Below, piece by piece: positions 1 through 64,000 of a DNA stretch of 64,000 nucleotides (its first letter is position 1; each line of letters starts with the position of its first letter). The position numbers and the translations under genes were made by a program. The stretch lies in IMG/VR virus record IMGVR_UViG_3300037502_002960, positions 1-64,000 of that record; one strand, 5' to 3'. The notes below the pieces were generated by a model. It was not told the origin of the DNA. It saw only the letters and a program-made list of their open reading frames with translations, and ran no database searches. The stretch comes from a virus.

Positions 1-1622
1 ACATTATCATACAACGGTGACCAATTATAATCACTCGCTGTATTACTTTCCGTGGCGGTGGTTTTATTCCAAGCTAGACCTAAGTAGCGTTTACCTGTCG
101 GACTGTCACTCATACCACTACCGTTTTCATCATCAGCATACTTTATCCACGTATAAGTCGTTTGACCGTCAGCACCATCTTGACCTGCTACACCATCTTC
201 GCCTTTAATTTTAGACCATGTATAATCTGAATAGGTCGATGATTCCGTCTGCGTTGTCTTATTGTTAGCAATACCAATGTACTCTTTACCATCGGGCGTA
301 TCACTCATACCACTGGTAGGGGTATCAGCGTATTTTACCCACGTGTAAAGGGATTGACCATCAGCTCCAGCAGGACCTTGAACACCTTGAGGACCCGTAT
401 CACCCTTATCACCTTTATCACCAGATACAGAAACAGGGTTTGTATAAGCTGTTCCGCTAGGGTTTGCATATGTAATCTTACTTCTAGTCCATATATACTT
501 TCCTTGTTGCCAAGTTGGTACAGTAGTAGACCAAGAACCCCCAGATAAACTTGTTGGGGATGTCGAATGGTAATATTCTTCAATAATATTTGAAATTGAA
601 CGACCATCGCTTCCGTCTAAGCCATCGCTACCATCTAATCCTTTTGCACCCGTTATATTAACTGGGTCACTATATGTTATAGTCCCATCCTTTGTAACTT
701 TTTTTGTTCTACTCCAAACATAATGGTTTTCCAGCCACTCTGGAGATGTAGTTGACCATCCACTTGTAGGTGGAGTGATAGAGGATAAGTTTACAGCATA
801 TTCTACATCAACGTTAACAATGACGCTTGACACTGACGTGTCTGTATAATCTTTTGCATTTTGTTCCGTTGTAGTCAAATCAGAGGTATACTTTGTTGAA
901 CTTGTTACAGTTGAAATAATTGAATCATCTGTAATTTTCTGTTCAGCATTTGTAATCCTTTGATTTTGGTTTGCCAGTTCACCATCAATTTCATCATTTT
1001 TTTCTTTTATCTTTAGTGCTGTTTTTTCTGATAGGCTTTCAAGTGCAACATAATATTGCAACCAGTAATTTCTAAATGTATCTTTTACTACAGTTATATT
1101 TAAATTGTTGTTTGAACTACTTGTGTCCCAAGGTGAAATTGGTGTTAACCCATCTAAATAAGATTTTAAATCATTATATGTATTTGTTAAAGCTATATAG
1201 GACGTATCGCTTGTTGACAAACCAACATTCAATGCAGATTTTCTAACAGACCAAAACTTACCTTTACTACTAGAGTCTAAAGTCGAAACAGTTGGCAATG
1301 TTGTAGTCACATTGTCCAAAACAAAACCAATAATTTCAGTTAACCTATCCTTTATAATTTGTCTTTCATTAAAATCTATTAAATTATCATTAGCAATATT
1401 TCCCAATGTCTCTTGTATCTCTGTTATCTTCACGCTTAAATCTGGGTCAAGCTCGCCCACTTCAACCCAAGTAGAACCGTTCCACTTTTTAACCATATTT
1501 GGTGTGGTTGAAGAGTCTATCCATATTGTACCATTACTTGGATTAGTAGGTTCAACATCGCTTGCCCAAGCATCATTCAAATCTAACAACGATAAAGAGC
1601 CTGTTGCTATCGTTTGTCCCAT
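1..1622 (-). CDS. Tail fibre / host-specificity protein with collagen-like repeats (runs off the left window edge)
   Basis: Open frame from ATG at 1622 (MGQTIATGSLSLLDLND...) to the edge. Contains GDKGDKGDTGPQGVQGPAGADG repeats and YTW(V/I)KYAD..YTWSKIKG modules typical of Firmicutes siphophage receptor-binding proteins. Absent from the ORF track because it has no stop in the window. Confidence 0.8.
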   Translation of the reverse strand, partial: MGQTIATGSLSLLDLNDAWASDVEPTNPSNGTIWIDSSTTPNMVKKWNGSTWVEVGELDPDLSVKITEIQETLGNIANDNLIDFNERQIIKDRLTEIIGFVLDNVTTTLPTVSTLDSSSKGKFWSVRKSALNVGLSTSDTSYIALTNTYNDLKSYLDGLTPISPWDTSSSNNNLNITVVKDTFRNYWLQYYVALESLSEKTALKIKEKNDEIDGELANQNQRITNAEQKITDDSIISTVTSSTKYTSDLTTTEQNAKDYTDTSVSSVIVNVDVEYAVNLSSITPPTSGWSTTSPEWLENHYVWSRTKKVTKDGTITYSDPVNITGAKGLDGSDGLDGSDGRSISNIIEEYYHSTSPTSLSGGSWSTTVPTWQQGKYIWTRSKITYANPSGTAYTNPVSVSGDKGDKGDTGPQGVQGPAGADGQSLYTWVKYADTPTSGMSDTPDGKEYIGIANNKTTQTESSTYSDYTWSKIKGEDGVAGQDGADGQTTYTWIKYADDENGSGMSDSPTGKRYLGLAWNKTTATESNTASDYNWSPLYDN

Positions 1623-1646
1623 TATTTAGCACTCCTTTTTCATAAT

Positions 1647-1673
1647 AAAAGAGCCACTTAAAATAGCTCTTTT
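1647..1673 (-). terminator. Hairpin, putative intrinsic terminator
   Basis: AAAAGAGC-cacttaaaata-GCTCTTTT inverted repeat with flanking A/T tracts. Confidence 0.5.
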
Positions 1674-1691
1674 ATTATTTTCCCTTATTAA

Positions 1692-1720
1692 ATTATACCA
1701 TAATTATTATAATATGTCAA
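1692..1720 (-). promoter_or_regulatory. SigmaA-type promoter for the distal tail fibre gene
   Basis: Minus strand reads TTGACA-N17-TATAAT with TG extension. Confidence 0.7.
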
Positions 1721-1736
1721 ATTATGTGATATTTTA

Positions 1737-3206
1737 TTATTTTGATACATCACAAACTAAACTTGCTCTCACTTCAATATCACTGGCGTTTACAGTGATA
1801 GTTTTTCCTGTTGGGCTACCAAATGCGCTTATTAAAGTATTGGTTGAATTATATAATGACCAAGTATAGGTGTACTCTGTACCGCCACTATCAATTTCAG
1901 CACCGTTTCTGAAAAGTTTTGCTGTAAAATTAGAACTTCCTTGCCCATTTTTAAAAGTGCTAACACCATTAACCACAACAAGTATTGGGTCGCTAACATC
2001 AGTCATCGTGCATACGTCTTGATATTTGTTTCCGTCATATGTAACCACACATTTAAAAGATTCAACACTAGGTATTGCACTTGCAGGTACAGTTAATGTC
2101 TTAGTTGTATATCCAGTTGTTCCTATGTTATAAGTTGAAGTCAACTTTCTCCAACCATTACCACCGTCGATATCTCCACCGCTAGAGGTCGTTGCTGTTG
2201 GGTCTTGGACATACCATTTAAATGCGGTTCCGTTTACCTGTGACGAGCCTTTGTATAACGTAACTTCAGCAGTTAATGTACCTTCTTCATTTTTAATAAT
2301 ATTACCGTTTGGCGTCCAAACCATTGCAACAACAGAATCTTCGCCCTTGTCTCCTTTTGTTTTGTTCCATGTATAGTCGGCAGGAGTTAAGCTATCAGCT
2401 TGAGTAAAATCTACGTACGTACCAATCCAGTCGCCAACATCTTCACCATTATTACCTGTAAAGGTAGAACCACCATCATTAGAGTATTTTATATGCAGAT
2501 AGCTTGTTTGACCATCCGTACCGTTTTCACCAGCAATACCGTCTTCACCTTTAATTAAACTCCAGCTATAAGATGTATTGCTCGTTGGAGCACTAGCTGT
2601 TTGGGTAGTTGCAGTACCAATATATATAGCACCAGCAGGATTTGTTGTCATCCCGCTACCATCAGAGTTTTGACTATATCTTATCCATAGATATGAACTA
2701 GTCCCATCTGCACCATCTTGACCATCAAAGTAATCAGTGCCTTTTACTGGAGTGTAACCATCTTGACCTTTTTCACCATTAGAAACTTTTACAAGTTCAA
2801 TATCTGATTTTGTTGTAATATCAAACCCAGTCGAGGGGTCTGTGTAAACAATTTCACAAACATAAGCCATAGAGTTGTTTGAAGTCAAAACGTTTGAAGA
2901 TATTACTAGATTTGTTCCCAGCGTATAAGTTGAATCACTCACTGTGATTTCCGTTAGAGTTCCACCACCATTTACTTGGTAATACCACTTTATAGATTTT
3001 GCATCACCTATAATATTTGTGTTTGTTCCAGCTATAAAAAGCTGAGGTGTTAAAGTTTGATTACTTACACTGTAGTTTGGTGTGTAACTATTGTCGTTTG
3101 GGTTGTGAATAACTGTTTTTGATTGACTAGCACCTATATAAGAAACTATTTGCTTTGAATCATTTAAGTCTGTAATTGTCATTTGACCAGAACTTACTAT
3201 TGCCAT
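1737..3206 (-). CDS. Tail fibre / baseplate-associated protein with collagen-like and Ig-like segments
   Basis: 489 aa; GEKGQDG/GQDGADG repeats, YLHIKYSNDGG..YTWNK module; lies at the end of the tail module. Confidence 0.75.
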   Translation of the reverse strand: MAIVSSGQMTITDLNDSKQIVSYIGASQSKTVIHNPNDNSYTPNYSVSNQTLTPQLFIAGTNTNIIGDAKSIKWYYQVNGGGTLTEITVSDSTYTLGTNLVISSNVLTSNNSMAYVCEIVYTDPSTGFDITTKSDIELVKVSNGEKGQDGYTPVKGTDYFDGQDGADGTSSYLWIRYSQNSDGSGMTTNPAGAIYIGTATTQTASAPTSNTSYSWSLIKGEDGIAGENGTDGQTSYLHIKYSNDGGSTFTGNNGEDVGDWIGTYVDFTQADSLTPADYTWNKTKGDKGEDSVVAMVWTPNGNIIKNEEGTLTAEVTLYKGSSQVNGTAFKWYVQDPTATTSSGGDIDGGNGWRKLTSTYNIGTTGYTTKTLTVPASAIPSVESFKCVVTYDGNKYQDVCTMTDVSDPILVVVNGVSTFKNGQGSSNFTAKLFRNGAEIDSGGTEYTYTWSLYNSTNTLISAFGSPTGKTITVNASDIEVRASLVCDVSK

Positions 3207-3221
3207 GTTAACTCTCTCCTT

Positions 3222-5897
3222 TTATTTCACTATATCTATATCACAAGAAAATGTTGCTCTTTTGTCAATGTCACTTCCGTCAATTGTAATCGTATTTCCA
3301 ACTCCCACATGTTCGTTGTTCCAAACTGTATCGACCGTCCCGTCACTGTTAACCTTATTCCATATAAAACTGGTTGTTGGTAATGTGTTGGTAATGTTAT
3401 CCTTTCCCCTGTATACCTTAGCTGTTATAGTTGTATTAATAATATTATTTTTAAATGTAAGACCGTTAGAAGATATTAACTCAACCTTCCAAACAACATC
3501 ATTTTCTACCTCATCTATTCTGCTGTTAGCTTCATCATTCAGAACTTTTGCCTGTTTTTCTATTAATGAATCAATCTCAATTTGCGAGTGAGTAAAGTTA
3601 TTCAAGGCAGTGTCATATTCAGATTTAACTATTAAAGTTGTTTTTGACATGTTTTGAGCATCAAGTAGTGTATATCCATCTTCTTGTAAATTAACATATA
3701 AATAATCATACAGCGATTGGTAGTTATTCTTATAATCAACTACAGATTGAATGCTGTTCCCACCATCTGTAAAAAATGTGTTTAATTTATCAATTGTATA
3801 TGAATATGTTGGCTCATATTGATTATTCCAATAATTTAATAGCGTCCTTTTTTCATATGACGTAACAAAATTATCATCACTAAGCTCTTCGGTAAATCTT
3901 GTTGCGCTCTGCCAATCATCTTTTAAGTTTCCACCAGATGAACTTCTCACAATGAAAGAATCTGCTTCTATAACAACACCGCTATTATCAAATGTGAATG
4001 AGCCATTTTGGTTTGTTATTAAAAGATTTTCCCCAGCAATTACTCTACCAAGCAATCTCTCTGCTACAACGCCATCTGGAGTAATAGCTGTTTGCCAGTT
4101 TTCTCCGCCATCTTTGGACAGTGCCAGCACACCACTTTGCATAATAATTACTTCATTTGGGAAATCTGGGTTTTGTATAATAATACCACGATTTGACATC
4201 TCGACACTGTTATTTACCCCAGCAATAATTTTATTTTTTGTGGCGTCCCAAGCATTTTGTATAATAGAAAGAACATCATTTTCAACTTTGTTAACCTTAT
4301 CCCATTTATGTTTGTTAACCTCTAATACTGTTGTTGCGCTAGTATTTTTGTAAATTACCTGTTGCAACTTTTCCATATCATCTAAGAGTTCTCTAGTGTT
4401 TGCCACGATAAGGTTTGCCGTTCCTTCTTCAAAATCAAACTCTATTTCTACTATAGTAGCCATATAATCAAGGTTCATTTGTGGATATCTTACTTTGATT
4501 CTATCCCCAACAACAAGCTTATCCCAATAATATTGCTCTTCTACAACATTCATAAGGTTGTCCATAGAAACATCTAACACAATCTTTGGCTCTCTTATCT
4601 TTGTAAACTCTCTTAAGCCATCATCATACAATTCTTGTTCATCTATATATCTATCGTCTCTCCACGTTTTTTCAATTATGTAAAACTCAAGTTCCTCAAT
4701 TAATTCTTGGGTAAAATTAGATTCCTTAGAAATTGTATTGTAAAGTGTATCTAATTCTGATACAACAGTATCAATTTCTTGCTGTAGAGTCAAAATTTCA
4801 CCTTTTTTATTGTTTACTTCTTGTTGCTTTAAGTCTCTTTCGGATTCTCTTTGCGTTATCAAGGCTGTATCATTTGTTGATTTTGCAATATCTAGTAAAC
4901 CTAGTATATTTTCTAGTTCTCCTTCTAACAGCATCAAATCGGATTCCAGAACAATCATGCTAGAACGTTTTGTAGCTAAAAGGTTTTGTTTGTCTTTTAT
5001 TGTTTGAGCGTTTTCACCAACAGACTTATTGTGGTCAAGTATAGCATGACACAAGTCATCAGACATATAATAAGAACTTTTTACTACTTCTTTTGTTACC
5101 TCATCTCTTTCAAATGGATACATAAAGTAAGAAAAGTCTTCTATGTATCTTTGCCCTGTAGGATTAACATTGTTTATACTTAGACCGTCGTCACCCTCAA
5201 TGTATAACCTTGTTACCATTTCATCTGTTGTTCTCGTTTTTCTTATGGTTTTTAATAATCTGCCATAGTTAACCGTTAAGCCACGAAACTTACCATAAGC
5301 ATCTGGGTCTTTTAAAGAAACAGACTTATTTTCTGTATCCCAAACAATAAGACCACCGAAAGCTTCAGCAACGTTATTTAGAGACTCCATTCTTGTTGAA
5401 TCTGATGAACTAACATCGTTCATGGAACGATACATATGGTCAAACATTGTATCGACTTCACCCAAAGCAAACTCTGTTCCTGTCAAGACATGTGTTAAAG
5501 CTTGAGTGCCGTTGTACGTCATATCTTCTTCAAAAATAACAGACTCTTTATCTTTAAGGATATTACCATAAGAATAACAAGAAACAGTAAACGTGTCTGT
5601 ATCTCCACCATCTTCCTGTATAGAGTCAACTATAAACCACTCTTTGTAAGCCCCAAAAGTTAGTTTTATCAACATTTTCTCTTTTATTAAATGTGTATCT
5701 TTATTATCTATTAAAATACTCTCTTCGCTATCCACCTTATATGGTATCGAGAATGTCAACTCATTTACTGAACCAAGTTTAAATTTGGCTGAATCAGAAA
5801 ACTTTTCTGTAATAACTCCAATCACAGTTCTATTAGGTTTAGCCAAATGTAACTTGGCATTCTTTATTTTTTTATTATAATCAATATCTACGAACAA
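3222..5897 (-). CDS. Tail hub / prophage tail endopeptidase-like protein (SPbeta YomG-like)
   Basis: 891 aa; TRLYIEGDDGLSINNVNPTGQRYIEDFSYFM motif, coiled-coil middle; downstream of the distal tail gene. Confidence 0.75.
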   Translation of the reverse strand: MFVDIDYNKKIKNAKLHLAKPNRTVIGVITEKFSDSAKFKLGSVNELTFSIPYKVDSEESILIDNKDTHLIKEKMLIKLTFGAYKEWFIVDSIQEDGGDTDTFTVSCYSYGNILKDKESVIFEEDMTYNGTQALTHVLTGTEFALGEVDTMFDHMYRSMNDVSSSDSTRMESLNNVAEAFGGLIVWDTENKSVSLKDPDAYGKFRGLTVNYGRLLKTIRKTRTTDEMVTRLYIEGDDGLSINNVNPTGQRYIEDFSYFMYPFERDEVTKEVVKSSYYMSDDLCHAILDHNKSVGENAQTIKDKQNLLATKRSSMIVLESDLMLLEGELENILGLLDIAKSTNDTALITQRESERDLKQQEVNNKKGEILTLQQEIDTVVSELDTLYNTISKESNFTQELIEELEFYIIEKTWRDDRYIDEQELYDDGLREFTKIREPKIVLDVSMDNLMNVVEEQYYWDKLVVGDRIKVRYPQMNLDYMATIVEIEFDFEEGTANLIVANTRELLDDMEKLQQVIYKNTSATTVLEVNKHKWDKVNKVENDVLSIIQNAWDATKNKIIAGVNNSVEMSNRGIIIQNPDFPNEVIIMQSGVLALSKDGGENWQTAITPDGVVAERLLGRVIAGENLLITNQNGSFTFDNSGVVIEADSFIVRSSSGGNLKDDWQSATRFTEELSDDNFVTSYEKRTLLNYWNNQYEPTYSYTIDKLNTFFTDGGNSIQSVVDYKNNYQSLYDYLYVNLQEDGYTLLDAQNMSKTTLIVKSEYDTALNNFTHSQIEIDSLIEKQAKVLNDEANSRIDEVENDVVWKVELISSNGLTFKNNIINTTITAKVYRGKDNITNTLPTTSFIWNKVNSDGTVDTVWNNEHVGVGNTITIDGSDIDKRATFSCDIDIVK

Positions 5898-5899
5898 TC

Positions 5900-6397
5900 T
5901 TACTCCCCCTTTTTCTCAAAATCGTACGACTCTAATAATTCTTTAGGTGTTACGTTTACCAAATTGTCATAATTTTTTCTTTTTATACCAGACTTGAAAA
6001 GAACTATATCTATCAGTTCACTACATATAAGCCTGTTGTAATTGTTTGAAAAATTTTTAAACTTAATATTGAATATTAACGATAAAGCCAAAGATAATAC
6101 TTGTTTATAGTCATACTTTTTGCCCAATTCTTTATAGGCATTGTCTAATATTCTATATTTATGTTCACTGGATAAATTTTTAATATAATAGATTTCATGT
6201 ATATTATTGTCTATTCTTAGATTTGTTAGCCTAGTATTTACAAACCTATCAGATTCTATTATAACAGCCTCTTTTAACAGTTCGTTATACGCTACAATCA
6301 TACCAACATGAGTATATTCACTTTTTGTCAATTTTGATATAATTAGGGATATGAAAGATTCTTTGTTTTTTTTAAAAAAAACTACACTTCCTATCAT
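5900..6397 (-). CDS. Permuted papain-like (YiiX/YebB, NlpC/P60) amidase
   Basis: 165 aa; SEYTHVG (His) precedes LGKKYD and LICSELI (Cys), the permuted catalytic order. Confidence 0.8.
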   Translation of the reverse strand: MIGSVVFFKKNKESFISLIISKLTKSEYTHVGMIVAYNELLKEAVIIESDRFVNTRLTNLRIDNNIHEIYYIKNLSSEHKYRILDNAYKELGKKYDYKQVLSLALSLIFNIKFKNFSNNYNRLICSELIDIVLFKSGIKRKNYDNLVNVTPKELLESYDFEKKGE

Positions 6398-6419
6398 TTT
6401 TTCACCCCTTATTAGTAAT

Positions 6420-6448
6420 ATTATACCATTAATTTTAATTTATGTCAA
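6420..6448 (-). promoter_or_regulatory. SigmaA-type promoter upstream of the permuted amidase
   Basis: Minus strand TTGACA-N17-TATAAT. Confidence 0.7.
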
Positions 6449-6459
6449 ATATTACAATA

Positions 6460-7233
6460 TTAAAATCTATATTTTTCTCTGTATCTGAAAGTTATTTCAC
6501 AAGTTCCCTCTATAAAAAAGTCGTTATTGCCAACCTTCATTTCTAGGTCGTGAAAATCACCAATGATATTGTCATATCTATAAACACCAACAATATCAGT
6601 CTCTATCATTTCTTTTTCTGAATTTATATATATGTCTTCTTGGTCTGTTAGGTCTCTAATTTCAAAAATTTCAGAATCTTTAGTAATAGTTATATTGCCT
6701 ATACCGATTTTCTTTATAGATAATTCTGGGTATACAGACGTGTGCCCATCGTTCATAATCGATATCGTATATCCGTTAACATTTGTACTTAGGTCATAAG
6801 GTTCTGTAATCACTAGTGGTGATTCAAATTTTGATGATTTTGTTCTCATCGTAATTTGTAAATAACCCTCTTTTAAACCATTGTGAACAATTCTTGAATC
6901 ACCTACAGGCATACAGTGCATTATTTTGTCTGGGCTATTCTTCATACTCATCGGTCTATAATACCCCTTGTACAACCATCTGATTATGTTATCAAGTTTG
7001 AAATTATCAAAACCTTTATCAAAAGCTAAGTACATTTCAAATTCTCTTGGTGATTCATCTAGGCTGTGAAACATAGGTTCATCAGAACCTTTTACAGATG
7101 TTTCGTTTATTGCTATCCCAGAAACAAATTGTTCATCATACATTCCACTACCAATCATCACATTCTTTATGCCATAATCTTCAGAATATTCACCATCATA
7201 AAAGAATCCTATACTGTCATTAATAGTTCCCAT
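6460..7233 (-). CDS. Distal tail protein (Dit, YomH-like)
   Basis: 257 aa right after the tape measure; FFYDGEYSEDYGI N-terminus and GNNDFFIEG C-terminus typical of Dit. Confidence 0.75.
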   Translation of the reverse strand: MGTINDSIGFFYDGEYSEDYGIKNVMIGSGMYDEQFVSGIAINETSVKGSDEPMFHSLDESPREFEMYLAFDKGFDNFKLDNIIRWLYKGYYRPMSMKNSPDKIMHCMPVGDSRIVHNGLKEGYLQITMRTKSSKFESPLVITEPYDLSTNVNGYTISIMNDGHTSVYPELSIKKIGIGNITITKDSEIFEIRDLTDQEDIYINSEKEMIETDIVGVYRYDNIIGDFHDLEMKVGNNDFFIEGTCEITFRYREKYRF

Positions 7234-7264
7234 TTCTTCACCCCTTTAAAAAGAAGGAGCGGAA

Positions 7265-10200
7265 TTATCTCCCGCTCTTTTTAACCTCTTTGAGTATTTC
7301 TCTTGCGATATTTTTCTCGCTCTTTTTATCTGCACCATGCACATTAACAATAATGTCACCATATGTTACCGTAGAAATCGAACCTGCTGTCTGAAGTTTA
7401 TCCATGTGATTTGATGTTGAAACCTTAGGCAGTATGTTCTTAACTTTATCCATAATCTTTGCCGTGTCTAGTATGTTTTTAGTTTGATTTTCGTTTAAAA
7501 CAAGTTCTTTCTTATGTAACATAGCAATTCTGCCATCATCTCCAGCCCATTCGCCTGTGTAACCTCCACTCCTAAATGGAATTAAGAGTTTCTTACCAAC
7601 TTGTAATCTTCTAGGGTCTATCTTCGAGTTGGCTTCGGCTATTTTCTTCCATTGCAAAGAGTTACCATAGTATTTATTGGCTAAATCCCACATAGTATCA
7701 CCCTTTTTAATAGTATGGTATCTAGGTGATGGAGCAGGCTTAGGTTTACTAGAACTGCTTGAGCCACTAGAGCCAGTAGAGGATTTTGCTGTTGTTTGAG
7801 ACGGTTTTGAAGCTGTTGAACCAGAACCAGTGTAAGCTTTGTATTTGACTTCTTCAGCATCTCTTATGTTTTTAAGAATTCCTTCGAGTTCAAATGTTAA
7901 ATTTTTAACGTCCAAGTTGAACATGTTTTCAAACTCTTTCTTAATTTCACTAGAAAGATTAGCAAAGTTCTCACCAATACTATTGAAATTACCGTTAGCC
8001 ATCTCTTCTAATCTTTGATTCATAGTTTCTAATTCACCATTTAATGTTGAGAAGTTACCCTGGATAAACTGATTTCTCATTTCGCTCCAACGCTGTTCAT
8101 CGTTTATCATTTTCTCATAGAAAGCATTTACTGCAATTGATTCCTGTTCTAGCTTTTCTAACTTACTGTTGTAAGACGCTTCTTCAAAAGCTTTTTCTGT
8201 TTCAAATTTAGCAATTTGCTCTTCTCTTTGAGTGTTTATAGACTGTATGAAAAGCTCATCTTGTCTATTTTTTGTCATATCAACAATTTCTGCGTTTAAA
8301 TTTGTTAATTCTGTTTGCATTTCTGCAAGCTTTTTGCGCCCCTCTAAAGATGTATCACGAGATAAAATGGAGATTTTATTTGTTAAATCGGCTTTCTTTG
8401 CGTTCTTTTCGTTAAGTTGTTCTTTAAATTCTTCTTCATTTTTCTCTTGGTCAATTTTCTTAAGTTTTTCATCATAGACGGCATTTATTTTACTAATTTC
8501 TTCATCGTACTTATCCATCTTACTTTTATGAGCTTTTTCAAGCTCTTTTCTTTCAAAGTCGATTGCTTGTTGAGCCATAGTTTGCATTTGACTGTAATAA
8601 CTTTTAAGCTTTTCAATACCTCTATCAGCCACAGAGCCTCTGACATCTAAAATGTTTTTCTCTGCATTTAGTACAGAAATAGTTATATCTTCTAGCGACT
8701 CTTTTGCGTCTCTAAGTTTTTCCTCGACGTTTTTAGCCTCTTTAGATGATTTTCCATATTTTTTGACGGCATCATTATACATTTTTTGTAAATCACTAAC
8801 CATGTTCTTTGTGGTCGCCTGTTCTTTTCTAAGACTATTGGCTCTTTCTCCCAACAAGCTTAGTTCTTTTTTAATGTTATCTGGGTCAACAAGTCCAGCT
8901 ACCTCAATCTCGAATTCAATGTCATCTGTTTTGTCCTTGATGCCAGTTACAATTTTTTCATAATTTGTTGTGATTTCTGCAACCCAATCCTCGAACATCT
9001 GCGTTGTCTTTTCTTTAATTGAGTTGGTTACATCAATGACTTCTTTTTCTAAACTTTGAATTTTGCTAATATTTGATTCGTATTCTCTCATCAAATCATT
9101 ATATTTATCCCTTTGAGCTTTGGTGTGTTTACTTGTATTCTTAAGCGATGATAATTGTCTCTCTATAGCTTTTTGTCTGTTTTTAGTGTTAGACAAATCT
9201 TTCTTTTGAACGGCTAATAATCTTTGTTCTTCCGTAACAACCTGTTTAAGAGCGTTTCTGTATTTTAATGTTCCTTCGGTCATCGCATTCATTCTTGCTT
9301 CTATTTTACCTATATTACTATTTAGTGCACTAGCTTGTCTTTCCTCTTTATTGTAAGTAAATAAATCGGACAGCTCGTCTGCATAGGCAGAGAATTGGTA
9401 ATCACCATCTAAGTTTGTACCACCAACATAGACTGATTGTGATATAGTACCACTTGTTCCAGAACCTCCAGAACCACTAGTACCACTCTCACCGCTCAAA
9501 GCTCCTACAGAACCAGATTCTTGACCTATTCCACGTCCCATAAAGAAGTTTCTTATGCCACCAAATACCCCAGTTGAAGGTGTAGATGGGACTCTGTTTC
9601 CAGCAGATATAGCCCTGTTAGCTTTGGTAATATAAGTATCTAACGTTGACATAGCGTTTCTAGCTGATGTATTCATATTTATCACAGCAGTTTTAGCATC
9701 GTTTGCTGAACGTCTTATTTTATCTATGACATTTACCTGCTGTTTATGCTTGGTTATCATAGAGTTTGTATTTCTAGATACTCCAGATTTCATATCTTCA
9801 AAAGATTTTGAGCTTTTATCAGCCATATCATTGAATTTATCTCTAAAATTAACAATCTTCTCTACGTCAAGCTTTTCCAAAGATTTTTTAAGGTCTTTTA
9901 CTTTATCATCAGCCTTTTCAACTGAATCTTTAAGTTTGTCGATACCTTTTCTGTCAATTCTACTAGCTAAATTTTTAATATCTTTGAGAGCATCTTCTAA
10001 ATCATTTACAGCACTTTGTGCATTAATAGCACTCTCTCTTAATTCATCTATATCTCCTTTTGAATCAGAAAACAGCGAAGCAACAGAATCTAGAATGTTG
10101 CTAAACATATCTTTTAATGCCGTACCAATTTCCTCTAGTTTGCTAACTTTACCTTCTATTTGACCAAAAGTTCTATCTAAATCTTCTAGAGAAAGTTTTG

Positions 10201-13200
10201 TAGCGGTTAAATCACCTAGAACTTTTTCAACATCATAATTCATTGCCAATTCTAACTCTTCTTCGCCAACAGTTCTTATGTTTTCTTTTACATCGTCTAC
10301 TCCAACATTTAGGTCTTCTAGTTCTCCTCCTAAATCTTGAATAAATGTTATCTCACCATCTCTCATAAAGGCTAACTTTAGATTGCCTGCGTCTGTCTTT
10401 ACAACCTCTATTTTACCATTTACTTTTTCTAACTGTTCTTCCATGGCTGTCAATAGGGGATTTTCTGAGCCATCAGCCATAACTAGCTTGAAATTACCAG
10501 CTTCGTCTTGGACAAATTTCAAATCCTCATCTATTCTTGCTAGCTGATTTTTAAGAGTGTTAAAATAAACCATCTCGTCTTCGGTGTTTCCACTTTCAAT
10601 AAAAGTATTAAGCTTGGTGTTTAAATCTTCAACAGACGATTTAAGCTCATCAGTCTTTTCTTTACTTTTGTCTTTTGCTTCATTGTTTTTCTCAATTTCT
10701 TCCGTGTTTATTTTAATTTCATCAGTATCAGCATTTATACTTAATTCAATATCGTATTCTTCTGCTAGCGCTTCAATTTGATTAAATTGCTTTCTAGCAT
10801 CTTCTGTTAACTTGCCTTCTTCGTCAAACTGTGGTGACCAAGATTCCATCAAGGTAAACATTTCTCTTAACCCACTAATGTTGTCCTCTACATAATCATC
10901 TGTTACACCAAAGAATACAGCTAGTTCTCTTACAGAGTCTTGCCAAGCTGTTGTATTTTCTTTATTTAACTGTCTTAATGCAACCAACATTTCTAGGTGT
11001 TCTTTTATGTTTTTAGTTTCTTCTGAATTAAATCCAAATAAAGCTTCGCTTACTTCTATAGCTTGAACGGTCTTTTCGATATAGTCGTCTAAGCTTTCGT
11101 TTAGTTCACCATCTACTTCTTTGGCTAACATGTCGGCTCTAAGAGCTTGGTTACCCATCTCATTAGTTAGGTTTACAGCCAACCTTTCGGCTTCGCCACT
11201 TGTAAATCCAAGTTTCTCTAAGTCTCCAGTTAAATCATCAAAACTTCCGATACTGTTTTCGGAAACCATATTAGTAACTTCTAATAAGCCGTCCATAGAC
11301 TTTGTAATTCTGTCTATGTTTTCTTGTTCATCGTCACCGTCAAATTCAAAGAAGCTGTCTGGTAAGTTGTTATAAACAGATGTCAATGTATCATTAAATT
11401 TCTTTAAATCTTCATCATCTGTAATTTTATCAGTGTATTCTCTCGTTTTTTCAGATAAATGTTTACCAAATTCTTCCCCAGTGGTTACTAATCTGGCTAC
11501 AGCACTATTGAAAGCTTCTTCTCTTTCCTCTACTGTCAAATCTTCGTTTCTTGCTATTTCCCTAAGTATTCCACTATTACTAGAAATTAAAGTTTCCACA
11601 GCATTTACACTATTTGCAGACATTTGACCTAGGTGACCACTAGCTTCTAATGAAGATAAGGTTACACTTCTTGCCAAATCAGCAGAATCTTGTAAAAGAG
11701 ATTCAAGTTCTTGTTGAGCAACAATAGCCTCAATTGTACGTTTTTGGACACCTTCGCCAGTATCCCAAGTTACCTCTTGGGTGTAACCATAGCTACCAGT
11801 TACATTAATTGTTTCTGTCTGTCCGTCCATCTCTTTTAATCTGTCAATAGTGTTGTAAAGCTCATCTATTTTACTAACACTGTTCTCAATATTGTCGTAT
11901 AATTCTTTAACATCTTGTTCATATTGTTCTAGTGTTAGATTTGCGTATGCCTCAGATAACTCTTCCGCATATTTTACATTATCTTTCAATGCGCTGGCTT
12001 CTCTTAAATGGGCTTGACCCTTTTCGTCAACGAATTTTACCATATTAGGCATTCTGTCCGCTAGCTCATTGTTTATTTCAAGATATTCTTCGTACTCATC
12101 CGTACCTTCTTGAATTAAACCACGCTGAACTCTACCGTTTAAAGTGTTGTACTTGTCAACCAGAGAATCTAGTCCGCCCTCAGTATTTCTATAGCTGTCA
12201 ACAAGCTTATCGTTAGACTCTTTTACTTTTCTCTGTATTTCTCTTTGTTCTTCGAGCTTACCAACAAAAAACTCTACAGCTTTACCGACAGCAAAGAATG
12301 TGGCGCTTAAAGCCAATGATGCTCCTAAGGAAACTAATCCTGCACCTAAACCTTTTAATAAACCTTTTGTTTTTGCTCCAGCCATTTGACCTAACGACAT
12401 TGTTACTTGGTCTACACTTGCTTTAGCTTTTTCCATACCTTTTAAATCTTTTGTGACATCTTTTAAAGACACTCTAAATCCTTTAAACGTACTAATAGCG
12501 TTAAATATTGATGTTCTCATAGATGTTGATGCCCCAGCGACCCCGCCTAAAAGACCTATAACTAGAGGTAAAACACCATTATTTTCAACAAATTTTATAC
12601 CAACATTTCCTAGTGTTGTCAAACCATCAATAATTAAGTTTAAACTACTACTTAACACCGCATCACCGATAGCTAAAGAGAACTCAGTAAAAATGTTTTT
12701 AAGTTTGTTTATTTTTGCTTCAAATGACTCCATGTAGGCTTCGTTTTCTCTAATAGCAGAACCTTGAGATGTTAGAGCGCTTGATGTAGCCTCTGTAGCA
12801 ATATGCCAGTTGTTCATTAATGCTAAGAATCTTGATAGTTGGTATCTACCAGCCGCCTTTACACCAATATTTTGCTTTTCAGCATCAGTAAGTGTATGCC
12901 AAGTTTCACCAAGGTCTTCCAAAATATCTTGGGCTTCTCTAGCTTCACCTGCACTATCTTTTACAGCAACACCAACATTATTTAATGCACTTTCTGCACC
13001 TTCCATTGTTGTCAATCTTGAATAGATTGTCTTTAAAGAGTTACCCAGAACTTCACCTGTTTCACCAGTTAATGTTGAAATAGCTGTAATATGCCCTAAA
13101 CTTTCTTCCATTTCTACACCAAAAGTTTTTGCTACTGATGCAGATTTTGACATACCTTTTGCTAACTGTTGCGTTGAAACGGCAAAGTTGTTGTCAACTT

Positions 13201-15496
13201 CGTTCATTGAGTCAACGATTCTTACAGATTCTTCTGCAGAAATGTTAAAGGCATTCATAGTTGAAATTAGCGCTTGACCAGAATCTTGTGCAGATAAATC
13301 AGATACGTTAGCCATTAATGTTGCAGTATTTGTAATTGCTAACAATTGTGATTCATTAAAGTCTCCAAAAGTACGAGCAAAATCATTCATTGTTTGCATT
13401 ACATCATGAACATTATTACCTAGCTCTTTAGATAGCTCCATAGTACTAGTAAAGATGTTATCTGGGTCTAAATCCTCAGATAAAACACGTCTAAGCTCTG
13501 TCATAGCTTTATCTACTTTAAGAATTTCTCTTGTCATATTTCTTACAGAACGTAATGTACCATAGAATAGTGTCATTGCACTCATCCAGACAGGCACACG
13601 AGCCATAGCAATTTTGAGCTGTTCCATAACGCCTAAGTTTCTATTTACGTTATGTTCAATGGCTGAACCAGATTGAGCTAATTTTTTAGCATTTCTGTCT
13701 AATTGCAGGTTATATGTTTCAATTTCTTTTCCTTTACCAGCCATCTTAACACCAATTTTATCAATCGTTCTACCAAACTTATCTTGTTCAGTAGTTAAGC
13801 TGATTGTTTCTACTTTACCTTTGTAAAGTTGACCGATGTATTTTTTAAGCGTGTCAACATCTTTAGCATTAACAGCATTAGAGATATTATTATATTTATA
13901 AATATCTAAGGCGGTTGCCTGTGTTTTTTTACCAGATAAATCTATTAGGATTTTTTCGTTCTCTATTCTTTTTCTCATTTCAGAGTTATACTTTTGTGTT
14001 TGTAGTCGTAATCTTTCTAATAATGCTCTAGCTGAATTTCCGCCATCTTTATTTGCTTGACCAACAACTACTTTTATTTGTTTTTCTAGCTCTAATCTTT
14101 CTTGTGCTGATGAACTGTAAACTCTAGTATACCTATCAAGCTCTTTTAAAAGCTGATTTTCAAGTTTCATTGACTGAACTCTGTTTGTTCTAAAGTCAGT
14201 TCTTTTTACTATAGCCTGTAATTGCTCTTCAACTTTAAGGTAATCTCTACCAGTTTTAGCATTATTCGCCATTGCTCTAGCTTGCTCAAGTAATCTTTTA
14301 GTTTTACCATCATCAGCATAAGAATTTTTTTCTAGAGAATTAATTCTTTTGAAGATATCCAATCTTCTCTTTTTTTCACTAATGACTTCTTTTTCAGATT
14401 TTACGTAATCATTATTACTGTTTACAATTTTATCTATTTCATTTCGATACTTTTTAACATTGGCTGTATCACTAGACTTTATTGCATTTTTAAGATTTTC
14501 TAAATCTTGTATACTGGCTTTAATAGAGCTGTCATAACTTTTGTCACCAGTTAAATCCGATTGCATTTTTCTCTGGCTTTTTGTTATTGATAATATTAAC
14601 TTCTCTCTATCAATATAATCATTATTTGTTTTTGAGATTTGAGATTGTAAAATATTTTCCTCTTTAATCTGTAATCTAAGACCCTCTACAGCCTTTTGAG
14701 TAATAGTCCCAGAGTTAACTTTTTTCTCAAGTTCTTCATATTGTTTTAATAGATTACTTTTACCTAATCCATCATCCATTTTGTCGATGTCTGAGTACAT
14801 TTTTCTTAAGGCTGTACCAGCTCTGTCAACATTTTTTTCTAAAGTATTAATTGTCTGTTGATTGATAGGTGAAAAACTATTCTTTTCAGAATCCCACTCA
14901 TATCTAATTTTTTGTACAACACCGTTTGCTTGTTGCAATTGTGCAACGAAACCTTGTAGATTTCCTTCTGCATCTTTAAACTCATGTGTACTAAACAATC
15001 CTTTACCAAATGTTTCATTCATAGCTGTTTTTACTTGGTTTATACCTTGAACCATTTTACCAGCATCAAAACCAGCAAACATACCTGTTTTACTACCTGT
15101 TTTGCCAGCACCAGACAAAGTTTTGTTCATTTTTTCTACTTGCGTACCATACTTTTTATTAAAGTCACCTACAGTCTTATAAATATCTTGTAGTTGTTTT
15201 TTAATATTACTTGCCGAACCAGCTACATCAATATCTACTTTAATTTTAAGCGGTTTAAAAGTTTTAGATGACTCCATTTTTGTCTTTAAAGCTCTTACTT
15301 CTCTATTTAGTTTAGATATAGTTGCATCTAACTCTACAGCAAGCTTTAAAGGGTTTTTTTCTAATGATGTTGACATCTCTTTAATTTGCTTTTTAATCTT
15401 TGGTAAGCTACCTTTTTTATCCAATTCTGCTCTAAGTTTCACAACCTCAGATTTCAAAAGCATACTTAAATCATTGTTACCTGCCAAATAAATCAC
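7265..15496 (-). CDS. Tape measure protein with C-terminal LysM domain
   Basis: 2743 aa, coiled-coil; TP901-type TMP core (VDKAMTELRRV..VDNNFAVST..GNSLKTIYSRL); LysM YHTIKKGDTMWDLANKYYG..LQVGKKLLIP; GGYTG..MLHKKELVLN tail. Confidence 0.92.
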   Translation of the reverse strand: MIYLAGNNDLSMLLKSEVVKLRAELDKKGSLPKIKKQIKEMSTSLEKNPLKLAVELDATISKLNREVRALKTKMESSKTFKPLKIKVDIDVAGSASNIKKQLQDIYKTVGDFNKKYGTQVEKMNKTLSGAGKTGSKTGMFAGFDAGKMVQGINQVKTAMNETFGKGLFSTHEFKDAEGNLQGFVAQLQQANGVVQKIRYEWDSEKNSFSPINQQTINTLEKNVDRAGTALRKMYSDIDKMDDGLGKSNLLKQYEELEKKVNSGTITQKAVEGLRLQIKEENILQSQISKTNNDYIDREKLILSITKSQRKMQSDLTGDKSYDSSIKASIQDLENLKNAIKSSDTANVKKYRNEIDKIVNSNNDYVKSEKEVISEKKRRLDIFKRINSLEKNSYADDGKTKRLLEQARAMANNAKTGRDYLKVEEQLQAIVKRTDFRTNRVQSMKLENQLLKELDRYTRVYSSSAQERLELEKQIKVVVGQANKDGGNSARALLERLRLQTQKYNSEMRKRIENEKILIDLSGKKTQATALDIYKYNNISNAVNAKDVDTLKKYIGQLYKGKVETISLTTEQDKFGRTIDKIGVKMAGKGKEIETYNLQLDRNAKKLAQSGSAIEHNVNRNLGVMEQLKIAMARVPVWMSAMTLFYGTLRSVRNMTREILKVDKAMTELRRVLSEDLDPDNIFTSTMELSKELGNNVHDVMQTMNDFARTFGDFNESQLLAITNTATLMANVSDLSAQDSGQALISTMNAFNISAEESVRIVDSMNEVDNNFAVSTQQLAKGMSKSASVAKTFGVEMEESLGHITAISTLTGETGEVLGNSLKTIYSRLTTMEGAESALNNVGVAVKDSAGEAREAQDILEDLGETWHTLTDAEKQNIGVKAAGRYQLSRFLALMNNWHIATEATSSALTSQGSAIRENEAYMESFEAKINKLKNIFTEFSLAIGDAVLSSSLNLIIDGLTTLGNVGIKFVENNGVLPLVIGLLGGVAGASTSMRTSIFNAISTFKGFRVSLKDVTKDLKGMEKAKASVDQVTMSLGQMAGAKTKGLLKGLGAGLVSLGASLALSATFFAVGKAVEFFVGKLEEQREIQRKVKESNDKLVDSYRNTEGGLDSLVDKYNTLNGRVQRGLIQEGTDEYEEYLEINNELADRMPNMVKFVDEKGQAHLREASALKDNVKYAEELSEAYANLTLEQYEQDVKELYDNIENSVSKIDELYNTIDRLKEMDGQTETINVTGSYGYTQEVTWDTGEGVQKRTIEAIVAQQELESLLQDSADLARSVTLSSLEASGHLGQMSANSVNAVETLISSNSGILREIARNEDLTVEEREEAFNSAVARLVTTGEEFGKHLSEKTREYTDKITDDEDLKKFNDTLTSVYNNLPDSFFEFDGDDEQENIDRITKSMDGLLEVTNMVSENSIGSFDDLTGDLEKLGFTSGEAERLAVNLTNEMGNQALRADMLAKEVDGELNESLDDYIEKTVQAIEVSEALFGFNSEETKNIKEHLEMLVALRQLNKENTTAWQDSVRELAVFFGVTDDYVEDNISGLREMFTLMESWSPQFDEEGKLTEDARKQFNQIEALAEEYDIELSINADTDEIKINTEEIEKNNEAKDKSKEKTDELKSSVEDLNTKLNTFIESGNTEDEMVYFNTLKNQLARIDEDLKFVQDEAGNFKLVMADGSENPLLTAMEEQLEKVNGKIEVVKTDAGNLKLAFMRDGEITFIQDLGGELEDLNVGVDDVKENIRTVGEEELELAMNYDVEKVLGDLTATKLSLEDLDRTFGQIEGKVSKLEEIGTALKDMFSNILDSVASLFSDSKGDIDELRESAINAQSAVNDLEDALKDIKNLASRIDRKGIDKLKDSVEKADDKVKDLKKSLEKLDVEKIVNFRDKFNDMADKSSKSFEDMKSGVSRNTNSMITKHKQQVNVIDKIRRSANDAKTAVINMNTSARNAMSTLDTYITKANRAISAGNRVPSTPSTGVFGGIRNFFMGRGIGQESGSVGALSGESGTSGSGGSGTSGTISQSVYVGGTNLDGDYQFSAYADELSDLFTYNKEERQASALNSNIGKIEARMNAMTEGTLKYRNALKQVVTEEQRLLAVQKKDLSNTKNRQKAIERQLSSLKNTSKHTKAQRDKYNDLMREYESNISKIQSLEKEVIDVTNSIKEKTTQMFEDWVAEITTNYEKIVTGIKDKTDDIEFEIEVAGLVDPDNIKKELSLLGERANSLRKEQATTKNMVSDLQKMYNDAVKKYGKSSKEAKNVEEKLRDAKESLEDITISVLNAEKNILDVRGSVADRGIEKLKSYYSQMQTMAQQAIDFERKELEKAHKSKMDKYDEEISKINAVYDEKLKKIDQEKNEEEFKEQLNEKNAKKADLTNKISILSRDTSLEGRKKLAEMQTELTNLNAEIVDMTKNRQDELFIQSINTQREEQIAKFETEKAFEEASYNSKLEKLEQESIAVNAFYEKMINDEQRWSEMRNQFIQGNFSTLNGELETMNQRLEEMANGNFNSIGENFANLSSEIKKEFENMFNLDVKNLTFELEGILKNIRDAEEVKYKAYTGSGSTASKPSQTTAKSSTGSSGSSSSSKPKPAPSPRYHTIKKGDTMWDLANKYYGNSLQWKKIAEANSKIDPRRLQVGKKLLIPFRSGGYTGEWAGDDGRIAMLHKKELVLNENQTKNILDTAKIMDKVKNILPKVSTSNHMDKLQTAGSISTVTYGDIIVNVHGADKKSEKNIAREILKEVKKSGR

Positions 15497-15527
15497 CCCT
15501 CATATACTAGTTTCTTGACACTAAAAA

Positions 15528-15560
15528 TAAAACAGCCAAGAAACTATGCTTGGCTGTTTT
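15528..15560. terminator. Bidirectional hairpin terminator between the recombinase and tape measure genes
   Basis: AAAACAGCCAAG-aaactatg-CTTGGCTGTTTT. Confidence 0.6.
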
Positions 15561-16549
15561 TAAAATAAATCGTCTAAATCATCGTCATTATCTCTTACAA
15601 TATAAATTTCTGTTGTTGTAGAACTTTCATGTCCTAATAAAGCCTGTACAGCCTTAATGTCTTTACCTTCTTCAACAACACTATTAGTTGCTCTACTACT
15701 TCTGAATAAGTGGGGATGAACTGGTCTTCCACCTAGAATTTCGCTAAACTGTTTGCACCACAAGTTAAACGCATTTGCTGAAACTTGCTTGTATCCATCA
15801 CTCATTTTTCTTGCAAAAACAAAGTCACATTCATCTTTCACACCAGAATTTTCTCTATATTCTAACCATCTTTTTATTGCCTTCATTGCTTTTTCGTCAA
15901 AGGCAAACTTTCTTTCTTTACCTTGTGCTCCCCTACCCTTGGCTCTGATTTTATGTGTTATATAAAAATTCTTATCTTTACCGTTCTTGTCTTTAGCTTT
16001 TTCATAATGAATAACTTCTTTTAATAATTGCCTAGATTCTTCTCTCCGACAACCTGTGCTATAAACAAACCTAATCCACGCTACCTTTTGCCATTCGCCC
16101 ATTTTTTCTAACTCAGAGACCAATGTTTCTATCTCTTTTGTTGATAAAGGTTGTTTTTCTTTGACAGCGTTTTTTGCCACGTTAGGGATAGCCTTTGTAA
16201 AAATATTCCTAAAAGTAGGGTGTTCATCATTATAATAAACTTCAATAAAACCACATAAACTTGATACAGCAGAACGCTTAAACTTAATCGCACTAGAGCT
16301 TAATCCTTTTTTAATCAAAAAATTCTGATATTTTAAAGCATCTCTAGGTTTTAAATCTGTTATATCTTTGTTCTTAGCATTATCATGAACCCACTTTGCA
16401 AAAATCTTTAAACCAGATTCATATTGTTTTAGTGTCTGTTTAGATAGGTGCTCTTGTGATAGGAATTCTTCGATTAATTCTTTGTTGTATTCATTTACAC
16501 TATTTTCCCAAAATTCTTGTGTTACCTCTTCTATTTTTTTAAATCCCAT
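15560..16549 (-). CDS. Tyrosine recombinase (XerC/D-like; SPbeta YomM position)
   Basis: Complete catalytic set: TGCR, K (AKG), HLFR, LGH, EIY; 329 aa; beside the tape measure gene as in SPbeta. Confidence 0.9.
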   Translation of the reverse strand: MGFKKIEEVTQEFWENSVNEYNKELIEEFLSQEHLSKQTLKQYESGLKIFAKWVHDNAKNKDITDLKPRDALKYQNFLIKKGLSSSAIKFKRSAVSSLCGFIEVYYNDEHPTFRNIFTKAIPNVAKNAVKEKQPLSTKEIETLVSELEKMGEWQKVAWIRFVYSTGCRREESRQLLKEVIHYEKAKDKNGKDKNFYITHKIRAKGRGAQGKERKFAFDEKAMKAIKRWLEYRENSGVKDECDFVFARKMSDGYKQVSANAFNLWCKQFSEILGGRPVHPHLFRSSRATNSVVEEGKDIKAVQALLGHESSTTTEIYIVRDNDDDLDDLF

Positions 16550-16564
16550 TTTAACTCACCATCT

Positions 16565-17038
16565 TTATGATTTTTTCTCAAGTTCTAAACTTATTCCTTT
16601 TGGTGCAAACTTCATAAACTCATCCATGACTCTAGGGATATATTTTGTACCATCAAAATAAGTAAACCTATACACTTCTTTGCCGATTTTTCTTTCTAAT
16701 TTTTTAGAGTGCCAACCATAACTTATTAGAATTATGGCGTGACCTTTACTGCCACCTTTGAAAATAGATGGGTGATATGCTAAACTGTCATCATATTCAA
16801 GTCTTATACCGTAATATCTCTGGTCAATTCTGAAAGGTTTACCTAATTTAATTGATTTTTGAGCATCTCTTGTTCTAATATACTGTTTAGGCTGGTAACT
16901 ATTCATGTCTTGTCTCCAAAGTTTTACAGCTATATATTTTAATCTTCTAGCCTCTTGTTGTAAGGTTTTTAAAGCTTGGTCTTCACTCATACCAGTTAGC
17001 TGACTTTGTAAGCCTTGACTTAAATTATTCTTTGCCAT
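16565..17038 (-). CDS. Tail module protein (possible tail completion protein)
   Basis: 157 aa; YQPKQYIRT motif; synteny. Confidence 0.5.
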   Translation of the reverse strand: MAKNNLSQGLQSQLTGMSEDQALKTLQQEARRLKYIAVKLWRQDMNSYQPKQYIRTRDAQKSIKLGKPFRIDQRYYGIRLEYDDSLAYHPSIFKGGSKGHAIILISYGWHSKKLERKIGKEVYRFTYFDGTKYIPRVMDEFMKFAPKGISLELEKKS

Positions 17039-17528
17039 CTTTGAACACTTCTAGTGCTTGAACATTATCAATTTTTGAAAGAATTTCATCTGACTCTTTT
17101 TCAGCCTCAGTGATATTTTCATTCATTCTATCAATTGATAATTTAAGCAATTCATAAATTTTAGTTACTTCATCTTCTGGCAATACAGAAATGATTTTAC
17201 CAAATAATCCTAAGTCAATTAAAACTGACATTGTGTCTAGTGCATCGTCAATATCTTCTGGAATGTCTAAATTAGTAAATTCTCTAATAATTAATAATGT
17301 AGAGTATGAAGTTGCTAAATCTAAAATTTCTGGTCTTGAACCTGCTTCATTAAAGAATTCGACCAAACTATCTAAAACATTGTGCTGTTTTGTTTGTCTA
17401 AAATGTTTGTCTACTTTAATTTTATATTCTTGACCGTTTACCTCAAGTTTATGTTCTTCTGTCTCGTTTAATTTCTTATTTTGCTTTTTTAACTCCGCTA
17501 AAGTTAAATTTTTCATTTTTTCTGCCAT
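17025..17528 (-). CDS. Putative tail assembly chaperone
   Basis: 167 aa, acidic, between the tail tube and tape measure genes; RBS AGGGG. Confidence 0.5.
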   Translation of the reverse strand: MAEKMKNLTLAELKKQNKKLNETEEHKLEVNGQEYKIKVDKHFRQTKQHNVLDSLVEFFNEAGSRPEILDLATSYSTLLIIREFTNLDIPEDIDDALDTMSVLIDLGLFGKIISVLPEDEVTKIYELLKLSIDRMNENITEAEKESDEILSKIDNVQALEVFKDGKE

Positions 17529-17695
17529 TTTATTATCCCCTTTTCATCATTTTGCACAAATTTTTACACTATTTTATATTATTTTAGTGTAAAGTGCACA
17601 GTTTTTTACTAAAAATTTTAGATAAAATTGTTCTTTTATTTATCTAAAATATAAGCTATAATATAATTGTAACCCATATTTTAAACAAAAAAATC

Positions 17696-17720
17696 GGGCA
17701 AACATATGTTATGTTTGCCC
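17696..17720 (-). terminator. Terminator downstream of the major tail gene
   Basis: GGGCAAACATA-tgt-TATGTTTGCCC followed by a U-tract on the minus strand. Confidence 0.6.
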
Positions 17721-17766
17721 TTATAAAAAATCATACTTGTCCCTATGTATCTCCTTTTTTCTCTAA

Positions 17767-18522
17767 TTACATAGTGATGATATCGTATAATTTGTTTGTA
17801 GTTGGGTCAACCAACACATCTAAGTTAAAATCAAATACAGAAACGTTTTCTACGTCCATTGTAAGTGAGAATGCAGATTGTAATTTAGCTTGTGGAATAA
17901 CAAACTGCATCTTGCGTAATTGACCATATTGGTCTTTACCTAATGTATCACCAACAACACGATATGTAGCAGGGAATGCGCTCGCTGAGAAAGTAATCTT
18001 AGAAGCATTTTCATCCATTAATTGATACTCATAGAAAGCCATTACTGTGTCACCAGCTACAGCGCCTGCTGTAATATCAACTTCACCACCAAGGTTTGCG
18101 CCCACAGTAACCTCAACCGCAGGGTCGATTACACCGTTTTTAACTAACATTACATTGATATTTTCTGCTGTTGCCTCCGCTAAAGTAATTGTATAACCGT
18201 TTGTTGCATCGCCTGCAACAGTAAGTGTTTCACGACCTACAACTGTAATACCTGCTGAACCATCTTGAACTGCGTTACCACTTAACATAGCAAGTGAAAC
18301 GTCAGAAAGTAAAGCGTCTTGCATAGTTAATGTCGCTCTACGACCATAATCCCAAGACATAAGCCTTGCTCCACCTTGACCGCCTGTTGCCTCAGCGCTC
18401 TCTGATTCATTTTCGATTGTTGACACTTTTAATGTATCAAAAAATAGTTGTGGTTTTCCTGTACTTACGTCAAAGAAGATAACATTTGCTACCTCTTTTA
18501 AACCATATCTTTTATTTGCCAT
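17767..18522 (-). CDS. Major tail tube protein (YomU-like)
   Basis: 251 aa; YGLKEVANV..LKVSTIEN..ATGGQG..LTMQDAL; strong RBS AGGAGG. Confidence 0.75.
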   Translation of the reverse strand: MANKRYGLKEVANVIFFDVSTGKPQLFFDTLKVSTIENESESAEATGGQGGARLMSWDYGRRATLTMQDALLSDVSLAMLSGNAVQDGSAGITVVGRETLTVAGDATNGYTITLAEATAENINVMLVKNGVIDPAVEVTVGANLGGEVDITAGAVAGDTVMAFYEYQLMDENASKITFSASAFPATYRVVGDTLGKDQYGQLRKMQFVIPQAKLQSAFSLTMDVENVSVFDFNLDVLVDPTTNKLYDIITM

Positions 18523-18570
18523 TTTTTAAATTCCTCCTGTTTATATTAAAAAATTATATGATAAAGCAGA

Positions 18571-19434
18571 TTATCCTCTGCTAGACCAGTGAGTTAATTC
18601 GACATCTTTTGCTCCTGCCATCATAGCTTTTATACTAATATCATAACCATCAATCATCTCTAACCTATTATATTCGTCATAGATTTGATAGATTGTGAAA
18701 TTCCACACATTAAGTTTGTTCATCGTATTACTTTTTGTGGTAACCGAGCTTACAATGTCAGAAAAGTCTTTGTCATCTTTTTCATCTTCATTTTGCATTT
18801 TCTTTCTATCTTGAACTTTTTTGTTCATATCCTTCATGTGTTGCTGTAACTTTTTAACTTCTTCGTCTTCTGATTCTACCTCTTTTTCATCTTCATAAGA
18901 TGGGGAATCTATGTAGTTTTGTAGTTTTACAATTTTTACAATATTATCAAAATTGTCTCTATTTATAACAATAATATCTTCTTCTTTTGCAGATTCTAAT
19001 TTTTCTTCGTTGTAATCAAAAAACTCTATACCGTTTTTATCTACTTTTCTCTCAATTATTCCTAGAGAATCAAAGTTAACGGCTATTGTTTTTTTGTCAA
19101 TAAAGAATAAATCCTCTGTTTGTAAAATAATAGACAAAGAGTTTAATAAATCGTATTTCATCATTTCTCCACCGAATGTCGTATAAAAGTCAAATAATTT
19201 TAAATCATCATAATTGTCTAAAATTATTTTCTTTTTATCTTCATCGAAAACAGAATCAAGTAAATCATCAAAAGACAAGGATAAAAGCTGAACACTAGAC
19301 ATATACTTTGTATAACCTATAGACTCTATTTCACCAAGTGTTAAAGGTTTGATATTTATATTGTCTACTTTCATTAATGAACCCTTTAAAAGAGACATTT
19401 TTAAATCTATAACCTTCATTTCTTTAAAATCCAT
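18571..19434 (-). CDS. Virion morphogenesis protein (YomV-like)
   Basis: 287 aa; WNFTIYQIYDEYNRL..MMAGAKDVELTHW C-terminus; synteny. Confidence 0.55.
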   Translation of the reverse strand: MDFKEMKVIDLKMSLLKGSLMKVDNINIKPLTLGEIESIGYTKYMSSVQLLSLSFDDLLDSVFDEDKKKIILDNYDDLKLFDFYTTFGGEMMKYDLLNSLSIILQTEDLFFIDKKTIAVNFDSLGIIERKVDKNGIEFFDYNEEKLESAKEEDIIVINRDNFDNIVKIVKLQNYIDSPSYEDEKEVESEDEEVKKLQQHMKDMNKKVQDRKKMQNEDEKDDKDFSDIVSSVTTKSNTMNKLNVWNFTIYQIYDEYNRLEMIDGYDISIKAMMAGAKDVELTHWSSRG

Positions 19435-19436
19435 GA

Positions 19437-20030
19437 TTAAAACAGCCTTTTAGACTTTTCAACCTCAATATCGGTTGGTGTCGTCTCTGGTGAGAAATAA
19501 TCAGAAAATAGTCTTATGGCATCAAACTTGGAATTTACTGAAAGATGCTGGAAACCGTTAAACGGCATAGTTATAATTGGATTGCCAGAACGTCTACCAA
19601 TTGTATTTACTATTTCTTCCATAATCTCATAAGGTCTAATAAACTCTTTTTTATAACTTTCATCCCAAGCCAGCCACAAATTTTTCGACACAATTATATC
19701 AATTACAAATGAAGATTCTCTAATTCTTTCACCGTCTAATTCTCCAGTAGAATAATAAGCTCTAATCATACTCTTATCTTCTATTGTTGCTTCTGGGTCG
19801 AAAGGTGTAGGAGAAATTCTACAGAAAGAATCGGATTGTTTGATAATTTGAATATTTTTTTTCTCCATATTATCTTGAAAGCTATTAAAACCATCTGGTC
19901 TACTAGCAATGTCAAAGTTGCTAGAGTCTTTGTCTATGATTAGTAGACTTACCAGCCTGTCATTATATCTAAGCTGATTCATAACCTTTACAACTTCATT
20001 TGACATATTACTTATTTTAGCCATTACCAC
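19437..20030 (-). CDS. Putative tail terminator / head-tail protein
   Basis: 197 aa; RPYEIMEEI motif; synteny. Confidence 0.5.
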   Translation of the reverse strand: MVMAKISNMSNEVVKVMNQLRYNDRLVSLLIIDKDSSNFDIASRPDGFNSFQDNMEKKNIQIIKQSDSFCRISPTPFDPEATIEDKSMIRAYYSTGELDGERIRESSFVIDIIVSKNLWLAWDESYKKEFIRPYEIMEEIVNTIGRRSGNPIITMPFNGFQHLSVNSKFDAIRLFSDYFSPETTPTDIEVEKSKRLF

Positions 20031-20773
20031 AATCCTCCTTCTGTCTCTGTAATGATATCTGTATCATCTGTATCGTAATTATTATGTGCGTAACCATTGA
20101 CGAAATCATCTTGAGTATTTTCTGTAGTTATTTTTAATGTACATTGAATAAGACCGTTGCTATTTGAATCAATGTTGGTTATATCATCTATACCAACAAT
20201 CTCATACACTTTACTATTAAAAATGAATCTAAAATTTAAATTAAAGTTTCTTGTCAAGTCATTACTTTCAAAAGTTAAAAACATCTGACCCATCGGCAAC
20301 CTAACATCATATTTGTTCCACTCAATGTCATTCTTGCTTTGCTTAGACTTAGAGCCTAAGTCAGTTGCAGAAACGATACATTTTATATCATGCTTTACGC
20401 CATCTTTGTCAACCCATCTTAATCTTTGATTTATTTTTAGCGCTAACATTTTTAAACTTGTTGATGCGTTACCACCATATTTATCTATTAACATATACCA
20501 CTCATCGTCTATAAGAACATTCATACCTATTTCCAATGTCTCCATAGGTCTAAGTATTACCTCTCTTAAAGTACCAAGTCTCTCAACTTCAACAACTCTA
20601 GCGTCAATTTCAGTAATTTCTATATGAGTTAAAGAGTCAACTTGTAGCCTCCTAAAAGTTGGAGATGAAGAAAAGTTCTCATTGATAAAGTTAATAGTAT
20701 TTTCTTGATAAACGTCGCCAACATTATCTCCACTTCTACCTAGCCTTCTTGAATACTTGTCTAGATATGACAC
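20024..20773 (-). CDS. Putative head-closure / head-tail joining protein
   Basis: 249 aa; synteny with SPbeta yomX. Confidence 0.5.
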   Translation of the reverse strand: MSYLDKYSRRLGRSGDNVGDVYQENTINFINENFSSSPTFRRLQVDSLTHIEITEIDARVVEVERLGTLREVILRPMETLEIGMNVLIDDEWYMLIDKYGGNASTSLKMLALKINQRLRWVDKDGVKHDIKCIVSATDLGSKSKQSKNDIEWNKYDVRLPMGQMFLTFESNDLTRNFNLNFRFIFNSKVYEIVGIDDITNIDSNSNGLIQCTLKITTENTQDDFVNGYAHNNYDTDDTDIITETEGGLW

Positions 20774-20775
20774 AT

Positions 20776-21090
20776 CTAAACACCTTCAATCTTATTTAGC
20801 ATTGTTTTGATAATATTTATAGATTTAAAAACTTCTCTTTTAATTATTTTCTTCTCGCTATTGGTTTTGGCAACCTCTTTCTTTATTGACTCTAATGTTG
20901 ATAATAAAGAAATGTACTCAGATGAGCTTTCCATATTCACAACGTTTTCTAAACCATATAGTTCAAATATGAGAGATTCTACGTATGTGTCAACACCTTC
21001 GTTGTTCTCTTCATATAATGGTAAAACTTTAAATACACTATTTATTAGGGTGTCAAGATACCCAACTAATCTTTCGTTGTTAGAAATCAT
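20776..21090 (-). CDS. Hypothetical structural-module protein
   Basis: 104 aa; LINSVFKVLPLYEE; translationally coupled to its neighbours. Confidence 0.55.
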   Translation of the reverse strand: MISNNERLVGYLDTLINSVFKVLPLYEENNEGVDTYVESLIFELYGLENVVNMESSSEYISLLSTLESIKKEVAKTNSEKKIIKREVFKSINIIKTMLNKIEGV

Positions 21091-21665
21091 TGCCCCATCT
21101 CCATATATGTGTATTCTGTTATAAGTTTTTTTGACTCTTTTTGCAAGAGCCTATATAGTAAGTTTAGTTCTCTTAGCTGATTTGCCTGAGAGTATATTTT
21201 AAAATCTTTATCACTCAATGATTGTTTTATTACTTCTGTTGATAGCACCTGAGGCTTCATATATTCTACAAGCATTAAATGTGTTAAGATTGCCATTTCA
21301 AATTCTGTTAAACTATTAGGTATAATAGCGTTTTCTATAGTGTATAGACCATTTTGATAAGATATGTCAGATTCTAGAACATCGTATTTATTAATAAGCT
21401 CTGTTTTATTCTCTACAGTATCGCTATCATATTTTTCTTTTACGGTCTTTTTTACACCAAAATAGTGACCGATTTCATCTTCTAGTAAATCAAGGTTATT
21501 TTTACATTTATAAAATTTTGGTTTTGCCTTTTTATAATATGTCAGTAAATCCTCTTTTACACCAGTTGGGTCGGTCTGTATACTTTGTAATAGTTTGTAA
21601 TCAGATAAGCTAGACAGAAAATAGTCATACAATTCATCTAAATATGTTCTTTCCATCTTGGACAC
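21087..21665 (-). CDS. Head-tail connector / adaptor (YomZ-like)
   Basis: 192 aa; DKDFKIYSQANQLREL motif; downstream of the capsid genes. Confidence 0.6.
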   Translation of the reverse strand: MSKMERTYLDELYDYFLSSLSDYKLLQSIQTDPTGVKEDLLTYYKKAKPKFYKCKNNLDLLEDEIGHYFGVKKTVKEKYDSDTVENKTELINKYDVLESDISYQNGLYTIENAIIPNSLTEFEMAILTHLMLVEYMKPQVLSTEVIKQSLSDKDFKIYSQANQLRELNLLYRLLQKESKKLITEYTYMEMGQ

Positions 21666-21671
21666 CTCTTA

Positions 21672-22355
21672 TCAGTCATTTTTAATTTTAATTACATCTT
21701 CTAAGGGTGCGTTATCCTCTAATGAAAAACCAAATAACTGCTGGATTGTGTTAATCTTTTTAACACTGTCTAATTTACCATTAGTATACATTTCCTTAGC
21801 TTTTTCAATAAACGCCTGTTTTGCACCTTTAGGCATATTTTTTACAAAAACTTCGATTTCTTCTGGAGATTTAGAAATGATTTCTTCTACATTTTGTGGT
21901 GTCACAATATTTTTATAAATTTCAGTCAACTCAAATTCATCTTGAATGTGTGGATTCAGAACAATTAACCAGCCGTCTTTAAAGACTTTTGGGCTTCTGT
22001 TTCTAATATTTAATAGTTCACCATATGGAATTTTAGTTGTTTGACCAAAATCTGTCATTCTCCAAACACGACCAGTCATATCTGACCTGTGGACTAATGT
22101 TCCGCTTAAACCGTTCATAACAACAATTAGGTCATCGTCTTTAAATTTAAAAGCTTTTGTCTCAACAACAACTGTCTTTTCAATTTCTTTTCTTTCTTCT
22201 GCTTCTTTTAAATCTTTATCTTCCTGCTCAACCATCTCTTCTAGTTTAGCATTTGTATAAATTTTTCCATTTTCGTCTTTTAAGTCTTCTTTGTCATAGC
22301 CATATTCTTCAATTAAAAGTTTTACTAATTCTTTTTTAGATAATTTTTTAACCAT
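21672..22355 (-). CDS. Hypothetical head-associated protein (YonA-like)
   Basis: 227 aa following the capsid gene; WRMTDFG..IPYGEL. Confidence 0.55.
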   Translation of the reverse strand: MVKKLSKKELVKLLIEEYGYDKEDLKDENGKIYTNAKLEEMVEQEDKDLKEAEERKEIEKTVVVETKAFKFKDDDLIVVMNGLSGTLVHRSDMTGRVWRMTDFGQTTKIPYGELLNIRNRSPKVFKDGWLIVLNPHIQDEFELTEIYKNIVTPQNVEEIISKSPEEIEVFVKNMPKGAKQAFIEKAKEMYTNGKLDSVKKINTIQQLFGFSLEDNAPLEDVIKIKND

Positions 22356-22382
22356 TATTACTACCCCTTTTTCTCATTTTTA

Positions 22383-22404
22383 AGGGGTTGATTTCTCAAC
22401 CCCT
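22383..22404 (-). terminator. Hairpin after the capsid gene
   Basis: AGGGGTTGA-tttc-TCAACCCCT. Confidence 0.55.
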
Positions 22405-22424
22405 ATTTGTTATAATATTATTTA

Positions 22425-23423
22425 TTAAGCACCAAATTTAACGAAACCGAATGCTTTAGAAGTTACAACGGCAATACCAAACTTGTTAGATACAAAGTAT
22501 TCTTGCATCATGTCAGATGAAGTTCCACCTTGATTATCTTGGATAATTGCGTCACCTTCGTTAACAACTTTAACCATTTTGTCTGCATTTTGTGGTAATA
22601 ATAATACAAAGTCATTACCAATTGAGAATTCGTCAGTACCATATTTATGGGTTTGAGCGATTTCACGTAGTTCGATACTAGCAATTTTGCCATAGTATCC
22701 TAAGTCGTTCTTAGTATCAACCATAGCATCAGTTGTAGCGTCTGGAGCTAGCTTACGTAAAGCAAGTTTAGTACCGTGGATTGCCACTTTTTCACCAGTA
22801 CGAGCCTCAATATGCATAGCCAATTCAATAATTTCTTCCTCTGTAGGAACAGTTGTTGCAGTAAAGTGATATGTACCATTGTACTCACCATATGATTGCA
22901 TTACAGCAATAGCAATACGTTCGTTAAGGTCTTTCTTGAACGACTTTGCAATTCCTTCGATGAAATCAGCCCAGTCAACACGACCTGCTAAGAAGCGGTG
23001 GAAATCTTCTCCAACTTTAATAGCATATGTATCAAGAGATACTGAGAACTCTTGTCCATCACGTAAACGTTGTCTACGGATATTACTATTTCCATCAGAA
23101 ACGAGAGCGACACGGAATAAGTTGTTTGCAGGAACTTTAAATAAGTTTTCATCGCCCCATGCTAAGTTACGATATTCTGCGAAAGCCTCTAAATCGTTTG
23201 AAAGGTCTTCTTGAACAGTTTCGTTGATAATTTCTTCAAGAATTTCAAAGATTTCTACCTTATGTTTACGGAAAGTTTTACGGTCAATCTTACCGTTTCC
23301 TTCTAGTGAGAATTCCATTAATTCTGCGAAAGCCTTACGAAGTGCATCGTTAGCTTCATTTGTTGAATAGTTTTGTACTCTGCCTTTTGCTAAATCGACA
23401 GCTAATTTAATCATTTCATTCAT
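22425..23423 (-). CDS. Major capsid protein (YonB-like)
   Basis: 332 aa; RNLAWGD..NIRRQRL..RFLAGRVDW..GTKLALRK; highly expressed codon usage (CGT, GCT); strong RBS. Confidence 0.85.
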   Translation of the reverse strand: MNEMIKLAVDLAKGRVQNYSTNEANDALRKAFAELMEFSLEGNGKIDRKTFRKHKVEIFEILEEIINETVQEDLSNDLEAFAEYRNLAWGDENLFKVPANNLFRVALVSDGNSNIRRQRLRDGQEFSVSLDTYAIKVGEDFHRFLAGRVDWADFIEGIAKSFKKDLNERIAIAVMQSYGEYNGTYHFTATTVPTEEEIIELAMHIEARTGEKVAIHGTKLALRKLAPDATTDAMVDTKNDLGYYGKIASIELREIAQTHKYGTDEFSIGNDFVLLLPQNADKMVKVVNEGDAIIQDNQGGTSSDMMQEYFVSNKFGIAVVTSKAFGFVKFGA

Positions 23424-23452
23424 TTCAAATTTTCCTCCCTATTTTTGGTTAA

Positions 23453-23959
23453 TTACCGTACAACTTGTACAGCATATGAATCAGTATTTAAGTCTAGTTC
23501 TCTAGTCGCATCTTCGATTACTTTGAAAGCAATTTTTGCAGTATCTGCATCAGCTGGTAAAGTTGGCACACCTAGCTTACCAGCAGTTTTAACAGTTAAA
23601 AGATCACCTTTAGCTGGTACACCATCAAATAAATCAGCAGTTAAAGTAATGATATCACCATCTGCTAAGCGATAAGCACGAGCAGTTTTACCAGCTTCAA
23701 TTAGATAGTCTGCTAATTTATACTTTCTTTCATCAGCCATAACCTCTGGGTTGTGGACTAAAAGAACCTCTTCTGCCATATCTGCTTCAACAGCAAGAGT
23801 ACCATATTTTACCTCTGCCTCACCTGCAACTAAATCACCAAGCTTTACAAATACACCATTAGTAGTTTCTACAGCAGTGCTACCATCATTAGTGACAATA
23901 ACTGATTCTAAATTACCGTTATAACCAGATAAAACTCTATCTTTACGTACAATAGCCAT
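23453..23959 (-). CDS. Capsid decoration / minor head protein (YonC-like)
   Basis: 168 aa between the scaffold/protease and capsid genes; ARAYRLADGDI. Confidence 0.6.
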   Translation of the reverse strand: MAIVRKDRVLSGYNGNLESVIVTNDGSTAVETTNGVFVKLGDLVAGEAEVKYGTLAVEADMAEEVLLVHNPEVMADERKYKLADYLIEAGKTARAYRLADGDIITLTADLFDGVPAKGDLLTVKTAGKLGVPTLPADADTAKIAFKVIEDATRELDLNTDSYAVQVVR

Positions 23960-23986
23960 TTTTAAATTCCTCCATTTTTATAATTA

Positions 23987-25573
23987 TTATTTATTTCTAT
24001 ATTTTTCAACTAAACCACCATAAGGTGTTTCGTCTACTTTATCTTTGCTGAAACTTAACTTAATAGTTTCTTTTTCTTTCTTTGTAAAATTCTTTTTGCT
24101 AGCAACTTTTTTACCTAAAATTGCATAACATTTTTCTTCAATTTCTTCTAAAGAAAATTCATGAACATTAATATCTTTTACATCTTCTTCGTTTAACTGG
24201 AATTTTTCAAAGATATCTTTCGAGTTAGATTCATGCTCATCTTTTAACTTATCAAGTTTAAACTCTTTTAACTCTTCATTTTCTTCTTTTAAAGATTCGT
24301 ATGTAGAGCGCATTAAACTTAAAGCATCTTTTTCTTCTTTTGTTAAATACTCAGCGAATACCTCACCTAAGTTTTCTACAAGTTCTGCTTTTTCATTTAC
24401 AATCTGATAAGCAATCTTATAATGCTTGTTTTCGCTATAGTTATAAGCAACAAAGGTTTTTTCAAACACTTCTGTTACATACATATCACCGTAGCCTAAT
24501 TCTTCAATTAAACCATAAAGTGATGAACGAATATCTTCATGAGACATTTCAAAAAACACTGTAAATACCTTGTCTTCTTTTTCTTCATCTTCTGTATTTT
24601 CGTCAATAACTTCTTCTAAAGTTTCTTCTGTTACTTCATCATGATTTTCTTCATCTTCGGTCTCAGTATCAACTTTATCTTCAGTTACGACTACAGTCTC
24701 TTCTTGAGATTCTTCTTGTTCAACTTGTTCAACTTTATCTTCTGCTAAAATTTCATCTTCTGAATCATCTTCAACATCGGTATCAAAAGCTTCTTTCACA
24801 GCAACTTCCAAATCTTCATCGTTTAATGATTCAAAGTCAATATTTTTTGCTGTTAAATCTTCTTTTGAAATAGAATATTTTTCTAACAATTCTTCAAGCA
24901 ATTTACTATCCCCTTTCTCTTCTGATAAGGAAGTTTTTAACTCATAAATCATATGAGAAAACTCTTTCTTAAATTCATTTTTATTCAAAGAGTAACCAGT
25001 TATACTAGCATCTTCAAAGGCTGGCTCAACATTGTCGCCCAAAATACATAATGCTGAAAAATTGAAACCATCAATAATATAAGTGTCTTTTTCATCAGAC
25101 CATTTTCCATCTGTGATTTCAATCTCCATTGACTGACCTTTGCCATTTTCAATAATGTCATAAGCTTCTTCGTATCTACCAGTCCACAAGTAACACCCAT
25201 GGATTGTCAAATACTCTCTTGTGACACCATCGTCACCTTTAACTTCTTCCCATTCATATGTAGCTGATTCTGGAACAACACCGTATGGCTTTGTTGTATG
25301 AATATATTTGTATGTATCAATATCAATTTTGCCACCGTGACCTTTATAGTCTTCTGATTCAACAGAGTATTCTCCAACAATCGGAATATTTTTTAACGTG
25401 GGAAGAGCTTTTTCGACCGCATTTTTTGTAATGTAAGATGCGTTTCTATTCTGTCCAGTATACATAACTCTTACTTTGCAGGTAGAGAAAAGTGGATTAA
25501 TCGCTTTAACATCACTAATATTTGCTTTAAACTCTAAAATTTTATCCATTTTTACTTCTCCACCCCCTTTCAA
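23987..25573 (-). CDS. Prohead protease / scaffold fusion (YonD-like)
   Basis: GQNRNAS..NIPIVG..YLWTGRY..GQSMEI..FSALCILG..VEPAF protease domain plus acidic scaffold tail; likely start is ATG at 25549. Confidence 0.8.
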   Translation of the reverse strand: MKGGGEVKMDKILEFKANISDVKAINPLFSTCKVRVMYTGQNRNASYITKNAVEKALPTLKNIPIVGEYSVESEDYKGHGGKIDIDTYKYIHTTKPYGVVPESATYEWEEVKGDDGVTREYLTIHGCYLWTGRYEEAYDIIENGKGQSMEIEITDGKWSDEKDTYIIDGFNFSALCILGDNVEPAFEDASITGYSLNKNEFKKEFSHMIYELKTSLSEEKGDSKLLEELLEKYSISKEDLTAKNIDFESLNDEDLEVAVKEAFDTDVEDDSEDEILAEDKVEQVEQEESQEETVVVTEDKVDTETEDEENHDEVTEETLEEVIDENTEDEEKEDKVFTVFFEMSHEDIRSSLYGLIEELGYGDMYVTEVFEKTFVAYNYSENKHYKIAYQIVNEKAELVENLGEVFAEYLTKEEKDALSLMRSTYESLKEENEELKEFKLDKLKDEHESNSKDIFEKFQLNEEDVKDINVHEFSLEEIEEKCYAILGKKVASKKNFTKKEKETIKLSFSKDKVDETPYGGLVEKYRNK

Positions 25574-25585
25574 AATTTAGTTAAG

Positions 25586-27079
25586 CTATTTATCTCTAGC
25601 TCTAGCACCCTCATCGCCAATATCCTCAACCTCAGATTCTGGTCTACCTTCTGATTCTTCAATACCATCAGAACCCATGGTGTGACTACTAGCCAAAGGA
25701 ATTAAATTATGATGCAATTCAAACACATCATTTTCAAGTGTAATTAAATTTGTAAGTTCAATAGGGCTTAAACCTAATACAGCACCGATATGGCTTTTAA
25801 CTGGAATACCGTATTGAGCTGATTCAAGATACATCTTATGTTTCTCTTTTTCATTAAATCTAGTAACATCTAAAATATCTACACTAAACATAAGATTTTT
25901 AAAATTAAACTTAAGGTATCTGTTTAACCATCTTTCAATCTGGTTTAATACATCAAAAACAATATTTTCATCTGTCTTAATAGACATTTGTAAACCTTGT
26001 GATGTAGATTTATCTGCATTAAATAGTAATTGAGAAGTACCATTTCCAGACCAGAAGTCTCTTTCAGCTTTTGCGACACCATCACTGTCAGCCCTATCTT
26101 TGTCAAACTTAACTGTATCAATTGGCATAGGTGAAGTGATAACCCCAACATTATCTGGAACCGTTTCTGATGCTAAATTGTGGAAATACATCATTGTATC
26201 CATATCAATCATAAAGTCGTTGTTATCTTCAGAATCTTTTCTCATAGGAAGTTCTTGAGTAATTAACATATAATTACTAATCTCTTCTTTATTTTTTCTT
26301 AATCTCTTGAATCCTTCCATATCAAAAATTGCATCAAAACTTCCAGCAAACGGTGGAAATGTTTCTAACATAGACTCATTGATTTTAATACAAATAGTAT
26401 TCTGAGAATCAAGTTCAACCCAACTACCTAATCTTCTATCATTTACTTTTCTGTTTTTCCATAAGATATATTTCTGTTGAACCTCTTCTGCCCAACTAGA
26501 AAGTTCATCTTCATTACCAGAAAAATGTTCCATATTTATACTAAAACTATAAACACCATCTTCAACAGAAGTTATCTTTGCGATTGAGCTGTCAATTTTT
26601 TGTATATAAAAATCATTCTTTGTTTTATGTACATAGCCAAAAAACACATCTTCGACAAAAGCTACATTTAATAGCTTGGTAAATTCGTGTTTTATATTTA
26701 AAACTTTTAAGAATTCTGCAACTTGATTATATTGCTTTAAAATCTTAGTTTTATCTATACCTGCCAAACTAACAGATGGTACTAATACATGCGCAAAGGT
26801 TGGCATTTCTGCAAAGTGCCTAACCAATCTTTGATATTGTGGGCTTTTTGCATATAATAATTTTGATACATCAACTAGTTTTTTCTGATTTTTTTCTAGT
26901 TTAAATCCTTCTAAAAATGTCTGAATATCACTTTGCTTATATTTGGAAAGTAAAGATTTGCTGTTCAAATCCCTTGATAAATCATTAATAACTAACTTAG
27001 CAAAATCTTCTCTTTTAAAAGACATAGAATTTCTTCTGATATTATCAACATTCCTCACGTCTCTATCATTAGTCGTCAT
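25586..27079 (-). CDS. Portal protein (YonE-like)
   Basis: 497 aa directly after the terminase; QIERWLNR, IPLASSHT motifs. Confidence 0.8.
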   Translation of the reverse strand: MTTNDRDVRNVDNIRRNSMSFKREDFAKLVINDLSRDLNSKSLLSKYKQSDIQTFLEGFKLEKNQKKLVDVSKLLYAKSPQYQRLVRHFAEMPTFAHVLVPSVSLAGIDKTKILKQYNQVAEFLKVLNIKHEFTKLLNVAFVEDVFFGYVHKTKNDFYIQKIDSSIAKITSVEDGVYSFSINMEHFSGNEDELSSWAEEVQQKYILWKNRKVNDRRLGSWVELDSQNTICIKINESMLETFPPFAGSFDAIFDMEGFKRLRKNKEEISNYMLITQELPMRKDSEDNNDFMIDMDTMMYFHNLASETVPDNVGVITSPMPIDTVKFDKDRADSDGVAKAERDFWSGNGTSQLLFNADKSTSQGLQMSIKTDENIVFDVLNQIERWLNRYLKFNFKNLMFSVDILDVTRFNEKEKHKMYLESAQYGIPVKSHIGAVLGLSPIELTNLITLENDVFELHHNLIPLASSHTMGSDGIEESEGRPESEVEDIGDEGARARDK

Positions 27080-27094
27080 TCATATCACCCCTAT

Positions 27095-29120
27095 CTATTC
27101 GAAAGTTCTATATTTTGGTTTTTTAACTGCAACATAACCTGTTGCATTAAACTTAGGTCTATTTTTCTTGCGCTGATTTTTCTTTTCTTCAAGGTATATA
27201 TAGTAGAGTCCGTATGAAACTGCAGAATATCTATCCTTTTCCATTTGGCTTGATACACGCTTGACTCTAGTTTTATTGCCCTGTGCTTCGAATGTCAAGT
27301 TCATAACTTCATCAACGAATAATGATGTTTCCACGTGTGGAATCAATTGTTGTGCAAGTTTTTCAGAATCTTTTTCTTTACTCTCTTCTTTTATGACATT
27401 TTCACTAACAAGTAATTTTAGGTCATGGTTTGAAATGGTAGCCATAAAGTGGTTATGTATATCTGATGCACTTGTCTCTTTTGTGTTAGACATGACATTA
27501 AATATAAGTGGTAGTGAATTTGGTTGTTTATATTTATCATAACTGCTATCATTAACAACAGAATATGAAGGAAATCTGTCTTCTTTTACAAGATAGTCTA
27601 TCAAACCTCTACCTAAACCATTACCATCGACTACAACCATAGATGCATTATATTTGCTAACAAGTTCTTTAACGTAAATTGATTGTTTTTCAAAGTGCAT
27701 ATTGCCTTTATATGTATGTATATTAACTAGGTGTTTAATATAAGTCCCATTACCTCTTGCTGTAAGTTTAAATACAGCAATTGCTGTTGTTGCTGTCTTT
27801 TTCTTTTCTGAACGTGCAACGTCAACAGACAATACGTATTTTACATCAGATTTAACTTTTAAAGCTTCTAACTCTGATTTCACCAATACTCTTGATTTTT
27901 CCAAGTCTTTTAGTTGAACCAAGCTGTTCTCGCTTGAACCAGTCCACACACTCATATATTCTCTCAATTTGTTATCGTGAGGGCTTTTTATCTCTCACTT
28001 CTAGGAGTTTCCCCCATTATACCTTGTTAATTCAAGGCTAGTTCAGCATACATTTTCACCTTCGTACGTTAGTATGTTAAGGTGTTGGACGCTCTTGGCA
28101 GAATTATATTCTAATTTAATAGTTTCATCTGCTATGCGTTACGATACTACATATTTTTTATGATATATAGTTATCTCGGTATTACCATATCTAATTAATA
28201 TTAAAGTTAGGTTTCACCGATATCGCCCAATAATAATTCTGAATATTTCTAATCAGAACGCCAAAAAATTTAGCATATTGAAGTGGACTCATTGACGGGT
28301 CATTTTTTACCTCTTCTATGTAAGCTGGGTCTAGTTGCTCAAACATAACTGGTAAAGTCCAATCATTACCAATCACAAAAGCTGATTTGCCCATAGCCAT
28401 TTCTGTCATAACGCTAAATAATTGTTCCCAAGCATACGACTGTTTTGAACTTGCCGTAGTAACGTAGCTCAATTGTTTATGGATATCATATTTTGAAACT
28501 TTACCATCTGCACCCTTACGGTTGTTTGCTAGTAATGGTAATAGTACCTCACCGATAATTTCTCTGTGTTTTTCCATACTAACAATCTCTTCAAAACTAA
28601 GTCCGTGTCTTCTGAGACCACGTGAACCTTGACTCGCAACAACAATATCTAAGATACTGCCGTTCCAAAACGTAAGCCTTGTAAAGTCTTTTGCAAAAGT
28701 ATGTTTTTTAACTTCGCCTTTTAACAAGGGAATAAAATTCCAAATAGCCTCTATATTAGCTTGACTGATTTGGGCGGCTTGGTCTTTTTGTGGCGCAACC
28801 AAAGATAATTTAATTCCTGGATAAAATATACATTTAAGATACATACTTAAAATATTTAGGAAAGATTTACTCGTTCCCCTAGTAGATGTGATGTACTAAT
28901 AAACCTTCTTGTATCTCGCCATAATTCTTAAAAATAATCTCTGAAAAGGGTAAAGTTCAAAAGAACCGTCTTTAGGCTTTATATAGTCTATAAATAAATC
29001 TGGGTAGTATTGAAAAAACGCTAACATATTTGCAAATATTGGTAGCATATCTTCAACGTTTTTAACATTAGTTCCTTGAACATTCTCTAATTCAGACCAT
29101 GGTTTCCACTTAGAAGTCAT
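27095..29120 (-). CDS. terL: Terminase large subunit, split: exon 1 29120-28272 (in-frame TAG at 28896-28898), group I intron, exon 2 27964-27095
   Basis: The three track ORFs join into one reading frame of about 572 codons: LYPFQR (adenine binding), TRGTSKS (Walker A), LSFEE (Walker B), spliced QYAREYMSVW, SVDVAR and KDRYSA (nuclease). Confidence 0.85.
27965..28271 (-). mobile_element. ORF-less group I intron (307 nt) in the terminase gene
   Basis: Exon 1 ends GCU; intron starts AAAUUUUUUGGCG (P1/P10 guide) and ends in G. Core AUCGGUGAAACCU..GGUAAUACCGAG; P7 GCAUA/UAUGC. Removal restores the reading frame. Confidence 0.88.
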
Positions 29121-29158
29121 TGTGCATCACCTCCGTTTCAAGGAAAGCGGTTTTTGAA

Positions 29159-30151
29159 TTAATCATCTAAATCACCGTCTTCACCAGAATCGTTCAATCC
29201 AAGCTCATCTTCATAATCTTCATCAATTTCAACTGGTGTTAAATCTTCTTTATAAAACTCTTCCAACTCATCTTTCATCTCTTCTGGAATGTCTCTAAGA
29301 ATCTCTTTACCAACCAATCTATGATAATAATTAGACAACGCAATCATCATGCCATCAACAATATCTCTTTCAAACTCTACTGGCGGTGGTTGTCTCCAAC
29401 CTCTTTTTTCAACTTCCTCCCATATCTGAGAAAAGCTTCTTATACCAGTAGCATCATCAATGCCTTTTCTATCAACAGGTCTAAAGCCTGCTGACTTCAT
29501 CATATCTTCATATGTTTTACTAATTTTACTATAGTCTGTCCACTCTTTACCTCTTCTTAGCCTGTCTCTATCGACAGACAGATAAGCTAACTGCATTAAC
29601 ATATCAATGTGTGTAGGTGTGTGTATTTCATGAGTAGACCTCATATCTTGATAGAATTTCTCTAATTGCAAGTATTCTTTTTGATTATAACCTGTACCCC
29701 ATTTATCAACCATTTCATCTGAGTATTCTATAATCTTTCCTGTAGTAGTTTCTATTGTATTCGGTGGATTTACCGACGATAAATCAACATTGCCACTATC
29801 TTGTATTCCATCGCTATTCATAAAAGTTTTACCTTTATATTGATGAAGTGAACCAACCATACTAAGGTAACTACCAATAGGATTCCTTTTTTCCTTATTT
29901 TTCATTACTTTATCCCATTCTTCTTGATAGAATGGTTTATCTATTTGTCTTAAAAATCCGATTACCTCTTCCAAGTTTTCATAATCTATGCTCTCTCTGA
30001 CGCAATCTCGACAAATATCAAGTCTACCGTCTGGGAATAGAGGGCTATCAACTTTATAAAAAGTGCTTTCTGGTTTTTCTTTGCCACACTTTCCTTTGCA
30101 AAGTTTTTTTGGAACAGGACTGGATTTCTTTTCTATCTTCCTAGGTTTCAA
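29159..30151 (-). CDS. Putative terminase small subunit (YonG-like, N-terminal Zn finger)
   Basis: 330 aa; CKGKC..CRDC; DKWGTGY; immediately upstream of terL. Confidence 0.55.
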   Translation of the reverse strand: MKPRKIEKKSSPVPKKLCKGKCGKEKPESTFYKVDSPLFPDGRLDICRDCVRESIDYENLEEVIGFLRQIDKPFYQEEWDKVMKNKEKRNPIGSYLSMVGSLHQYKGKTFMNSDGIQDSGNVDLSSVNPPNTIETTTGKIIEYSDEMVDKWGTGYNQKEYLQLEKFYQDMRSTHEIHTPTHIDMLMQLAYLSVDRDRLRRGKEWTDYSKISKTYEDMMKSAGFRPVDRKGIDDATGIRSFSQIWEEVEKRGWRQPPPVEFERDIVDGMMIALSNYYHRLVGKEILRDIPEEMKDELEEFYKEDLTPVEIDEDYEDELGLNDSGEDGDLDD

Positions 30152-30307
30152 AAATAAAACCTCCTGTCTAATACTAATGTTAATAAAAGAAAATTACTCC
30201 CTCATATAATAGTGCTTTACTGAGGTGTTTTTTCACCCTCTTTTATTAACTTTTTTTATTTATAGGTATTTTTACCTATAAAAATAAACTTTAACAAGCA
30301 CAACCTG

Positions 30308-31525
30308 TTAAAGTTCAATTCTTATAGGGAGTATTCTGTCTTCTTCAAAAACAACAATTGATTGTGATGGTTTAGTATCATATCCAAGTTGAATACTGTA
30401 GTCTGTTGAACCTTGTAAACAACCACACCCTAATGTCATTCTACCGTGATTCTCTTCGTTGAAGCTCATATGATGAAAATGACCATAAATCAATAAATCA
30501 TAAAATTCATTATCTGACGAAATAAATTTATTAATTTTTTCTTTTGAAGTCTTTTTTAATAAATCACCGTGAACAGTTTTTACTTTTCTACCATTTACAT
30601 CAAAAGACATATCAAAATTACTATTCTTTTTATCAATAATTTTAATGTTTGGATTGCCGATTAAACTAATAAATGACTTGACGCTTGCATCAATAATATT
30701 TTCTGCACTATCACCAGAAATTGTTACAGCCTTATCATACATTCTTGAATGGTTACCAAGAACACTTCCAAGATATTCAACATCTAGCTCTTCTGCTAAA
30801 GTAAGGAGAAAAGAATTAACTATTTCTGTAGCCTTAACAATCTGTTCACTAAATGTAAATTCAATATCGTATGATTGTGTTGGTCTCATGTATCCACCCT
30901 CAACTAAATCGCCAACACCAATTACTTTAACTTTATTCACGTTAAATAATTTACAGTAATGAAACACCTCATTAGCATATTTCTCTACTCTTTTTTTTGC
31001 AATCTCATAATCATAACTATCTGTTTTTAATCCAATGTGCCAATCTGTCATAGGTACAACAATTTCATTTTCTGTAGTAACAAAATTATGTTTCTTGAAT
31101 TTTTCAAACTTTACATCTTTAAAATTATCAACCACCTCTTCAATAAAAAGAGTTTTGTCTATTACGTTTCTTTTAACTTTATTTAGCTCTCTGAATTGAT
31201 TTTGTGCGTTTCTTTTTGCGTAACTAAGTTCACCAACTAATTCTTTTATCGACTCTAGCTTGTTGTCGGAAACCATATCTACATACTTTGCCACTTCTGG
31301 TAATTCGCCAATAGATTTTTGATACCTTTTAATCAATTGTCTATATGTTTCACATCTATCAGAATTATCATAACCTTCTTTTTCCATCATCTTTTTATGT
31401 AAAGACCAATTACATTTACCACTTGGTGAAGCTTTTTGTAATTCTTTTTTGATTTTTACAGCAACATTTAAATGCTCTTCTGTTACAGTAATCTCTTCAC
31501 CTTTTTTATTTATATAACTTCTCAA
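30308..31525 (-). CDS. Calcineurin-like metallophosphoesterase with N-terminal coiled coil
   Basis: DWH, GDLVEG, GNH, HGD, GHFHH motifs. Confidence 0.8.
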   Translation of the reverse strand: MRSYINKKGEEITVTEEHLNVAVKIKKELQKASPSGKCNWSLHKKMMEKEGYDNSDRCETYRQLIKRYQKSIGELPEVAKYVDMVSDNKLESIKELVGELSYAKRNAQNQFRELNKVKRNVIDKTLFIEEVVDNFKDVKFEKFKKHNFVTTENEIVVPMTDWHIGLKTDSYDYEIAKKRVEKYANEVFHYCKLFNVNKVKVIGVGDLVEGGYMRPTQSYDIEFTFSEQIVKATEIVNSFLLTLAEELDVEYLGSVLGNHSRMYDKAVTISGDSAENIIDASVKSFISLIGNPNIKIIDKKNSNFDMSFDVNGRKVKTVHGDLLKKTSKEKINKFISSDNEFYDLLIYGHFHHMSFNEENHGRMTLGCGCLQGSTDYSIQLGYDTKPSQSIVVFEEDRILPIRIEL

Positions 31526-31577
31526 AAACTATCACCTCAAATGTTCAGAATATTCAGAATATTTTAATTAAAAAAAA

Positions 31578-31799
31578 TTAATCTGAATCAGTTTCCAACT
31601 CTTCTTCTTCAACTTCTTTTTCAATCTCTTGAGTAATCTTAATATCTAATTTAATCTCTTTGTATTCAAATCTTTTAAGAAATTCAAGAATATCTACAGC
31701 TACAGTTTCTGCACTATCCTTATCAATCTTTTCATGAATGAGAAGTTGTTCAGCATCTAATAATCCCTGTGTATTTAATGTGCTACTAATTTTAGCCAT
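31578..31799 (-). CDS. Small acidic protein (YonK-like)
   Basis: 73 aa, RBS AAGGAG; position matches SPbeta yonK. Confidence 0.55.
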   Translation of the reverse strand: MAKISSTLNTQGLLDAEQLLIHEKIDKDSAETVAVDILEFLKRFEYKEIKLDIKITQEIEKEVEEEELETDSD

Positions 31800-31820
31800 A
31801 ATAAAACTCCTTTTTTAATA

Positions 31821-32333
31821 TTTTAACACCAAAAAGAATTTAGCGAGGGATTGCACCCTCGTTTTAAATTATAAACGCTTGTTTCGGTCACATTGGAATA
31901 TAATATTCTTGGTAGGTAGCTATCCTATCCTCCATATCATACTTTTTGCCCAAAAGTAGGGGTTTCACCTACAACACTCACATGGTTGCTAGAATTAAAA
32001 TATCAGCTCTCTACTGTATGTAATATAGTTAAAGCAGATTTATGCAAGTGTACTCAGTGCCGTCTTATAGTCTGTCACCAGACGTCAACTGCTTAAGTCT
32101 TTTAAGTTGTGGCGTGGAATTACTATTATTAACCACTCTTTGTCCTCCACTATCAACCCGACATCACTGATACCATAAGCTTACTTTATAATTTAAAAAT
32201 ATCTTATCTCATCGCTTTCTAGCTGTGACCATTGCTTAACCTTTTCAGATTTAATTTTTCAATGGTTGAGACAGATTACCTTATCGACTACCAATCGATT
32301 ACTCAGTCAGCTAAATTCTTTTTAGTGTTAAAA
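31821..32333 (-). ncRNA. ROOL-like large structured RNA (about 510 nt)
   Basis: 24-bp terminal helix (31821-31844/32310-32333, one G.U on the minus strand); nested 14-bp helix (31862-31875/32185-32198); GGUCAC/GUGACC pseudoknot; AGGAUAGCUACCU and GUGACCGAA motifs recalled from ROOL; located in a phage tRNA cluster. Confidence 0.65.
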
Positions 32334-32350
32334 ATAAAATTTAGGTAATT

Positions 32351-32393
32351 TGTGCAGGGAGCTGGATTTGAACCAGACTTTATGTTCCCTGCA
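32351..32393 (-). ncRNA. tRNA minihelix (acceptor stem plus T arm only)
   Basis: GCAGGGA-ACAUAAAGU-CUGG UUCAAAU CCAG-C-UCCCUGC-A. Confidence 0.55.
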
Positions 32394-32402
32394 TAATACA
32401 AG

Positions 32403-32711
32403 CGCCCCATAGATGATTCGAACATCTGACCCACGCTTTAGCTTACCAACTACAGTTTTCACTGCCACGTAGTGTTTGTGGTCTGGACTATAACTTCATC
32501 ATTTCAGATGCGACACGTTTAGTCTCTACGGAATCTCAACCAATAGTTTTACCTGCATAAGCCATTCAAACTATCTTGTTTCCTCGGTATTGCCATCAGC
32601 ATTATCTGTTAAGGTTTCACCGATACGGTGTCGTGCATTTCATAAGTTATTTTTCCCTATGAAAGCTCCTATAACTGAAGAGCGTTGCTCTATCCACTGA
32701 GCTAATGGGGC
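32403..32711 (-). tRNA. tRNA-Arg(UCU) interrupted by a group I intron (exons 32711-32678 and 32441-32403); no encoded CCA
   Basis: Spliced cloverleaf GCCCCAU/AUGGGGC; D loop with A20 (Arg identity); anticodon arm ACGCU-CUUCUAA-AGCGU; T loop UUCGAAU. Confidence 0.9.
32442..32677 (-). mobile_element. Group I intron (236 nt) inserted after U34 of tRNA-Arg(UCU)
   Basis: P1 CUU/GAG and P10 UAG/CUA; core AUCGGUGAAACCU..GGCAAUACCGAG; P7 GACUA/UAGUC; terminal G. Confidence 0.88.
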
Positions 32712-32732
32712 TTGATAAATTAATGCTATCTC

Positions 32733-33032
32733 GACTCAAAAAGCTACTTATGCCCCTTATCAAAGTTAAGTCAAGTATAGCCCTCTGCCTACTTAACTAG
32801 TATTTCAGCAGAAGTTTTTTGTGGCATCTTGTTTTAGCGACGCATCGCTTGATAAACTTGTGGTCAACAGTTTTAATCTTTAAAAATTACCCTACAGAAT
32901 AAACTGTAGTCCTAATCAGTAAAAACAAAACCTACACAAGAGCTTATGACCTATCTTGGTACGCTACTTATTGTAAGCGTGACAGGTACTATTTGAGCCA
33001 GACCTCTTATTAGTCGCATATCTGGTGGCGAC
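32733..33032 (-). ncRNA. Unassigned structured RNA of about 300 nt with several pseudoknots
   Basis: No ORF; 5' H-type pseudoknot, closing helix GGCUCAAA/UUUGAGUC, several internal helices (see findings). Confidence 0.5.
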
Positions 33033-33253
33033 AAATATTTGATATATATATTAACATAAGTTAATTTATATAAAAAATCAAGATTCTTTTGGGTTTCTGT
33101 CTAAACTTAAAACCATATAGTTTGAATTCCAAAAATTATATCTTTTTGAATTTAAACTATCTTCTTCTAGCCCTGTATCATAACTGTATGAACCTTTATA
33201 AGTTACACAGTCATTATAGAATGGTGTTTTTGCAGAGCCTTCTGTATCTTTTC

Positions 33254-33466
33254 TTAAATTGATTCTTCATATTCACCCAAGGATTCATATTCAAAATTGT
33301 CTTCTCCATATTTTCTAATTGCGGAGTAAAGTGGTCGATTTTCACATCTCTTTTTTCTACTGTCAATCAAATGTTGTTTAAATCTTTTTTCTACAGTTGA
33401 GAATGTTTTTCCTACATATTCTTTGCCATTAATCAAGTTTTTTATAACATAGATTGTTCCTTTCAA
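33254..33466 (-). pseudogene. Truncated GIY-YIG homing endonuclease
   Basis: GTIYVIKNLINGKEYVGKT..RFKQH, stops at 70 aa before the catalytic Glu helix, Asn and DNA-binding domain. Confidence 0.75.
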
Positions 33467-33538
33467 AAAAATTCCTCCGTTTTTAATTATATATGGATGG
33501 TTTTGAATACCAGAATCTCACCTTTAGATGATACTTTA

Positions 33539-33613
33539 TGGTGGACTTGGAGAATCCCGACATCTCAACCTTTCCCTTATGAGGGGAATGCTCTTCCTTT
33601 GAGCTACAAGTCC
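33539..33613 (-). tRNA. tRNA-Ile2 (CAU, lysidine type; Met not excluded), CCA encoded
   Basis: GGACUUG/CAAGUCC-A-CCA; anticodon arm UUCCC-CUCAUAA-GGGAA resembles phage Ile2 tRNAs; atypical T loop GUCGGGA. Confidence 0.8.
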
Positions 33614-33703
33614 AGAATAGCCATGAGCAACATGGCATAATCTAACCGATAAGTCGGTCGTTTACTTTATTATTCCTTGTAGAATAACACGATTAATCGT
33701 CTG

Positions 33704-33788
33704 AGTGTGGTGCAATGGGTCGAACATTGCAACTCAACATCTATAGGCTAGCCATAATGTTGCGCTTTTCCAATTAAGCTAACCACAC
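33704..33788 (-). ncRNA. tRNA-like RNA with extended anticodon arm
   Basis: Intact acceptor (GUGUGGU/ACCACAC), D arm and T arm (UUCGACC); the CAACA/UGUUG stem encloses 18 nt instead of 7. Confidence 0.7.
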
Positions 33789-33895
33789 ATAATTATGATG
33801 TCCGCCCACTTTAATCAACTTTTAAATAACAGAAAGTGGGGAGACACCAAGAAATAAGTTAACTCATTCAATAGTGATTTCTCACTATAAATAAC

Positions 33896-33924
33896 ATTAT
33901 ATCATAATATTTTATTTTTGTCAA
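33896..33924 (-). promoter_or_regulatory. SigmaA promoter for the tRNA/ncRNA island
   Basis: TTGACA-N17-TATAAT with TG extension. Confidence 0.8.
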
Positions 33925-33943
33925 GCATTTTGAAACATTATTT

Positions 33944-35152
33944 TTAAATATCCCCAAAAATTCTACTTGCTTCACTTCTAACGTCAATATCCAGTACTAC
34001 AATGCCAACATTCTTATTACCTTTAAGAGATTCTACGGCATGTTTTAATCCATTGTCTTTAGTGTACTTATACTCTGACTGATTAATATCACCACTAAAA
34101 GCAATAACAGAATTTTTTGCAATTCTTGTACCAACAAGTTTAATTTGTTTGATATCTAAATCTTCTGCCTCATCAACAAACATAAATGTGTCTTCAAAGC
34201 TCATGCCTTTAATATAAAAAGGAATCTCTTTATCCAAAACACCTCTCTGTTCTAGGTAAAAAGCTTCTTGTTCACCGCCATCAAGGTGCTGAACAATTGG
34301 TTTAAAGAAACCGTTTGTTTTTTCTCCTTTATCACCAGATAAGAACCCAATTTCCTCTCCACTGCCAATAGGATTTCTGATTACCATAATTTTAGACTGT
34401 TCACCTTTATCTAAAACAGAATGTAGTGCAACTTTTGTTGTTAAGAATGTTTTACCACTTCCATATGTACCTAGAATAAATTTAATTGGAATATCTTTGT
34501 TATTTAATAAGTCTAATGCGCACTCCTGTAAATCATTCTCTGGATTGATATGTTTAGATTTGTCATCCCATCTAGGTAATTTTAGTTTTACATGTTCTTC
34601 ACCATTCCATCTGTACTTGTCAACAGTTTCTTTATTTAAATTCCTAACAATCAAATACTGATTTACTAGTAGTTCATATTTATTATGATTTAAGTTTGAA
34701 TAAAATTCTGCCATTTCTTTGTCATCCATATCAACAAACTTGTAACCGCCATAAATATCATATAAAGATTCGTTTTCAACAAAAGCCATTTCAACACCAT
34801 ATTGCTTACACTTTTGTCTCAACAGTCTATCATTTGTAATCATCCCATAGCCTTTTTCGATTGCAATATTTAAAATAATATTATCAACATAATCTCCGTC
34901 AAGACCATCTTTTTCTTCAAACTTATAATCATTAATATCTTCAAACTCATACTCGTTTTCGTCTAATATACGTTTTAGATTTCTGATATTCCATTGTAGC
35001 GTACTATCAGATTTTCTTGTTCTCTCAAGATGTTCAATCTCTCTGTTAATATCAGATGGAATAACACAATCGTATTCTTTAATTACCTCTGGGTTTTTTA
35101 ACAAAACATTAGTATCAATAATATATTTCATAAACAGTCTCCTATTCGTCAA
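33944..35152 (-). CDS. phoH: PhoH-family ATPase with N-terminal PIN domain
   Basis: IIDTNVLL (PIN), GTYGSGKT (Walker A), IGFLSG, VDEAED, SGDINQ; probable start ATG at 35131. Confidence 0.9.
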   Translation of the reverse strand: MTNRRLFMKYIIDTNVLLKNPEVIKEYDCVIPSDINREIEHLERTRKSDSTLQWNIRNLKRILDENEYEFEDINDYKFEEKDGLDGDYVDNIILNIAIEKGYGMITNDRLLRQKCKQYGVEMAFVENESLYDIYGGYKFVDMDDKEMAEFYSNLNHNKYELLVNQYLIVRNLNKETVDKYRWNGEEHVKLKLPRWDDKSKHINPENDLQECALDLLNNKDIPIKFILGTYGSGKTFLTTKVALHSVLDKGEQSKIMVIRNPIGSGEEIGFLSGDKGEKTNGFFKPIVQHLDGGEQEAFYLEQRGVLDKEIPFYIKGMSFEDTFMFVDEAEDLDIKQIKLVGTRIAKNSVIAFSGDINQSEYKYTKDNGLKHAVESLKGNKNVGIVVLDIDVRSEASRIFGDI

Positions 35153-35459
35153 ACTCTCTTATATTTTTAAGACCTTCTTTAAGTTTCTTAGATGGTTCAA
35201 CAGACAACTTGTAATATTCATCTGTTTTCATATGCTCTTTTGTTATTGGGTTCATTATTTTTCTACTTTTAACTTTTTTAGTTGATAGAGAGAAAAGTTT
35301 AGTGTATTTGACTTTCTCACCAATCATAAGAGCTGTAATTATTTTTTCAGCTAAGACCTCAAGGATTAGGGCAACTTCTCCTTTTCTTATTCTAAGTTCA
35401 CGAACCCTGTCGTCACTCCAAACTTCGTGAACAAGTTCAGATAATTTCAATTTAATCAC
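35142..35459 (-). CDS. HU/IHF-like DNA-binding protein
   Basis: ALMIGEKV..F..KSRKIMNPITKEHM....PSKKLKE matches the HU arm pattern. Confidence 0.75.
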   Translation of the reverse strand: MIKLKLSELVHEVWSDDRVRELRIRKGEVALILEVLAEKIITALMIGEKVKYTKLFSLSTKKVKSRKIMNPITKEHMKTDEYYKLSVEPSKKLKEGLKNIREFDE

Positions 35460-35729
35460 CTACTTTTCTAACACATGAATTAATTCTGAATTTATCTGTT
35501 CTAAATCTTCATCATAAAATTCTAATTGATATTTGTCGTTTACAACAACGAAAATCTTGTCCATTAAACTTTCGTTTGTAAAGTCTTTTGTTTCTGTAGA
35601 TTTTCTAAAAACCTTATACTTAGACAGTGATTCATTTATTTTAAAAACTTTGTCCATAAAAGTAAATTCATTATCAATATTAACTACACACCATGTTTTA
35701 GCATTTTTATTAAAATTATTCTTCATCAT
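35460..35729 (-). CDS. Hypothetical protein
   Basis: 89 aa, coupled in the operon, RBS GAGG. Confidence 0.6.
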   Translation of the reverse strand: MMKNNFNKNAKTWCVVNIDNEFTFMDKVFKINESLSKYKVFRKSTETKDFTNESLMDKIFVVVNDKYQLEFYDEDLEQINSELIHVLEK

Positions 35730-36054
35730 AGCTTACCTCACCGAAAATCATTGTGGTTTGAGTTTTACTTAAATTTGAAAACGGTATTTCTTTTGAACCA
35801 TTTTTTAACCTATTAAGCTTGTTTCTACTCATAATATCTTTATCTTCAATCGTTTCACTAACATCTTCTTCCCTATGCCAAACTAAAAAATTAGCCATTC
35901 CCTCTAGCATATATCTTACCGAGTTGCCATCCCAATTATTATGTATTTCATCTTTCCAAATTTCAAGTATCTTTTCTACTAATTCAACTTTTTCAGACAA
36001 CTCAAGATTTTTATCTAAAAAAATCTTATTGCCATCTGGTAATTTAAGATTCAT
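35716..36054 (-). CDS. Hypothetical protein
   Basis: 112 aa, overlapping coupling, RBS GGGG. Confidence 0.65.
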   Translation of the reverse strand: MNLKLPDGNKIFLDKNLELSEKVELVEKILEIWKDEIHNNWDGNSVRYMLEGMANFLVWHREEDVSETIEDKDIMSRNKLNRLKNGSKEIPFSNLSKTQTTMIFGEVSYDEE

Positions 36055-36493
36055 CTTTGTCCACCCCGTGTTTTATGTAACCGCATTTATACATGGATTC
36101 TTTCCACATTTCATTATTTTTTGAAACTATTTTTTCAACTATCTTATCAAAATATTTATATATCCCTTGTTTACTAATCTTTTTTGTAATATTATATATA
36201 TCCGACAACGTGTGACCCTCGAACATCATATTTATAATCATGCGTTCGTTGTCATTAAATTTGCATCTTTTTATCGTATCCTCAAGAGAAACATAAAGCG
36301 CTATAACCTCTTGGTTTAGTTCTGAAATAGAACCTGCCTCATCAATACTAATCGCTATATTATCTATTCTTGGGTATGTTTTGTCAATACTTTCTCTATG
36401 TTTTATCAAATATTTTACTACATTGTGGTCGGATAATGTAAGAAGGTAATAATCTCTTTCTTTAGCTTTAATATCTATTGAGACAGAACCCAT
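36044..36493 (-). CDS. Sigma region-4-like HTH protein (possible late regulator)
   Basis: FNDNERMIINMMFEGHTLSDI..ISKQGIYKYFDKIVEKI resembles a sigma4 HTH. Confidence 0.6.
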   Translation of the reverse strand: MGSVSIDIKAKERDYYLLTLSDHNVVKYLIKHRESIDKTYPRIDNIAISIDEAGSISELNQEVIALYVSLEDTIKRCKFNDNERMIINMMFEGHTLSDIYNITKKISKQGIYKYFDKIVEKIVSKNNEMWKESMYKCGYIKHGVDKDES

Positions 36494-36523
36494 TTAAACA
36501 CCGCCCTTAATTATTATATATTA

Positions 36524-36626
36524 AGTATATCATTATTTTTTACTTTTGTCAAGTAAAAAATATACAATATTTCAAATATTCTGAATATTTTTTACCTTTG
36601 ACATAAATAAAAAATGATGTTATAAT
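36524..36626. promoter_or_regulatory. Divergent sigmaA promoter pair with a CodY-like triplet between the -35 boxes
   Basis: Minus: TTGACA(36552-36547)-N17-TATACT. Plus: TTGACA(36598)-N17-TATAAT(36621). AATATTTCA-AATATTCTG-AATATTTTT at 36566-36592. Confidence 0.75.
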
Positions 36627-36665
36627 CTTAGCAGGTAGTTAAAAAATAGACTTGGTGGTGAAATA

Positions 36666-37484
36666 TTGATTGAAATTTTGCATGAGATAAAGAGAATGTA
36701 TGGCGAGGCTTACATACAAGTACCAAATAAGATTTTCAAAAATATATCTTCTGTTACAAATGATTCTAGACAAAACTCATTTTGCTTTTCATATATAACT
36801 TTGTTAGGATTTCTGTATAAATATACTGCTTACGTAAATCCAAATTTAAATACATATGTACAGGCAAAAGATATAAAGACTTTATTGGGCTACAGTGAAA
36901 AAACAAAGACAATCAACAGGTTAATAAAGGAAAACGGTATTCTAGAGGACAAAGGTTTTATAAAAACAACAAAAAAGATACCTGTATACGTAAGTTATAG
37001 TGATGATGAAATAAACGGTTATAAAATTATAGAGTTTACAACATTAGATAATATAAAAAACAGAGAAGAATACGATATGTTTAAAAAAATTATAAAAAAC
37101 AGAAACTACAAAATTCAAGAACCGATATATCTTTTTAATGTTGACGGGAAACACGGTACTCTCTATGACTACTCTAACACATTTAAAATAAATATATCTG
37201 AGTTTATTAAATTTATCGAAAACAAAGAAATGGGTAACATGGACATTATGTTTTATTATTATATTAAAAGTCAAACACAGAACAAAAACCATAGAGTTGC
37301 CCCAATATCAATATCATTACTAGAAAAGAATATTGGTTTTTCTAATTCTTCAATCTACAAAACAATAACAAAACTAGAAAAGCTAAATTTAATTTCGGTT
37401 ACAAAGAAAGGTTGGCAAAACATAAAAGATGGTAATAACCCAGAGCCAAATGATTTTTTCTTGAGTTACTTTTTAAGCAGGTAG
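36666..37484 (+). CDS. Winged-HTH DNA-binding protein, putative replication initiator
   Basis: 272 aa; two HTH-like segments (DIKTLLGYSEKTKTINRLIK; SISLLEKNIGFSNSSIYKTITKLEKLNLI); followed by long palindromes. Confidence 0.5.
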   Translation: MIEILHEIKRMYGEAYIQVPNKIFKNISSVTNDSRQNSFCFSYITLLGFLYKYTAYVNPNLNTYVQAKDIKTLLGYSEKTKTINRLIKENGILEDKGFIKTTKKIPVYVSYSDDEINGYKIIEFTTLDNIKNREEYDMFKKIIKNRNYKIQEPIYLFNVDGKHGTLYDYSNTFKINISEFIKFIENKEMGNMDIMFYYYIKSQTQNKNHRVAPISISLLEKNIGFSNSSIYKTITKLEKLNLISVTKKGWQNIKDGNNPEPNDFFLSYFLSR

Positions 37485-37612
37485 CTAAAGTAGAGAAATA
37501 TAATATATTATCTATTAACTAATATATATTTAATTTAGATATATATAATATTAAGATATATATTAAGTGTATTATATTTCTCTGTTTAAGCTACCTCCTA
37601 AAAAAGTAACTC
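37463..37612. repeat. Long inverted repeat with AT-rich core, copy 1
   Basis: Arms of about 43 bp, GAGTTACTTTTTAAGCAGGTAGCTAAAGTAGAGAAATATAATA and its near complement. Confidence 0.9.
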
Positions 37613-37790
37613 TTATTTTTTATTATTTACCACATAAGCAATACTATATGTTAGTGCTGGTTTTGTTTTATTCTTATAACGTATATGAGGACAAAAATAA
37701 GGCTATTCTAGGCTGTTTAAAACGTTGTTTAATGTATTTTATCGTTGGATATTTAAAAACGCCTTAAACGGCTTTATTTTAATTCTCACA

Positions 37791-37930
37791 AGCAGGTAGC
37801 TAAAGTAGAGAAATATAATATATTTAATATATATATAACACTATATTAAATATATATCTAAATGTATTATATTAATATATATATAGTATATTATATTTCT
37901 CTACTTTAGCTACCTCCTTAGAAAGTAACT
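37791..37930. repeat. Long inverted repeat with AT-rich core, copy 2
   Basis: AGCAGGTAGCTAAAGTAGAGAAATATAATATA...TATATTATATTTCTCTACTTTAGCTACCTCCT. Confidence 0.9.
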
Positions 37931-38074
37931 TAAAATCCTTTTAAAACTGTTTTTAATTAATCTTGATAAATCATACTAAGAAGATATTAAAACGTCACTA
38001 CAGGCTTTATTTTAGCTCTCAAGCACATTTAAATGTCTCAGACAATGTAAAAATAAATATTTGTATTATTTTTC

Positions 38075-38103
38075 TTGACAAAAACAGAAAAGTATAATAT
38101 AAT
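38075..38103 (+). promoter_or_regulatory. SigmaA promoter
   Basis: TTGACA-N17-TATAAT; equivalent promoters at 39154, 41447, 43577 and (TTGACT) 46590. Confidence 0.75.
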
Positions 38104-38124
38104 AAAGTTATAATAACTTAGGAG

Positions 38125-39144
38125 ATGATATCTGTGGAAGAAAAAGTTGTCCAGTTTAATTCAGATAACGATAAAAATGTTTTTGGTTGTATAGAAACTT
38201 TTTTAAAGAGGGTTTCGCAAAATAGTGAAAATACAAGAGTGTCATATGAAAGAGCCATTAGAGAATTTTTCAAAACAATGAGAAATAAAAGTATTGAGGA
38301 TTTAGTAGAAAAAGATTTAATTTTTACAAAACCTCAAATTGAAAGATACCAAACAAATCTAAGAGATAAGGTTAAATCTACAACTGTAAACAATAAAATA
38401 TCTGCTATTAAAAAATGTTATACAAAACTCGAAGACTATGGATTTGATGTAAAGGCAAGCTGGTTTAATGTTGAAAGGTATAATGAGTTTGATAAAGAAT
38501 CTTATGATGCACTGACTCATCAAGAAGTTGTAGACATTATTAATTATATTTCTACAACGAGAAAAGGTATAGAAAAATCCCTTTTAATTAGAATGGCGTA
38601 TGCAACAGCATTTAGAAAGCAATCCCTACTAGATTTAAAATGGTCAGACCTAGAAAATATCGATGGTCAATGGTTTATAAAAACTTTGGGTAAAGGTAAT
38701 AAATGGGATTATAAAAAAATATCTGATGAGCTGTATAAAGATTTGATTGAAATGAAAGATAATATGAAAAAAGATAGAGAGAATATTTTTGAGATAACAG
38801 TGAAAACACTAAACAGAATGATGAATCAAGTTAGAGATAATTTTGATTTTGGTTCAAGGAATATTGTTTTTCACTCATTCAAAAAATCTAGCATTAAAGA
38901 GGTTGCTCTATTAACAAATTATGATTTAAAAGCTATGCAAAGACAAGGTAATCATTCAAATATTTCAACGACATTAAATGACTATATGTCTGAAAAATCT
39001 ATGGATGAACTTGTAGTGGTTGACACTAATTCAAAAATAGACCTATCTGTTTTTGACAGTATGTCTAAAGAGGATTTGTTAAATATGATTAAATCTTCTG
39101 ATAGAACAACTCAAATAAAACTTTTAAATACTATGAAATCTTAG
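38125..39144 (+). CDS. Tyrosine-recombinase-fold protein, SPbeta YopP-like
   Basis: SAM-like N-terminus (NTRVSYERAIREFF..TVNNKISAIK); TAFR, HSFKK (HxxK instead of HxxR), GNH, NDY. Confidence 0.75.
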   Translation: MISVEEKVVQFNSDNDKNVFGCIETFLKRVSQNSENTRVSYERAIREFFKTMRNKSIEDLVEKDLIFTKPQIERYQTNLRDKVKSTTVNNKISAIKKCYTKLEDYGFDVKASWFNVERYNEFDKESYDALTHQEVVDIINYISTTRKGIEKSLLIRMAYATAFRKQSLLDLKWSDLENIDGQWFIKTLGKGNKWDYKKISDELYKDLIEMKDNMKKDRENIFEITVKTLNRMMNQVRDNFDFGSRNIVFHSFKKSSIKEVALLTNYDLKAMQRQGNHSNISTTLNDYMSEKSMDELVVVDTNSKIDLSVFDSMSKEDLLNMIKSSDRTTQIKLLNTMKS

Positions 39145-39213
39145 AATTTTTTGTTGACAGGCAAAAATAATAATGATATAATAGTATTAAAATAAAAGGG
39201 GCGGTGAAAGTTA

Positions 39214-41436
39214 TTGGATAAACATGAAATTAAAGTAAAACCAACCAGACAACTATTTTTTAATGATGATTCAATGTTTGGCATATTTGCCTGTAATGTT
39301 ATAGGTGGAGATGAAAACATAGAACTGAATGATTACTATAATATCAGTGTGAAAGGCAATATGCCTAAATTAGAAATCAATAATGAATATACTATGGTTG
39401 TTGAAAAAGACAGTAGAAGTAATTACAAAGGTAGCTACGCTCTAATTGAACTAAAGAAGGATAAACCAATTGAAATATCTGAGCAAAAAAGCTTTTTAGA
39501 GGCTCTATTGACAGAAAAGCAGGTTGAGAATATTTACAGCTTCTATAAAGAGACTGATGATGTTATTGGTATGATTGAAAAAGACACTTTTGATTATGAC
39601 CAAGTTAAAGGAATTGGTGAAAAAACAGTAGAAAAAATCAAAGAAAAAATTAAGTCAAATATGGGTCTAAGTGACCTGTTAATCTTTGCAACGAAATATG
39701 GCATATCTAACAAGATGATAGCAAACCTTATAAGAAACAATGACCCATATTATGTTATGGAACAAATCAAAAAGAATGTTTATTTCCTAACAAAGTTTGA
39801 TGGATTTGGGTTTTTGAAAGCCGATGAAATAGCAAAAAATATTGGTTTTGATATGTCATCAATTGAGCGTATTAATGCTTGTGTTGAATATGTTATTTCA
39901 GAGGAAGTTTCAAGTGGTAATTCTTGGATTCAAGACAAAGATTTAATTAATAAAGTTGTTGATTTAACAGACTTGTCAAGAGATTGGATTATAAAAAATC
40001 TTGATGAAATAAAGGTTAAAAACGAATATATTGTGCTTGATAAAGATAGATATGCAAAAAAATCAGTCTATGAGGCAGAAAAATACGTAGCTGAAAGATT
40101 AAAAGGTATCTGTCAGAAACAAGAAGAGAAAATTGTTAGAAACAATATTTTCACAGATGATGAGATAAAAAATTACCTTGATGAATACTGTAAAGAAAAT
40201 AATGTAAAACTTGACCAAAAACAAATTGAATTCTTTTATGAATTCAATAATAATAATGTTATGGCTCTTATTGGTAACGCAGGTATGGGTAAATCATTCT
40301 TGATTGGAATTTTAATTAATTTGATTGAGAAGAAAGAAGGAATTAGTTATTCTCTTATGACCCCAACAGGTAAGAGCGCAAAAGTTTTGAGCGGATACAC
40401 AAAAAGAGAAGCAAAAACAATACACAGAGAAATAGGTTATGGTCACGGGAGTGAAAATTCAGAATATAAAAACCCTGTAAACAATGACATTATAGTTGTT
40501 GACGAGGTTTCAATGTGTGATGTGTTTTTAATGAAAAACCTATTAAGTGCTATCACAAAAAACGATGCAAAAATTCTTTTTGTTGGTGACGATGAACAGT
40601 TACCGTCAGTTTCTGTTGGTAGATTTATGTATGATATGATTGAGAGTGGTGTTGTGCCTGTCTTAAGATTAAGAAAAGTGTTTAGACAAAGTGAAGGCGG
40701 AATGCTTGATATTGCCACTAAGACAAGACAAGGAATTTCTTTCTTAGGAAATTATGATAGTGGGAGAAAGGTCTTTGGTAAAGATTGTGTGTTTTGGTTG
40801 GTAGACCAAGAGCACATGAAGAGTGGCTTGATATACAATTATAAAAATGTTATCAAAAAATTTGACCCCAAAGATGTATTGATTCTAACACCAACAAACA
40901 AGGGTAATCTAGGCACTGTTGAATTAAACAAAGAAATTCAGTCTATAGTTAATCCTCCTGCACAAAATAAAAAAGAGTTTAAGGTTGGTAAAAAAGAAGA
41001 CCCTAAAATCTATCGTGTTGGTGATATGGTGATGAACTTATCAAATAAATATGACATTGAAACTGAAAGTGGTATCGCAGATATATTCAACGGTGACACT
41101 GGTGAAATATTAGATATTAATCTAGAAGAAAAAGTTATGATTATATTAATAGACGGAATGAAAGTTTTATTTCCTTTGTCAGATGTTTATAATGATTTAT
41201 CTCATGCTTGGGCAACAACCATACATAAATCACAAGGTAGTGGATATGATGTTGTTATTTCTGTAATTGATAAGTCATCTACATTCCAGTTAAATAAAAA
41301 TTTACTTTATACTGGTTTGACTCGTGCTAAAAAATACAAACTAGTATTAACACAACCATATACCTTCAATAGTGCGTTGAAAAAATCCTCAAGCCTAGAT
41401 AGAAAAAGTTTTTTAAAAGAGTTTTTAACAAATTAG
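39214..41436 (+). CDS. recD2: RecD2-like SF1B helicase
   Basis: GNAGMGKS, VDEVSM, GDDEQL, VFRQ, FNGDTG, TIHKSQGS, YTGLTRAK; HhH motifs KGIG and GFGF. Confidence 0.92.
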   Translation: MDKHEIKVKPTRQLFFNDDSMFGIFACNVIGGDENIELNDYYNISVKGNMPKLEINNEYTMVVEKDSRSNYKGSYALIELKKDKPIEISEQKSFLEALLTEKQVENIYSFYKETDDVIGMIEKDTFDYDQVKGIGEKTVEKIKEKIKSNMGLSDLLIFATKYGISNKMIANLIRNNDPYYVMEQIKKNVYFLTKFDGFGFLKADEIAKNIGFDMSSIERINACVEYVISEEVSSGNSWIQDKDLINKVVDLTDLSRDWIIKNLDEIKVKNEYIVLDKDRYAKKSVYEAEKYVAERLKGICQKQEEKIVRNNIFTDDEIKNYLDEYCKENNVKLDQKQIEFFYEFNNNNVMALIGNAGMGKSFLIGILINLIEKKEGISYSLMTPTGKSAKVLSGYTKREAKTIHREIGYGHGSENSEYKNPVNNDIIVVDEVSMCDVFLMKNLLSAITKNDAKILFVGDDEQLPSVSVGRFMYDMIESGVVPVLRLRKVFRQSEGGMLDIATKTRQGISFLGNYDSGRKVFGKDCVFWLVDQEHMKSGLIYNYKNVIKKFDPKDVLILTPTNKGNLGTVELNKEIQSIVNPPAQNKKEFKVGKKEDPKIYRVGDMVMNLSNKYDIETESGIADIFNGDTGEILDINLEEKVMIILIDGMKVLFPLSDVYNDLSHAWATTIHKSQGSGYDVVISVIDKSSTFQLNKNLLYTGLTRAKKYKLVLTQPYTFNSALKKSSSLDRKSFLKEFLTN

Positions 41437-41502
41437 TTAAAAGCTCTTGACAAAAACAAAAAATAATGATATAATATATTTATATAAATTAGGAGGTATT
41501 CT

Positions 41503-42435
41503 ATGGTAAAACCAATTGTATATGATATTAAAAATGATAATGCTGGTATTTTTGACAGCATTGTATTCAAAGATGGTGAGTTTTATGTTTTAGCCAATTT
41601 TCAAGGTGGCTTAAACTATGTAAAAGAATCTGAGACAAATATTATTGAACCAATTTTTATAGACCATCCAAAAGTAGGAAACGTTTATAATGGTGATATT
41701 TTCAAAGATGATGAAGAAAACCCAGTATTCTCTATTGAGTTTAGCGAATTAGATGATACAAAATTAAAGTTAGTGGAATATCTTAATAATGGTGGAAAAG
41801 ATGAAACAGACATTGATAAAGATACTGCTGTAGAAATTATTAGTGGAGGTAAATTACTAGGAAACATTTATTTAAAAGACAATCCAGAAAGTTACTTGAA
41901 AGAGATTAACAGTGTTTATACACCTAATTTTAAAATTAAAGTTGTTAAGCACGGGAAAGAGATTATGTATGCTTGCAATAATGTACGAGACGAAGTAATT
42001 GATTTAATTTCTGTTTCATTTATTGGTTTTGACATGGTTGATGAACAATACGTCCGTATTACATACGACCACAATGAATATCAACAGTTAGTTGAAAAGG
42101 ATTTTATTAAAGATTTAACAGATGCTGAAGCTTTTGGGGAATTGGAGAAAATTCTTTACGGAGATACAAGCAAAGGGTGTGATTCTGAAGAAGATTTATG
42201 CTCTGATATTTATATTGATGATAGTAATGGGGTAAAAGGTTTTGACTCTTTTACTGGCAAATTTGAGATTGATGGAGAAGATGTAGCAACTTTTGATTTT
42301 TCAAATATGTCAATCGATGCTGATAAAATTACAATCACTTCTGATGAAGTCTTAACAGTTGGAAACAGTAAGCCTAAAAAATGTGAAAAATGTCTCAGAG
42401 AATATAAAAATTGCATGTGTGATTTATGGGACTAA
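41503..42435 (+). CDS. Hypothetical acidic protein with C-terminal Cys cluster
   Basis: 310 aa, RBS AGGAGG, own promoter; CEKC..NCMC. Confidence 0.7.
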   Translation: MVKPIVYDIKNDNAGIFDSIVFKDGEFYVLANFQGGLNYVKESETNIIEPIFIDHPKVGNVYNGDIFKDDEENPVFSIEFSELDDTKLKLVEYLNNGGKDETDIDKDTAVEIISGGKLLGNIYLKDNPESYLKEINSVYTPNFKIKVVKHGKEIMYACNNVRDEVIDLISVSFIGFDMVDEQYVRITYDHNEYQQLVEKDFIKDLTDAEAFGELEKILYGDTSKGCDSEEDLCSDIYIDDSNGVKGFDSFTGKFEIDGEDVATFDFSNMSIDADKITITSDEVLTVGNSKPKKCEKCLREYKNCMCDLWD

Positions 42436-42692
42436 AGGAGGATAATATGAATAATACACAAGAGTTTTTTGATGCGGTACAGTCATTTACAGAATCTTAC
42501 GATGGTACAGAATTAGTTGTTAGAGTTAAAAATGGTGAGCCAATTAGTTTGTTTTTATCTATTGACCACTTTGGAACGATGAAAGTAGAGCCAACATTAG
42601 AGGGTCTATCTGAAATCAATGATAAAATGGTGCATATTGAAAAAGATGTTAACAAAATTAAAAAAGCAATGAAAGATGCTAAAAATTTATAA
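42426..42692 (+). CDS. Hypothetical protein
   Basis: RBS AAGGAGG favours the ATG at 42447; hairpin terminator at 42702-42726. Confidence 0.65.
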   Translation: MGLKEDNMNNTQEFFDAVQSFTESYDGTELVVRVKNGEPISLFLSIDHFGTMKVEPTLEGLSEINDKMVHIEKDVNKIKKAMKDAKNL

Positions 42693-42750
42693 ACAGTAAA
42701 ATTAGCCTACTAATATAGTAGGCTAAAAGTCTTACAAAAGAGGTGGTATT

Positions 42751-43155
42751 TTGTCAGAATTAAAAGTTGGAAGTTATGTTGTTGTTAATAACCCTAGTTG
42801 TTTGAATTATGGTTTAAAAGGTTTTGTTACAGAAGTATTTGAAGATTATGTGTATCCTGTGAATATAGAGTTTGATGATGAGTCAAAAGAAGATAACAAG
42901 TATAGAGAAAGCGAGAATTTATACCTATTATCTGAAGTAAAAGTTTTGCAAGATGCAGATTCTGCAGATTCTGAAGAGTCGGAACAAGGCAAAAAAGCGC
43001 CTAATATTTATGAAAGAATTGACTATATTATAAAAGAGATAGCAAACCTTGATACAAAAATCGAGAATAAAGCATATGCAGTTAAAAACCTAAAAAGTGC
43101 TCAGAATTGGCTTTACAGAGAAGAGTTTTTTAAGGATGTAGAAGATGAACAATAA
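42751..43155 (+). CDS. Hypothetical protein with KOW/SH3-like N-terminus
   Basis: LKVGSYVVV..YGLKGFVTEV; RBS GAGG. Confidence 0.6.
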   Translation: MSELKVGSYVVVNNPSCLNYGLKGFVTEVFEDYVYPVNIEFDDESKEDNKYRESENLYLLSEVKVLQDADSADSEESEQGKKAPNIYERIDYIIKEIANLDTKIENKAYAVKNLKSAQNWLYREEFFKDVEDEQ

Positions 43156-43498
43156 AGAAGATAAAAAGTTTAAAAAGTCTATAAAAAAAATATCAAAAAA
43201 TCCAACAATTAACTATAAAGTATGGGAAATGTTTGTGGACATAGGTTTTTATAAATATGTTATGTCATTAACAGATAGCTCAGAAGACCTAGATACAGTT
43301 ATATCTTTTATTGAAAGAGTTTTTGACACAGTAGATGTAAATAAAACTATTGAACTAGCTAAAAAAATAGAAGATATGAATGAAGATGAGATTGTAAGTG
43401 AGTCTTTCAAACATGTTCCAGACAAAGATTTGTCTAGATACATTATGTTATTAGAGTATATGTCTATGAAAATAGGTGAAAGAAATGAAAACAGCTAA
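43145..43498 (+). CDS. Hypothetical protein
   Basis: 117 aa coupled ORF. Confidence 0.6.
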   Translation: MNNKEDKKFKKSIKKISKNPTINYKVWEMFVDIGFYKYVMSLTDSSEDLDTVISFIERVFDTVDVNKTIELAKKIEDMNEDEIVSESFKHVPDKDLSRYIMLLEYMSMKIGERNENS

Positions 43499-43613
43499 AA
43501 CATTATATAGAAGAATAGTGATATTTTTATCTAAATTCATTTAAGGCAGATTAGTTAATTAATCTGTCTTTTTCTATTGACAAAAATAAAAAATAATGCT
43601 ATAATATAAATAG

Positions 43614-44436
<823 letters not shown>

Positions 44437-44452
<16 letters not shown>

Positions 44453-45018
44453 TGGAATATATTACTTCTGATTTACATTTTGGTCATAAAAATATTTGTG
44501 GCGAGAACGGTTTTTGTACAACAAGAAAACATTTTAAAGATGTTGATGAGATGAATGAAGCAATTATTGAAAACTGGAATAAAAAGGTTAATAAAAATGA
44601 TAAGGTTTATGTATTAGGTGATTTATGTATGAACATGAAACCAAATGACCTCTTTGAAACTATGAATCAGTTAAAAGGTGAGATTTGGTTGGTTAAAGGA
44701 AACCATGATAATAATAGAATCTTTAAAGCATTAGTTAATGGAAATCCAGAAAAGTTTAAACTAATTCCTATGGGGGATATTGTAAAAAGAAATGGAATTC
44801 AATATTATTTGACACACTATCCGCAAGGTTTAGGTGAAAAAAGACGTAAAATTAGAAACTTATGCGGACACATTCACGAAGAAATTGCTAGAGACCCTAA
44901 TGTTATGAACGTTGGTATTGATTCACCAGAGATTGATACAAAGAACTTTGGTGAACCAGTTGAGTTACAACATGCAATGGATTTATTGGATGAAAAGTTT
45001 AAAAAATCTATTGAATAA
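44437..45018 (+). CDS. Calcineurin-like metallophosphoesterase
   Basis: SDLHFGH, LGD, KGNHD, THYP, GHIH; probable start ATG at 44452. Confidence 0.88.
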
Positions 45019-45422
45019 ACAAGGAGTGTAAAGTTTTGGAAAATTTTAAAATTAAATATTATAGATTACTAGAAGATTGGGCAGATTTAAAGTCTGATTA
45101 TAAAGATACAGTCGAGGCTCTAAAGGAAACTGAACAAATCTTAAATGATTATGAAGAAGCTTTTTATTTTAATGAATTTTCAGAAAAAGATAATGAGTAG
45201 ATTATGATTATTATTGATGGAAAAGAGTATAAAAAGTTTAATGAAATAGTTGATTTTTTCGAGAAAAAGTATGATTTTTCGTGTATTTATTGGAAAAATG
45301 CAGTAAAAACAGGTGACTTTCATACAATTTTTGATTTTTTAGTTAAAAATGGAGTAAAAGAGAATATTGAATTAAAATATTGAGTTAAAATAGGGTTAAA
45401 AATAAATTAATAGGAGAATAAT

Positions 45423-45842
45423 ATGAAATATAAAGAATTTAAAAATATTTTACCAAACTATGTGTTTAAGTTAGAATATTTGGCAAATCAAAATATCATT
45501 GTTGTTTCTGACGCTACTAATACGGGTTTAACTTATGGTGTAGTAGGGACAAATAATATGTATGACGTTAGAACCTATAATTTACACAGGTTGTATAAAG
45601 ATTATGCAGAAATTCTTTACTCAGCATTGGTTAAACTTGCAGAGACACCTGTTGGTGAGCGTGGCAATTGGGAAACACTATACTATATTAAATATCCTTT
45701 TGTCAATTCGGATGAAGTTGTGTACGCTGGTAAAGGCGATGACCTAGTTTATAAAAAAGAGTATGCAAGTAAATTCACATATGATGAAGTTAAAAATAAA
45801 AGAAGCGAGTTATTACCGTTTTTAGTTGAAGCTTTAGGTTAA
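45423..45842 (+). CDS. Hypothetical protein
   Basis: 139 aa, RBS AGGAG. Confidence 0.65.
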   Translation: MKYKEFKNILPNYVFKLEYLANQNIIVVSDATNTGLTYGVVGTNNMYDVRTYNLHRLYKDYAEILYSALVKLAETPVGERGNWETLYYIKYPFVNSDEVVYAGKGDDLVYKKEYASKFTYDEVKNKRSELLPFLVEALG

Positions 45843-45856
45843 TCTTTATAAAAAGG

Positions 45857-46372
45857 TTGGTGAAATTATTGGGAAAAATTGATAAAGAGGCAAGATTGAA
45901 GAATTTAGATAATGAAATTGTTGATTTATTAAATAGTGTTGGTGAGGTTGACATATATCAAAGCGGTTATAAAAAGGGAATTTATGATACACTAGATATT
46001 GTAAGAATATATATTAATAAAGAGTTAGAATTAATTAAAGACACCCAAAGAAATTTTGGTGTAGGTCAAACTGTTTGGGTACAAAATATCAAGTTTAATG
46101 GAGAAGATAGTGATGGATTGGCTCTTTTAGATGCTTTAGAGTGTGTTGTTGTTGAAAGTGACGATGAAACAGCTAAAATCCAGAGAGTAGAGAATAGTAA
46201 TATGGAATTTGATGTTTATCAAAAGACAGGCTATTTAGTTAATATGCCTGGTATCAAGGTGTGGTCAGACATTAATGATTTTAGAAAATTTAAAGAATAC
46301 TATAAAGAATACTTTAAGGCACAAAAACTTTTAAAAGAAGCAAAGGACTCCATAGATAAATTAATAAAATAA
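45857..46372 (+). CDS. Hypothetical protein
   Basis: 171 aa in the operon. Confidence 0.6.
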   Translation: MVKLLGKIDKEARLKNLDNEIVDLLNSVGEVDIYQSGYKKGIYDTLDIVRIYINKELELIKDTQRNFGVGQTVWVQNIKFNGEDSDGLALLDALECVVVESDDETAKIQRVENSNMEFDVYQKTGYLVNMPGIKVWSDINDFRKFKEYYKEYFKAQKLLKEAKDSIDKLIK

Positions 46373-46389
46373 TAATCGAGGTGAAAATA

Positions 46390-46560
46390 TTGTCAAAAGG
46401 TAACGGGTTTATAAGTAGAATTTTATGTAAACATAAGAGAATAAAGGTTGAAAAGGTCAAGTCAATGTTTAAAAATACTTATATGGAGCATTATGTATGC
46501 GAAAAGTGTGGCAAACACATTAAAACAGTATATAAGGATAAGAAGAAAGAAACAGATTAA
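46390..46560 (+). CDS. Small basic Zn-ribbon protein (not in the ORF track)
   Basis: TTG start after GAGGTG; ILCKH...YVCEKCGK, 56 aa; followed by a GGATAACCA/TGGTTATCC terminator. Confidence 0.6.
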   Translation: MSKGNGFISRILCKHKRIKVEKVKSMFKNTYMEHYVCEKCGKHIKTVYKDKKKETD

Positions 46561-46650
46561 GGATAACCATATTGGTTATCCTTTTTATATTGACTTTTGT
46601 ATGTTTTTGTGGTATAATTGAGTTAGGTAAAATATATAAAAACTAAGGAG

Positions 46651-46875
46651 ATGTTTAAGATGGAAGAAAAAGAAAATGCTGTTGTTTATAAAACTGATGA
46701 AGGAAAAGGTTTATTTGTGCCAGAGGGTAAGAGTGGTTTGATTTTGGACGATATTGATAAAAAATTGGATAAAGTTGATGAGGATATACTTGAAATGCGT
46801 AAAACATTAGAGAAAATGCTATTAAAAACAGACAATCTTTTATCAAAATTAGAGTATAAAGCTGGTGATGAGTAA
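46651..46875 (+). CDS. Hypothetical coiled-coil protein
   Basis: 74 aa after the promoter at 46590. Confidence 0.55.
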   Translation: MFKMEEKENAVVYKTDEGKGLFVPEGKSGLILDDIDKKLDKVDEDILEMRKTLEKMLLKTDNLLSKLEYKAGDE

Positions 46876-47617
46876 TATGTGTAATGGTTATAATTGTATA
46901 GATAAGAATGGTGTCAGACAAGAAACAGTTGATTTGAATTTAAATGTTAAAATTAAGAAAGATTTAAAGGATACAGAGGTAGTTTGCAGTGAGTGTAAAG
47001 GGCTTGGTATTGTAATTTCTGATAATAATTATACTGTCATTGATGATTTTAATAATTTATCTAACTACAAAAACCCTAGCTTAATCTTCTGTACAAGCTG
47101 TTATAACGGTGTCCAAAATAAGTGTGAACACTGTGGTAAGGTAAACGGAAGAAGTAAGATGTGTAGCTGTGATGGCTATAAGAAAGAGTTGTCAGAAAAG
47201 ATAGAAAAACGTGAACAGGATAAATGGGACAAGGCTGAAAAATTTAATGTTGTTGATTTGAGAGATAGTGGTTATGACAACATGGTTTATTTAAATGATT
47301 ATGATGATTATTTTGATGACATTGATAGTTTAATTGATTACTTACATGATGAGATTGAGGATGGGCAAACTAGTAAAGAAGATGTAACAGATATGAAAGT
47401 TTATTTTACAAAAAAGATTGGTGTAAATCTTGATGCTCATAGTATTATGGAATATGCTTGTGAAGAATTGCATGAGGATGCATTTGAAAGAATTGATAAG
47501 TTAGATTTATTACAGGATGAATTAGATATTTTTGTTGAAAAATATTGTAGTGGTGCTACTACATACATACCAGATTATAGCAAGGCTGTTGTTTTAAAAT
47601 ATTATGATTTAATTTAA
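46865..47617 (+). CDS. Hypothetical protein with DnaJ-like Zn finger
   Basis: CSECKGLG, CTSCYNG, CEHCGK. Confidence 0.65.
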   Translation: MMSNMCNGYNCIDKNGVRQETVDLNLNVKIKKDLKDTEVVCSECKGLGIVISDNNYTVIDDFNNLSNYKNPSLIFCTSCYNGVQNKCEHCGKVNGRSKMCSCDGYKKELSEKIEKREQDKWDKAEKFNVVDLRDSGYDNMVYLNDYDDYFDDIDSLIDYLHDEIEDGQTSKEDVTDMKVYFTKKIGVNLDAHSIMEYACEELHEDAFERIDKLDLLQDELDIFVEKYCSGATTYIPDYSKAVVLKYYDLI

Positions 47618-47654
47618 AAATGAAAACACGAGGTGAAAATATGGAGGTAAAAAT

Positions 47655-48119
47655 ATGAAAGAAAACGTTAAAAACGATACAAGTAGGATAGGATTCAAAG
47701 AGCTTAGTGAATTACTTGGTGAAAGTAAGGATAAGATTATGGATTCTGAATACTTAGATAGGTTAAGGGATGTCTTACATGATGAGGTTGTGGGTAAAGA
47801 AGAAGAAAGTATTAGGATTTATAAACTTATTGAGAAAGCAAAAGACGATTTGACTAATAGGGGTTTAGAATATTCTTATATTTGGTATAACTTATTTTTC
47901 TATGGTGCTGGAATTCATGGAAAAATGGGTATTGGTGAAAAAAGAGAAACTTTTAGACAAGATAGTGAGATGTCTAGGTTAATGTGGATGCAGTGGTTAG
48001 CTAGTGGGTATGTTAGTATATATGAAAAAGGTGAGATGCATATGCTTAATGCATGGGTTAATGTTGCTGACGAACAGTTAAAAGAGTTTGGGAAATTGTA
48101 TAGATATATGCTTGAGTAG
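47655..48119 (+). CDS. Hypothetical protein
   Basis: 154 aa, RBS GGAGG; terminator AGTCTCAGT/ACTGAGGCT plus T tract at 48128-48160. Confidence 0.65.
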   Translation: MKENVKNDTSRIGFKELSELLGESKDKIMDSEYLDRLRDVLHDEVVGKEEESIRIYKLIEKAKDDLTNRGLEYSYIWYNLFFYGAGIHGKMGIGEKRETFRQDSEMSRLMWMQWLASGYVSIYEKGEMHMLNAWVNVADEQLKEFGKLYRYMLE

Positions 48120-48930
48120 TTAATGTGAGTCTCAGTTTTTATACTGAGGCTTATTTTTTTGGTCAATTTTAATATAGGTATGGTGGTTTGGGTAGTGATT
48201 TATTTGAAAAGTAAAAAATATACCCCCTCCCATGCGTGAATCTGGGTATATGTAAATTTTGTGGCACTATATGTAGATTGAGTATTTTTTAATGACCGTA
48301 CATATTGAGGATATTTAGTAATTTTTGGGTGACATTATAGTGTTTAAAAGGGCTAGAAACGTTGGTGTTAAAGGATTTTTGGTAGTTGGTGGTGGTGATA
48401 TTATGGTCAAGTTATGGTTTGGGTGAAAATTTTCAATCGTATGGAAGAGATTTTAGGGGTGGGAAATTATATAATATGGAAGATTAGGTTGGGTTAAGGT
48501 TGGATTGGGGTGAGAGGTTGTGAAAGGCTGATGTAGATAGGGTTTGAGGGTGTTTTAGGTGTGGATAAACAGGTGGATTTAGGGTTTTTTTATGTAGATT
48601 TAGGGTGGATTTAAGGTTAATGTGGAGTGATTTTGAGGTTGTATTTTTGCGTGGACGAGGTTTGATTATGGGTGATTGGGTGTGTTATGGAGGTGATTTA
48701 GGGTGATGGATGTTGACAAGAGATTGAGATAATAGGGTTAATAGAGGGGATTTTAGACGATGTTGAAAAAAGAGTGGGAAATGGGTTTTACGGATGGAAA
48801 AGGGTGTAAATGGGTGAGATTGGGGTGGGATATGGAGAAAATGGGATAGAGGTGAAAATGAACACGGAGTGTGGGAGTTGGAGTGCTATACACATTTTGA
48901 GAACTGGATTGGAAGAAAATGGTAAAAAAC

Positions 48931-48958
48931 TACCCCTATAAGGTACGTTATAGGGACT
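48931..48958. other. dif-like tyrosine-recombinase site (11-6-11)
   Basis: TACCCCTATAA-GGTACG-TTATAGGGACT at the G-rich/C-rich switch between convergent operons. Confidence 0.6.
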
Positions 48959-49475
48959 CCCACCTGGTAGAATATGGCAGGGATAAATGGAAAATTGTGG
49001 TAACCTTGATTGGAAGATTACGGTATTTTACTGTAAGATTATACCAAAGTTTATATCTGTAAAATATGGTAAACCTTCCCACAATCGCCACCTATTGTTA
49101 ACACGGCTTGTTTGGTCTTAGACTTCCAACTACCCTTAGTAACCTCCCTTCCCTCTCTCACTAAATAACTTATAGTAACCTACTTACTTTTTGTAACCAA
49201 CCTGAACCAACCCCACAACCTCCAACCCTAAAAAAAGGACCAATTCACCACCTACCAATTTTACCAAAAATTCCCAAACTAAAAAATCCTGATCCCCTGA
49301 TCCCTACTCTCTCAGACCCTCACCAAGTGAAACGAACAATACAACTATACATCTTTTAATGTTTCATTCTCTCTAATCGCCTTCTAGCAACATCACCAGG
49401 ACAACCAACCAACCAGCCTATATAACTAAGCATATAAAAAAACCTAGCGACCATAGTCACCAGGTTTTCATCTTA

Positions 49476-50681
49476 TTAGTGGTTATGCGCTTCACATGTT
49501 AACCCTAATACCTTGTTTAATAGCTTAGTGTTCAATCTAATTCTTACAACGTTGTGATATTCATCTATATCATATTCTTCATTATAAGCTGTTACTCTGC
49601 TTTCAAACTCTATCTTCTCTTCTACGTCCTCTTCATATTCAATATAAACATAATACGAACCCGAACCATCGCACATTGGACAGGACACGTCCCGATAATC
49701 GTATTCCTCAGTTATGGGGTTCTCAAAATCTAACTCAATCTCTCCGTCCCCCTCGCACAACGGGCAATCTATTTCCACGTCATCGCTAAATGTTACATAG
49801 CTTGTAACATAATCAGTATATGAAGTATAATAACCACCGTCGAAATCATTTGTTATAACTTCACTCTCACTTAAGCGACCGCTTACCTCTTTCCCAAATA
49901 CTCTTTTATTTAATTCCTGGATTAATTCTAACCCTCTCTCTAATGTTTGAGTGTTTTCATTCTTTCCATAGAGCTTTGTGGGTACTAATATATTAAATCC
50001 TTCATAGTTAACCTCTTTCATAATAACCCTTGCCATAAAACTATCACTTATATTGTCAATGCTTTTCACGTCTTCCAGGTTCTCATGTAAGAAAGCCACG
50101 TATAAAGAAGTATCATAGACCGAACCGATTAAGCGCTGATTGTATCTATCTCCTCCATGATATGTTTTTTGACATGATGACCAGCTCCCGTCATTATAGT
50201 TAGTCATTCCAGCGACTACGTGAGGCATAGCAGATATAGTTATATATGCATCGCCTTCAATCTTTTCAATTGAACTGTACCAATCTAAAACCGTCTGATT
50301 AATACCCATTTTATTTAACTTCTTGGATAACTTCGTCCCGTTTTCTAATCGATTATTTATAAAGTTATCATAAGTTAAAGAGTTTAAAAACTCTTTAACT
50401 TCTTTCACTTTATCGAACTTTTTCTTTTTCTCGTCTTCACTATCGTATAATCTAGCATAATCTAAGACCCCGATTATTAATTCTTTAAAGGTGTTAAACT
50501 CTTTTAATAACTGAGTTTTAACTTTATAAGTGCCTTCACCAATATGAACCCGTTCCCGATATTCAAAATCGAACATATCACCAGCTTCTAACATAGAGAC
50601 CATCTCATCATATGAATCATTGAAAGAGATACACTCTTTCATAATATCACCTAAAAACTCAACTTTTTTACTGTTTGTCAT
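49476..50681 (-). CDS. Hypothetical protein with DnaJ-type CxxCxGxG motifs
   Basis: 401 aa; WSSCQ; CPLCEGDG and CPMCDGSG; RBS AAGGGAG. Confidence 0.75.
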   Translation of the reverse strand: MTNSKKVEFLGDIMKECISFNDSYDEMVSMLEAGDMFDFEYRERVHIGEGTYKVKTQLLKEFNTFKELIIGVLDYARLYDSEDEKKKKFDKVKEVKEFLNSLTYDNFINNRLENGTKLSKKLNKMGINQTVLDWYSSIEKIEGDAYITISAMPHVVAGMTNYNDGSWSSCQKTYHGGDRYNQRLIGSVYDTSLYVAFLHENLEDVKSIDNISDSFMARVIMKEVNYEGFNILVPTKLYGKNENTQTLERGLELIQELNKRVFGKEVSGRLSESEVITNDFDGGYYTSYTDYVTSYVTFSDDVEIDCPLCEGDGEIELDFENPITEEYDYRDVSCPMCDGSGSYYVYIEYEEDVEEKIEFESRVTAYNEEYDIDEYHNVVRIRLNTKLLNKVLGLTCEAHNH

Positions 50682-50760
50682 TTTAAAAACTCCCTTTCGT
50701 TTTTTCCATTTTTTTGGTAAATTTTTTTAACCGCTTTTTCTAATCCCCAAACTTAAAATT

Positions 50761-51237
50761 TTATAGGTACCCTTTTTCCTTTAATGAAAGATAACTATTA
50801 CTAGCAATGTCTCCTGGTACAATTAAAGAGTCTAATAATTGAATCCCTACCAACTCCCCAACTTGCTTGAGTCTTTCAGTTACCCTTATATCTTCTTGAG
50901 ACGGTGCGCAATCCCCACTAGGATGATTATGAGCAACTATGAAACTAGTTGCATTTCCAACAACCAAGGACTTAAACACTTCTCTTGGGTGGACTATTGA
51001 ACTATTTACCGTTCCGATTGATACCGTTTCAATAAAATTCACTTTGTTCTTGGTATCAAGACCGAGAACGATAAATTGTTCCCTATCTGAACCCTCTAAA
51101 TATTGATTAATTATTTTTGCGCATGATTCTGGACTCTTTACAATATTGTTCTCGTACCATTCGATTGACTCTCTTACTAACTTCACTCTTACACTTTCGA
51201 TTTTTTTCTTGCCTTTGTTAACGTTCATTTTAAGCAC
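50761..51237 (-). CDS. radC: RadC-like JAB/JAMM domain protein
   Basis: DREQF, VHPREVF, HNHPSGD..PSQED. Confidence 0.9.
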   Translation of the reverse strand: MLKMNVNKGKKKIESVRVKLVRESIEWYENNIVKSPESCAKIINQYLEGSDREQFIVLGLDTKNKVNFIETVSIGTVNSSIVHPREVFKSLVVGNATSFIVAHNHPSGDCAPSQEDIRVTERLKQVGELVGIQLLDSLIVPGDIASNSYLSLKEKGYL

Positions 51238-51275
51238 GTCCTTTTTTAGTATTTTAGATAATTAATATTATAATA

Positions 51276-51581
51276 TTAATTGTTAACCCACTCACTGATA
51301 GCTTGAGCAGGATTTTTTTCAAGCTCTTCTTGTCTCTCCTTCCACTCTTTAACCTCTTCATTTTTTACCATTGTTAACGTATATTGACCGTTGTCAATGG
51401 TTATTCTATGTTTAATATCTTTATGAATATTTAAATCGGTTACACGCTTTAAATACTCTACTGTTTCATAGTATTCAATAGCTACAATGTAACGACTATA
51501 TCCAATCGTTAAACCTGCTAAAATTGAAGCTATAAACCCGTATACCAAAACATGTTGACCGAACTTTTTTAACTTTCCCAT
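51276..51581 (-). CDS. Hypothetical membrane-anchored protein
   Basis: 101 aa, N-terminal hydrophobic helix. Confidence 0.6.
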   Translation of the reverse strand: MGKLKKFGQHVLVYGFIASILAGLTIGYSRYIVAIEYYETVEYLKRVTDLNIHKDIKHRITIDNGQYTLTMVKNEEVKEWKERQEELEKNPAQAISEWVNN

Positions 51582-51654
51582 TTTCTACCATTCCTTTCAA
51601 CTTCCATTTTTTGGAAAGAGTCTGTTTCTTTTGTTTCCCTCTTTCGTTACACTC

Positions 51655-51684
51655 ATCATAGCATTGTATAAGGACTCTTGTCAA
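51655..51684 (-). promoter_or_regulatory. Promoter of the leftward radC operon
   Basis: TTGACA-N18-TATGAT with TG extension. Confidence 0.55.
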
Positions 51685-51696
51685 ACGACCAACCGC

Positions 51697-52499
51697 AAAC
51701 CCTACAGCCCCAAGGGATACAGCTACTGTAAAAAATTTACATTGTATGAAATCGGTTGCACTATACATAGTTATTCACTGTTTATTCACTTTTTAGCACA
51801 CCTGTCCCCACGAAAAACTGTATGCAAACGGTTGCGCACTAGGGGTATAAATTAAAAAAACTTTTGTGTGAACGAAAATAAAATAAACCGCTTCAACCCT
51901 ACAGCCCCAACGGCTCCAGGACTTGCGACCTTGTGAAATAAAAAATACTTTCATGAAACACTGTGCAACAATGATTTTTTTTATGTATATTGATGCATAT
52001 TCATACTATAAGCGCTTTCAAGAAGGTATACCCCTCCAGGTACTGAAAACCCTACAGCGCCAAGGGATTGAAGCACTTTTACCATTTTATGTATAATGTA
52101 TATCTGTGAATATTCATTGAATAACCATACGGGGTATTTTGATCCCTTTTCTTCTATATAATAGTGAAAAATCGTAACGAAACCAAGCCGAAAAACGCTA
52201 TATAATAGAAGAAACTCGGTAAGGACTTTTTACCCATAAAAACGCTGCCTTTATCGTGACTATATTCCCACATGAAACGCTGCGTTTTCTAGTTCAATAG
52301 TCACGCGCGTTTTAAAGCCGTTTTAAACCCCTCTGAGACGTTTTAAGCCTTCAAGGTACAAACACCTTAAGCAACCTTGTTTATACCCCTTTTCAAAAGT
52401 ACCCCACGGGGTATATACCCTAACGGGGTATATGTATTTTACTTGTGAACTTGACAAAATCGAAAAAGTGTGAACCCTTACTCTCCCAAGGGATACAGC
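51697..52499 (+). repeat. Four dispersed copies of AACCCT-N9/10-A(G/C)GG
   Basis: Copies at 51697, 51895, 52047 and 52473; consensus AACCCTACAGCCCCAAGGGATACAGC. Confidence 0.8.
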
Positions 52500-52582
52500 C
52501 GTTTTTTAAAATAAAAAGTTTGTGAAAAATTTCGATACCCTAGGTGGTATATAAAAAAATGTACCTATACCCCTAGGGGTAT
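52028..52582. promoter_or_regulatory. Cluster of six CsoR-family-like operators (TACC..GGTA)
   Basis: Sites at 52028, 52122, 52399, 52415, 52535 and 52567 (perfect palindrome ATACCCCTAGGGGTAT). Confidence 0.55.
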
Positions 52583-52736
52583 CATATGGTTAAAAAATGT
52601 AAAAAATGGTATATTTTTTTAAAATTGTAAAAAAATAACTATCCATATAAGTTTACATTATTTTACTGTAAAAAAATAACTTATATATAAGTTTCCAATA
52701 TTTACCAATTTTAAAAAAGTTATTTTTTACCAAATG

Positions 52737-53291
52737 AATTTTCAGACAATTCAGATAATTAAGAATATTCAAATAATTTTAAATTTTCAGAAAATTCATA
52801 ATAGTCAGAAAATTCAAAAAAATAAGATAATTCTAAATATTTTAAATTGTTAGAATATTCAGATAATTCAAACAATTATGACTATTCTTAATATTCTAAA
52901 TTTTCTGAAAATTCAAAAAATTCTGAAAATTCAAAAAATTCTGAAAATTAAGAATAGTCAGACAATTCTAAATTTTCAAACAATTATGAAAATTCAAACA
53001 ATTCATAATATTCATATAATTAAAAATTTTCAGATAATTCTAAATAATCTAAATTTTCAGATAATCCAAACAATTCATAATATTCTAAATAATCAGATAA
53101 TTCAAAAAATTCATAATTTTCTGATAATTCTAGCAGACCAAAAATGATCCATTTTTAATTATCAGAAAATTCATAATATTCAAACAATTCAGAAAATTCA
53201 ATTAATTAAATATTCAGAAAATTCAGATAATATAGCAAGTTTTCAGATAATTCATAATATTCAGACAATTCAGAATTTTCAAAAAATTCAG
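52737..53291. repeat. 9-bp tandem array (AAWWTTCWG) equivalent to overlapping CodY boxes
   Basis: 44 in-register units at 52737-53132 plus about 13 more; perfect AATTTTCWGAAAATT at 52782 and 52899. The repeat is directly seen; CodY binding is inferred. Confidence 0.85.
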
Positions 53292-53626
53292 CCCTGCGAA
53301 GCTTATTTTTAAATAATAAAATAAATAATAAATAAAAAATTAAATATAGATTCTCACCCCCTTATTAACAGCGAGCCTAAAATATTACGGGTGATTTTTG
53401 AAAATCAAAAAAATTTTTTGAAATTTTTTAAAAATTTGCTTCTATTATTAACAGAAACCCTAAAAAATTACGGGCAATTTTTGAAAGTTAAAAAATTTTT
53501 AAATTTTTCTTTCCTATATAATATAGAAGAAAAAAATATTTTTAAATTTTATACATATAATCTGTTGACAAAAGACAAAGATAATGATATAATAGGTTTA
53601 TAATAAAAAAACAAGGAGATGTTAAC

Positions 53627-53896
53627 ATGAAAAACATTGATGTAATTAAAGCTTTTGTAAATGGAGCAGGTAAAGGAAAAAATAAAAGACTTTCTATTAA
53701 AGGTAATAAACTGTTCGACTACAATACTATTATTTGTGAAAAAACTAATAAAGGGTACAACTTAAATAAAACAAAATACAGTAAATCAACAAGTGCCGTT
53801 CAAAGTATGTTGTCAAAAGAAATTGACTCAAATAACATTAATGGAAAAGTTACCTTGTTTGATAATGTAGAAATCAATTCAAGCGATTTAAAATAA
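53627..53896 (+). CDS. Hypothetical early protein
   Basis: 89 aa, RBS AAGGAG; LFDYNTII..KYSKSTS. Confidence 0.7.
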   Translation: MKNIDVIKAFVNGAGKGKNKRLSIKGNKLFDYNTIICEKTNKGYNLNKTKYSKSTSAVQSMLSKEIDSNNINGKVTLFDNVEINSSDLK

Positions 53897-53933
53897 CTAA
53901 GGATGAAATATAGTAAAACAAAAATCAAATAGA

Positions 53934-54257
53934 TTGGTGGACGACAATATGGAATCAAATAATTATATTATTGAAAGAAATATTAAATCAAGAGAAGACC
54001 TTTTAAATGGTATAAAATTATTACTTGAATCATATGTAAAAAGAACGAATGAATCTGGAGATGACAAATTAATCAATCACTTCTTAGAATTAATTCAACA
54101 TAGATATGATAACTTCATTGTAAGACATGAATATGTGGACGGTAATGGGCAACATGAGCCTTTAAAGGTTACAAAAATATCATATCTTATTGACCATGTA
54201 TTCACTATTAAAAAAGATATAGACACTGACAAGATTGTACTTGAATCATACATTTAA
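53934..54257 (+). CDS. Hypothetical early protein
   Basis: 107 aa; start codon uncertain. Confidence 0.6.
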   Translation: MVDDNMESNNYIIERNIKSREDLLNGIKLLLESYVKRTNESGDDKLINHFLELIQHRYDNFIVRHEYVDGNGQHEPLKVTKISYLIDHVFTIKKDIDTDKIVLESYI

Positions 54258-54345
54258 AAGTTGTAAAAGGTTTCAAGCTAATAAATAAATCAAAATTCTT
54301 TTATACCTTTTATATGCATATTATATTATAGTTTTTATGCACAAA

Positions 54346-54546
54346 CAAATATATATAGTGCACTACAAACCTATATATGCACACATAATATGCATAATAC
54401 TATATATGGTATGATAAAAACATATATACACTATATATAGATTAAATCCATGAATATAAACCATTTTTACCCATATATAGACGAATTTTTACTACACATA
54501 CTACATGTAGTGTCTACATATAGGTTATACATACTACATATGGACA
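54346..54546. promoter_or_regulatory. Cluster of NrdR-box-like palindromes
   Basis: ACACTATATATAGATT (54428), ATACTACATGTAGTGT (54498), ATACTATATATGGTAT (54397) and weaker copies. Confidence 0.6.
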
Positions 54547-54952
54547 TTTTAGCCAATTTTTGCTTAATAAAATTAACCTTTTATAAAATATATAAATTTT
54601 AGGTAAAATATATCCTAAAATTTATATAAAAGTATATATACTAATTCGTCGCCAGAAAACGGTTCGAGTTTCTACAGACTCTTATAAAACTGGTTATGTA
54701 TACCCCTATATTACCTATATGTGTGCCCAAAACCGTTTCAATTTCTACGGGTCGCCCAATTTTCTGATTGACCCCACCCCCTAAAAGGGTTTGAGTTTTT
54801 AAAACCGTTTCAAAATTATGAACCTATATGAAGCCAGAAAAGGGTTTGAAATTTTAAAATCAATTTGGAAAATAAAAACGATATACCCCGTTGACAAAAC
54901 TAAAGATAAATGGTATAATTAAATCAATAAATTAGAAAGGTTGTGAAAATAA

Positions 54953-55096
54953 ATGTGGACATGGTTTTGGTTTGTATTATGTATGATTCAAATGCCTTTA
55001 ACAATGCTATTATTACATAGTTTAATTCTTGTTAAAAAGAAATATAACTATGAACAAGAATTTAAAAGAGCTATTGATAATCATATAAAAAAATAA
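54953..55096 (+). CDS. 47-aa single-pass membrane protein (not in the ORF track)
   Basis: MWTWFWFVLCMIQMPLTMLLLHSLILVKKKY.. with its own promoter and AAAGG RBS. Confidence 0.6.
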   Translation: MWTWFWFVLCMIQMPLTMLLLHSLILVKKKYNYEQEFKRAIDNHIKK

Positions 55097-55184
55097 AAAC
55101 AAAAATTTTTATTAAAGAGACTGTTGACAAACGATTAAAATAATGATATAATTATATTATAGAAAAGGAAAGGGAGTTATTAAA

Positions 55185-55508
55185 ATGAACGAATTAAAAG
55201 TGTATAAAAACTTAAGTCAAAATGTAAAGAATGAAATTGAAGAGAATTTAGAATTCATTTTTGAAAAATATGAATCAGTAGAATCATTAATTGAGCAAGG
55301 TGAAATTAGATTATTTAATAGAAGTCAATTAATTGAATTTCTATTCTTTGACGATAGCAATAGTGATAAAGAGGCATTGCTAGAATTGTTAAACACAACA
55401 GATACACAAATTCAAGGATACAATGATGGATTAGATTATATCGTTCACAATAATTACGACAACGTTTTTGAATTATCAAATGGCATGTATTTGTTTGTAT
55501 GGCACTAA
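55185..55508 (+). CDS. Hypothetical acidic early protein
   Basis: 107 aa, RBS AAGGGAG. Confidence 0.7.
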   Translation: MNELKVYKNLSQNVKNEIEENLEFIFEKYESVESLIEQGEIRLFNRSQLIEFLFFDDSNSDKEALLELLNTTDTQIQGYNDGLDYIVHNNYDNVFELSNGMYLFVWH

Positions 55509-55612
55509 GATTGAATTCTACAAGTGCAGGCGATTCAATTATCGCTTGTACAAAGGACTATTCAATTCAATTAAAGAAAATGATTTGATTATGAAGACAG
55601 TCTAAAAAGGAG

Positions 55613-55825
55613 ATGAACAGAATGGAAAAATTATACGCAGTTCATTTAGTAGATTTAAAAGATAATGGTCAAACGGGTTTTGATTTCTTTGAGTATGAAG
55701 AGGATGCAGATAAGCAATTAGAAAAAATCAATAGTGACATCAAAAAATATAATAAAGAATCTGAGTTTAAAGCTGTCAAAAGACTGGTTGACTATGACTC
55801 AAAAAGAAACGCAGTAAATATTTAA
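55613..55825 (+). CDS. Hypothetical protein
   Basis: 70 aa, RBS AAGGAG (start probably 55622). Confidence 0.65.
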   Translation: MNRMEKLYAVHLVDLKDNGQTGFDFFEYEEDADKQLEKINSDIKKYNKESEFKAVKRLVDYDSKRNAVNI

Positions 55826-55839
55826 AGGAGGTTGAAAAA

Positions 55840-56010
55840 ATGAAAGAGATTAAAACAATTTTAAAAGGAATTGAAAAAGATTTATTAGGTAGTAAGAGAC
55901 AACTTGAGAAAACTGAATATGGTTCAAAAGAATATTATTTCATTAAAGGAAGAATCTCTCAAGCAGAAAATACGATTGCTAAAATTGAAATGGTTTTGGA
56001 AGGAGAATAA
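55840..56010 (+). CDS. Hypothetical 56-aa protein (not in the ORF track)
   Basis: RBS AAGGAGG, MKEIKTILKGIEKDLL.. Confidence 0.65.
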   Translation: MKEIKTILKGIEKDLLGSKRQLEKTEYGSKEYYFIKGRISQAENTIAKIEMVLEGE

Positions 56011-56013
56011 AAT

Positions 56014-56403
56014 ATGGGTGTATACAAGTTCGAAAATACAGACGTATCAAAAATGCAGGAACGAGCTACAGAATTACTAAGTCAAAACGAATTAATCTCT
56101 TTATCAGTAAGTTATCTGGTAAAACATTCCTACAAACACTTAGAGGGGAAAGATTTAAAAAATGGTAATTTGCAGTCAGAAAACACTTTAAGAGAATGGA
56201 AAACAAAAAATAAAAAGTATGACTACTATATAAAAAGAGTTATTTTGAATGATGTTATTGTTAATGCTAGAAAAGATTTTGAAAATATGAATCAAAGAGA
56301 ATGTTTGGGGTACAGTGAATTTGACATTGAATGTATTGTTACTGAAATATCGGTTAATGCAAAGATTTTTATTGACATACTTAATAATAGCGATAAAGTC
56401 TGA
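56014..56403 (+). CDS. Hypothetical protein
   Basis: 129 aa, RBS AAGGAG; hairpin GATAAAGTCTGAT/ATCAGACTTTATC at its end. Confidence 0.7.
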   Translation: MGVYKFENTDVSKMQERATELLSQNELISLSVSYLVKHSYKHLEGKDLKNGNLQSENTLREWKTKNKKYDYYIKRVILNDVIVNARKDFENMNQRECLGYSEFDIECIVTEISVNAKIFIDILNNSDKV

Positions 56404-56496
56404 TAATAAAAATCAGACTTTATCAAAAAGTCCATTGACAAAAGATTATATAAATGTTATAATAAATATATAAAATTTTAGATTGGAGATATTAAT

Positions 56497-56763
56497 ATGG
56501 AAATTAAACAACATGAAAACTTTACTAAAAAAGGCGGAATGATTGCCGAGGGTATTGTAAAAGAAATTATAAGAAAAGGTATTCCAACACGTATCTCTAC
56601 TACATGGAAAGATTATGGTCAAGGATTATCTTGGGACGCTATATTGGTTTATTCGCACTCACTAAAAAGTGATTATCAACTATTAACACCTAAAGAATTT
56701 GAAAAAATTAATGACGGCTCAATCACAGATGAAGAGATTGAAAATATTATTGATAAATGTTAA
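56497..56763 (+). CDS. Hypothetical protein
   Basis: 88 aa, RBS GGAG. Confidence 0.7.
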   Translation: MEIKQHENFTKKGGMIAEGIVKEIIRKGIPTRISTTWKDYGQGLSWDAILVYSHSLKSDYQLLTPKEFEKINDGSITDEEIENIIDKC

Positions 56764-57116
56764 AAAATAAAAAGGAGAGATTGACTATGGTTAGCTATGA
56801 AAGAAAATTAGAAATTTTAGAAGAGAATGGTCGTATTAATTATGAAACGTATACTTACTTGAAATACTTTGACACTAACACTTGTGGAGTTAACGGTATG
56901 AAAGAATTGATTAAAACGTGTAATGAAAATGGTATTGAAGTATATGCAAGTGGATATATTGCGGTAAAACAAGATTACAACGAATTGACAAAACTATACA
57001 ATGTAGATGAACGCAATGTAATTTGCTTAGGCACTTACTATGGTGAATCATTATTGGACGATGATGGCGATGAATCAATCATTGAAGACGATAGAATTTA
57101 TCTGATTGTAAAATAA
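56757..57116 (+). CDS. Hypothetical protein
   Basis: RBS AAGGAG favours the ATG at 56787. Confidence 0.65.
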   Translation: MLKNKKERLTMVSYERKLEILEENGRINYETYTYLKYFDTNTCGVNGMKELIKTCNENGIEVYASGYIAVKQDYNELTKLYNVDERNVICLGTYYGESLLDDDGDESIIEDDRIYLIVK

Positions 57117-57137
57117 AAACGCAAAGGAGAAGGTAAA

Positions 57138-57356
57138 ATGAGGGCTACAGGAAACTATTTTAACTTTAAACATATAAACAATGAAGACAGAGTTTATATT
57201 GCTACAGAATTGATTTCTGATGATAATGAAGTATGTTATCTTGTATCATGGGAGGCTATACGAGAGGGCGAATTTATTGATAGAGTTAATACAGTAAATT
57301 ATTCAAAAGAGAGTGTCGAAGACTCTTTAAAATATGAAATGTGGATTAAGCTATGA
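57138..57356 (+). CDS. Hypothetical protein
   Basis: 72 aa, RBS AAGGAG. Confidence 0.65.
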   Translation: MRATGNYFNFKHINNEDRVYIATELISDDNEVCYLVSWEAIREGEFIDRVNTVNYSKESVEDSLKYEMWIKL

Positions 57357-57640
57357 TGGACAAAAATATAATGAACCCTATTTGCAAATTTAAATCAAAA
57401 ATAAATAATGTGGCAGAAGATATTACCTATGGTTTTATTTAAGAAAAATGAAAGTAATTATCTCATTATGTGGGTTGCAGGAGATGCAGTTTGCCAAGAA
57501 AGTATACCTAAGAAAGAATTTTCAAAAAACATAAAAAGTGGTATGTTTAAAATATTATAATTATTTTTATAAAATCTATTGACAAAAGCCTATATGTCTG
57601 TTATAATATTGTTATAGCAAACATATAGGAGGTTTTATTA

Positions 57641-57820
57641 ATGGAAAAAACATTATTAAAAGCAGGACAAAAGGTTAAAGTTTTTACAAAGATTGATATT
57701 GTTTTTGAAGGTTCAGTTTTAAATAATTTGTATAGCTCAAGTGAAAAGCTATCAATAACTAGTGACAATAGTGTTTATAGATTTTCAAAAAATCAAGTAT
57801 CAAAAATTGAATTACTATAA
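57641..57820 (+). CDS. Hypothetical 59-aa SH3/Sm-like protein (not in the ORF track)
   Basis: RBS AGGAGG, own promoter; LKAGQKVKVFT..FEGSV. Confidence 0.6.
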   Translation: MEKTLLKAGQKVKVFTKIDIVFEGSVLNNLYSSSEKLSITSDNSVYRFSKNQVSKIELL

Positions 57821-57943
57821 AGTTATAAAAATAATATTTTTTATTCTACAATCGCTTGACAAAAGACTTATTACATGATATAATAAGATTATAGAGTTAA
57901 GATAAACAATTTGTTCAAGAAAATATGAAAAGGGGTTGTTAAA

Positions 57944-58603
57944 ATGGAAGGAAAAATTTACAAGCAGATTGAAAATGGTAACAAAAAAGAGGTTATTAAA
58001 GCAATGATTGAACCTAGTTATGATTTTGTAGGAAAGAAATATGAGTATAATTTTGATTTTGAGAATGGCATTTCAGTCATTCATCCAGATGAAGATTTTG
58101 CAATGCCAGTTATTAACATTGAAAGCTTCATGGATGAATTACTTGAGTTTGATGAATTTACAGATGAGGTAAACAAATGGTTGTTTGAAATAAGAAATGA
58201 GTATCTAGAAGCAAAAACAATTGACATTGTTAAAAGAAAATTCGATGAAGTAAATACAAATGGGTATTTAACAACAAGTGGCTATACGTACAATTTCGAC
58301 AATGACTTGTCAAGAGATTTCTTATACGATATTTTTGAATATGATGGTGAATCATACGTGCTTATTAGTGTGCATTATGGTGCTGATGCAAGGGGTGGAT
58401 TTGGCGACACAGTGTGTTTTAAAATTAGAGATATTGATTATTTCTATGATGTACAGATAACATATTATGACACAGAAACAGATATGGACATGACCTATTC
58501 AGACTTTGAAGAGGTTGCGGTATACGATAAGGAAACTGATACATGGACTAATAAAGAAAATGGTAATGAGATTAATTTATACAATGTAGCTTGTGGATTT
58601 TAA
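57944..58603 (+). CDS. Hypothetical acidic protein
   Basis: 219 aa; YTYNFDNDLSRD..VHYGADARGGF. Confidence 0.75.
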   Translation: MEGKIYKQIENGNKKEVIKAMIEPSYDFVGKKYEYNFDFENGISVIHPDEDFAMPVINIESFMDELLEFDEFTDEVNKWLFEIRNEYLEAKTIDIVKRKFDEVNTNGYLTTSGYTYNFDNDLSRDFLYDIFEYDGESYVLISVHYGADARGGFGDTVCFKIRDIDYFYDVQITYYDTETDMDMTYSDFEEVAVYDKETDTWTNKENGNEINLYNVACGF

Positions 58604-58680
58604 AAAAATAATTAATTATAGCATGGTATAGTCTATTGACAAGAGATTTTAACTATGCTATAATTAAAGGGGTGAAAATA

Positions 58681-58989
58681 TTGATTGATTTCAAAACCAA
58701 TGAATACTTAGAGGATTTCTCTCTAGCAAAAGATTTAAATGAATCTATATATATGGATTATTATGGAAATATGATTTTTGGTGATTTTGATATGGGAATT
58801 AGAGGTTTAGACCATAACTGTTTGATTGATGATGACAAAGAGAATTCGTTAATATTCTTGCATAATAATGGTGTTGTTAGGGTTGTACCAGAAGCATATG
58901 TTGTGCTAGTTTCTACGAGTCAATCATTATCAAAAATTCAAAAAGAAATAATTGAAGACAATGGATATAAAATTGAAGAATATATTTGA
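58681..58989 (+). CDS. Hypothetical protein
   Basis: The track start (58636) falls in the promoter -35 box; the in-frame TTG at 58681 follows RBS AAGGGG. Confidence 0.65.
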   Translation: MIDFKTNEYLEDFSLAKDLNESIYMDYYGNMIFGDFDMGIRGLDHNCLIDDDKENSLIFLHNNGVVRVVPEAYVVLVSTSQSLSKIQKEIIEDNGYKIEEYI

Positions 58990-59164
58990 CAAAACAGAAG
59001 GAGAATATAACATGAAAAACGTAAAATTAAATATGAACAGAACTTGGGGAAGAATCGAAAAAGATTTTGCAAAAACATGGGAGTTAAAAAGTTATAATCA
59101 AGGTGTAAAATCTTTAAATTTTGGCGGAAAAATTGAGGTAGGTGTAAAAAAACGTGTCAAATAA
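58952..59164 (+). CDS. Hypothetical small basic protein
   Basis: RBS AAGGAG favours the ATG at 59012. Confidence 0.55.
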   Translation: MKTMDIKLKNIFDKTEGEYNMKNVKLNMNRTWGRIEKDFAKTWELKSYNQGVKSLNFGGKIEVGVKKRVK

Positions 59165-59615
59165 AACAAAGTTTAATAAATTCAAGAATGATATGAGAGT
59201 GAATATGATTGCTGATAAAATTTTTAAGTATGAGATTATTAAATATCTTAATTTTGAAATTGAAGAGAATATTAATTTTGACTTAGAGACATATGGATTA
59301 AAAAACTTAAAATTTTCTATTGAATTTAACGAAAAAAATATGAATTATAAAGGAAAACTAATTGATAACGGTTATCAAGGAGGTTCAAGAAAGTATTGCT
59401 CACTTCTTAAAGATTACTATTATGATAACAACTTTATATCAATTGACCACGACCTATACCTGGAGTTGTTACAAGGGGAAGGTGTTGTTAATCAGAAATC
59501 ATATGATAGGGTCATCAGAAAGGCTCTAGCAGTGATTGAAGAGGGTTTATCGGTTATTGCATTCGACAGTAATAATATAGTTGAATACTATGAAGATTCG
59601 TTACGTCAATTTTAA
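59154..59615 (+). CDS. Hypothetical protein
   Basis: 153 aa; hairpin TACACCAACTA/TAGTTGGTGTA follows. Confidence 0.65.
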   Translation: MSNKTKFNKFKNDMRVNMIADKIFKYEIIKYLNFEIEENINFDLETYGLKNLKFSIEFNEKNMNYKGKLIDNGYQGGSRKYCSLLKDYYYDNNFISIDHDLYLELLQGEGVVNQKSYDRVIRKALAVIEEGLSVIAFDSNNIVEYYEDSLRQF

Positions 59616-59724
59616 AAAATACACCAACTATAAATTTAGTTGGTGTAAAAATATTTTATAAATCGCTTGACAAAAGACTTATTATGTGTTATAATTAATA
59701 TATAAAGTAAAGGAGGAGTTATTA

Positions 59725-60207
59725 ATGGAAAAGACATTAATCAAATTGGTAAATAATAAGGTTACAGACAACTTTATTAACGTTAGTTCGGATGGCACAA
59801 GTTTTTGTTATATGGAAAGAAAGAAATTCAGAAGTGTTGAAGACATTAAAAAAGATGTAAAAAGAATTAGAAAAGATTTGAAAGATAAAGGAATTAAATT
59901 AGGAAAAACAGACACCTTATCAATTTTAAATGATAAAGACTATAAGTTGCTTTATGAAAAATCTATAGAAAAGTATAACAAATTATTTGATGAACTTATT
60001 ACTCTTTGGGAGCAAAAATTAGAAGAAGGTATATATTATGGTTGTTCAGATGATGAATTTTTGAATAGTAAAATACTCCCTTTACAGAATGAAATAAATT
60101 CAATGTTTAATAGAAATAAAGTTTTTTATAAATACCTAAATATAGAAAATAAAATTGTTGATTTAAAATACACAAATAAAGACTATTTATTAAAATTCTA
60201 CATTTAA
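59725..60207 (+). CDS. Hypothetical protein
   Basis: 160 aa, RBS AGGAGG, own promoter. Confidence 0.7.
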   Translation: MEKTLIKLVNNKVTDNFINVSSDGTSFCYMERKKFRSVEDIKKDVKRIRKDLKDKGIKLGKTDTLSILNDKDYKLLYEKSIEKYNKLFDELITLWEQKLEEGIYYGCSDDEFLNSKILPLQNEINSMFNRNKVFYKYLNIENKIVDLKYTNKDYLLKFYI

Positions 60208-60343
60208 ATGATATATTGGTTGATATGACTATAAGCGACTATTGAATAATTTCAATAGTCGCTTGACAAAAGACTTAAATTATGTTATAATATAAATATA
60301 GAGAGGTGATACTATTATAAAAACACAAAAAGGAGATGGGAAA

Positions 60344-61369
60344 ATGTTAAAACAGATAGATAAAGATGTAAAATATATGGAAAAAAGATTTTTTGAACTA
60401 TTAGATATTCATGGGGTTAGTGGTGACGAGGGTAGAGTAAGAGATTACCTTATCAAAGAACTTGCTCAAACAGTTGATAAAATTAAAGTTGATAATTACG
60501 GAAACCTACTTGCAGAAAAGAAATTTAATGGTGGTAAAGGTTCGGTAGTAATGTTATCTTCACACATGGATACAGTTAGAGGCGTTTTAAATGATAGAAA
60601 AGTAATCAAAGATAATAAGGGTAATATTCATTCTAACAAAGGTGCTTTGGGTGCAGATGATAGAGCAGGTATCGCAATCATTTTAGCAACTTATAAAAAG
60701 TTATTAAAAGAAAATGATTTTACTGGTACGGTTAAGTTTGCATTTAGCAGAGAAGAAGAAATTGGTTGTGTTGGTTCAAGTAAGATTGATAAAAATTTCT
60801 ACAAAGACGTTGATTTAGCCATTGTGGTAGATAGACGTGGGAATAGTGATATTGTAGGTGGTTGTTACAGTGCATTCTGTAGTAATGCTGTAGGAGATTT
60901 TATGGAGCATGTAGCTAAGTGTAATAATTTAGATTTTAGAATGGTAGAGGGCGGTATTTCTGATGCAGTGACGTTTTCAGAAAACGGAATCAATTCTGTA
61001 AACATTAGCGCAGGATACTATAATGAACACACAGATAAAGAATATGCAAGTATTTATGATATGGAGAAAAGTTTAGACCTTTTGATGGGAACTTTTGACA
61101 TGGTTAACACCTATAAAGAAGCTTTTGGTAGTGTACCAAAAGATGGAAATGATTGGGTTGGAAAAAAATATAGTTCAGCCTACTTTGAAGATGATTATTA
61201 TAATTACTACGATGATATGTGGTATGAAGAGTCAGACCCTAACGGTGAAGTATTCGCTTATGGTGACGGTAATAACATTTATATCGAGCAAGGAGACCAA
61301 CTAATAACATTAAACAAAAGCACGTTAGATTCTATTGTAACACAAATTTATATAGGGGCTGATAAATAA
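60344..61369 (+). CDS. M20/M28/M42-family zinc peptidase
   Basis: SHMDTV, GADDRAG, REEEIG, VDRRG, YYNEH metal ligands. Confidence 0.88.
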   Translation: MLKQIDKDVKYMEKRFFELLDIHGVSGDEGRVRDYLIKELAQTVDKIKVDNYGNLLAEKKFNGGKGSVVMLSSHMDTVRGVLNDRKVIKDNKGNIHSNKGALGADDRAGIAIILATYKKLLKENDFTGTVKFAFSREEEIGCVGSSKIDKNFYKDVDLAIVVDRRGNSDIVGGCYSAFCSNAVGDFMEHVAKCNNLDFRMVEGGISDAVTFSENGINSVNISAGYYNEHTDKEYASIYDMEKSLDLLMGTFDMVNTYKEAFGSVPKDGNDWVGKKYSSAYFEDDYYNYYDDMWYEESDPNGEVFAYGDGNNIYIEQGDQLITLNKSTLDSIVTQIYIGADK

Positions 61370-61665
61370 TGAAAACAAAAAAGACGTTAAAAAGAACAAA
61401 AATGGTAAAAATTAAAGACTTTAACTTATATTATTTTGGAGAAATGATAAAAACAAAAAACGATGATTACATGATTTATTTGAGAGGTGTAAAGCCTTGT
61501 ATCGGAGGATTCACAGGGTTTTATCTAGGCGACTTTAACCACGACTTTATCAAAAGGATTGACTTTATGTTAAGAGAGATTAGTCACAGTGATATCGCTA
61601 AACTAGATAGAAACACACTTGTATATATCGATAGTAAAAACAAAAAAATCTATGCTTTAAAATAA
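61369..61665 (+). CDS. Hypothetical protein
   Basis: 98 aa coupled by TAATG. Confidence 0.6.
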   Translation: MKTKKTLKRTKMVKIKDFNLYYFGEMIKTKNDDYMIYLRGVKPCIGGFTGFYLGDFNHDFIKRIDFMLREISHSDIAKLDRNTLVYIDSKNKKIYALK

Positions 61666-61673
61666 AGGGTTAA

Positions 61674-61811
61674 TTTTACTTTCTGAGCAGGTAGCTTAAA
61701 CAGAGAAATATAATATACTTAATAATAATATATAAATTAAATAAATAATATATTAAGACATATATAGTATATTATATTTCTCTACTTTGACTACCTTCTA
61801 AAAAAGTAAAA
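61674..61811. repeat. Long inverted repeat with AT-rich core, copy 3
   Basis: AGCAGGTAGCTTAAACAGAGAAATATAATATA...TATATTATATTTCTCTACTTTGACTACCT, same family as 37463 and 37791. Confidence 0.9.
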
Positions 61812-61847
61812 ATAATTATCATAATCTATTGACAAAAGTATAAAATA

Positions 61848-62363
61848 ATGATATACTATATATATAATAACATAAGAGGTGATAACATGGATTTTGAAAC
61901 AATTAACCGTGAAGCTAGAAACTTTTTGATTGAAGAGTATAACTTGTATTTACCGTTCGACGTAGAAATTAATGGAAGGCTAACAAGAACTTTTGGTAGG
62001 TTTGTTCACAGAGAAAGAGAGGCTCTAAAAGTTGAACTATCTAGACATTTTGTTGAAAATAACAAAAGAGAAGCAGTTTTAGATGTTTTAAAGCATGAAC
62101 TTATTCATTTTGCAATGTTTGTAAAAGGAAAACAGCACGAAGATGGAAGTAGAGATTTTGAAAGAGAATTAGAAAGACTTGGAGTAGTTAGCCAGAAAAA
62201 TGTTCACAAATACGATTTTAAAGTTAAACCAAAAAACTATAATATTTACGGTTGTTCAAAGTGTAAAAAAACAATAAAAAGAATTAAAAAGTTAGATACA
62301 AATAAATGGATGTGCAGTTGTGGTGGTAATCTTATTCACAACGGAAAGACTAAGGAGGTTTAA
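61848..62363 (+). CDS. SprT-like zinc metalloprotease
   Basis: NGRLTRTFGRF, HELIH, C-terminal CSKC..CSCGG; probable start ATG at 61887. Confidence 0.85.
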   Translation: MIYYIYNNIRGDNMDFETINREARNFLIEEYNLYLPFDVEINGRLTRTFGRFVHREREALKVELSRHFVENNKREAVLDVLKHELIHFAMFVKGKQHEDGSRDFERELERLGVVSQKNVHKYDFKVKPKNYNIYGCSKCKKTIKRIKKLDTNKWMCSCGGNLIHNGKTKEV

Positions 62364-62368
62364 TAGAA

Positions 62369-62812
62369 ATGATTAAGACAAAGTATTGGGAAATGAGACA
62401 AAAGGACTTGGGAAGATTTTGTGGTAACAGAAAACATTACTCACAAATGAGTGACTTTGAAACAAAAAAGATTGATAGAAAGTTGAAAAGGTTTGAGGAT
62501 TGGGAAATCCTCAAACATGCCAAAGACAGATTAAAAGAAAAAAATATTGGGTGTAAATATGACGATATTGTATCAACTATTTATAATTGTGATATAATTG
62601 AGTATAAGATTGACTATAATAAGTTTAAAGAGTGTTATGAAGAAAGAGTTGTTGTTAGGGGTCGTTCGTTGGTAAATGGTTCTTATAACCTAAACGTGGT
62701 GTTTAATATCACAACAGGAAGTGTAGTTACAGTTTGGGTGAATCATGTAAAAGATAATCATAAGACATTAGATTTCAGCATCTACAATAAAAGAATGAGA
62801 GTTTTTGCATAA
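62369..62812 (+). CDS. Hypothetical protein (DUF4258-like)
   Basis: KHAKDRLKEKNI..IIEY..VVTVWVN..DNHKTLD. Confidence 0.55.
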   Translation: MIKTKYWEMRQKDLGRFCGNRKHYSQMSDFETKKIDRKLKRFEDWEILKHAKDRLKEKNIGCKYDDIVSTIYNCDIIEYKIDYNKFKECYEERVVVRGRSLVNGSYNLNVVFNITTGSVVTVWVNHVKDNHKTLDFSIYNKRMRVFA

Positions 62813-62830
62813 CTAAAAGGGGGATTTAAA

Positions 62831-63499
62831 TTGTTAGGTTTAAATGAGGTAGAGGCTTTATTAGGAAAGATTGAAGGTCATATTGAGTCGATTAGTACAG
62901 ATAAGTATTATCACACAAAGAATTTTAAGAGTGACACAGGGGATGAATATAATGTGGTAGTGTTTCATAATATTGATGCCTACACGGACTTTTTAGATGT
63001 GATAGAAGGTATCGTTGGTAACGATTTTGATTCACTGTTTGAGTATTTTGGTGAACACGTTTATGATTTAGACCTTGGTAATAAGAAAGAAGAGATGCAA
63101 GATTTGTTGTATGATATATTTGGTAATGCATATATCAAAGAAGATTTAATCGAGTGCGATTCATGCGGTTCTGTATACTCACCATTCGGTGCAGGTATTA
63201 AAATCAATGATAAGAGCCTATGCCTATCTTGTGTAGCCCCAGAGGACAAAAAAGAGCTACTAGAAACATTCGTTAATAACTATAAAAATGTTAATACCTA
63301 TTTCACAGATGAAGAGTTGGTTGAGCTTGGTTTTGTAAAGGTTAGTAACGTAGATTTTGTTTATCGTGGTGTTGATTTTGACGTAGACCCAGAAGAGGTT
63401 TTAAAGGTTATTAATCAAAAATATGACAAGGTTATTTTTTCATTAGAATACTATGAAGAAGGTCATGTTGAGTATAGTGTGTGGGCGAAAGTGGATTAA
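62831..63499 (+). CDS. Hypothetical acidic protein with Zn finger
   Basis: 222 aa; CDSC..CLSC. Confidence 0.7.
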   Translation: MLGLNEVEALLGKIEGHIESISTDKYYHTKNFKSDTGDEYNVVVFHNIDAYTDFLDVIEGIVGNDFDSLFEYFGEHVYDLDLGNKKEEMQDLLYDIFGNAYIKEDLIECDSCGSVYSPFGAGIKINDKSLCLSCVAPEDKKELLETFVNNYKNVNTYFTDEELVELGFVKVSNVDFVYRGVDFDVDPEEVLKVINQKYDKVIFSLEYYEEGHVEYSVWAKVD

Positions 63500-63638
63500 A
63501 CAAAAATAGTCTATACTGTATTTGGTTTTCATATACTGTATAACAGAAACGGTCAAATATTACGGGCAAAAATAGGAAAAATTTTAAAAATTTTTAAGAA
63601 AAATATTTATAAAAGTGAAAAACAAGGGGGAAAACGCA

Positions 63639-64000
63639 GTGAAAACACGAAAAAAGCGTGATAAAAACAGACTTTTAACAACATTGGCGGTCTTGTTTTT
63701 TAGTGGTCTAGTTATTTCGATAATTGGATATGCAGTTGTTAACAATTTAGATTCATATAAAACTGAAAGTTATATTGAAAAAAGGTTTGAACAGTTAGAA
63801 TTGGCATACAAAGACTCTAAAAAAGATGATTTATCAAAAGAGGTTTTTGAAGATGATTATAAGCAAACAGTAGACGAGGTATTAGATGAAAACTTGGATG
63901 ATGGCGTTGTACAGGTTGAAAATGTTCAAGTAATCAACAACGAGCTTTTTAGATATGATTTATCAGATAAAGAAGTTGAGTTTATCAAAGTGTATCAAAA
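63639..64000 (+). CDS. Membrane-anchored protein, partial (runs off the right edge)
   Basis: GTG after AAGGGGG; basic N-terminus then LLTTLAVLFFSGLVISIIGYAVV; frame open to the edge. Confidence 0.6.
   Translation, partial: MKTRKKRDKNRLLTTLAVLFFSGLVISIIGYAVVNNLDSYKTESYIEKRFEQLELAYKDSKKDDLSKEVFEDDYKQTVDEVLDENLDDGVVQVENVQVINNELFRYDLSDKEVEFIKVYQ

Follow-up and report, generated by a model that had tools for sequence, protein, structure and literature searches.

Results

Genomic Setting of the Element

The window, by which we mean the whole stretch of DNA analyzed, comprises 64,000 nt of the virus record IMGVR_UViG_3300037502_002960, a contig of 83 kb. Its minus strand carries an operon of tRNA and noncoding RNA genes, and within this operon a sequence-only reading had singled out positions 32733-33032 as an ornate RNA of about 300 nt with several pseudoknots. 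The location in the operon was right, and the stretch indeed has no ORF, i.e., none of at least 40 aa, the longest having 38 aa. In the following, element position p corresponds to window position 33033-p on the minus strand. Upstream, a promoter at 33896..33924 on the minus strand (TTGACA, 17 nt, TG, TATAAT; 12/12 consensus match plus the TG extension) would, judged from its sequence, drive the whole RNA operon including the element.

The element is preceded by a 70-aa stub of a GIY-YIG homing endonuclease (33254..33466, minus strand; Pfam GIY-YIG, E 3e-08), and the match of a full-length relative of 219 aa is confined to the N-terminal 69 residues of this stub. In contigs of runs X2, X4, and X5, 546-573 nt are skipped, the homology to the window stopping at 33032-33036 and restarting at 33583-33606; in the relative phage L009, an intact tRNA occupies the place of the insertion and ends 3 nt before GUCGC, with which the element begins. 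The alignments indicate that the stub, together with a remnant of ~220 nt, is an insertion private to IMGVR_UViG_3300037502_002960, just 5' of the CptI unit described below, and that this insertion truncated the upstream tRNA. Because the homology of the three contigs breaks and the tRNA of L009 ends at these points, the 5' boundary of the element is supported.

On the 3' side, a tRNA-Arg-like gene with an insert of ~236 nt, as read from the sequence, lies at 32403..32711 on the minus strand and begins 21 nt past GAGUC, the last strand of the stretch. When searched alone, this gene gave an Intron_gpI row of 22.7 bits (E 0.00077), which falls short of the gathering score of 50. Via RNase P, the 5' end of this tRNA would set the 3' end of X, the part of the element that follows the CptI unit. 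Compared with L009, the exons of the tRNA are 97-100% and the insert 96% identical. By segment, the block from the CptI unit to tRNA-Arg is 94-100% identical, the upstream parts of the operon 82-85%, and the sequence past tRNA-Arg 48%; read by eye, the proteins near the unit are strongly diverged. A PhoH-family gene adjoins the CptI unit in IMGVR_UViG_3300037502_002960, L009, L002, and L014, and queries with the PhoH and phosphoesterase proteins gave two loci each in viral contigs. A comparable tRNA/spacer operon is present in L010, where the element models R1 and R2 had no match.

CptI Family Membership of the 5' Knot

All strings that the sequence-only reading had named as pairing partners are on the minus strand where it had placed them, and the H-type pseudoknot that it had proposed at 32998-33032 is a true one, with covariation in 64 units. 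The Rfam search that it had recommended returned nothing at the gathering score and, when run over 30000-37000, nothing in the stretch at E≤10; ROOL also had no Rfam match in this interval at E≤10. When 351 nt were searched alone, chance-level rows of 12-17 bits (E 1.2-9.6) were obtained, the best at 16.7 bits against a gathering score of 43. Because there was no match, we conclude that the knot is absent from the Rfam library. Nevertheless, the knot, which the sequence-only reading had been unable to match to an RNA class, does belong to a known one: by sequence, the 5' 46 nt of the stretch (32991..33036, minus strand) are one unit of the type III antitoxin CptI, whose family is published and whose crystal structure has been solved (PDB 4RMO).

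In this unit, stem 1 pairs GUCGC (1-5; 33032-33028) with GCGAC (16-20; 33017-33013), stem 2 pairs CCAGAU (8-13; 33025-33020) with GUCUGG (30-35; 33003-32998), the A-rich loop spans 33012-33004, and the 3' terminus is CUCAAAU (32997-32991). The preceding UCAAAU (33037..33042, minus strand) corresponds to the motif found at the borders of CptI units in the cptIN loci of bacteria, and 5' processing is presumed to take place there. In nearly all bacterial loci listed, the 47-nt sequence ahead of the first unit closes with CAAAU or a similar string; UCAAAU flanks the window unit on both sides, as in nearly all of these loci. In L009, the upstream UCAAAU is absent and the 3' end of the tRNA stands in its place.

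CptI has been described as folding into a classic H-type knot of 45 nt whose L2 is A-rich and 9 nt long; one repeat suffices for full antitoxic activity, and the 3' end of the Eubacterium rectale RNA is a cyclic phosphate on A45 (PMC4627078). The window unit resembles this RNA of the CptIN system (PDB 4RMO, PMC4627078, PMC3401426) in being an H-type pseudoknot of 45-46 nt with two stems, a very short loop 1, and an A-rich loop 2 of 9 nt, in its GAUAUG and GGUC core, and in its conserved A-rich single-stranded end motif. The E. rectale repeat is encoded by a primer listed in PMC4627078 (Table 2); relative to this repeat, the window unit has changes on both sides of three stem-1 pairs out of five, all of which, by eye, are still paired.

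Several lines of evidence support the assignment. First, a model of the 5' 95 nt of the element (R1) matched L002 at 24.6 bits, two pairs of stem 2 being compensatory there. Second, a degenerate knot pattern, expected by chance 0.00 times per window (100 shuffles), led to L012, in which a promoter is followed by two tandem 46-nt units, a terminator hairpin, and an ORF of 162 aa that matches the CptIN family toxin model NF047359.1 of NCBIfam (204.9 bits, cut-off 90) and CptN of PDB 4rmo (E 1.5e-22). The same pattern is present at 61 loci among 185,579 bacterial species genomes, 50 of which have a CptN homolog <400 nt downstream; 10-11 are without CptN, one of the remaining 11 offering just 52 nt of room. 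Third, an HMM of 60 units, most of which precede CptN genes and from which the four toxin-less phage units had been left out, identified the window unit at E 6.3e-12 (41.4 bits) as its sole match in the window and the 83-kb contig; a second HMM, built from 33 distinct units of the other repeat type, matched it at E 0.00043. Fourth, over 64 distinct units, 99.3% of the cells are paired, as opposed to 11-44% in slid controls, and all 11 pairs form in the window unit. In stem 2, pair 13-39 is UA in 53 and CG in 11 units, and pair 14-38 is CG in 55, UA in six, and AU in two; the covariation score was reached by none of 500 shuffles. Since the pattern prescribed the inner pairs in either stem and allowed variation only at three stem-2 pairs and the outermost stem-1 pair, the collection is biased towards this subtype. 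Finally, the unit is 96% identical between IMGVR_UViG_3300037502_002960 and L009. Membership in the family, accordingly, rests on sequence together with covarying pairs.

The phage unit differs from cptIN loci in several respects. It is single in the whole 83-kb contig, while cptIN loci carry 1.9-3.4 tandem repeats (PMC3401426); it lacks a terminator hairpin, the hairpin that follows having no U tract, and it lacks cptN; and it sits in a tRNA/noncoding RNA operon, with a stem-2 variant seen in none of the bacterial loci found.

Structure and Distribution of X

X comprises the remaining ~280 nt of the element (32990-32712, minus strand), which may be a new structured RNA. As modeled, it is a row of hairpins. 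Hairpin 1 (32950..32986), in which CCUGUC/GAUAGG encloses ACGCU/AGCGU, is part of the minimum free energy (MFE) fold of both phages and occupies the place of the terminator hairpin of cptIN loci; G50 is A in L009 and in all four runs compared, turning G.U into A-U. A variable hairpin (32868..32932) follows, flanked by CUUGUG (32940-32935) and CACAAG (32862-32857). It is 54% identical to its counterpart in L009, folds as a long hairpin in both, and has two pairs in which both sides are changed in L009 with pairing kept; the same changes co-occur in the X4 and X5 contigs. The small hairpin AGCGA/UCGCU with the A-rich stretch after it (32836..32849) is in both MFEs, its stem being invariant and its loop base 191 variable. 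Both MFEs also contain the hairpin CUUCUGCU/GGCAGAGG (32782..32814), in which C225 is U in L009 and the four runs (C-G to U.G). Last, a 3' helix GCUAUACUUGACUU/GAGUCGAGAUAGC with an inner hairpin (32725..32781) is predicted by the RNAalifold consensus and both MFEs; A302 is G in X2 and X5, the pair being retained as U.G. All five are on the minus strand. The 3' helix extends beyond 32733 and competes with the closing helix of the earlier proposal, and for the 3' end of the element, about 32725-32712 is a likelier place than 32733.

Apart from the variable hairpin, X is 94-100% identical to L009. It is present in contigs of 4/4 runs compared, from four studies; in run X6, the bin 32880-32951 was without cover. 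Parts of the operon occur in 12 studies, with no RNA run among those listed. Relative to 200 shuffles each, X folds at z -2.97 (0/200) and z -2.57 (2/200) in the two phages; the 300-nt stretch folds at z -2.04 (3/200 shuffles as good) and its opposite strand at z -1.12 (31/200). With the MFE of a single phage as the model, the nine substituted positions outside the variable hairpin comprise three that are unpaired, three that keep and three that break a pair, and therefore give no net support for the fold; the alifold consensus has 0 broken pairs but is derived from the same two sequences. With two full sequences and variant tables as the basis of comparison, the evidence for a defined structure of X is modest. 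Located between the CptI unit and the intron-bearing tRNA-Arg, X is an RNA segment specific to this clade that most likely folds as a row of five stem-loops, of which one is freely variable. We regard it as a structured RNA that is co-transcribed, under selection, and not part of the antitoxin.

The helices of the single-RNA proposal fared unevenly. In the helix that would close it, GGCUCAAA (34-41) with UUUGAGUC (293-300), position 295 is C in L009 and the four runs, which leaves A.C, and its GAGUC can alternatively enter a 13-bp helix with the tail past 32733. The long helix UUUUGUUUU (103-111) with AAAACAAGA (198-206) has one compensated pair but also one mismatch in L009 and two in the X5 contig, and a local hairpin with two compensatory pairs competes against it. 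CUACAG/CUGUAG (within 124-140) is part of a hairpin tip that is replaced in L009. The 3' pseudoknot was to combine CUUCUGCU (219-226) and GGCAGAGG (244-251) as stem 1 with GUUAAGU (236-242) and ACUUAAC (262-268), an invariant second stem. These strings are present, as are ACGCU (53-57) and AGCGU (68-72), AGCGA (184-188) and UCGCU (193-197), and GGUCA (82-86) and UGACC (167-171); the other proposed helices show no variation among the sequences compared.

Searches for X outside its phage clade found no case. In viral contigs, exact searches with four window patterns returned either no match or L009 alone, two patterns in metagenome contigs and one exact pattern in genome contigs gave no match, the model R2 had none on 87 loci and five whole records, and BLAST against 50,697 phage records gave one match inside the tRNA insert plus two chance rows.

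Several other identities of X were considered. A decayed 3' part of the GIY-YIG gene was rejected on account of the 219-aa relative, which matches the stub alone (best row in the element E 0.45 over nine residues), and of relatives that are without the endonuclease and still have the element. A tracrRNA or guide for the Cas12f module of the phage was rejected as well, the element having only chance words of 10-13 nt in common with the remainder of the contig. The presence in X of further or degenerate CptI units, suggested by a 12-nt likeness between the A-rich stretch after AGCGA/UCGCU and the loop of other CptI repeats, is not supported, with no profile match in X; a CptN remnant was not found in X at E≤1e-3. 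A ToxI-like unit in the 3' knot is a tentative candidate: the 11-mer AGAGGGCUAUA is common to this knot and the junction of the ToxI repeats in L081 (BLAST E 0.34 on a 6.6-kb target set, noticed post hoc), and a search for ToxN in 401 Bacilli-class genomes found one, too few for a ToxI profile.

Toxin-less CptI Units in Phages

No CptN gene was found in any of five viral records (G000, the IMGVR_UViG_3300037502_002960 contig, and G001 to G004), in a search that recovered CptN in 3/3 control records. G001 and G004 are 100% complete, and L009 belongs to G004. The CptI unit is present in four of the five records, with none in G002 within the locus read. Altogether, 17 stretches of viral contigs have a CptI unit, 11 with CptN and six without (L009, L013/L002, L014, L078, L080, and L081). 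Their settings vary: in L002, the unit directly follows a consensus promoter; in L014, it ends ~17 nt before the ribosome-binding site of phoH; in L078, it lies in an RNA island beside 6A and skipping-rope RNAs; and in L081, it is upstream of a toxIN locus. Toxin-less units thus recur: several of the viral contigs that carry one are unrelated, and at least four phage contexts can be told apart. The stem-2 A-U at pair 14-38 occurs only in IMGVR_UViG_3300037502_002960 and L009 among the 64 units, and searches of species genomes and metagenome contigs turned up no bacterial cptIN locus that has it.

Discussion

Here, we identify a CptI-type antitoxin unit, carried in single copy, in the tRNA operon of a phage that has no recognizable CptN. 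The observation made in the sequence-only reading is partly confirmed and its interpretation partly supported: the stretch does contain a true H-type pseudoknot and is without an ORF or an Rfam match. Our main reading, to which we assign a probability of about 0.6, is that it consists of a CptI unit acting as a decoy antidote and of X as a clade-specific RNA, arranged in a row on one phage transcript.

Because the unit is carried without a toxin in a phage tRNA operon, it is probably a viral antidote; by analogy to pseudo-ToxI of phage PhiTE, it would act as a decoy against CptN of the host. We suggest that the operon is transcribed during infection and that the unit is set free by tRNA-processing enzymes, by host CptN cutting at the UCAAAU motifs, or by both. 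The host would have to carry a matching CptN, and the released unit would bind free CptN as host CptI does, keeping this RNase inactive when host transcription fails and in that way blocking abortive infection.

The precedent for this scenario is the phage-encoded pseudo-ToxI of Pectobacterium phage PhiTE (Blower et al. 2012, PMC3475682), which resembles a type III RNA antitoxin without its toxin; pseudo-ToxI is described as neutralizing the host toxin and preventing abortive infection, and through this RNA PhiTE escapes ToxIN (PMC5086642). The two cases also differ. Pseudo-ToxI belongs to the ToxI/ToxN family and was demonstrated with repeat-expanding escape mutants, whereas the unit described here is a natural single one known from sequence, and its release may rely on flanking tRNA processing. 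Two published observations run counter to the decoy antidote. CptI antitoxins are reported to be highly selective for their cognate CptN (PMC4627078), and two cptIN loci tested in E. coli are reported to have given no protection against six coliphages (PMC3401426). The presence of one unit rather than repeats, and the stem-2 variant without a counterpart among the bacterial cptIN loci found, weigh in the same direction. The 33 cptIN loci listed by Blower 2012 are all chromosomal, none being in phages (PMC3401426). We found no description of a phage-encoded CptI in the literature searched, although supplementary tables outside the search may list some.

Three other readings seem to us unlikely, and to about the same degree. 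In the first, the CptI unit would be the dead leftover of a captured cptIN locus, the unit or the block from CptI to tRNA-Arg a recent passenger of mobile DNA, i.e., of the homing endonuclease or the intron, and X a mere spacer. A toxin-less unit can be a leftover because 10-11 of the 61 bacterial loci are also without CptN, and the presence of just one unit is in line with this idea, as are the GIY-YIG stub at the edge of the block, exactly where the homology to relatives breaks, the uniformly high identity of the block next to an upstream operon at 82-85%, and substitutions in X that are neutral relative to the fold of a single sequence. The high identity could, then, reflect a recent lateral transfer beside the homing endonuclease and the intron rather than constraint. 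However, the knot remains intact and has compensated pairs specific to its lineage (AU in 2/64 units), its bounding motifs are kept, and toxin-less units recur across the phage contexts described above; moreover, a hairpin of 54% identity amid a block of 94-100% is hard to square with a simple recent transfer.

In the second, the knot would act in cis and not as a decoy, as a stabilizer of 5' ends, as a processing signal or "punctuation," or as a regulator of the adjacent phoH or tRNA genes. The position of the knot right behind the promoter in L002 and shortly before the phoH ribosome-binding site in L014, and the PhoH-family gene beside the unit in all four phages named above, speak for such a role. 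By contrast, phoH is often found in accessory regions of large phages, the same RNA by sequence precedes CptN in 50 of the 61 bacterial loci, the unit has the same bounding motif as there, and the settings in L078 and L081 are different ones, so that we regard a cis-acting role as doubtful.

The third, equally tentative, reading widens the decoy antidote to the whole 2-kb tRNA operon, which would be an RNA anti-defense island. Its modules (tRNA mimic, CptI unit, X, intron-bearing tRNA, minihelix, and 510-nt RNA) would each lie between tRNA-shaped processing handles and decoy a different RNA-binding defense nuclease of the host, with X as a new kind of decoy RNA.

Least probable is a single new ornate RNA of ~300 nt with multiple pseudoknots, closed by GGCUCAAA/UUUGAGUC and possibly working with a ROOL-like RNA. 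In its favor, all named complementary segments exist, the stretch folds at z -2.04, Rfam is without a match, and knot and X are always adjacent in this clade. Against it, the 5' 46 nt form a known module that suffices by itself and that L002, L014, L078, and L081 carry in the absence of X; the conserved cleavage-type motif CUCAAAU separates knot and X; and the closing helix is short of one pair in L009 and the four runs, while the 3' strand of this helix can pair better locally. The proposed partnership is not supported: in the complete genome G004, which keeps the element of L009, BLAST found no counterpart of the minihelix plus 510-nt RNA.

With regard to X, the decoy antidote reading leaves a clade-specific RNA that shares several traits with ROOL, GOLLD, and other large ornate RNAs near phage tRNAs: it is noncoding, several helices are predicted in it, and its neighbors are tRNA genes of a Firmicutes-type phage. 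Unlike ROOL and GOLLD, X has ~280 nt, is best modeled as a row of hairpins, and occurs in one narrow clade, and Rfam has no match to it. The tRNA gene cluster of phage T4 contains stable small non-tRNA RNAs that are co-transcribed with the tRNAs and presumably released by tRNA-processing enzymes; X parallels these RNAs in arrangement only, and the sizes differ.

If CptN truly threatens phages of Firmicutes, the signature to be expected is the one seen here, with natural and well-kept CptI units that lack the toxin in several large phages unrelated to one another; a phage unit and the CptN of its host would form a direct test pair. The placement between tRNAs suggests a simple way in which a small RNA antidote could be expressed and released by the tRNA-processing enzymes of the host. 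The case also illustrates that a published family such as CptI, being missing from Rfam, is easily mistaken for novelty. If the whole operon were an anti-defense island, similar islands in large phages, e.g., that of L078, would give a function to several orphan RNA motifs.

Results

The window covers positions 1 to 64,000 of an IMG/VR virus record of 83,359 nt, a record estimated to be 51% complete. It is AT-rich (G+C 25-37%) and encodes portal, terminase-like, PIN-PhoH and phosphoesterase proteins. Terminase-like coding sequence is split into three ORFs of 74, 217 and 290 aa (27095-29120, minus strand) with short gaps between them. The ~2.1 kb between the PhoH gene (33947-35152, minus strand) and a 73-aa ORF at the other border (31578-31799) form a non-coding operon, which is without a long ORF apart from a 70-aa GIY-YIG stub with its own ribosome-binding site (33254-33541 region, minus strand). 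A perfect match to the consensus promoter, TTGACA-17-TG-TATAAT, occupies minus-strand positions 33924-33896. The flagged element (33032-32733, minus strand) is placed in this operon between the stub and a tRNA-Arg-like gene (32403-32711, minus strand) with an interruption of ~236 nt in its anticodon loop. Searched alone, the tRNA-Arg-like stretch matches Rfam Intron_gpI at 22.7 bits (E 0.00077), short of the gathering score of 50, and the match disappears when larger stretches are searched. The 3' part of this gene has a 71% match in the 484-kb uncultured phage LR756508.1, in a tRNA array that holds a HEARO RNA as well.

One IMG/VR relative, L009, was obtained with a 30-nt pattern from the tRNA-Arg 5' exon; its record (G004; 116,838 nt) has terminal repeats and is rated 100% complete. 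A search of sequencing runs returned 17 rows from 12 studies holding part of the operon, and four runs from four studies (X2, X4, X5 and X6) were compared with the window; contigs of all four cover the element. The operon carries the minihelix and 510-nt "ROOL-like" RNA (31821-32400, minus strand) as an optional module: X2 and X5 contigs cover this region, L009 lacks it and BLAST found no match in the complete genome G004. Rfam ROOL gave no match to the 510-nt RNA region at E≤10. ARAGORN calls no tRNA in the window (1-64000) and Rfam calls one (33542-33613, 50.9 bits); all tRNA-shaped units of the operon are atypical, having an odd T loop, an enlarged anticodon arm (33704-33788; 98% identical to L009), the insert or the form of a minihelix (32350-32392).

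The sequence-only reading had taken the element as a single multi-pseudoknot RNA that it could not match to a class. Every complementary segment that it named is present, no ORF of ≥40 aa overlaps the element, and Rfam (release 15) has no match to the element at gathering score. A scan of 30000-37000 at E≤10 placed nothing in the element, and 351 nt searched alone returned chance-level rows only. Against shuffled sequences, the element folds with z -2.04 on the minus strand and z -1.12 on the plus strand. Two of the proposed long-range helices fared less well: the closing helix loses one pair in every relative, and the long helix has one compensated pair in L009 and is mismatched in the X5 contig. 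The observation was partly confirmed and its interpretation partly supported.

R1, a covariance model spanning the 5'-most 95 nt, matches L002 at 24.6 bits, in a phage whose PhoH is only 38% identical; this copy retains stem 1 together with the inner stem-2 pairs, and two stem-2 pairs are changed on both sides. A degenerate pattern derived from three copies found L012 and L014 among viral contigs. L012 has the textbook layout of a type III locus: a promoter, a tandem pair of 46-nt copies, a terminator-like hairpin and an ORF of 162 aa. The ORF belongs to NCBIfam NF047359.1 (204.9 bits, cut-off 90), "type III toxin-antitoxin system CptIN family toxin", and matches CptN of PDB 4rmo at E 1.5e-22; Pfam and PADLOC have no model for it. 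In species-representative genomes, the pattern found 61 loci, mostly in Clostridia and other Bacillota, and a CptN homologue starts ≤400 nt downstream in 50 of them; one of the 11 others stops 52 nt past the unit. A profile built from 60 units, with the four toxin-less phage copies excluded, matches 33035-32991 at E 6.3e-12 and has no second match in the window or the whole contig. With this match and the CptN genes of related loci, the 5' knot is assigned to CptI.

Pair counts on 64 distinct aligned units bear out the pseudoknot, with 99.3% of cells paired. At pair 13-39, 53 units have U-A and 11 have C-G; at pair 14-38, 55 have C-G, 6 have U-A and 2 have A-U, both A-U units being those of this phage and L009. 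None of 500 shuffles reached the covariation score, and pairing falls to 11-44% in partner-slid controls. Variation was possible only in the outer pairs of stem 2 and a single pair of stem 1, since the inner pairs were set by the pattern. The first repeat of many loci has GUUGC/GCAAC in place of GUCGC/GCGAC, a further compensated stem-1 pair. The unit also fits the published description of Eubacterium rectale CptI, a "classic H-type pseudoknot" of 45 nt in which L1 is a single base and L2 is A-rich and 9 nt long; this CptI is excised by CptN, specific to its cognate toxin and fully antitoxic as a single repeat (PMC4627078). Bacterial units carry (U)CAAAU at their borders; the window unit has this motif on both sides, and the L009 unit is followed by it but preceded by a tRNA end.

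In contigs of X2, X4 and X5, homology stops at 33032-33036 and resumes at 33583-33606. These contigs skip 546-573 nt, so the stub and its remnant are an insertion private to this phage, and the break makes the 5' edge of the element a true unit boundary. In L009, a normal tRNA (ARAGORN, 5370-5442) stops 3 nt 5' of GUCGC, the element comes next, and tRNA-Arg begins 21 nt past GAGUC. In the window, the stub took the place of the T arm and 3' acceptor strand of this tRNA, whose 5' two-thirds persist, decayed, at ~33535-33490; the stub appears to be the decayed form of a free-standing homing endonuclease that had inserted into the tRNA gene. Its nearest relatives (59% identity), in the human faecal phage records L005, L007 and L008, have stop codons after 15-28 residues under table 11, which may reflect stop-codon recoding in these phages.

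Identity to L009 is 96% for the knot unit, 94-100% for the remainder of the element except one hairpin (54%), 100% for the tail, 97-100% for the tRNA-Arg exons and 96% for the insert; it is 82-85% for the upstream spacers and tRNA(CAU) and 48% for the sequence 3' of tRNA-Arg. Proteins near the element diverge far more between the two phages, as read by eye. A phosphoesterase relative with 63% identity is found in another contig, L010, from a related phage, where five tRNAs alternate with ~250-600-nt non-coding spacers in the same genomic place (4400-6450); no Rfam family matched these spacers, and a group I intron lies further along (10255-10550).

The remaining 280 nt (32990-32712) were found in this phage, L009 and the four compared runs only. 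R2, a model of their 3' 159 nt, had no match on 87 loci and five whole records, and an internal 21-mer matched L009 alone. The stretch contains no CptI-like unit by profile and no CptN remnant; a link to the Cas12f region was sought and none was found. The versions of this phage and L009 fold better than shuffles (z values of -2.97 and -2.57), and the two share a predicted architecture of five successive stem-loops: hairpin 1, a variable hairpin enclosed by a CUUGUG/CACAAG stem, a small hairpin, a hairpin formed by CUUCUGCU/GGCAGAGG, and a 3' helix that draws on the tail past 32733. Two pairs of the variable hairpin are compensated, and in X4 and X5 contigs the paired changes again occur together. 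Three one-sided changes, in hairpin 1, hairpin 4 and the 3' helix, leave pairs intact. When only this phage's own fold serves as the model, the nine substitutions that lie outside the variable hairpin keep three pairs, break three and fall on unpaired positions three times. This stretch is thus conserved and plausibly structured, a candidate clade-specific structured RNA with a tentative fold.

A wider viral scan found 17 stretches with a CptI unit, 11 with CptN, all prophage-like contigs, and six without. No CptN homologue was found in the records of this phage (G000), L002 (G001), L010 (G002), L014 (G003) and L009 (G004); the same search recovered CptN in 3/3 records known to hold it. The toxin-less unit lies in the tRNA operon in this clade, 3' of a promoter and 5' of a small ORF and PIN-PhoH in L002, and upstream of phoH in L014, ending ~17 nt from its ribosome-binding site. 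A PhoH-family gene adjoins the unit in four viral contigs from at least three lineages (window 33947-35152; L009 5803-6432; L002 6001-7191; L014 1100-1759), two of PIN-PhoH and two of short type; this adjacency may be a coincidence of accessory regions or a functional link. In L078 (122 kb) and L080, the unit is part of an RNA island; that of L078 (6790-8200) consists of two tandem 6A RNAs, a skipping-rope RNA, ~600 nt without assignment, the CptI unit (7621-7666), ~460 nt without assignment and a tRNA. By eye, these 6A units, tandem ~51-nt copies of a hairpin, an A-rich stretch and a second short stem, look like the general build of type III antitoxins. In the 144-kb contig L081 (1560-2440), a single promoter precedes one CptI unit, a hairpin, perfect 37-nt repeats (5.2 copies), a terminator and ToxN (PF13958); the toxIN locus is complete and has a foreign CptI unit fused to its 5' side.

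Discussion

A phage making the antitoxin without the toxin would benefit on a host that carries the toxin, as phage PhiTE does with a pseudo-ToxI used against ToxIN (PMC5086642); by this analogy, the unit is most likely an antidote against host CptN. Four observations weaken this reading. No bacterial match to the phage stem-2 variant was found in species genomes, the 64 aligned units or metagenome contigs; CptIN is not known to abort phages (PMC3401426); the unit is single in this phage; and some bacterial loci are also toxin-less. Alternatively, the unit could be a cis-acting processing or regulatory knot, as the promoter-proximal and phoH-proximal copies suggest. It could also be a leftover that is decaying, or have come along as a passenger of mobile DNA.

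As for phages, literature searches of the main text of articles returned no description of a CptI encoded by one. Blower 2012 gives 33 cptIN loci with none on phages (PMC3401426), and according to a 2025 survey, which adds tenpN hits of its own, one toxIN prophage was until then the sole type III system reported from phages (PMC12283969). The knot adds a phage-borne variant to a known RNA family, and an anti-defence role for it is likely.

What the first reader, a model, noticed from the sequence alone, without database searches (positions are those of the whole stretch)
51690..54870. Candidate new system: a phage 'operator sponge' locus with arrays of binding sites for several host metabolic repressors
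Seen: about 2.5 kb of non-coding DNA organised in successive blocks, each multiplying a different short palindrome. These are LacI/CcpA(cre)-like and ARG-box-like sites (51.75-52.13 kb), TACC..GGTA dyads (52.03-52.58 kb), a 9-bp array (52.74-53.29 kb), CTANATNTAG dyads (54.35-54.55 kb) and AAAACSGTT/AAAAGGGTT repeats (54.65-54.85 kb). Known: they resemble consensus operators of Firmicutes CcpA/LacI, ArgR/AhrC, CsoR, CodY and NrdR. No amino-acid, nucleotide-reductase or copper gene is adjacent, and copy numbers far exceed what one promoter needs. Inference: the DNA acts as a decoy that titrates host repressors, more strongly as the genome replicates, de-repressing amino-acid, peptide-uptake and dNTP supply without encoding a protein. 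Alternatively it integrates host metabolic state into the lysis/lysogeny decision at the start of the early region. I know of no described phage locus like this, but I could not search the literature.
Basis: partly seen in the sequence, partly recalled or inferred. Interest (0 to 1): 0.92.

Follow-up and report, generated by a model that had tools for sequence, protein, structure and literature searches.

The report
Phage control hub with CodY-box array
A large phage keeps about two kilobases of non-coding DNA between its first two gene sets, and its biggest block looks like a long landing strip for CodY, the host's nutrient-sensing regulator, which suggests that the phage reads or drains its host's nutritional signal.

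Summary
Window 51.58-53.63 kb and 54.26-54.95 kb are two non-coding blocks, split by two small genes. They lie between the divergent early operons of a Tsamsa-like giant siphovirus. The same hub exists in Tsamsa, pW2, BcoS-136 and FADO. Staphylococcal Sextaecvirus phages have it with the same grammar.

The 9-bp array (about 57 units, 52737-53291) is a phased track of overlapping CodY boxes:
- 16 sites have at most 2 mismatches, against 0.2 in shuffles; two are perfect.
- 12 of 15 gaps between them keep the 9-nt register that CodY needs for cooperative binding.
- The same box sits as isolated palindromes at the sigma/Rep promoters and before the exonuclease/packaging genes.
- Similar arrays occur in unrelated phage contigs.
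- No phage CodY gene was found.

The TACC..GGTA dyads are a family-conserved phage element, not CsoR sites. ARG boxes are at chance level. The cre-like and NrdR-like sites are few. Relatives carry LexA-, Fur- and cre-like boxes in the same hub.

Best reading: a control hub that reads host global regulators, here CodY. A replication-coupled CodY sink is possible but untested. Binding itself is inferred.

The parts
51655..51684 (-). Leftward early promoter (TTGACA, 18 nt, TATGAT) that bounds the hub on the left
   Evidence: 11 of 12 consensus positions, with TG before the second hexamer
51698..52498 (+). Four copies of a 25-bp direct repeat (starts 51698, 51895, 52048, 52474), all in the same orientation
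   Evidence: family D8, 80-100% identity. A 19-nt core is also exact in 7 unrelated IMG/VR stretches.
51746..52021 (.). cre-like sites at 51746 (perfect to the 15-nt degenerate consensus), 51822 and 52007. The first two belong to a 20-nt direct repeat.
   Evidence: 7 positions against 0.89+-0.98 in shuffles.: perfect sites are no more frequent than the control over the whole record.
52148..52222 (.). Inverted pair of the conserved 17-mer element (arms 52148-52163 and 52200-52222)
   Evidence: Exact 17-mer in Tsamsa, pW2 and BcoS-136; reverse-strand variants in Tsamsa and SscS-F1; 38 IMG/VR and >=120 bacterial stretches.
52029..52581 (.). Six TACC(C)-N-(G)GGTA dyads (52029, 52122, 52400, 52416, 52536, 52568)
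   Evidence: 4 exact against 0.03 in shuffles.: ATACC-N6-GGTAT occurs once in all of Tsamsa and once in all of pW2, each time in the hub.
52626..52703 (+). 40-bp tandem duplication just left of the array
   Evidence: period 40, 1.9 copies, 86% matches, family D16
52737..53132 (.). Array block 1: about 44 units of 9 bp in one register, forming overlapping CodY-box-like 15-mers
   Evidence: 36 of 44 in-register 15-mers have <=5 mismatches, 18 of 44 have <=3, 2 are perfect. No out-of-register 15-mer has <=3.
53157..53291 (.). Array block 2: about 14 more units in a shifted register
   Evidence: 14 in-register 15-mers, 6 with <=3 mismatches
53362..53500 (+). Two copies of a 56-nt direct repeat (TTAACAG...AAATATTAC type). 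Relatives have 4-5 copies at the same place.
   Evidence: family D11 (84% identity); (BcoS-136 x4, FADO x5)
53510..53535 (.). Palindromic variant of the 17-mer element, just upstream of the rightward promoter
   Evidence: Similar variants sit before the promoter in Tsamsa and BcoS-136.
53565..53593 (+). Rightward early promoter, perfect TTGACA-17-TATAAT
   Evidence: 12 of 12
53627..54257 (+). Two small early genes (89 aa and 107 aa) that interrupt the non-coding DNA
   Evidence: The 89-aa product is 34% identical to Tsamsa gp10 and to BcoS-136 gp66. No family found.
54258..54952 (.). Second non-coding block: CTANATNTAG / NrdR-like dyads (54397-54523), five 22-nt direct repeats (54656-54859) and a perfect promoter (54891-54919)
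36575..36589 (.). Remote isolated palindromic CodY-like box between the two -35 hexamers of the divergent sigma-like and Rep-initiator genes
   Evidence: 13 of 15 to consensus; gene identities
31540..31563 (.). Remote pair of overlapping CodY-like boxes (9-nt offset) directly upstream of the ribosome-binding site of the exonuclease gene, at the head of the packaging and head genes
   Evidence: gene identity

Best explanation
The locus is the non-coding control hub between the two divergent early operons of a Tsamsa-like giant siphovirus. By synteny it lies a few kb inside the left genome end. The hub is a conserved organ of this phage group and a mosaic of binding-site families.

Its largest block, about 57 phased 9-bp units, is a continuous track of overlapping CodY boxes. 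It is most likely coated cooperatively by the host's branched-chain amino acid/GTP sensor CodY. The same box occurs as isolated palindromic operators at the sigma/Rep divergent promoters and in front of the exonuclease/packaging genes. The phage therefore most likely couples its programme to the host's nutritional state through CodY. The array may serve as the nucleation or reservoir site.

Most other blocks (dyads, the 17-mer pair, the TTAACAG direct repeats) are family-conserved elements for phage factors or for other conserved factors. They are not CsoR or ArgR operators.

Shown: the repeats, their statistics, their conservation, and the match to the CodY consensus and register. Inferred: that CodY binds, and what binding does.
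For: CodY match of the array:
- 16 sites with <=2 mismatches in the 557-bp array against 0.19+-0.47 in 300 shuffles.
- All 8 sites of the 83-kb record with <=1 mismatch lie in the array.
- 36 of 44 in-register 15-mers have <=5 mismatches; 0 out-of-register 15-mers have <=3.

Published CodY behaviour (passages read in PMC10415144):
- The 15-nt CodY boxes overlap by 6 nt, which gives a 9-nt step.
- Cooperativity is lost if the step changes.
- Longer oligomers can assemble on more than two overlapping sites.

Other evidence:
- Isolated palindromic boxes sit at promoter-proximal places.
- No CodY-type HTH gene in 5 of 5 phage records.
- A distantly related Mammaliicoccus phage with the same genome plan has the same box clustered in its hub: 7 of its 12 sites, against a control of 2. 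Only 3 of our ORFs hit its first 50 kb.
- Unrelated IMG/VR contigs carry non-coding arrays with 13-16 such sites against about 0.1 in shuffles.
- The hub is a positional orthologue in Tsamsa, pW2, BcoS-136 and FADO.
- In a ~90% identical relative the hub is as conserved (88-93%) as the neighbouring gene (about 86%), and its array differs by a net 126 bp, which is 14 units.
- Relatives carry LexA-, Fur- and cre-like boxes in their hubs.
Against: - No binding data exist, and the host is unknown. The source is a subsurface metagenome.
- The array unit is asymmetric: C at position 7 in 34 of 43 units, but the mirror G at position 9 in only 19 of 43. That is odd for a palindromic dimer site and fits a directional repeat bound by another protein.
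- The Bacillus relatives have arrays at the same place with quite different units of about 19-20 bp, and they have no excess of CodY-like sites (3 against controls of 2, 8 and 5). A function common to the family therefore cannot depend on CodY.
- The array lies 270-830 bp upstream of the rightward promoter, not over a core promoter.
- One Sextaecvirus-like record with the same array is labelled as an Arcanobacterium phage. I recall, without checking, that this host group lacks CodY.
- The extra arrays were found with a pattern taken from this array, so their number is biased.
- Only 51% of the genome was searched for a phage-encoded binder.
Confidence: 0.45

Rival explanations
1. The array and the other repeats are iteron-like sites for phage-encoded proteins only. 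They would build a nucleoprotein complex that controls early transcription or genome handling. The likeness to CodY boxes is convergence on an AT-rich TTC/GAA palindrome.
For: - Every relative has an array at the same place but with its own unit: ACTTAC type of about 19 bp in Tsamsa and pW2, CAAACT type of about 20 bp in BcoS-136. Lineage-specific units are typical of sites that co-evolve with a phage protein.
- The unit is asymmetric (C7 34 of 43, G9 19 of 43).
- The dyads and direct repeats are family-conserved.
- Half of the genome is unseen.
Against: - The array holds two perfect and six one-mismatch CodY 15-mers and keeps the exact 9-nt register.
- The same box occurs in phages that share almost no detectable proteins with this one.
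- The Rep initiator appears to use a different site, with AGCAGGTWGCT arms at its own leader and in the palindromes downstream of its gene. The array units of the relatives do not recur at their Rep promoters.
Confidence: 0.28
2. One reading: a protein-free decoy that titrates several host repressors at once (CcpA, ArgR/AhrC, CsoR, CodY, NrdR) to de-repress host supply pathways as the genome replicates.
For: - Many more CodY-like sites than a promoter needs, and most are not at a promoter.
- Rough numbers allow titration. About 57 overlapping sites would hold about 114 protomers per genome copy. The 'generous estimate' in PMC5314169 is 10,000 protomers per B. subtilis cell (passage). The arithmetic is my inference.
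- The cre-like, dyad and NrdR-like motifs exceed shuffles.
Against: - ARG boxes are at chance level.
- The dyads are conserved in relatives without G-tracts, and 4 of the 6 here have a TAC-X8-GTA spacing rather than X9.
- There are only 3-5 cre-like and 3 NrdR-like sites, too few to titrate anything.
- The hub is conserved in relatives that lack these motifs.
- The isolated boxes at phage promoters point to regulation of the phage itself.
Confidence: 0.07
3. A DNA-entry signal like the injection stop signal of T5: a repeat-rich untranslated region near the first-entering end that binds a host DNA-binding protein to pause or anchor the incoming genome while the leftward pre-early genes are expressed.
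For: - By synteny with Tsamsa, whose 284-bp terminal repeat lies at record position 1, the genome end should lie in the 48.1-49.5 kb gap, so the hub is 2-5 kb inside it.
- The T5 region is described as a large untranslated region full of repeats, inverted repeats and palindromes, with 8 boxes for host DnaA (abstract of 10.1101/866236).
- In three other contigs the CodY-like arrays lie beside terS, which is near the packaging start.
Against: - DnaA boxes are not enriched (1 against 0.76 in shuffles).
- The ends of this phage were not determined.
- Nothing is known about stepwise injection in this group.
- The T5 model itself is a proposal.
Confidence: 0.07
4. A lytic origin of replication: iterons plus a very AT-rich unwinding region, activated by divergent transcription.
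For: - The 16-21% GC array is flanked by strong divergent promoters.
- Direct repeats in 2-5 copies sit beside it.
- The minimum of cumulative GC skew lies near 53.3-53.5 kb.
Against: - The Rep initiator gene lies 15 kb away. It has its own conserved AT-core palindromes directly downstream, and their arms recur in its leader.
- There are no DnaA boxes.
- The skew minimum coincides with the switch in gene orientation, which can explain it without an origin.
Confidence: 0.1

Closest known systems
Overlapping CodY operators of Bacillus, Staphylococcus and Enterococcus (for example bcaP and ureA)
   Same: The 15-nt consensus is the same. Boxes overlap by 6 nt, so sites step by 9 nt. Binding is cooperative and can extend beyond two dimers (PMC10415144 passages; PMC5314169 passages).
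   Different: Known operators have two or three boxes at a promoter. Here there are about 57 in a row, mostly away from core promoters and on a phage genome. Binding was not tested.
Injection stop signal region of phage T5 and its relatives
   Same: A large untranslated region near the genome end, next to the first genes expressed. It is crowded with repeats and palindromes, conserved in plan across relatives, and contains an ordered set of boxes for a host DNA-binding protein (abstract of 10.1101/866236).
   Different: The boxes there are for DnaA and the hosts are Gram-negative. No DnaA boxes are found here, and two-step injection is unknown for this group.
Spo0A boxes in phages phi29 and Nf
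   Same: The phage genome carries binding sites for a host global regulator, so that its development follows the state of the host (abstract in the search listing for PMC2731898).
   Different: Those phages have a few sites at early promoters and origins, not a phased array, and the regulator is a different one.
Titration loci such as E. coli datA for DnaA and the incA iterons of P1 for RepA (recalled, no call)
   Same: A cluster of binding sites that acts by holding a regulator, and whose effect grows with copy number.
   Different: Those loci hold a replication initiator. Here the candidate is a metabolic regulator of the host, and titration is not shown.
Synthetic tandem decoy sites for a transcription factor in yeast
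   Same: Tandem repeats of binding sites sequester a factor and sharpen the response of its targets (abstract in the search listing for PMC3322331).
   Different: That is an engineered eukaryotic system, not a natural phage locus.
LexA (Cheo) boxes in temperate Bacillus phages (consensus recalled)
   Same: An operator for a host regulator placed at phage early control regions. Tsamsa and pW2 have such boxes at the left side of the homologous hub.
   Different: This phage has none with <=1 mismatch.

Membership tests
CodY operator (overlapping CodY boxes) | Match to the 15-nt consensus AATTTTCWGAAAATT | tested here: met
   2 perfect, 6 with one mismatch and 8 with two mismatches in 557 bp, against 0.19+-0.47 in 300 shuffles. 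Consensus confirmed in PMC5314169.
CodY operator (overlapping CodY boxes) | Neighbouring boxes overlap by 6 nt (9-nt register) | tested here: met
   44 in-register 15-mers average 3.9 mismatches; the other eight registers average 8.0-12.2. 12 of 15 gaps between sites are multiples of 9.
CodY operator (overlapping CodY boxes) | Two-fold symmetry of the box | tested here: inconclusive
   The isolated boxes at 36575 and 31549 are perfect palindromes. In the array, C7 occurs in 34 of 43 units but G9 in only 19 of 43.
CodY operator (overlapping CodY boxes) | Bound by CodY of the host, which must encode CodY | not testable with these tools
   The host is unknown (subsurface metagenome). No phage CodY-type HTH gene in 5 of 5 records.
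CsoR (type 2) operator | TAC-X9-GTA inverted repeat with G/C tracts | tested here: not met
   Passages of PMC3902906 give the rule. Here 4 of 6 dyads are X8. The homologous dyads of Tsamsa and pW2 are X8 without G-tracts.
CsoR (type 2) operator | Lies at a copper or sulfur gene, or a CsoR gene is present | tested here: not met
   No PF02583 match in 5 of 5 records. The neighbours are unrelated genes.
cre (CcpA) site | Match to the degenerate cre consensus (recalled) | tested here: inconclusive
   One perfect site and four one-mismatch sites in the hub, against 0.89+-0.98 positions in shuffles. Over the whole record, perfect sites equal the control count. A TAAGCG(C/T)TTT core recurs in the hubs of relatives (read by eye).
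ARG box (ArgR/AhrC) | Match to the ARG-box consensus (recalled) above chance | tested here: not met
   8 against 8.35+-2.71; AhrC form 0 against 1.10
NrdR boxes | Pair of 16-bp palindromes about 31 bp apart, upstream of RNR genes | tested here: inconclusive
   Three boxes with 13-14 of 16 matches; 54397 and 54428 are 31 bp apart. The 15-16 bp spacer rule comes from the abstract in the listing. No RNR large-subunit gene in the 83-kb record.
Iteron-type replication origin | Iterons next to the initiator gene, an AT-rich unwinding element, host initiator boxes | tested here: inconclusive
   The repeats and the AT-rich tract are present. The initiator lies 15 kb away with its own palindromic elements. 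DnaA boxes are not enriched.
T5-type injection stop region | Untranslated repeat region near the first-entering end, with ordered DnaA boxes | tested here: not met
   The position near the end is inferred by synteny only. DnaA boxes: 1 against 0.76 in shuffles.
Transcription-factor titration (decoy) locus | Many sites for one factor away from promoters, and a measurable drop of the free factor | not testable with these tools
   The first part is met for CodY-like boxes. The second needs an experiment.

The most novel reading that the evidence does not exclude
Phased arrays of CodY boxes are an undescribed, recurrent class of phage cis-element. They polymerise the host's CodY and work as a replication-coupled sink and timer. 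With one genome copy, CodY still shuts the phage's CodY-gated sigma/Rep and packaging promoters. As copies accumulate, the arrays drain the pool. About 114 protomers would be held per copy, against at most about 10,000 per cell. That would switch on the phage's late programme and at the same time de-repress the host's amino-acid and peptide supply regulon.
Probability: 0.2. Interest if true: 0.85.

Novelty: new variant of a known kind. Interest (0 to 1): 0.7.

Why it matters
- If CodY coats this array, phages of Gram-positive bacteria have a direct, DNA-only way to read, and perhaps reset, the main nutrient sensor of their hosts. That bears on how phages time lysis, how temperate phages choose between lysis and lysogeny in starving cells, and how infection rewires host metabolism.
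- It is directly testable, because a culturable staphylococcal-type phage carries the same array.
- It gives a first functional handle on the large non-coding hub of the Tsamsa-like giant siphoviruses. The two genome papers I searched for the terms 'intergenic' and 'non-coding' do not use them.

Tried and rejected
Searches for DNA or RNA relatives:
- Megablast of the locus against named phages gave no match.
- Rfam at gathering score found only a tRNA at 33542-33613.
- A permissive Rfam scan of 47.9-55.2 kb gave 6 matches, all far below their thresholds.
- Sliding RNA folds gave low z-scores on both strands alike, as DNA palindromes would, so I did not pursue a strand-specific RNA.

Searches for close relatives of the hub:
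- The RadC-like neighbour gave 80 loci of a widespread family. I dropped all of them as uninformative.
- The 89-aa protein gave none in viral contigs and one distant protein in the big protein search (DUF7632, below cut-off).
- The 401-aa protein gave none in metagenomes.
- A pattern from the direct repeat gave none in metagenomes.
- A looser direct-repeat pattern gave 8 viral stretches. All are chance hits in coding-looking DNA, 7 of them the same gene, and all were dropped.
- Five named bacterial genomes gave only a 32-nt match.

Search for a phage-encoded binder:
- The array units of Tsamsa, pW2 and BcoS-136 do not recur at their Rep promoters.
- Our ORFs against the first 50 kb of the 90 kb of SscS-F1 gave 3 weak matches, none a DNA-binding candidate.
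- No protein is common to the different groups of 17-mer loci.

Motifs and runs:
- ARG/AhrC, LexA, Fur, DnaA, Spo0A and Rex motifs are not enriched in this hub.
- No RNA holder was listed among the sequencing runs.
- All runs laid were contigs, so nothing can be said on ends, depth or expression.

Papers:
- The paper on overlapping CodY sites by Wray and Fisher is not held.
- I opened no supplementary files. Supplements of PMC10415144 and PMC9703825 may hold site lists or genome maps that bear on this.
- 'Not in print' rests and on term searches inside two genome papers.

Full report
WHAT THE WINDOW IS. The window is the first 64 kb of an 83,359-bp IMG/VR virus record that CheckV rates about 51% complete. 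The likely source is a subsurface metagenome.

Its proteins place it with the giant Bacillus siphoviruses around Tsamsa (Joanripponvirinae and allies):
- The 401-aa ORF 49476-50681(-) finds 29 Bacillus phage records at 27-33% identity.
- The 272-aa ORF 36666-37484 finds 40 records, 38 of them over at least 80% of its length, where it is annotated as replication initiator or transcriptional regulator (Pfam HTH_36).
- PhoH, an exonuclease, portal, a Dda/RecD-like helicase, a tyrosine recombinase and a small sigma-like protein are present.

ANATOMY.
- Three genes run leftward from a TTGACA-18-TATGAT promoter at 51684-51655.
- A perfect TTGACA-17-TATAAT promoter at 53565-53593 starts the rightward early genes.
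- Further perfect promoters follow at 54891, 55124 and 56435.
- Between the two divergent promoters lie 1.9 kb without a credible ORF.
- Two small genes (53627-53896 and 53934-54257) separate this from a second non-coding block, 54258-54952.

From left to right the hub holds:
- four copies of a 25-bp repeat;
- cre-like sites;
- an inverted pair of a 17-mer-like element;
- CGTTTT/AACGCT words;
- six TACC..GGTA dyads;
- a 40-bp duplication;
- the 9-bp array in two blocks;
- two copies of a 56-nt repeat;
- a palindromic 17-mer variant;
- the rightward promoter.

The second block holds CTANATNTAG dyads and five 22-nt direct repeats, and it ends in a perfect promoter. Logan contigs of the probable source run reproduce the hub without a difference, in two pieces (51418-53097 and 53068-55200). 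This is not independent support. Contigs of a second sample of the same study also match without a difference.

IS IT MORE THAN CHANCE? Yes for most blocks. The figures from block-wise dinucleotide shuffles are given under the observation check.
- CodY-like boxes, the dyads and cre-like sites are enriched.
- NrdR-like boxes are enriched weakly.
- ARG/AhrC, LexA, Fur, DnaA, Spo0A and Rex motifs are not enriched.

A caution applies. Any repeated word beats a shuffle. What counts is how well a repeat fits an independently known consensus, and how many regulators one may compare it with.

THE ARRAY.
- The CodY consensus is in print (31 papers hold the string; passage in PMC5314169).
- The array has two perfect 15-mers and six with one mismatch. 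All eight sites of the 83-kb record with at most one mismatch lie in it.
- In the register set by the perfect sites, 36 of 44 successive 15-mers have at most 5 mismatches and 18 of 44 have at most 3. No 15-mer in the other eight registers has at most 3.
- The 9-nt step is the geometry described for CodY (passages of PMC10415144). Boxes overlap by 6 nt, cooperativity fails if the overlap is changed by one or two bases, and higher oligomers can form on more than two overlapping boxes.
- Outside the hub, the record has a perfect palindromic variant between the two -35 hexamers of the divergent sigma-like and Rep genes (36575). It also has a 9-nt-offset pair directly before the ribosome-binding site of the exonuclease gene, which heads the packaging and head genes (31540/31549).
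- No CodY-type HTH gene was found in this record, Tsamsa, BcoS-136, pW2 or SscS-F1: 0 of 5, while the control genomes were detected.

Against CodY: the unit is lopsided (C7 in 34 of 43 units, G9 in 19 of 43), and no binding was measured.

THE HUB IS CONSERVED.
- Tsamsa has gp1-gp9 leftward, a 1.5-kb gap (5743-7271) and gp10 onward rightward.
- BcoS-136 has a 2.2-kb gap, pW2 a 1.9-kb gap and FADO a mostly non-coding 1.7 kb at the same junction.
- Our first rightward gene is the orthologue of Tsamsa gp10 and BcoS-136 gp66 (34% identity; E 1e-15 and 1e-14).

The relatives share with our hub:
- the 17-mer (exact in Tsamsa, pW2 and twice in BcoS-136);
- the TTAACAG...AAATATTGC repeats (x4 in BcoS-136, x5 in FADO);
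- a TAAGCG(C/T)TTT word;
- the dyad.

ATACC-N6-GGTAT occurs exactly once in the 169-kb Tsamsa genome and once in the 161-kb pW2 genome, each time in the hub. Those copies have no G-tracts. The CsoR rule read in PMC3902906 is TAC-X9-GTA with G-tracts, whereas 4 of our 6 dyads are X8. No CsoR-family gene is present. The dyads are therefore a family element, not CsoR operators.

Each relative also has an array where ours is, but with another unit. Those relatives show no excess of CodY-like boxes: 3 sites each, against reversed-pattern controls of 2, 8 and 5.

A Mammaliicoccus phage of the genus Sextaecvirus (SscS-F1, 90 kb) has the same genome plan. Its hub uses the same grammar: 17-mer variant, CodY-like 9-bp array, two direct repeats, promoter. 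Seven of its 12 CodY-like sites lie in the hub, against a control of 2.

HOST-REGULATOR BOXES IN THE HUBS OF RELATIVES.
- LexA-like boxes with at most one mismatch: Tsamsa has 9 (control 3). Four of them lie in 4111-6014, including the only perfect one at 5903. In pW2, 2 of 3 lie at the left edge of the hub.
- The Fur 7-1-7 motif with at most one mismatch occurs in only 1 of the 5 records. It appears as two overlapping sites at BcoS-136 26764-26784, inside its hub.
- BcoS-136 also has a perfect palindromic cre inside its hub, at 28138.
- These consensus strings are recalled, not taken from a call.

Together with the CodY boxes, this suggests that the hub is where these phages place operators for host global regulators, with a different regulator in different lineages.

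A CLOSE RELATIVE. Contigs of two runs of another study ('organism A') cover most of the locus at 86-93% identity.
- 86.6% identity in the 401-aa gene (101 differences and 6 gaps in 754 nt).
- 88.6% identity in 51744-52437.
- 93% identity in 52413-52770.
- About 91-93% identity in 52958-54221.

The non-coding hub is thus at least as conserved as the neighbouring gene. One joint skips 155 bp of the array with 29 other letters in between. The net loss of 126 bp equals 14 units.

ARRAYS ELSEWHERE. A pattern of two half-boxes 18 bp apart found 102 IMG/VR stretches. Most are giant-virus or coding repeats. Five stretches are non-coding arrays in phage-like contigs.

| Contig | Sites with <=2 mismatches |
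|---|---|
| L293 | 16 |
| L362 | 13 (4 perfect) |
| L276 | 15, plus a second cluster of 6 |
| L331 | 5 |
| L316 | 4 |

- Shuffles give 0.01-0.14 sites for each of these arrays.
- L293 and L362 are alike.
- The gaps between sites are often multiples of 9: 9 of 15, 6 of 12, 5 of 14, 3 of 4 and 2 of 3.
- In L293/L362 the array lies downstream of a small-terminase gene, beside eight AGAGTTGACGG repeats. In L331 it lies about 310 bp upstream of terS-HNH-terL-portal.
- Our proteins find almost nothing in these contigs.
- Nearest named relatives: Enterococcus and Listeria phages for the L293 primase. The result is unclear for L331 and absent for L276.
- The search was seeded with our own array, so the count is biased.

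MECHANISM. I commit to the following reading. The hub is the cis-control region of the two early operons. Its array is a CodY track. Active CodY (rich conditions) polymerises on it and also occupies the isolated boxes at the sigma/Rep and exonuclease/packaging positions. In this way phage development is tied to host nutrient state.

Whether the array chiefly nucleates repression, insulates the two operons, or acts as a copy-number-dependent sink cannot be told from sequence. The sink is numerically possible. About 57 sites would hold about 114 protomers per copy, against a 'generous' 10,000 per cell (PMC5314169). The arithmetic is inference.

They are set out with their evidence in their own sections. 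The Rep initiator probably uses other sites. Arms of the AGCAGGTWGCT type flank AT-core palindromes just downstream of its gene and recur in its leader, in this phage and in three relatives.

KNOWN OR NEW. Host-regulator sites in phage genomes are known:
- Spo0A boxes in phi29/Nf (listing abstract of PMC2731898);
- LexA boxes (recalled);
- DnaA boxes in the T5 untranslated region (abstract of 10.1101/866236).

Titration loci are also known (datA and incA, recalled; synthetic decoys, listing abstract of PMC3322331).

I found no paper on CodY boxes in phage genomes, nor on phage DNA decoys for host factors. The Tsamsa and Tyrovirus papers do not use the words 'intergenic' or 'non-coding'. I therefore rate this a new variant of a known kind.

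LIMITS.
- Half of the genome is missing.
- The host is unknown.
- The genome ends were placed by synteny only.
- Several consensus strings are recalled.
- The conserved 17-mer and 19-mer remain unexplained (see the items noticed in passing).

Noticed in passing
window 52148-52222 and 53510-53535; loci L095-L132, L137-L256: A 17-mer (TATATAGAAGAAACTCG) is exact in the hubs of Tsamsa, pW2 and BcoS-136 and near-exact here. 79 of 121 bacterial instances lie outside ORFs of 110 aa or more. In 12-13 Bacillaceae it directly follows the terminator of the EF-Tu gene, about 100 bp upstream of the S10 operon promoter. In other phages it lies between an ArpU-like activator gene and terS, or about 0.6 kb upstream of terL. 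I know of no binder.
   Followed up: partly
window 51698-52498; loci L258-L264: The 19-nt core of the 25-bp repeat (AACCCTACAGCCCCAAGGG) is exact in 7 IMG/VR stretches that otherwise share no DNA similarity with the hub.
   Followed up: partly
window 48120-49475: 1.35 kb of non-coding DNA between convergent genes, with extreme strand asymmetry: GC skew rises to +0.87, then falls to -0.52. By synteny with Tsamsa, whose 284-bp terminal repeat lies at record position 1 just beyond the gp1 homologue, this is the likely physical genome end. The ~90% relative has an indel here (370 bp replaced by 247).
   Followed up: no
window 36494-38124: The Rep-initiator gene (HTH_36) is followed by two roughly 140-bp palindromes with pure A/T cores. 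Their arms (AGCAGGTAGCT type) recur in the gene's own leader. The same layout is seen in Tsamsa, BcoS-136 and pW2. This is probably the Rep-dependent origin.
   Followed up: partly
loci L293, L362, L276, L331, L316: Unrelated IMG/VR phage contigs carry non-coding arrays of CodY-like boxes. Three of them lie beside a small-terminase gene, and one group lies next to eight AGAGTTGACGG repeats.
   Followed up: partly
L089 (Tsamsa) 4111-6014; pW2 record 111972-112473; BcoS-136 record 26764-26784 and 28138-28153: LexA-like, Fur-like and perfect cre-like boxes cluster in the homologous hubs of relatives. The consensus strings are recalled.
   Followed up: partly
window 33542-33613 (-): Rfam finds a tRNA here (50.9 bits) that ARAGORN did not report.
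   Followed up: no
window 53565, 54891, 55124, 56435 and further places up to 81.5 kb of the record: Perfect sigma-A-type promoters with a shared extended context recur before many small early genes. The context is similar enough to be found by BLAST within the record.
   Followed up: no
record PQ358086.1 (locus L091): A 94-kb phage labelled Arcanobacterium phage TPWB06 has the Sextaecvirus gene order and the same CodY-like array as staphylococcal-type phages. Either the host label or the CodY reading needs checking.
   Followed up: no
window 52802-52958, runs X3 and X4: A ~90% identical relative in runs of another study has an array shorter by a net 126 bp, that is 14 units.
   Followed up: no

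What the first reader, a model, noticed from the sequence alone, without database searches (positions are those of the whole stretch)
52737..53291. A 550-bp array of about 57 overlapping CodY boxes
Seen: 44 consecutive 9-bp units in exact register (52737-53132, 396 bp), consensus AAWWTTCWG, then about 13 more units to 53291. Units diverge from each other without indels, which argues for selection on register rather than recent slippage. Adjacent units spell the CodY consensus AATTTTCWGAAAATT, perfectly at 52782-52796 and 52899-52913. Known: CodY (senses branched-chain amino acids and GTP) binds best to tandem 15-bp motifs overlapping by 6 bp, which gives a 9-bp period. Inference: the array could load tens of CodY dimers per genome, as a sink or as a nutrient-gated silencer of the early promoter at 53565. 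An alternative is a centromere/iteron array for a phage partition protein.
Basis: partly seen in the sequence, partly recalled or inferred. Interest (0 to 1): 0.9.

Follow-up and report, generated by a model that had tools for sequence, protein, structure and literature searches.

The report
Phage lattice of overlapping CodY-type boxes
A gene-free stretch of a phage genome holds 59 nine-base units spaced as the host nutrient sensor CodY needs to bind side by side, so the phage probably coats this DNA with, or soaks up, that host protein, although binding is untested.

Summary
There are 59 nine-bp units in four in-register blocks: 44 (52737-53132), then 6, 3 and 6 (53157-53291). A 24-bp spacer follows block A, and the later blocks shift register by +6, -2 and +2. 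Independent contigs of the source sample reproduce the array with 0 differences at flat depth.

The two most conserved columns are A1 (58/59) and T6 (57/59). These are the positions that the CodY-DNA crystal structures (PMC10415144) name as contacted by both neighbouring dimers in overlapping sites. The 9-bp offset is the spacing needed for CodY cooperativity.

All 8 sites in the 83-kb contig within one mismatch of the CodY consensus lie in the array. The same 15-mer types cluster in non-coding early regions of phages sharing few or no detectable proteins with this contig (Bastillevirinae, Sextaecvirus, a 57-kb contig). A Tsamsa-like relative has none. No shared phage DNA-binding protein was found.

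Best reading, about 0.6: a platform for cooperative loading of host CodY. Whether it acts as a sponge, a barrier or a nutrient gate is inferred. Silencing of P53565, 273 bp away, is not supported by position. Binding is untested and the host is unknown.

This scan has reported CodY-type arrays on other phage DNA. This is the longest strictly phased one I saw.

The parts
52737..53132 (.). Block A: 44 nine-bp units in exact register, giving 43 overlapping in-register 15-mers. Predicted strongest nucleation sites (0-1 mismatch to the CodY consensus) are at 52737, 52782, 52899, 53025 and 53115.
   Evidence: Of the 44 in-register 15-mer starts, 18 have <=3 mismatches and 26 have <=4.
53133..53156 (.). 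24-bp spacer that breaks the register. It contains the dyad AAAAATG-ATC-CATTTTT (53140-53156).
   Evidence: Sextaecvirus arrays also show a spacer followed by a few more units.
53157..53210 (.). Block B1: 6 units, register +6 relative to block A. The 15-mer at 53157 has 1 mismatch.
53209..53235 (.). Block B2: 3 units, register -2 relative to B1. The 15-mer at 53209 has 1 mismatch.
53238..53291 (.). Block B3: 6 units, back in register with B1. The 15-mer at 53274 has 1 mismatch.
53565..53593 (+). Consensus early promoter (TTGACA-17-TATAAT with extended -10), 273 bp downstream of the array. It drives 53627-53896 and the genes after it.
   Evidence: The promoter and first gene are conserved in Thrax3 and in metagenome locus L269.
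51655..51684 (-). Leftward promoter-like site (TTGACA-18-TATGAT). It marks the other edge of the ~1.9-kb gene-free control region that holds the array.
31540..31563 (-). Isolated 24-nt double site: two boxes offset by 9 bp, AATATTCTGAATATTCTGAACATT on the minus strand. It lies directly upstream of the ribosome-binding site of gene 30308-31525.
36575..36589 (.). Isolated box AATATTCTGAATATT between the divergent promoters of the replication-initiator gene (36666-37484) and the 36044-36493 operon.

Best explanation
The array is a loading platform for the host's global nutrient sensor CodY. Each 9-bp unit is a 'shared half-site'. Every in-register pair of units forms a 15-nt CodY-type box that overlaps the next box by 6 nt.

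[quoted passage not shown] They would then spread cooperatively through cross-dimer contacts, up to about 55 dimers per genome copy. That figure is inferred from 43+5+2+5 in-register boxes.

I think the most likely consequence is sequestration. One dimer per 9 bp is the densest packing of CodY sites allowed by the geometry seen in the crystal structures. As phage DNA replicates, the array would titrate CodY off host operators and derepress the host's amino-acid supply genes. A bound array would also act as a barrier or insulator inside the divergent early control region. Nutrient-dependent gating of phage promoters more plausibly works through the isolated boxes at 31540 and 36575.

Shown: the lattice, its column conservation, its dyad symmetry, and its recurrence in phages that share few or no detectable proteins. 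Inferred: that CodY is the binder (about 0.7 for binding in vitro). Also inferred: which effect matters (sponge about 0.35, gate or barrier about 0.3).
For: (1) Geometry. 44 units with no indel lie at the 9-bp offset. In PMC10415144 (passages) two dimers bind 24-nt sites made of two 15-nt boxes sharing 6 nt. Widening the site to 25 or 26 nt lowers affinity, and at 26 nt cooperativity is lost. The authors state that further dimers can add on either side and that the ureA site takes three.

(2) Contact positions. [quoted passage not shown] It says T15 and T15' of the shared half-site are almost completely conserved in logos. These correspond to unit columns 6 and 1. They are the two most conserved array columns: T6 57/59 and A1 58/59.

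(3) Consensus matches. 8 of 8 sites in the contig with <=1 mismatch lie in the array, 2 of them perfect.

(4) Dyad symmetry. The array matches its own reverse complement at 68% identity, E 1e-24. As a single strand it folds with z = -7.1. After a unit ending in G, the next unit has AA at columns 3-4 in 15 of 19 cases, against 10 of 24 otherwise (Fisher p = 0.028). This fits a symmetric dimer rather than a direct-repeat binder.

(5) Recurrence across phages. AATWKTCWGAHAATT with <=1 mismatch occurs 30+30 times in Goe5, all but a few in its terminal repeats. It occurs 14+11 times in LY2, 12+9 in vB-SscS-F1 and 10+9 in the 57-kb contig G001. The backwards-read control pattern gives 0-2 per strand.

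(6) No shared phage binder. Of 321 ORFs in the contig, only one has tblastn hits in all three fetched genomes. It is homing-endonuclease-like. The DNA-binding proteins found here are an HU-like protein, an HTH_36 replication initiator and a homologue of the Thrax3 regulator. All have homologues in Thrax3. Thrax3 has 0 motif hits.

(7) Real operators. The phage variants AATATTCTGACAATT and AATATTCTGAAAATT are the predicted boxes of the CodY-regulated genes thrC and ilvD in S. salivarius (PMC5966866, Table 1 passage).
Against: No binding data exist for any phage array.

The host is unknown. The sample is a subsurface metagenome. Kinship to Bacillus phages is only 58-60% identity in the portal protein.

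G9 is present in only 28 of 59 units, against C7 in 48 of 59, so the dyad is imperfect. Column 4 is A in 48 of 59 units where the consensus left half has T. The median in-register box has 4 mismatches.

Tsamsa-like relatives infect CodY-bearing Bacillus yet lack the array.

The array lies 273 bp from the nearest strong promoter, which is not an operator position.

In a related phage (run X3, one contig, depth 4.5) the largest length change is 126 bp, which is 14 x 9. However, +12 and -1 indels are also reported inside block A, so register is not strictly kept there.

Sextaecvirus arrays have 1-bp register slips every 2-6 units.

Outside the array, CodY-like sites in the contig are only mildly above chance: 8 with <=2 mismatches against 3.5 +/- 1.8 expected.

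Small fast-evolving phage proteins could escape tblastn.
Confidence: 0.6

Rival explanations
1. A phage-encoded, dyad-symmetric regulator binds the lattice. For example, a small early or middle protein could shut off or organise the early region. On this reading the likeness to CodY boxes is convergence, or mimicry of the host operator.
For: Many ORFs around the array have no family match. About half of the genome is missing, since CheckV puts completeness at 51%. In the position-homologous region, Thrax3 carries different scattered repeats of the TTACTTACTTT type, as expected if each phage has its own binder. Isolated boxes sit at phage promoters.
Against: The same 15-mer variants recur in four phage records that share few or no detectable proteins with this contig. 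No protein other than a homing-endonuclease-like ORF is shared by this contig and all three fetched genomes. There is no CodY-type HTH in the contig. The near-invariant columns coincide with the CodY contact positions.
Confidence: 0.17
2. The array is a partition centromere of the parC, tubC or omega-heptad type, serving a plasmid-prophage state. An unidentified phage centromere-binding protein would coat it.
For: Contiguous short iterons next to a promoter are typical of type Ib, II and III centromeres (recalled). Tsamsa-like relatives are temperate and encode ParM plus a putative RHH partner (PMC9703825 passages; annotation). The unseen half of the genome could hold a partition module.
Against: The contig has no homologue of the Thrax3 ParM or its neighbour gp12, and the ParM-to-relaxase module is absent from the syntenic place. 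There is no RHH_1 match. The StbA_N search found nothing, but its control was silent, so that result is inconclusive. The motif also fills non-coding early regions of Herelleviridae and Sextaecvirus phages; I recall these as virulent, and no call checked that. There is no match in 72,556 plasmid records. Dyad symmetry and the 9-bp lattice fit CodY better than known centromere binders.
Confidence: 0.07
3. The array is a purely structural DNA element. Candidates are an easily unwound or superhelically writhed AT tract, a wrapping site for the phage HU-like protein, an insulator between divergent early units, or an injection pause site like that of T5.
For: GC is about 17%, with A-tracts phased at 9 bp. 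The phage encodes an HU-like protein at 35142-35459. The array lies in a ~1.9-kb gene-free hub, about 3-4 kb from the convergent region at 48.1-49.4 kb. That region corresponds by synteny to the genome end of Thrax3.
Against: Shape alone does not explain near-invariant A1 and T6 alongside free variation at columns 2, 3, 8 and 9. It also does not explain the recurrence of the discrete 15-mer as isolated, scattered sites in other phages. The HU homologue is also present in Thrax3, which lacks the motif. Curvature was not computed.
Confidence: 0.07
4. The array is replication-origin iterons, a structured RNA, a coding repeat or an assembly artefact.
For: Tandem iterons are typical of origins. As RNA the stretch folds with z = -7.1. 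Two ORFs of 39 and 89 aa are open across the array.
Against: A replication-initiator homologue (36666-37484) has its own AT-rich repeats at 37.5-37.9 kb. There is no Rfam match at E <= 1 and no strong promoter pointing into the array. The low folding energy follows from the dyad-symmetric units. The open frames lack ribosome-binding sites, and T6 would be an invariant third codon position, which is the opposite of coding constraint. Contigs of two samples reproduce the array at flat depth.
Confidence: 0.05

Closest known systems
CodY operators with overlapping 15-nt boxes (24-nt sites; hutP with two boxes, ureA with three) in Bacillota
   Same: The box consensus AATTTTCWGAAAATT is the same, as is the 9-nt offset with 6-nt overlap. 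The near-invariant T and A of the shared half-site match. Weak individual boxes are rescued by cooperativity (PMC10415144 passages).
   Different: The largest run named in the passages I read has 3 overlapping boxes, at a host promoter. This array has 43 in one uninterrupted lattice plus 12 more. It lies on a phage and is 273 bp from the nearest strong promoter. Binding is untested.
Scattered CodY-type box clusters in other phages: Bastillevirinae terminal repeats (Goe5, LY2), Sextaecvirus (vB-SscS-F1, TPWB06, PG-2021, DH5) and the 57-kb IMG/VR contig G001
   Same: The 15-mer variants are the same. All clusters lie in gene-free DNA next to consensus early promoters, and all include some 24-nt double sites.
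   Different: In those phages the boxes are mostly separate, or in runs of 2-6 units with 1-bp slips. Here the boxes form one strictly phased lattice. I found no paper that describes any of these clusters.
Spo0A boxes and parS sites in the genome of virulent Bacillus phage phi29 (recalled; no paper read here)
   Same: A phage carries binding sites for a host global regulator, so that its early transcription follows the host's physiological state.
   Different: The regulator differs (Spo0A, not CodY). phi29 has a few discrete sites that overlap promoters, not a tandem lattice.
Iteron centromeres and operator arrays of plasmids: omega-protein heptads, ParR/parC, TubR/tubC (recalled). PMC10415144 notes that TubR shares CodY's dimerised recognition-helix mode.
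   Same: These are contiguous short repeats coated cooperatively by many dimers into a helical nucleoprotein filament, placed next to a promoter.
   Different: Their periods are 7, 10-11 or 12 bp. The binder is encoded next to the site and is element-specific. No such gene was found here, and the motif is shared across phage lineages.
Decoy or titrating tandem transcription-factor sites (PMC3322331 and PMC8599769; search listing and abstract start only)
   Same: The concept is the same: repeated binding sites sequester a regulator and reshape the response of its target genes.
   Different: PMC3322331 is a synthetic yeast system; PMC8599769 concerns response-regulator decoy DNA sites. My searches found no natural phage example for CodY.

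Membership tests
CodY operator (overlapping-box type) | 15-nt box resembling AATTTTCWGAAAATT | tested here: met
   2 perfect boxes and 8 with <=1 mismatch, all inside the array. 25 of 59 in-register starts have <=3 mismatches.
CodY operator (overlapping-box type) | Neighbouring boxes offset by exactly 9 nt (6-nt overlap), the spacing needed for cross-dimer cooperativity | tested here: met
   44 units run without an indel, followed by blocks of 6, 3 and 6. The requirement comes from PMC10415144.
CodY operator (overlapping-box type) | Near-invariant T (position 6/15) and its symmetric A in the shared half-site | tested here: met
   T6 57/59 and A1 58/59, the two most conserved columns. The rule comes from PMC10415144.
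CodY operator (overlapping-box type) | Dyad symmetry of the box (C7 and G9 equally kept) | tested here: inconclusive
   The array matches its own reverse complement at 68%, and the fold z-score is -7.1. But G9 is kept in 28/59 units against C7 in 48/59. The paper says T6 alone can take the Ser215 bond.
CodY operator (overlapping-box type) | Host encodes CodY | not testable with these tools
   The host is unknown (subsurface metagenome). The nearest cultured phages infect Bacillus. PMC10415144 lists Bacilli, Clostridia, Listeria and Staphylococci as CodY-bearing. The phage itself has no HTH_CodY match.
CodY operator (overlapping-box type) | Ligand-dependent binding of CodY and an effect on transcription | not testable with these tools
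   This needs EMSA, footprinting or ChIP.
CodY operator (overlapping-box type) | Site overlaps or lies just beside or downstream of the regulated promoter | tested here: not met
   The array ends 273 bp upstream of the -35 of P53565. The isolated sites at 36575 and 31540 do lie at a promoter and just upstream of a ribosome-binding site.
Partition centromere (parC / tubC / omega-type) | Cognate centromere-binding protein and NTPase genes in the element, usually adjacent | tested here: not met
   There is no hit to the Thrax3 ParM or gp12 and no RHH_1 match. The StbA_N search was empty but its control was silent. Only 83 kb of an estimated ~160 kb was seen.
Partition centromere (parC / tubC / omega-type) | Iteron sequence specific to the element and its binder | tested here: not met
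   The same motif occurs in four other phage records that share few or no detectable proteins with this contig.
Replication-origin iterons | Iterons adjacent to the initiator gene or an unwinding element | tested here: not met
   The initiator homologue is at 36666-37484, with its own AT-rich repeats at 37520-37896. The array is 15 kb away.

The most novel reading that the evidence does not exclude
The array is a phage-borne DNA sponge. It polymerises active CodY into a helical filament of about 55 dimers per genome copy. After replication this drains the cell's free CodY, so the host switches on its starvation regulon (amino-acid synthesis, peptide uptake, proteases) in the middle of plenty, to the phage's benefit. 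It may be one module of a multi-operator 'sponge' hub, since other palindrome families fill the same 3-kb gene-free region.
Probability: 0.3. Interest if true: 0.85.

Novelty: new variant of a known kind. Interest (0 to 1): 0.7.

Why it matters
CodY is the master link between nutrition, stationary-phase functions and virulence in low-GC Gram-positive bacteria.

If phages carry dense CodY-site arrays, then one of two things follows. Either phages read the host's nutritional state through a host regulator, or they reprogramme host metabolism with nothing but non-coding DNA. The second would be a DNA decoy against a global transcription factor.

I found no paper describing either for CodY in six full-text searches.

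This array is also a ready-made natural substrate for a question left open by the crystal structures: can CodY form long cooperative filaments on DNA, and what would they look like? Culturable phages with the same boxes make the idea directly testable. Examples are Goe5 and LY2 on B. thuringiensis/cereus and vB-SscS-F1 on M. sciuri.

Tried and rejected
Scan of viral contigs with a 5-unit degenerate pattern. Nearly all were perfect simple or coding 9-bp repeats, many from giant-virus bins. Only L078 (contig G001) was a comparable heterogeneous array. I took no counts from this scan.

Scan of genome contigs with a 24-nt pattern. My array filter found only 6 short runs in 5 loci. No statement on taxonomic distribution can be made from it.

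Searches for relatives.
- The search for related loci with the 89-aa and 401-aa neighbouring proteins found nothing in viral contigs.
- In metagenome contigs it found 5 loci. None of the 5 has a CodY-like site with <=2 mismatches. The one with the same promoter (L269) has only 328 bp of upstream sequence.
- The search for homologous proteins found one relative, P0002.
- The plasmid collection gave no match.

RNA and expression. There was no Rfam match at E <= 1 in 48000-56000 and no tRNA in the window. No RNA holder is listed among the sequencing runs.

Partition genes. The StbA_N family search was empty, but its control rang in none of the 14 control genomes, so it is inconclusive.

Higher-order periods. 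TRF reported periods of 18 to 72 bp. These are not real structure, because unit-lag identities are flat at 0.62-0.69.

Coding reading: rejected, as explained under the rivals.

The other operator families claimed for this region by earlier notes (CsoR-like TACCCC..GGGGTA dyads, NrdR-like boxes) I only saw in the sequence. I did not test them.

Not computed: DNA curvature, a CodY position-weight matrix from ChIP data, and CodY abundance against site number.

Papers.
- PMC10415144, PMC5966866, PMC3903500 and PMC9703825 were read only as 'find' passages.
- PMC3322331 and PMC8599769 were seen only as a search listing.
- Recalled and not read: Wray and Fisher on overlapping CodY sites, roadblock repression by CodY, phi29 and Spo0A, omega/ParR/TubR, and the T5 injection stop.
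- Supplements are closed. Supplementary Figures S11 (T-to-A/G mutants) and S13 (three-dimer EMSA and model) of PMC10415144 bear on the argument, and I could not see them.
Full report
WHAT IS THERE. The window is the first 64 kb of an 83,359-bp IMG/VR viral contig. CheckV estimates it as 51% complete, and GC is 31%. From 52737 to 53132 there are 44 nine-bp units with no indel. Column counts are A1 44/44, T6 43/44, T5 38/44, A4 36/44, C7 35/44 and G9 19/44.

A 24-bp spacer follows (53133-53156) and contains the dyad AAAAATG-ATC-CATTTTT. After it come 15 more units in three in-register runs: 53157-53210, 53209-53235 and 53238-53291. The register shifts are +6, -2 and +2. Over all 59 units, A1 is kept in 58 and T6 in 57.

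The units are diverged. There are 28 distinct sequences among the 44, with mean pairwise identity 0.66. No higher-order period exists, because identity is flat at 0.62-0.69 for unit lags 1 to 12. Neighbours are slightly less alike than in shuffled unit order (0.618 against 0.656 +/- 0.019). The multi-unit periods that TRF reported are therefore not real structure, and the array does not look like recent slippage.

IS IT REAL DNA? Logan contigs of run X1, which is probably the source sample, cover 51600-54300 in two pieces with 0 differences. Depth is flat at 52.6-52.8, so nothing is collapsed. Run X2, a second sample of the same study, covers 52586-52834 and 52987-53161 with 0 differences.

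Run X3 comes from another study and holds a relative; its four main pieces differ from the window at about 7-11% of laid positions. One X3 contig of depth 4.5 skips 155 bp of block A and has 29 other letters in their place. The net loss is 126 bp, which is 14 x 9. The same contig also shows +12 and -1 changes inside block A. So the largest length change keeps the lattice, but register is not strictly kept in that low-depth relative.

CONTEXT. The array lies in about 1.9 kb of gene-free DNA. On the left is a leftward promoter-like site at 51684-51655. It faces genes that include a RadC-like protein and a phrog_7429 protein. On the right is a perfect extended -10 promoter at 53565-53593. Two more perfect promoters lie at 54891 and 55124. 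The array ends 273 bp before the -35 of P53565.

The phage is a distant relative of the Tsamsa-like giant Bacillus siphoviruses. Identities are 58-60% for the portal protein and 49% for the RecD-like helicase. The order of the initiator, regulator, HU and YlaK genes is conserved.

By synteny with Thrax3, the replication initiator is at 36666-37484, with AT-rich repeats at 37.5-37.9 kb. The convergent gap at 48.1-49.4 kb corresponds to the Thrax3 genome end. The array is therefore neither of these elements.

Thrax3 keeps the homologous first gene and promoter, but it has no 9-bp array. Its 1.5-kb gap holds other scattered repeats.

WHY CodY. The consensus AATTTTCWGAAAATT occurs perfectly at 52782 and 52899. 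All 8 of the contig's sites with <=1 mismatch are in the array, where 0.2 would be expected elsewhere by chance.

The structural paper on S. aureus and E. faecalis CodY (PMC10415144; passages) reports the following.
- Regulatory regions typically hold two 15-nt boxes sharing 6 nt.
- Two dimers bind such a site cooperatively through cross-dimer contacts.
- Widening the site by 1 or 2 bp lowers affinity, and at 2 bp cooperativity is lost.
- More dimers can add on either side, and the ureA site takes three.
- Recognition is mostly by the shape of narrow AT minor grooves.
- Only two base-specific bonds form per protomer: Ser215 to T6 or G18', and Met237 to T24'.
- In the shared half-site, T15 and T15' are touched by both dimers and are almost invariant in logos.

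In a continuous lattice every unit is a shared half-site, and T15 and T15' correspond to unit columns 6 and 1. These are exactly the two near-invariant columns of the array, while columns 2, 3, 8 and 9 vary freely. I regard this as the strongest single argument, because it was not built into the search.

The lattice is also dyad-symmetric, as a homodimer site should be.
- It matches its own reverse complement at 68% identity (E 1e-24).
- As a single strand it folds far below shuffles (z = -7.1).
- A unit ending in G tends to be followed by a unit with AA at columns 3-4, which completes TTCWGAAAA (15 of 19 against 10 of 24, p = 0.028).

The symmetry is imperfect: G9 is kept in 28/59 units against C7 in 48/59. 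The paper's statement that T6 alone can take the Ser215 bond softens this point but does not remove it.

HOST FACTOR OR PHAGE FACTOR? A blastn search with the array found similar DNA in Sextaecvirus phages of Mammaliicoccus and S. pseudintermedius. It also found similar DNA in Bastillevirinae myoviruses of the B. cereus group.

In Sextaecvirus, runs of 2-6 units sit in the same kind of divergent gap, before a TTGACA promoter. In Goe5 and LY2 the motif is scattered as discrete 15-mers, with AATATTCTGACAATT and AATAGTCTGACAATT recurring most often. They lie among the early promoters of a gene-free region; in Goe5 they occur at both ends of the record.

I counted AATWKTCWGAHAATT with <=1 mismatch on the forward and reverse strands, against the same pattern read backwards as control.
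- Goe5: 30+30 (control 0+2).
- LY2: 14+11 (0+0).
- vB-SscS-F1: 12+9 (2+1).
- G001, a 57-kb contig estimated 96% complete: 10+9 (0+0).
- Thrax3: 0+0 (2+2).

These phages share little with the contig. Of its 321 ORFs of >=40 aa, 11 have any tblastn hit in vB-SscS-F1, G001 or Goe5. Only one hits all three, and it is a DUF2726/NUMOD4 homing-endonuclease-like protein. LY2 was not included in this protein comparison.

The recognisable DNA-binding proteins of the contig are an HU-like protein, an HTH_36 initiator and a homologue of the Thrax3 regulator. All are shared with Thrax3, which lacks the motif. The contig has no CodY-type HTH.

The exact phage variants are also predicted operators of CodY-regulated genes in a bacterium. 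In S. salivarius, thrC has AATATTCTGACAATT and ilvD has AATATTCTGAAAATT (PMC5966866).

A conserved host protein is therefore the economical binder. A small, fast-evolving phage protein cannot be excluded.

WHAT IT MIGHT DO. Two isolated sites in the window sit where a regulator would act. One is a 24-nt double site directly upstream of the ribosome-binding site of 30308-31525. The other is a box between the divergent promoters at the initiator gene. Overall, sites outside the array are only mildly above chance: 8 with <=2 mismatches against 3.5 +/- 1.8.

The big array is too far from P53565 to be a normal operator, and far larger than regulation needs. One dimer per 9 bp is the densest packing of CodY sites allowed by the crystal-structure geometry. 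I therefore favour sequestration, in which replicated phage DNA titrates CodY and derepresses host supply genes. A nutrient-dependent barrier inside the control hub is my second choice.

These functional statements are inference. I could not obtain CodY copy numbers.

An early gene for an M42/M28-type aminopeptidase lies downstream at 60344-61369. It fits an amino-acid-supply theme but proves nothing.

RIVALS. The centromere reading lacks any partner gene in the 83 kb and conflicts with the cross-lineage motif. The origin, RNA, coding and artefact readings fail on context, Rfam, codon-position logic and read support. A purely structural role does not explain the column pattern.

KNOWN OR NEW. 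CodY operators and their overlapping architecture are well known. Six full-text searches found no paper that describes CodY-type site arrays in phage genomes. The passages I saw in the Tsamsa and Tyrovirus papers, found with repeat, non-coding, origin and terminal-repeat search terms, do not describe this region. The Sextaecvirus papers were seen only as a search listing.

Within this scan, at least eight follow-up reports on other phage DNA reached the same reading. I had reached mine before reading them, and I re-derived the Bastillevirinae case myself. The difference here is the single strictly phased lattice of 44 units, against a maximum of three overlapping boxes named in the passages I read.

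I class it as a new variant of a known kind. It is interesting and directly testable, but unproven.

Noticed in passing
window 27107-27964 and 28269-29078 (minus strand): The large terminase homologue is split into two pieces that match the C- and N-terminal halves of the Thrax3 TerL.
   Followed up: no
window 52028-52582: Several G/C-tract dyads of the type TACCCC-N-GGGGTA occur, for example at 52399-52431, 52535-52555 and 52567-52585. A 40-bp direct repeat lies at 52626-52703. Earlier notes call the dyads CsoR-like operators. I did not test this.
   Followed up: no
window 54340-54550: A 600-bp gene-free gap between the first early operon and promoter P54891 is filled with CTATATATAG-type dyads.
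   Followed up: no
window 52148-52215; L007 3790-3810; L001 3780-3800; L002 3835-3850: The element TTTCTTCTATATAA, here part of an inverted repeat, is conserved in the control regions of this phage, Thrax3 and the Sextaecvirus phages. The word AAACGCTATATAATA is also found in this phage and Thrax3. These gene-free hubs are therefore partly homologous.
   Followed up: partly
window 53362-53405 and 53445-53488: Two homologous segments (TTATTAACAG...ATTACGGG..ATTTTTGAAA) lie 83 bp apart, between the array and P53565. Thrax3, Sextaecvirus and L269 have analogous paired modules before the same promoter.
   Followed up: no
window 60344-61369: An early-region gene encodes an M42/M28/M20-type aminopeptidase. 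This is an unusual phage gene that would raise the amino-acid supply.
   Followed up: no
window 36666-37896: A replication-initiator homologue (HTH_36, 36% identity to the Thrax3 initiator) is followed by AT-rich 15-23-bp repeats and an (AT)n tract at 37520-37896. This is the likely origin of replication.
   Followed up: partly
window 48120-49475: A 1.3-kb gene-free gap lies between convergent operons, with GC of 37% and 11- and 17-bp repeats. By synteny it corresponds to the terminal-repeat junction of Thrax3.
   Followed up: no
G001 (L258 13880-14150 and 15000-15230): A 57-kb IMG/VR phage has three 36-bp repeats that each carry AATATTCTGACAATT. It also has inverted and 9-bp-offset double boxes, and a second 9-bp array before an early promoter.
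   Followed up: partly
L250 1-1900 (Goe5) and L249 2000-2950 (LY2): In Goe5 some CodY-type boxes lie just upstream of -35 elements and just downstream of -10 elements of promoter-like sequences (read by eye; no promoter scan was run). LY2 has similar scattered boxes in its gene-free region.
   Followed up: partly
PQ358086.1 (L002): 'Arcanobacterium phage TPWB06' gives the same blastn row as the Mammaliicoccus sciuri phages PG-2021 over this region: same query range, identity and score. Its stated actinobacterial host therefore looks doubtful.
   Followed up: no
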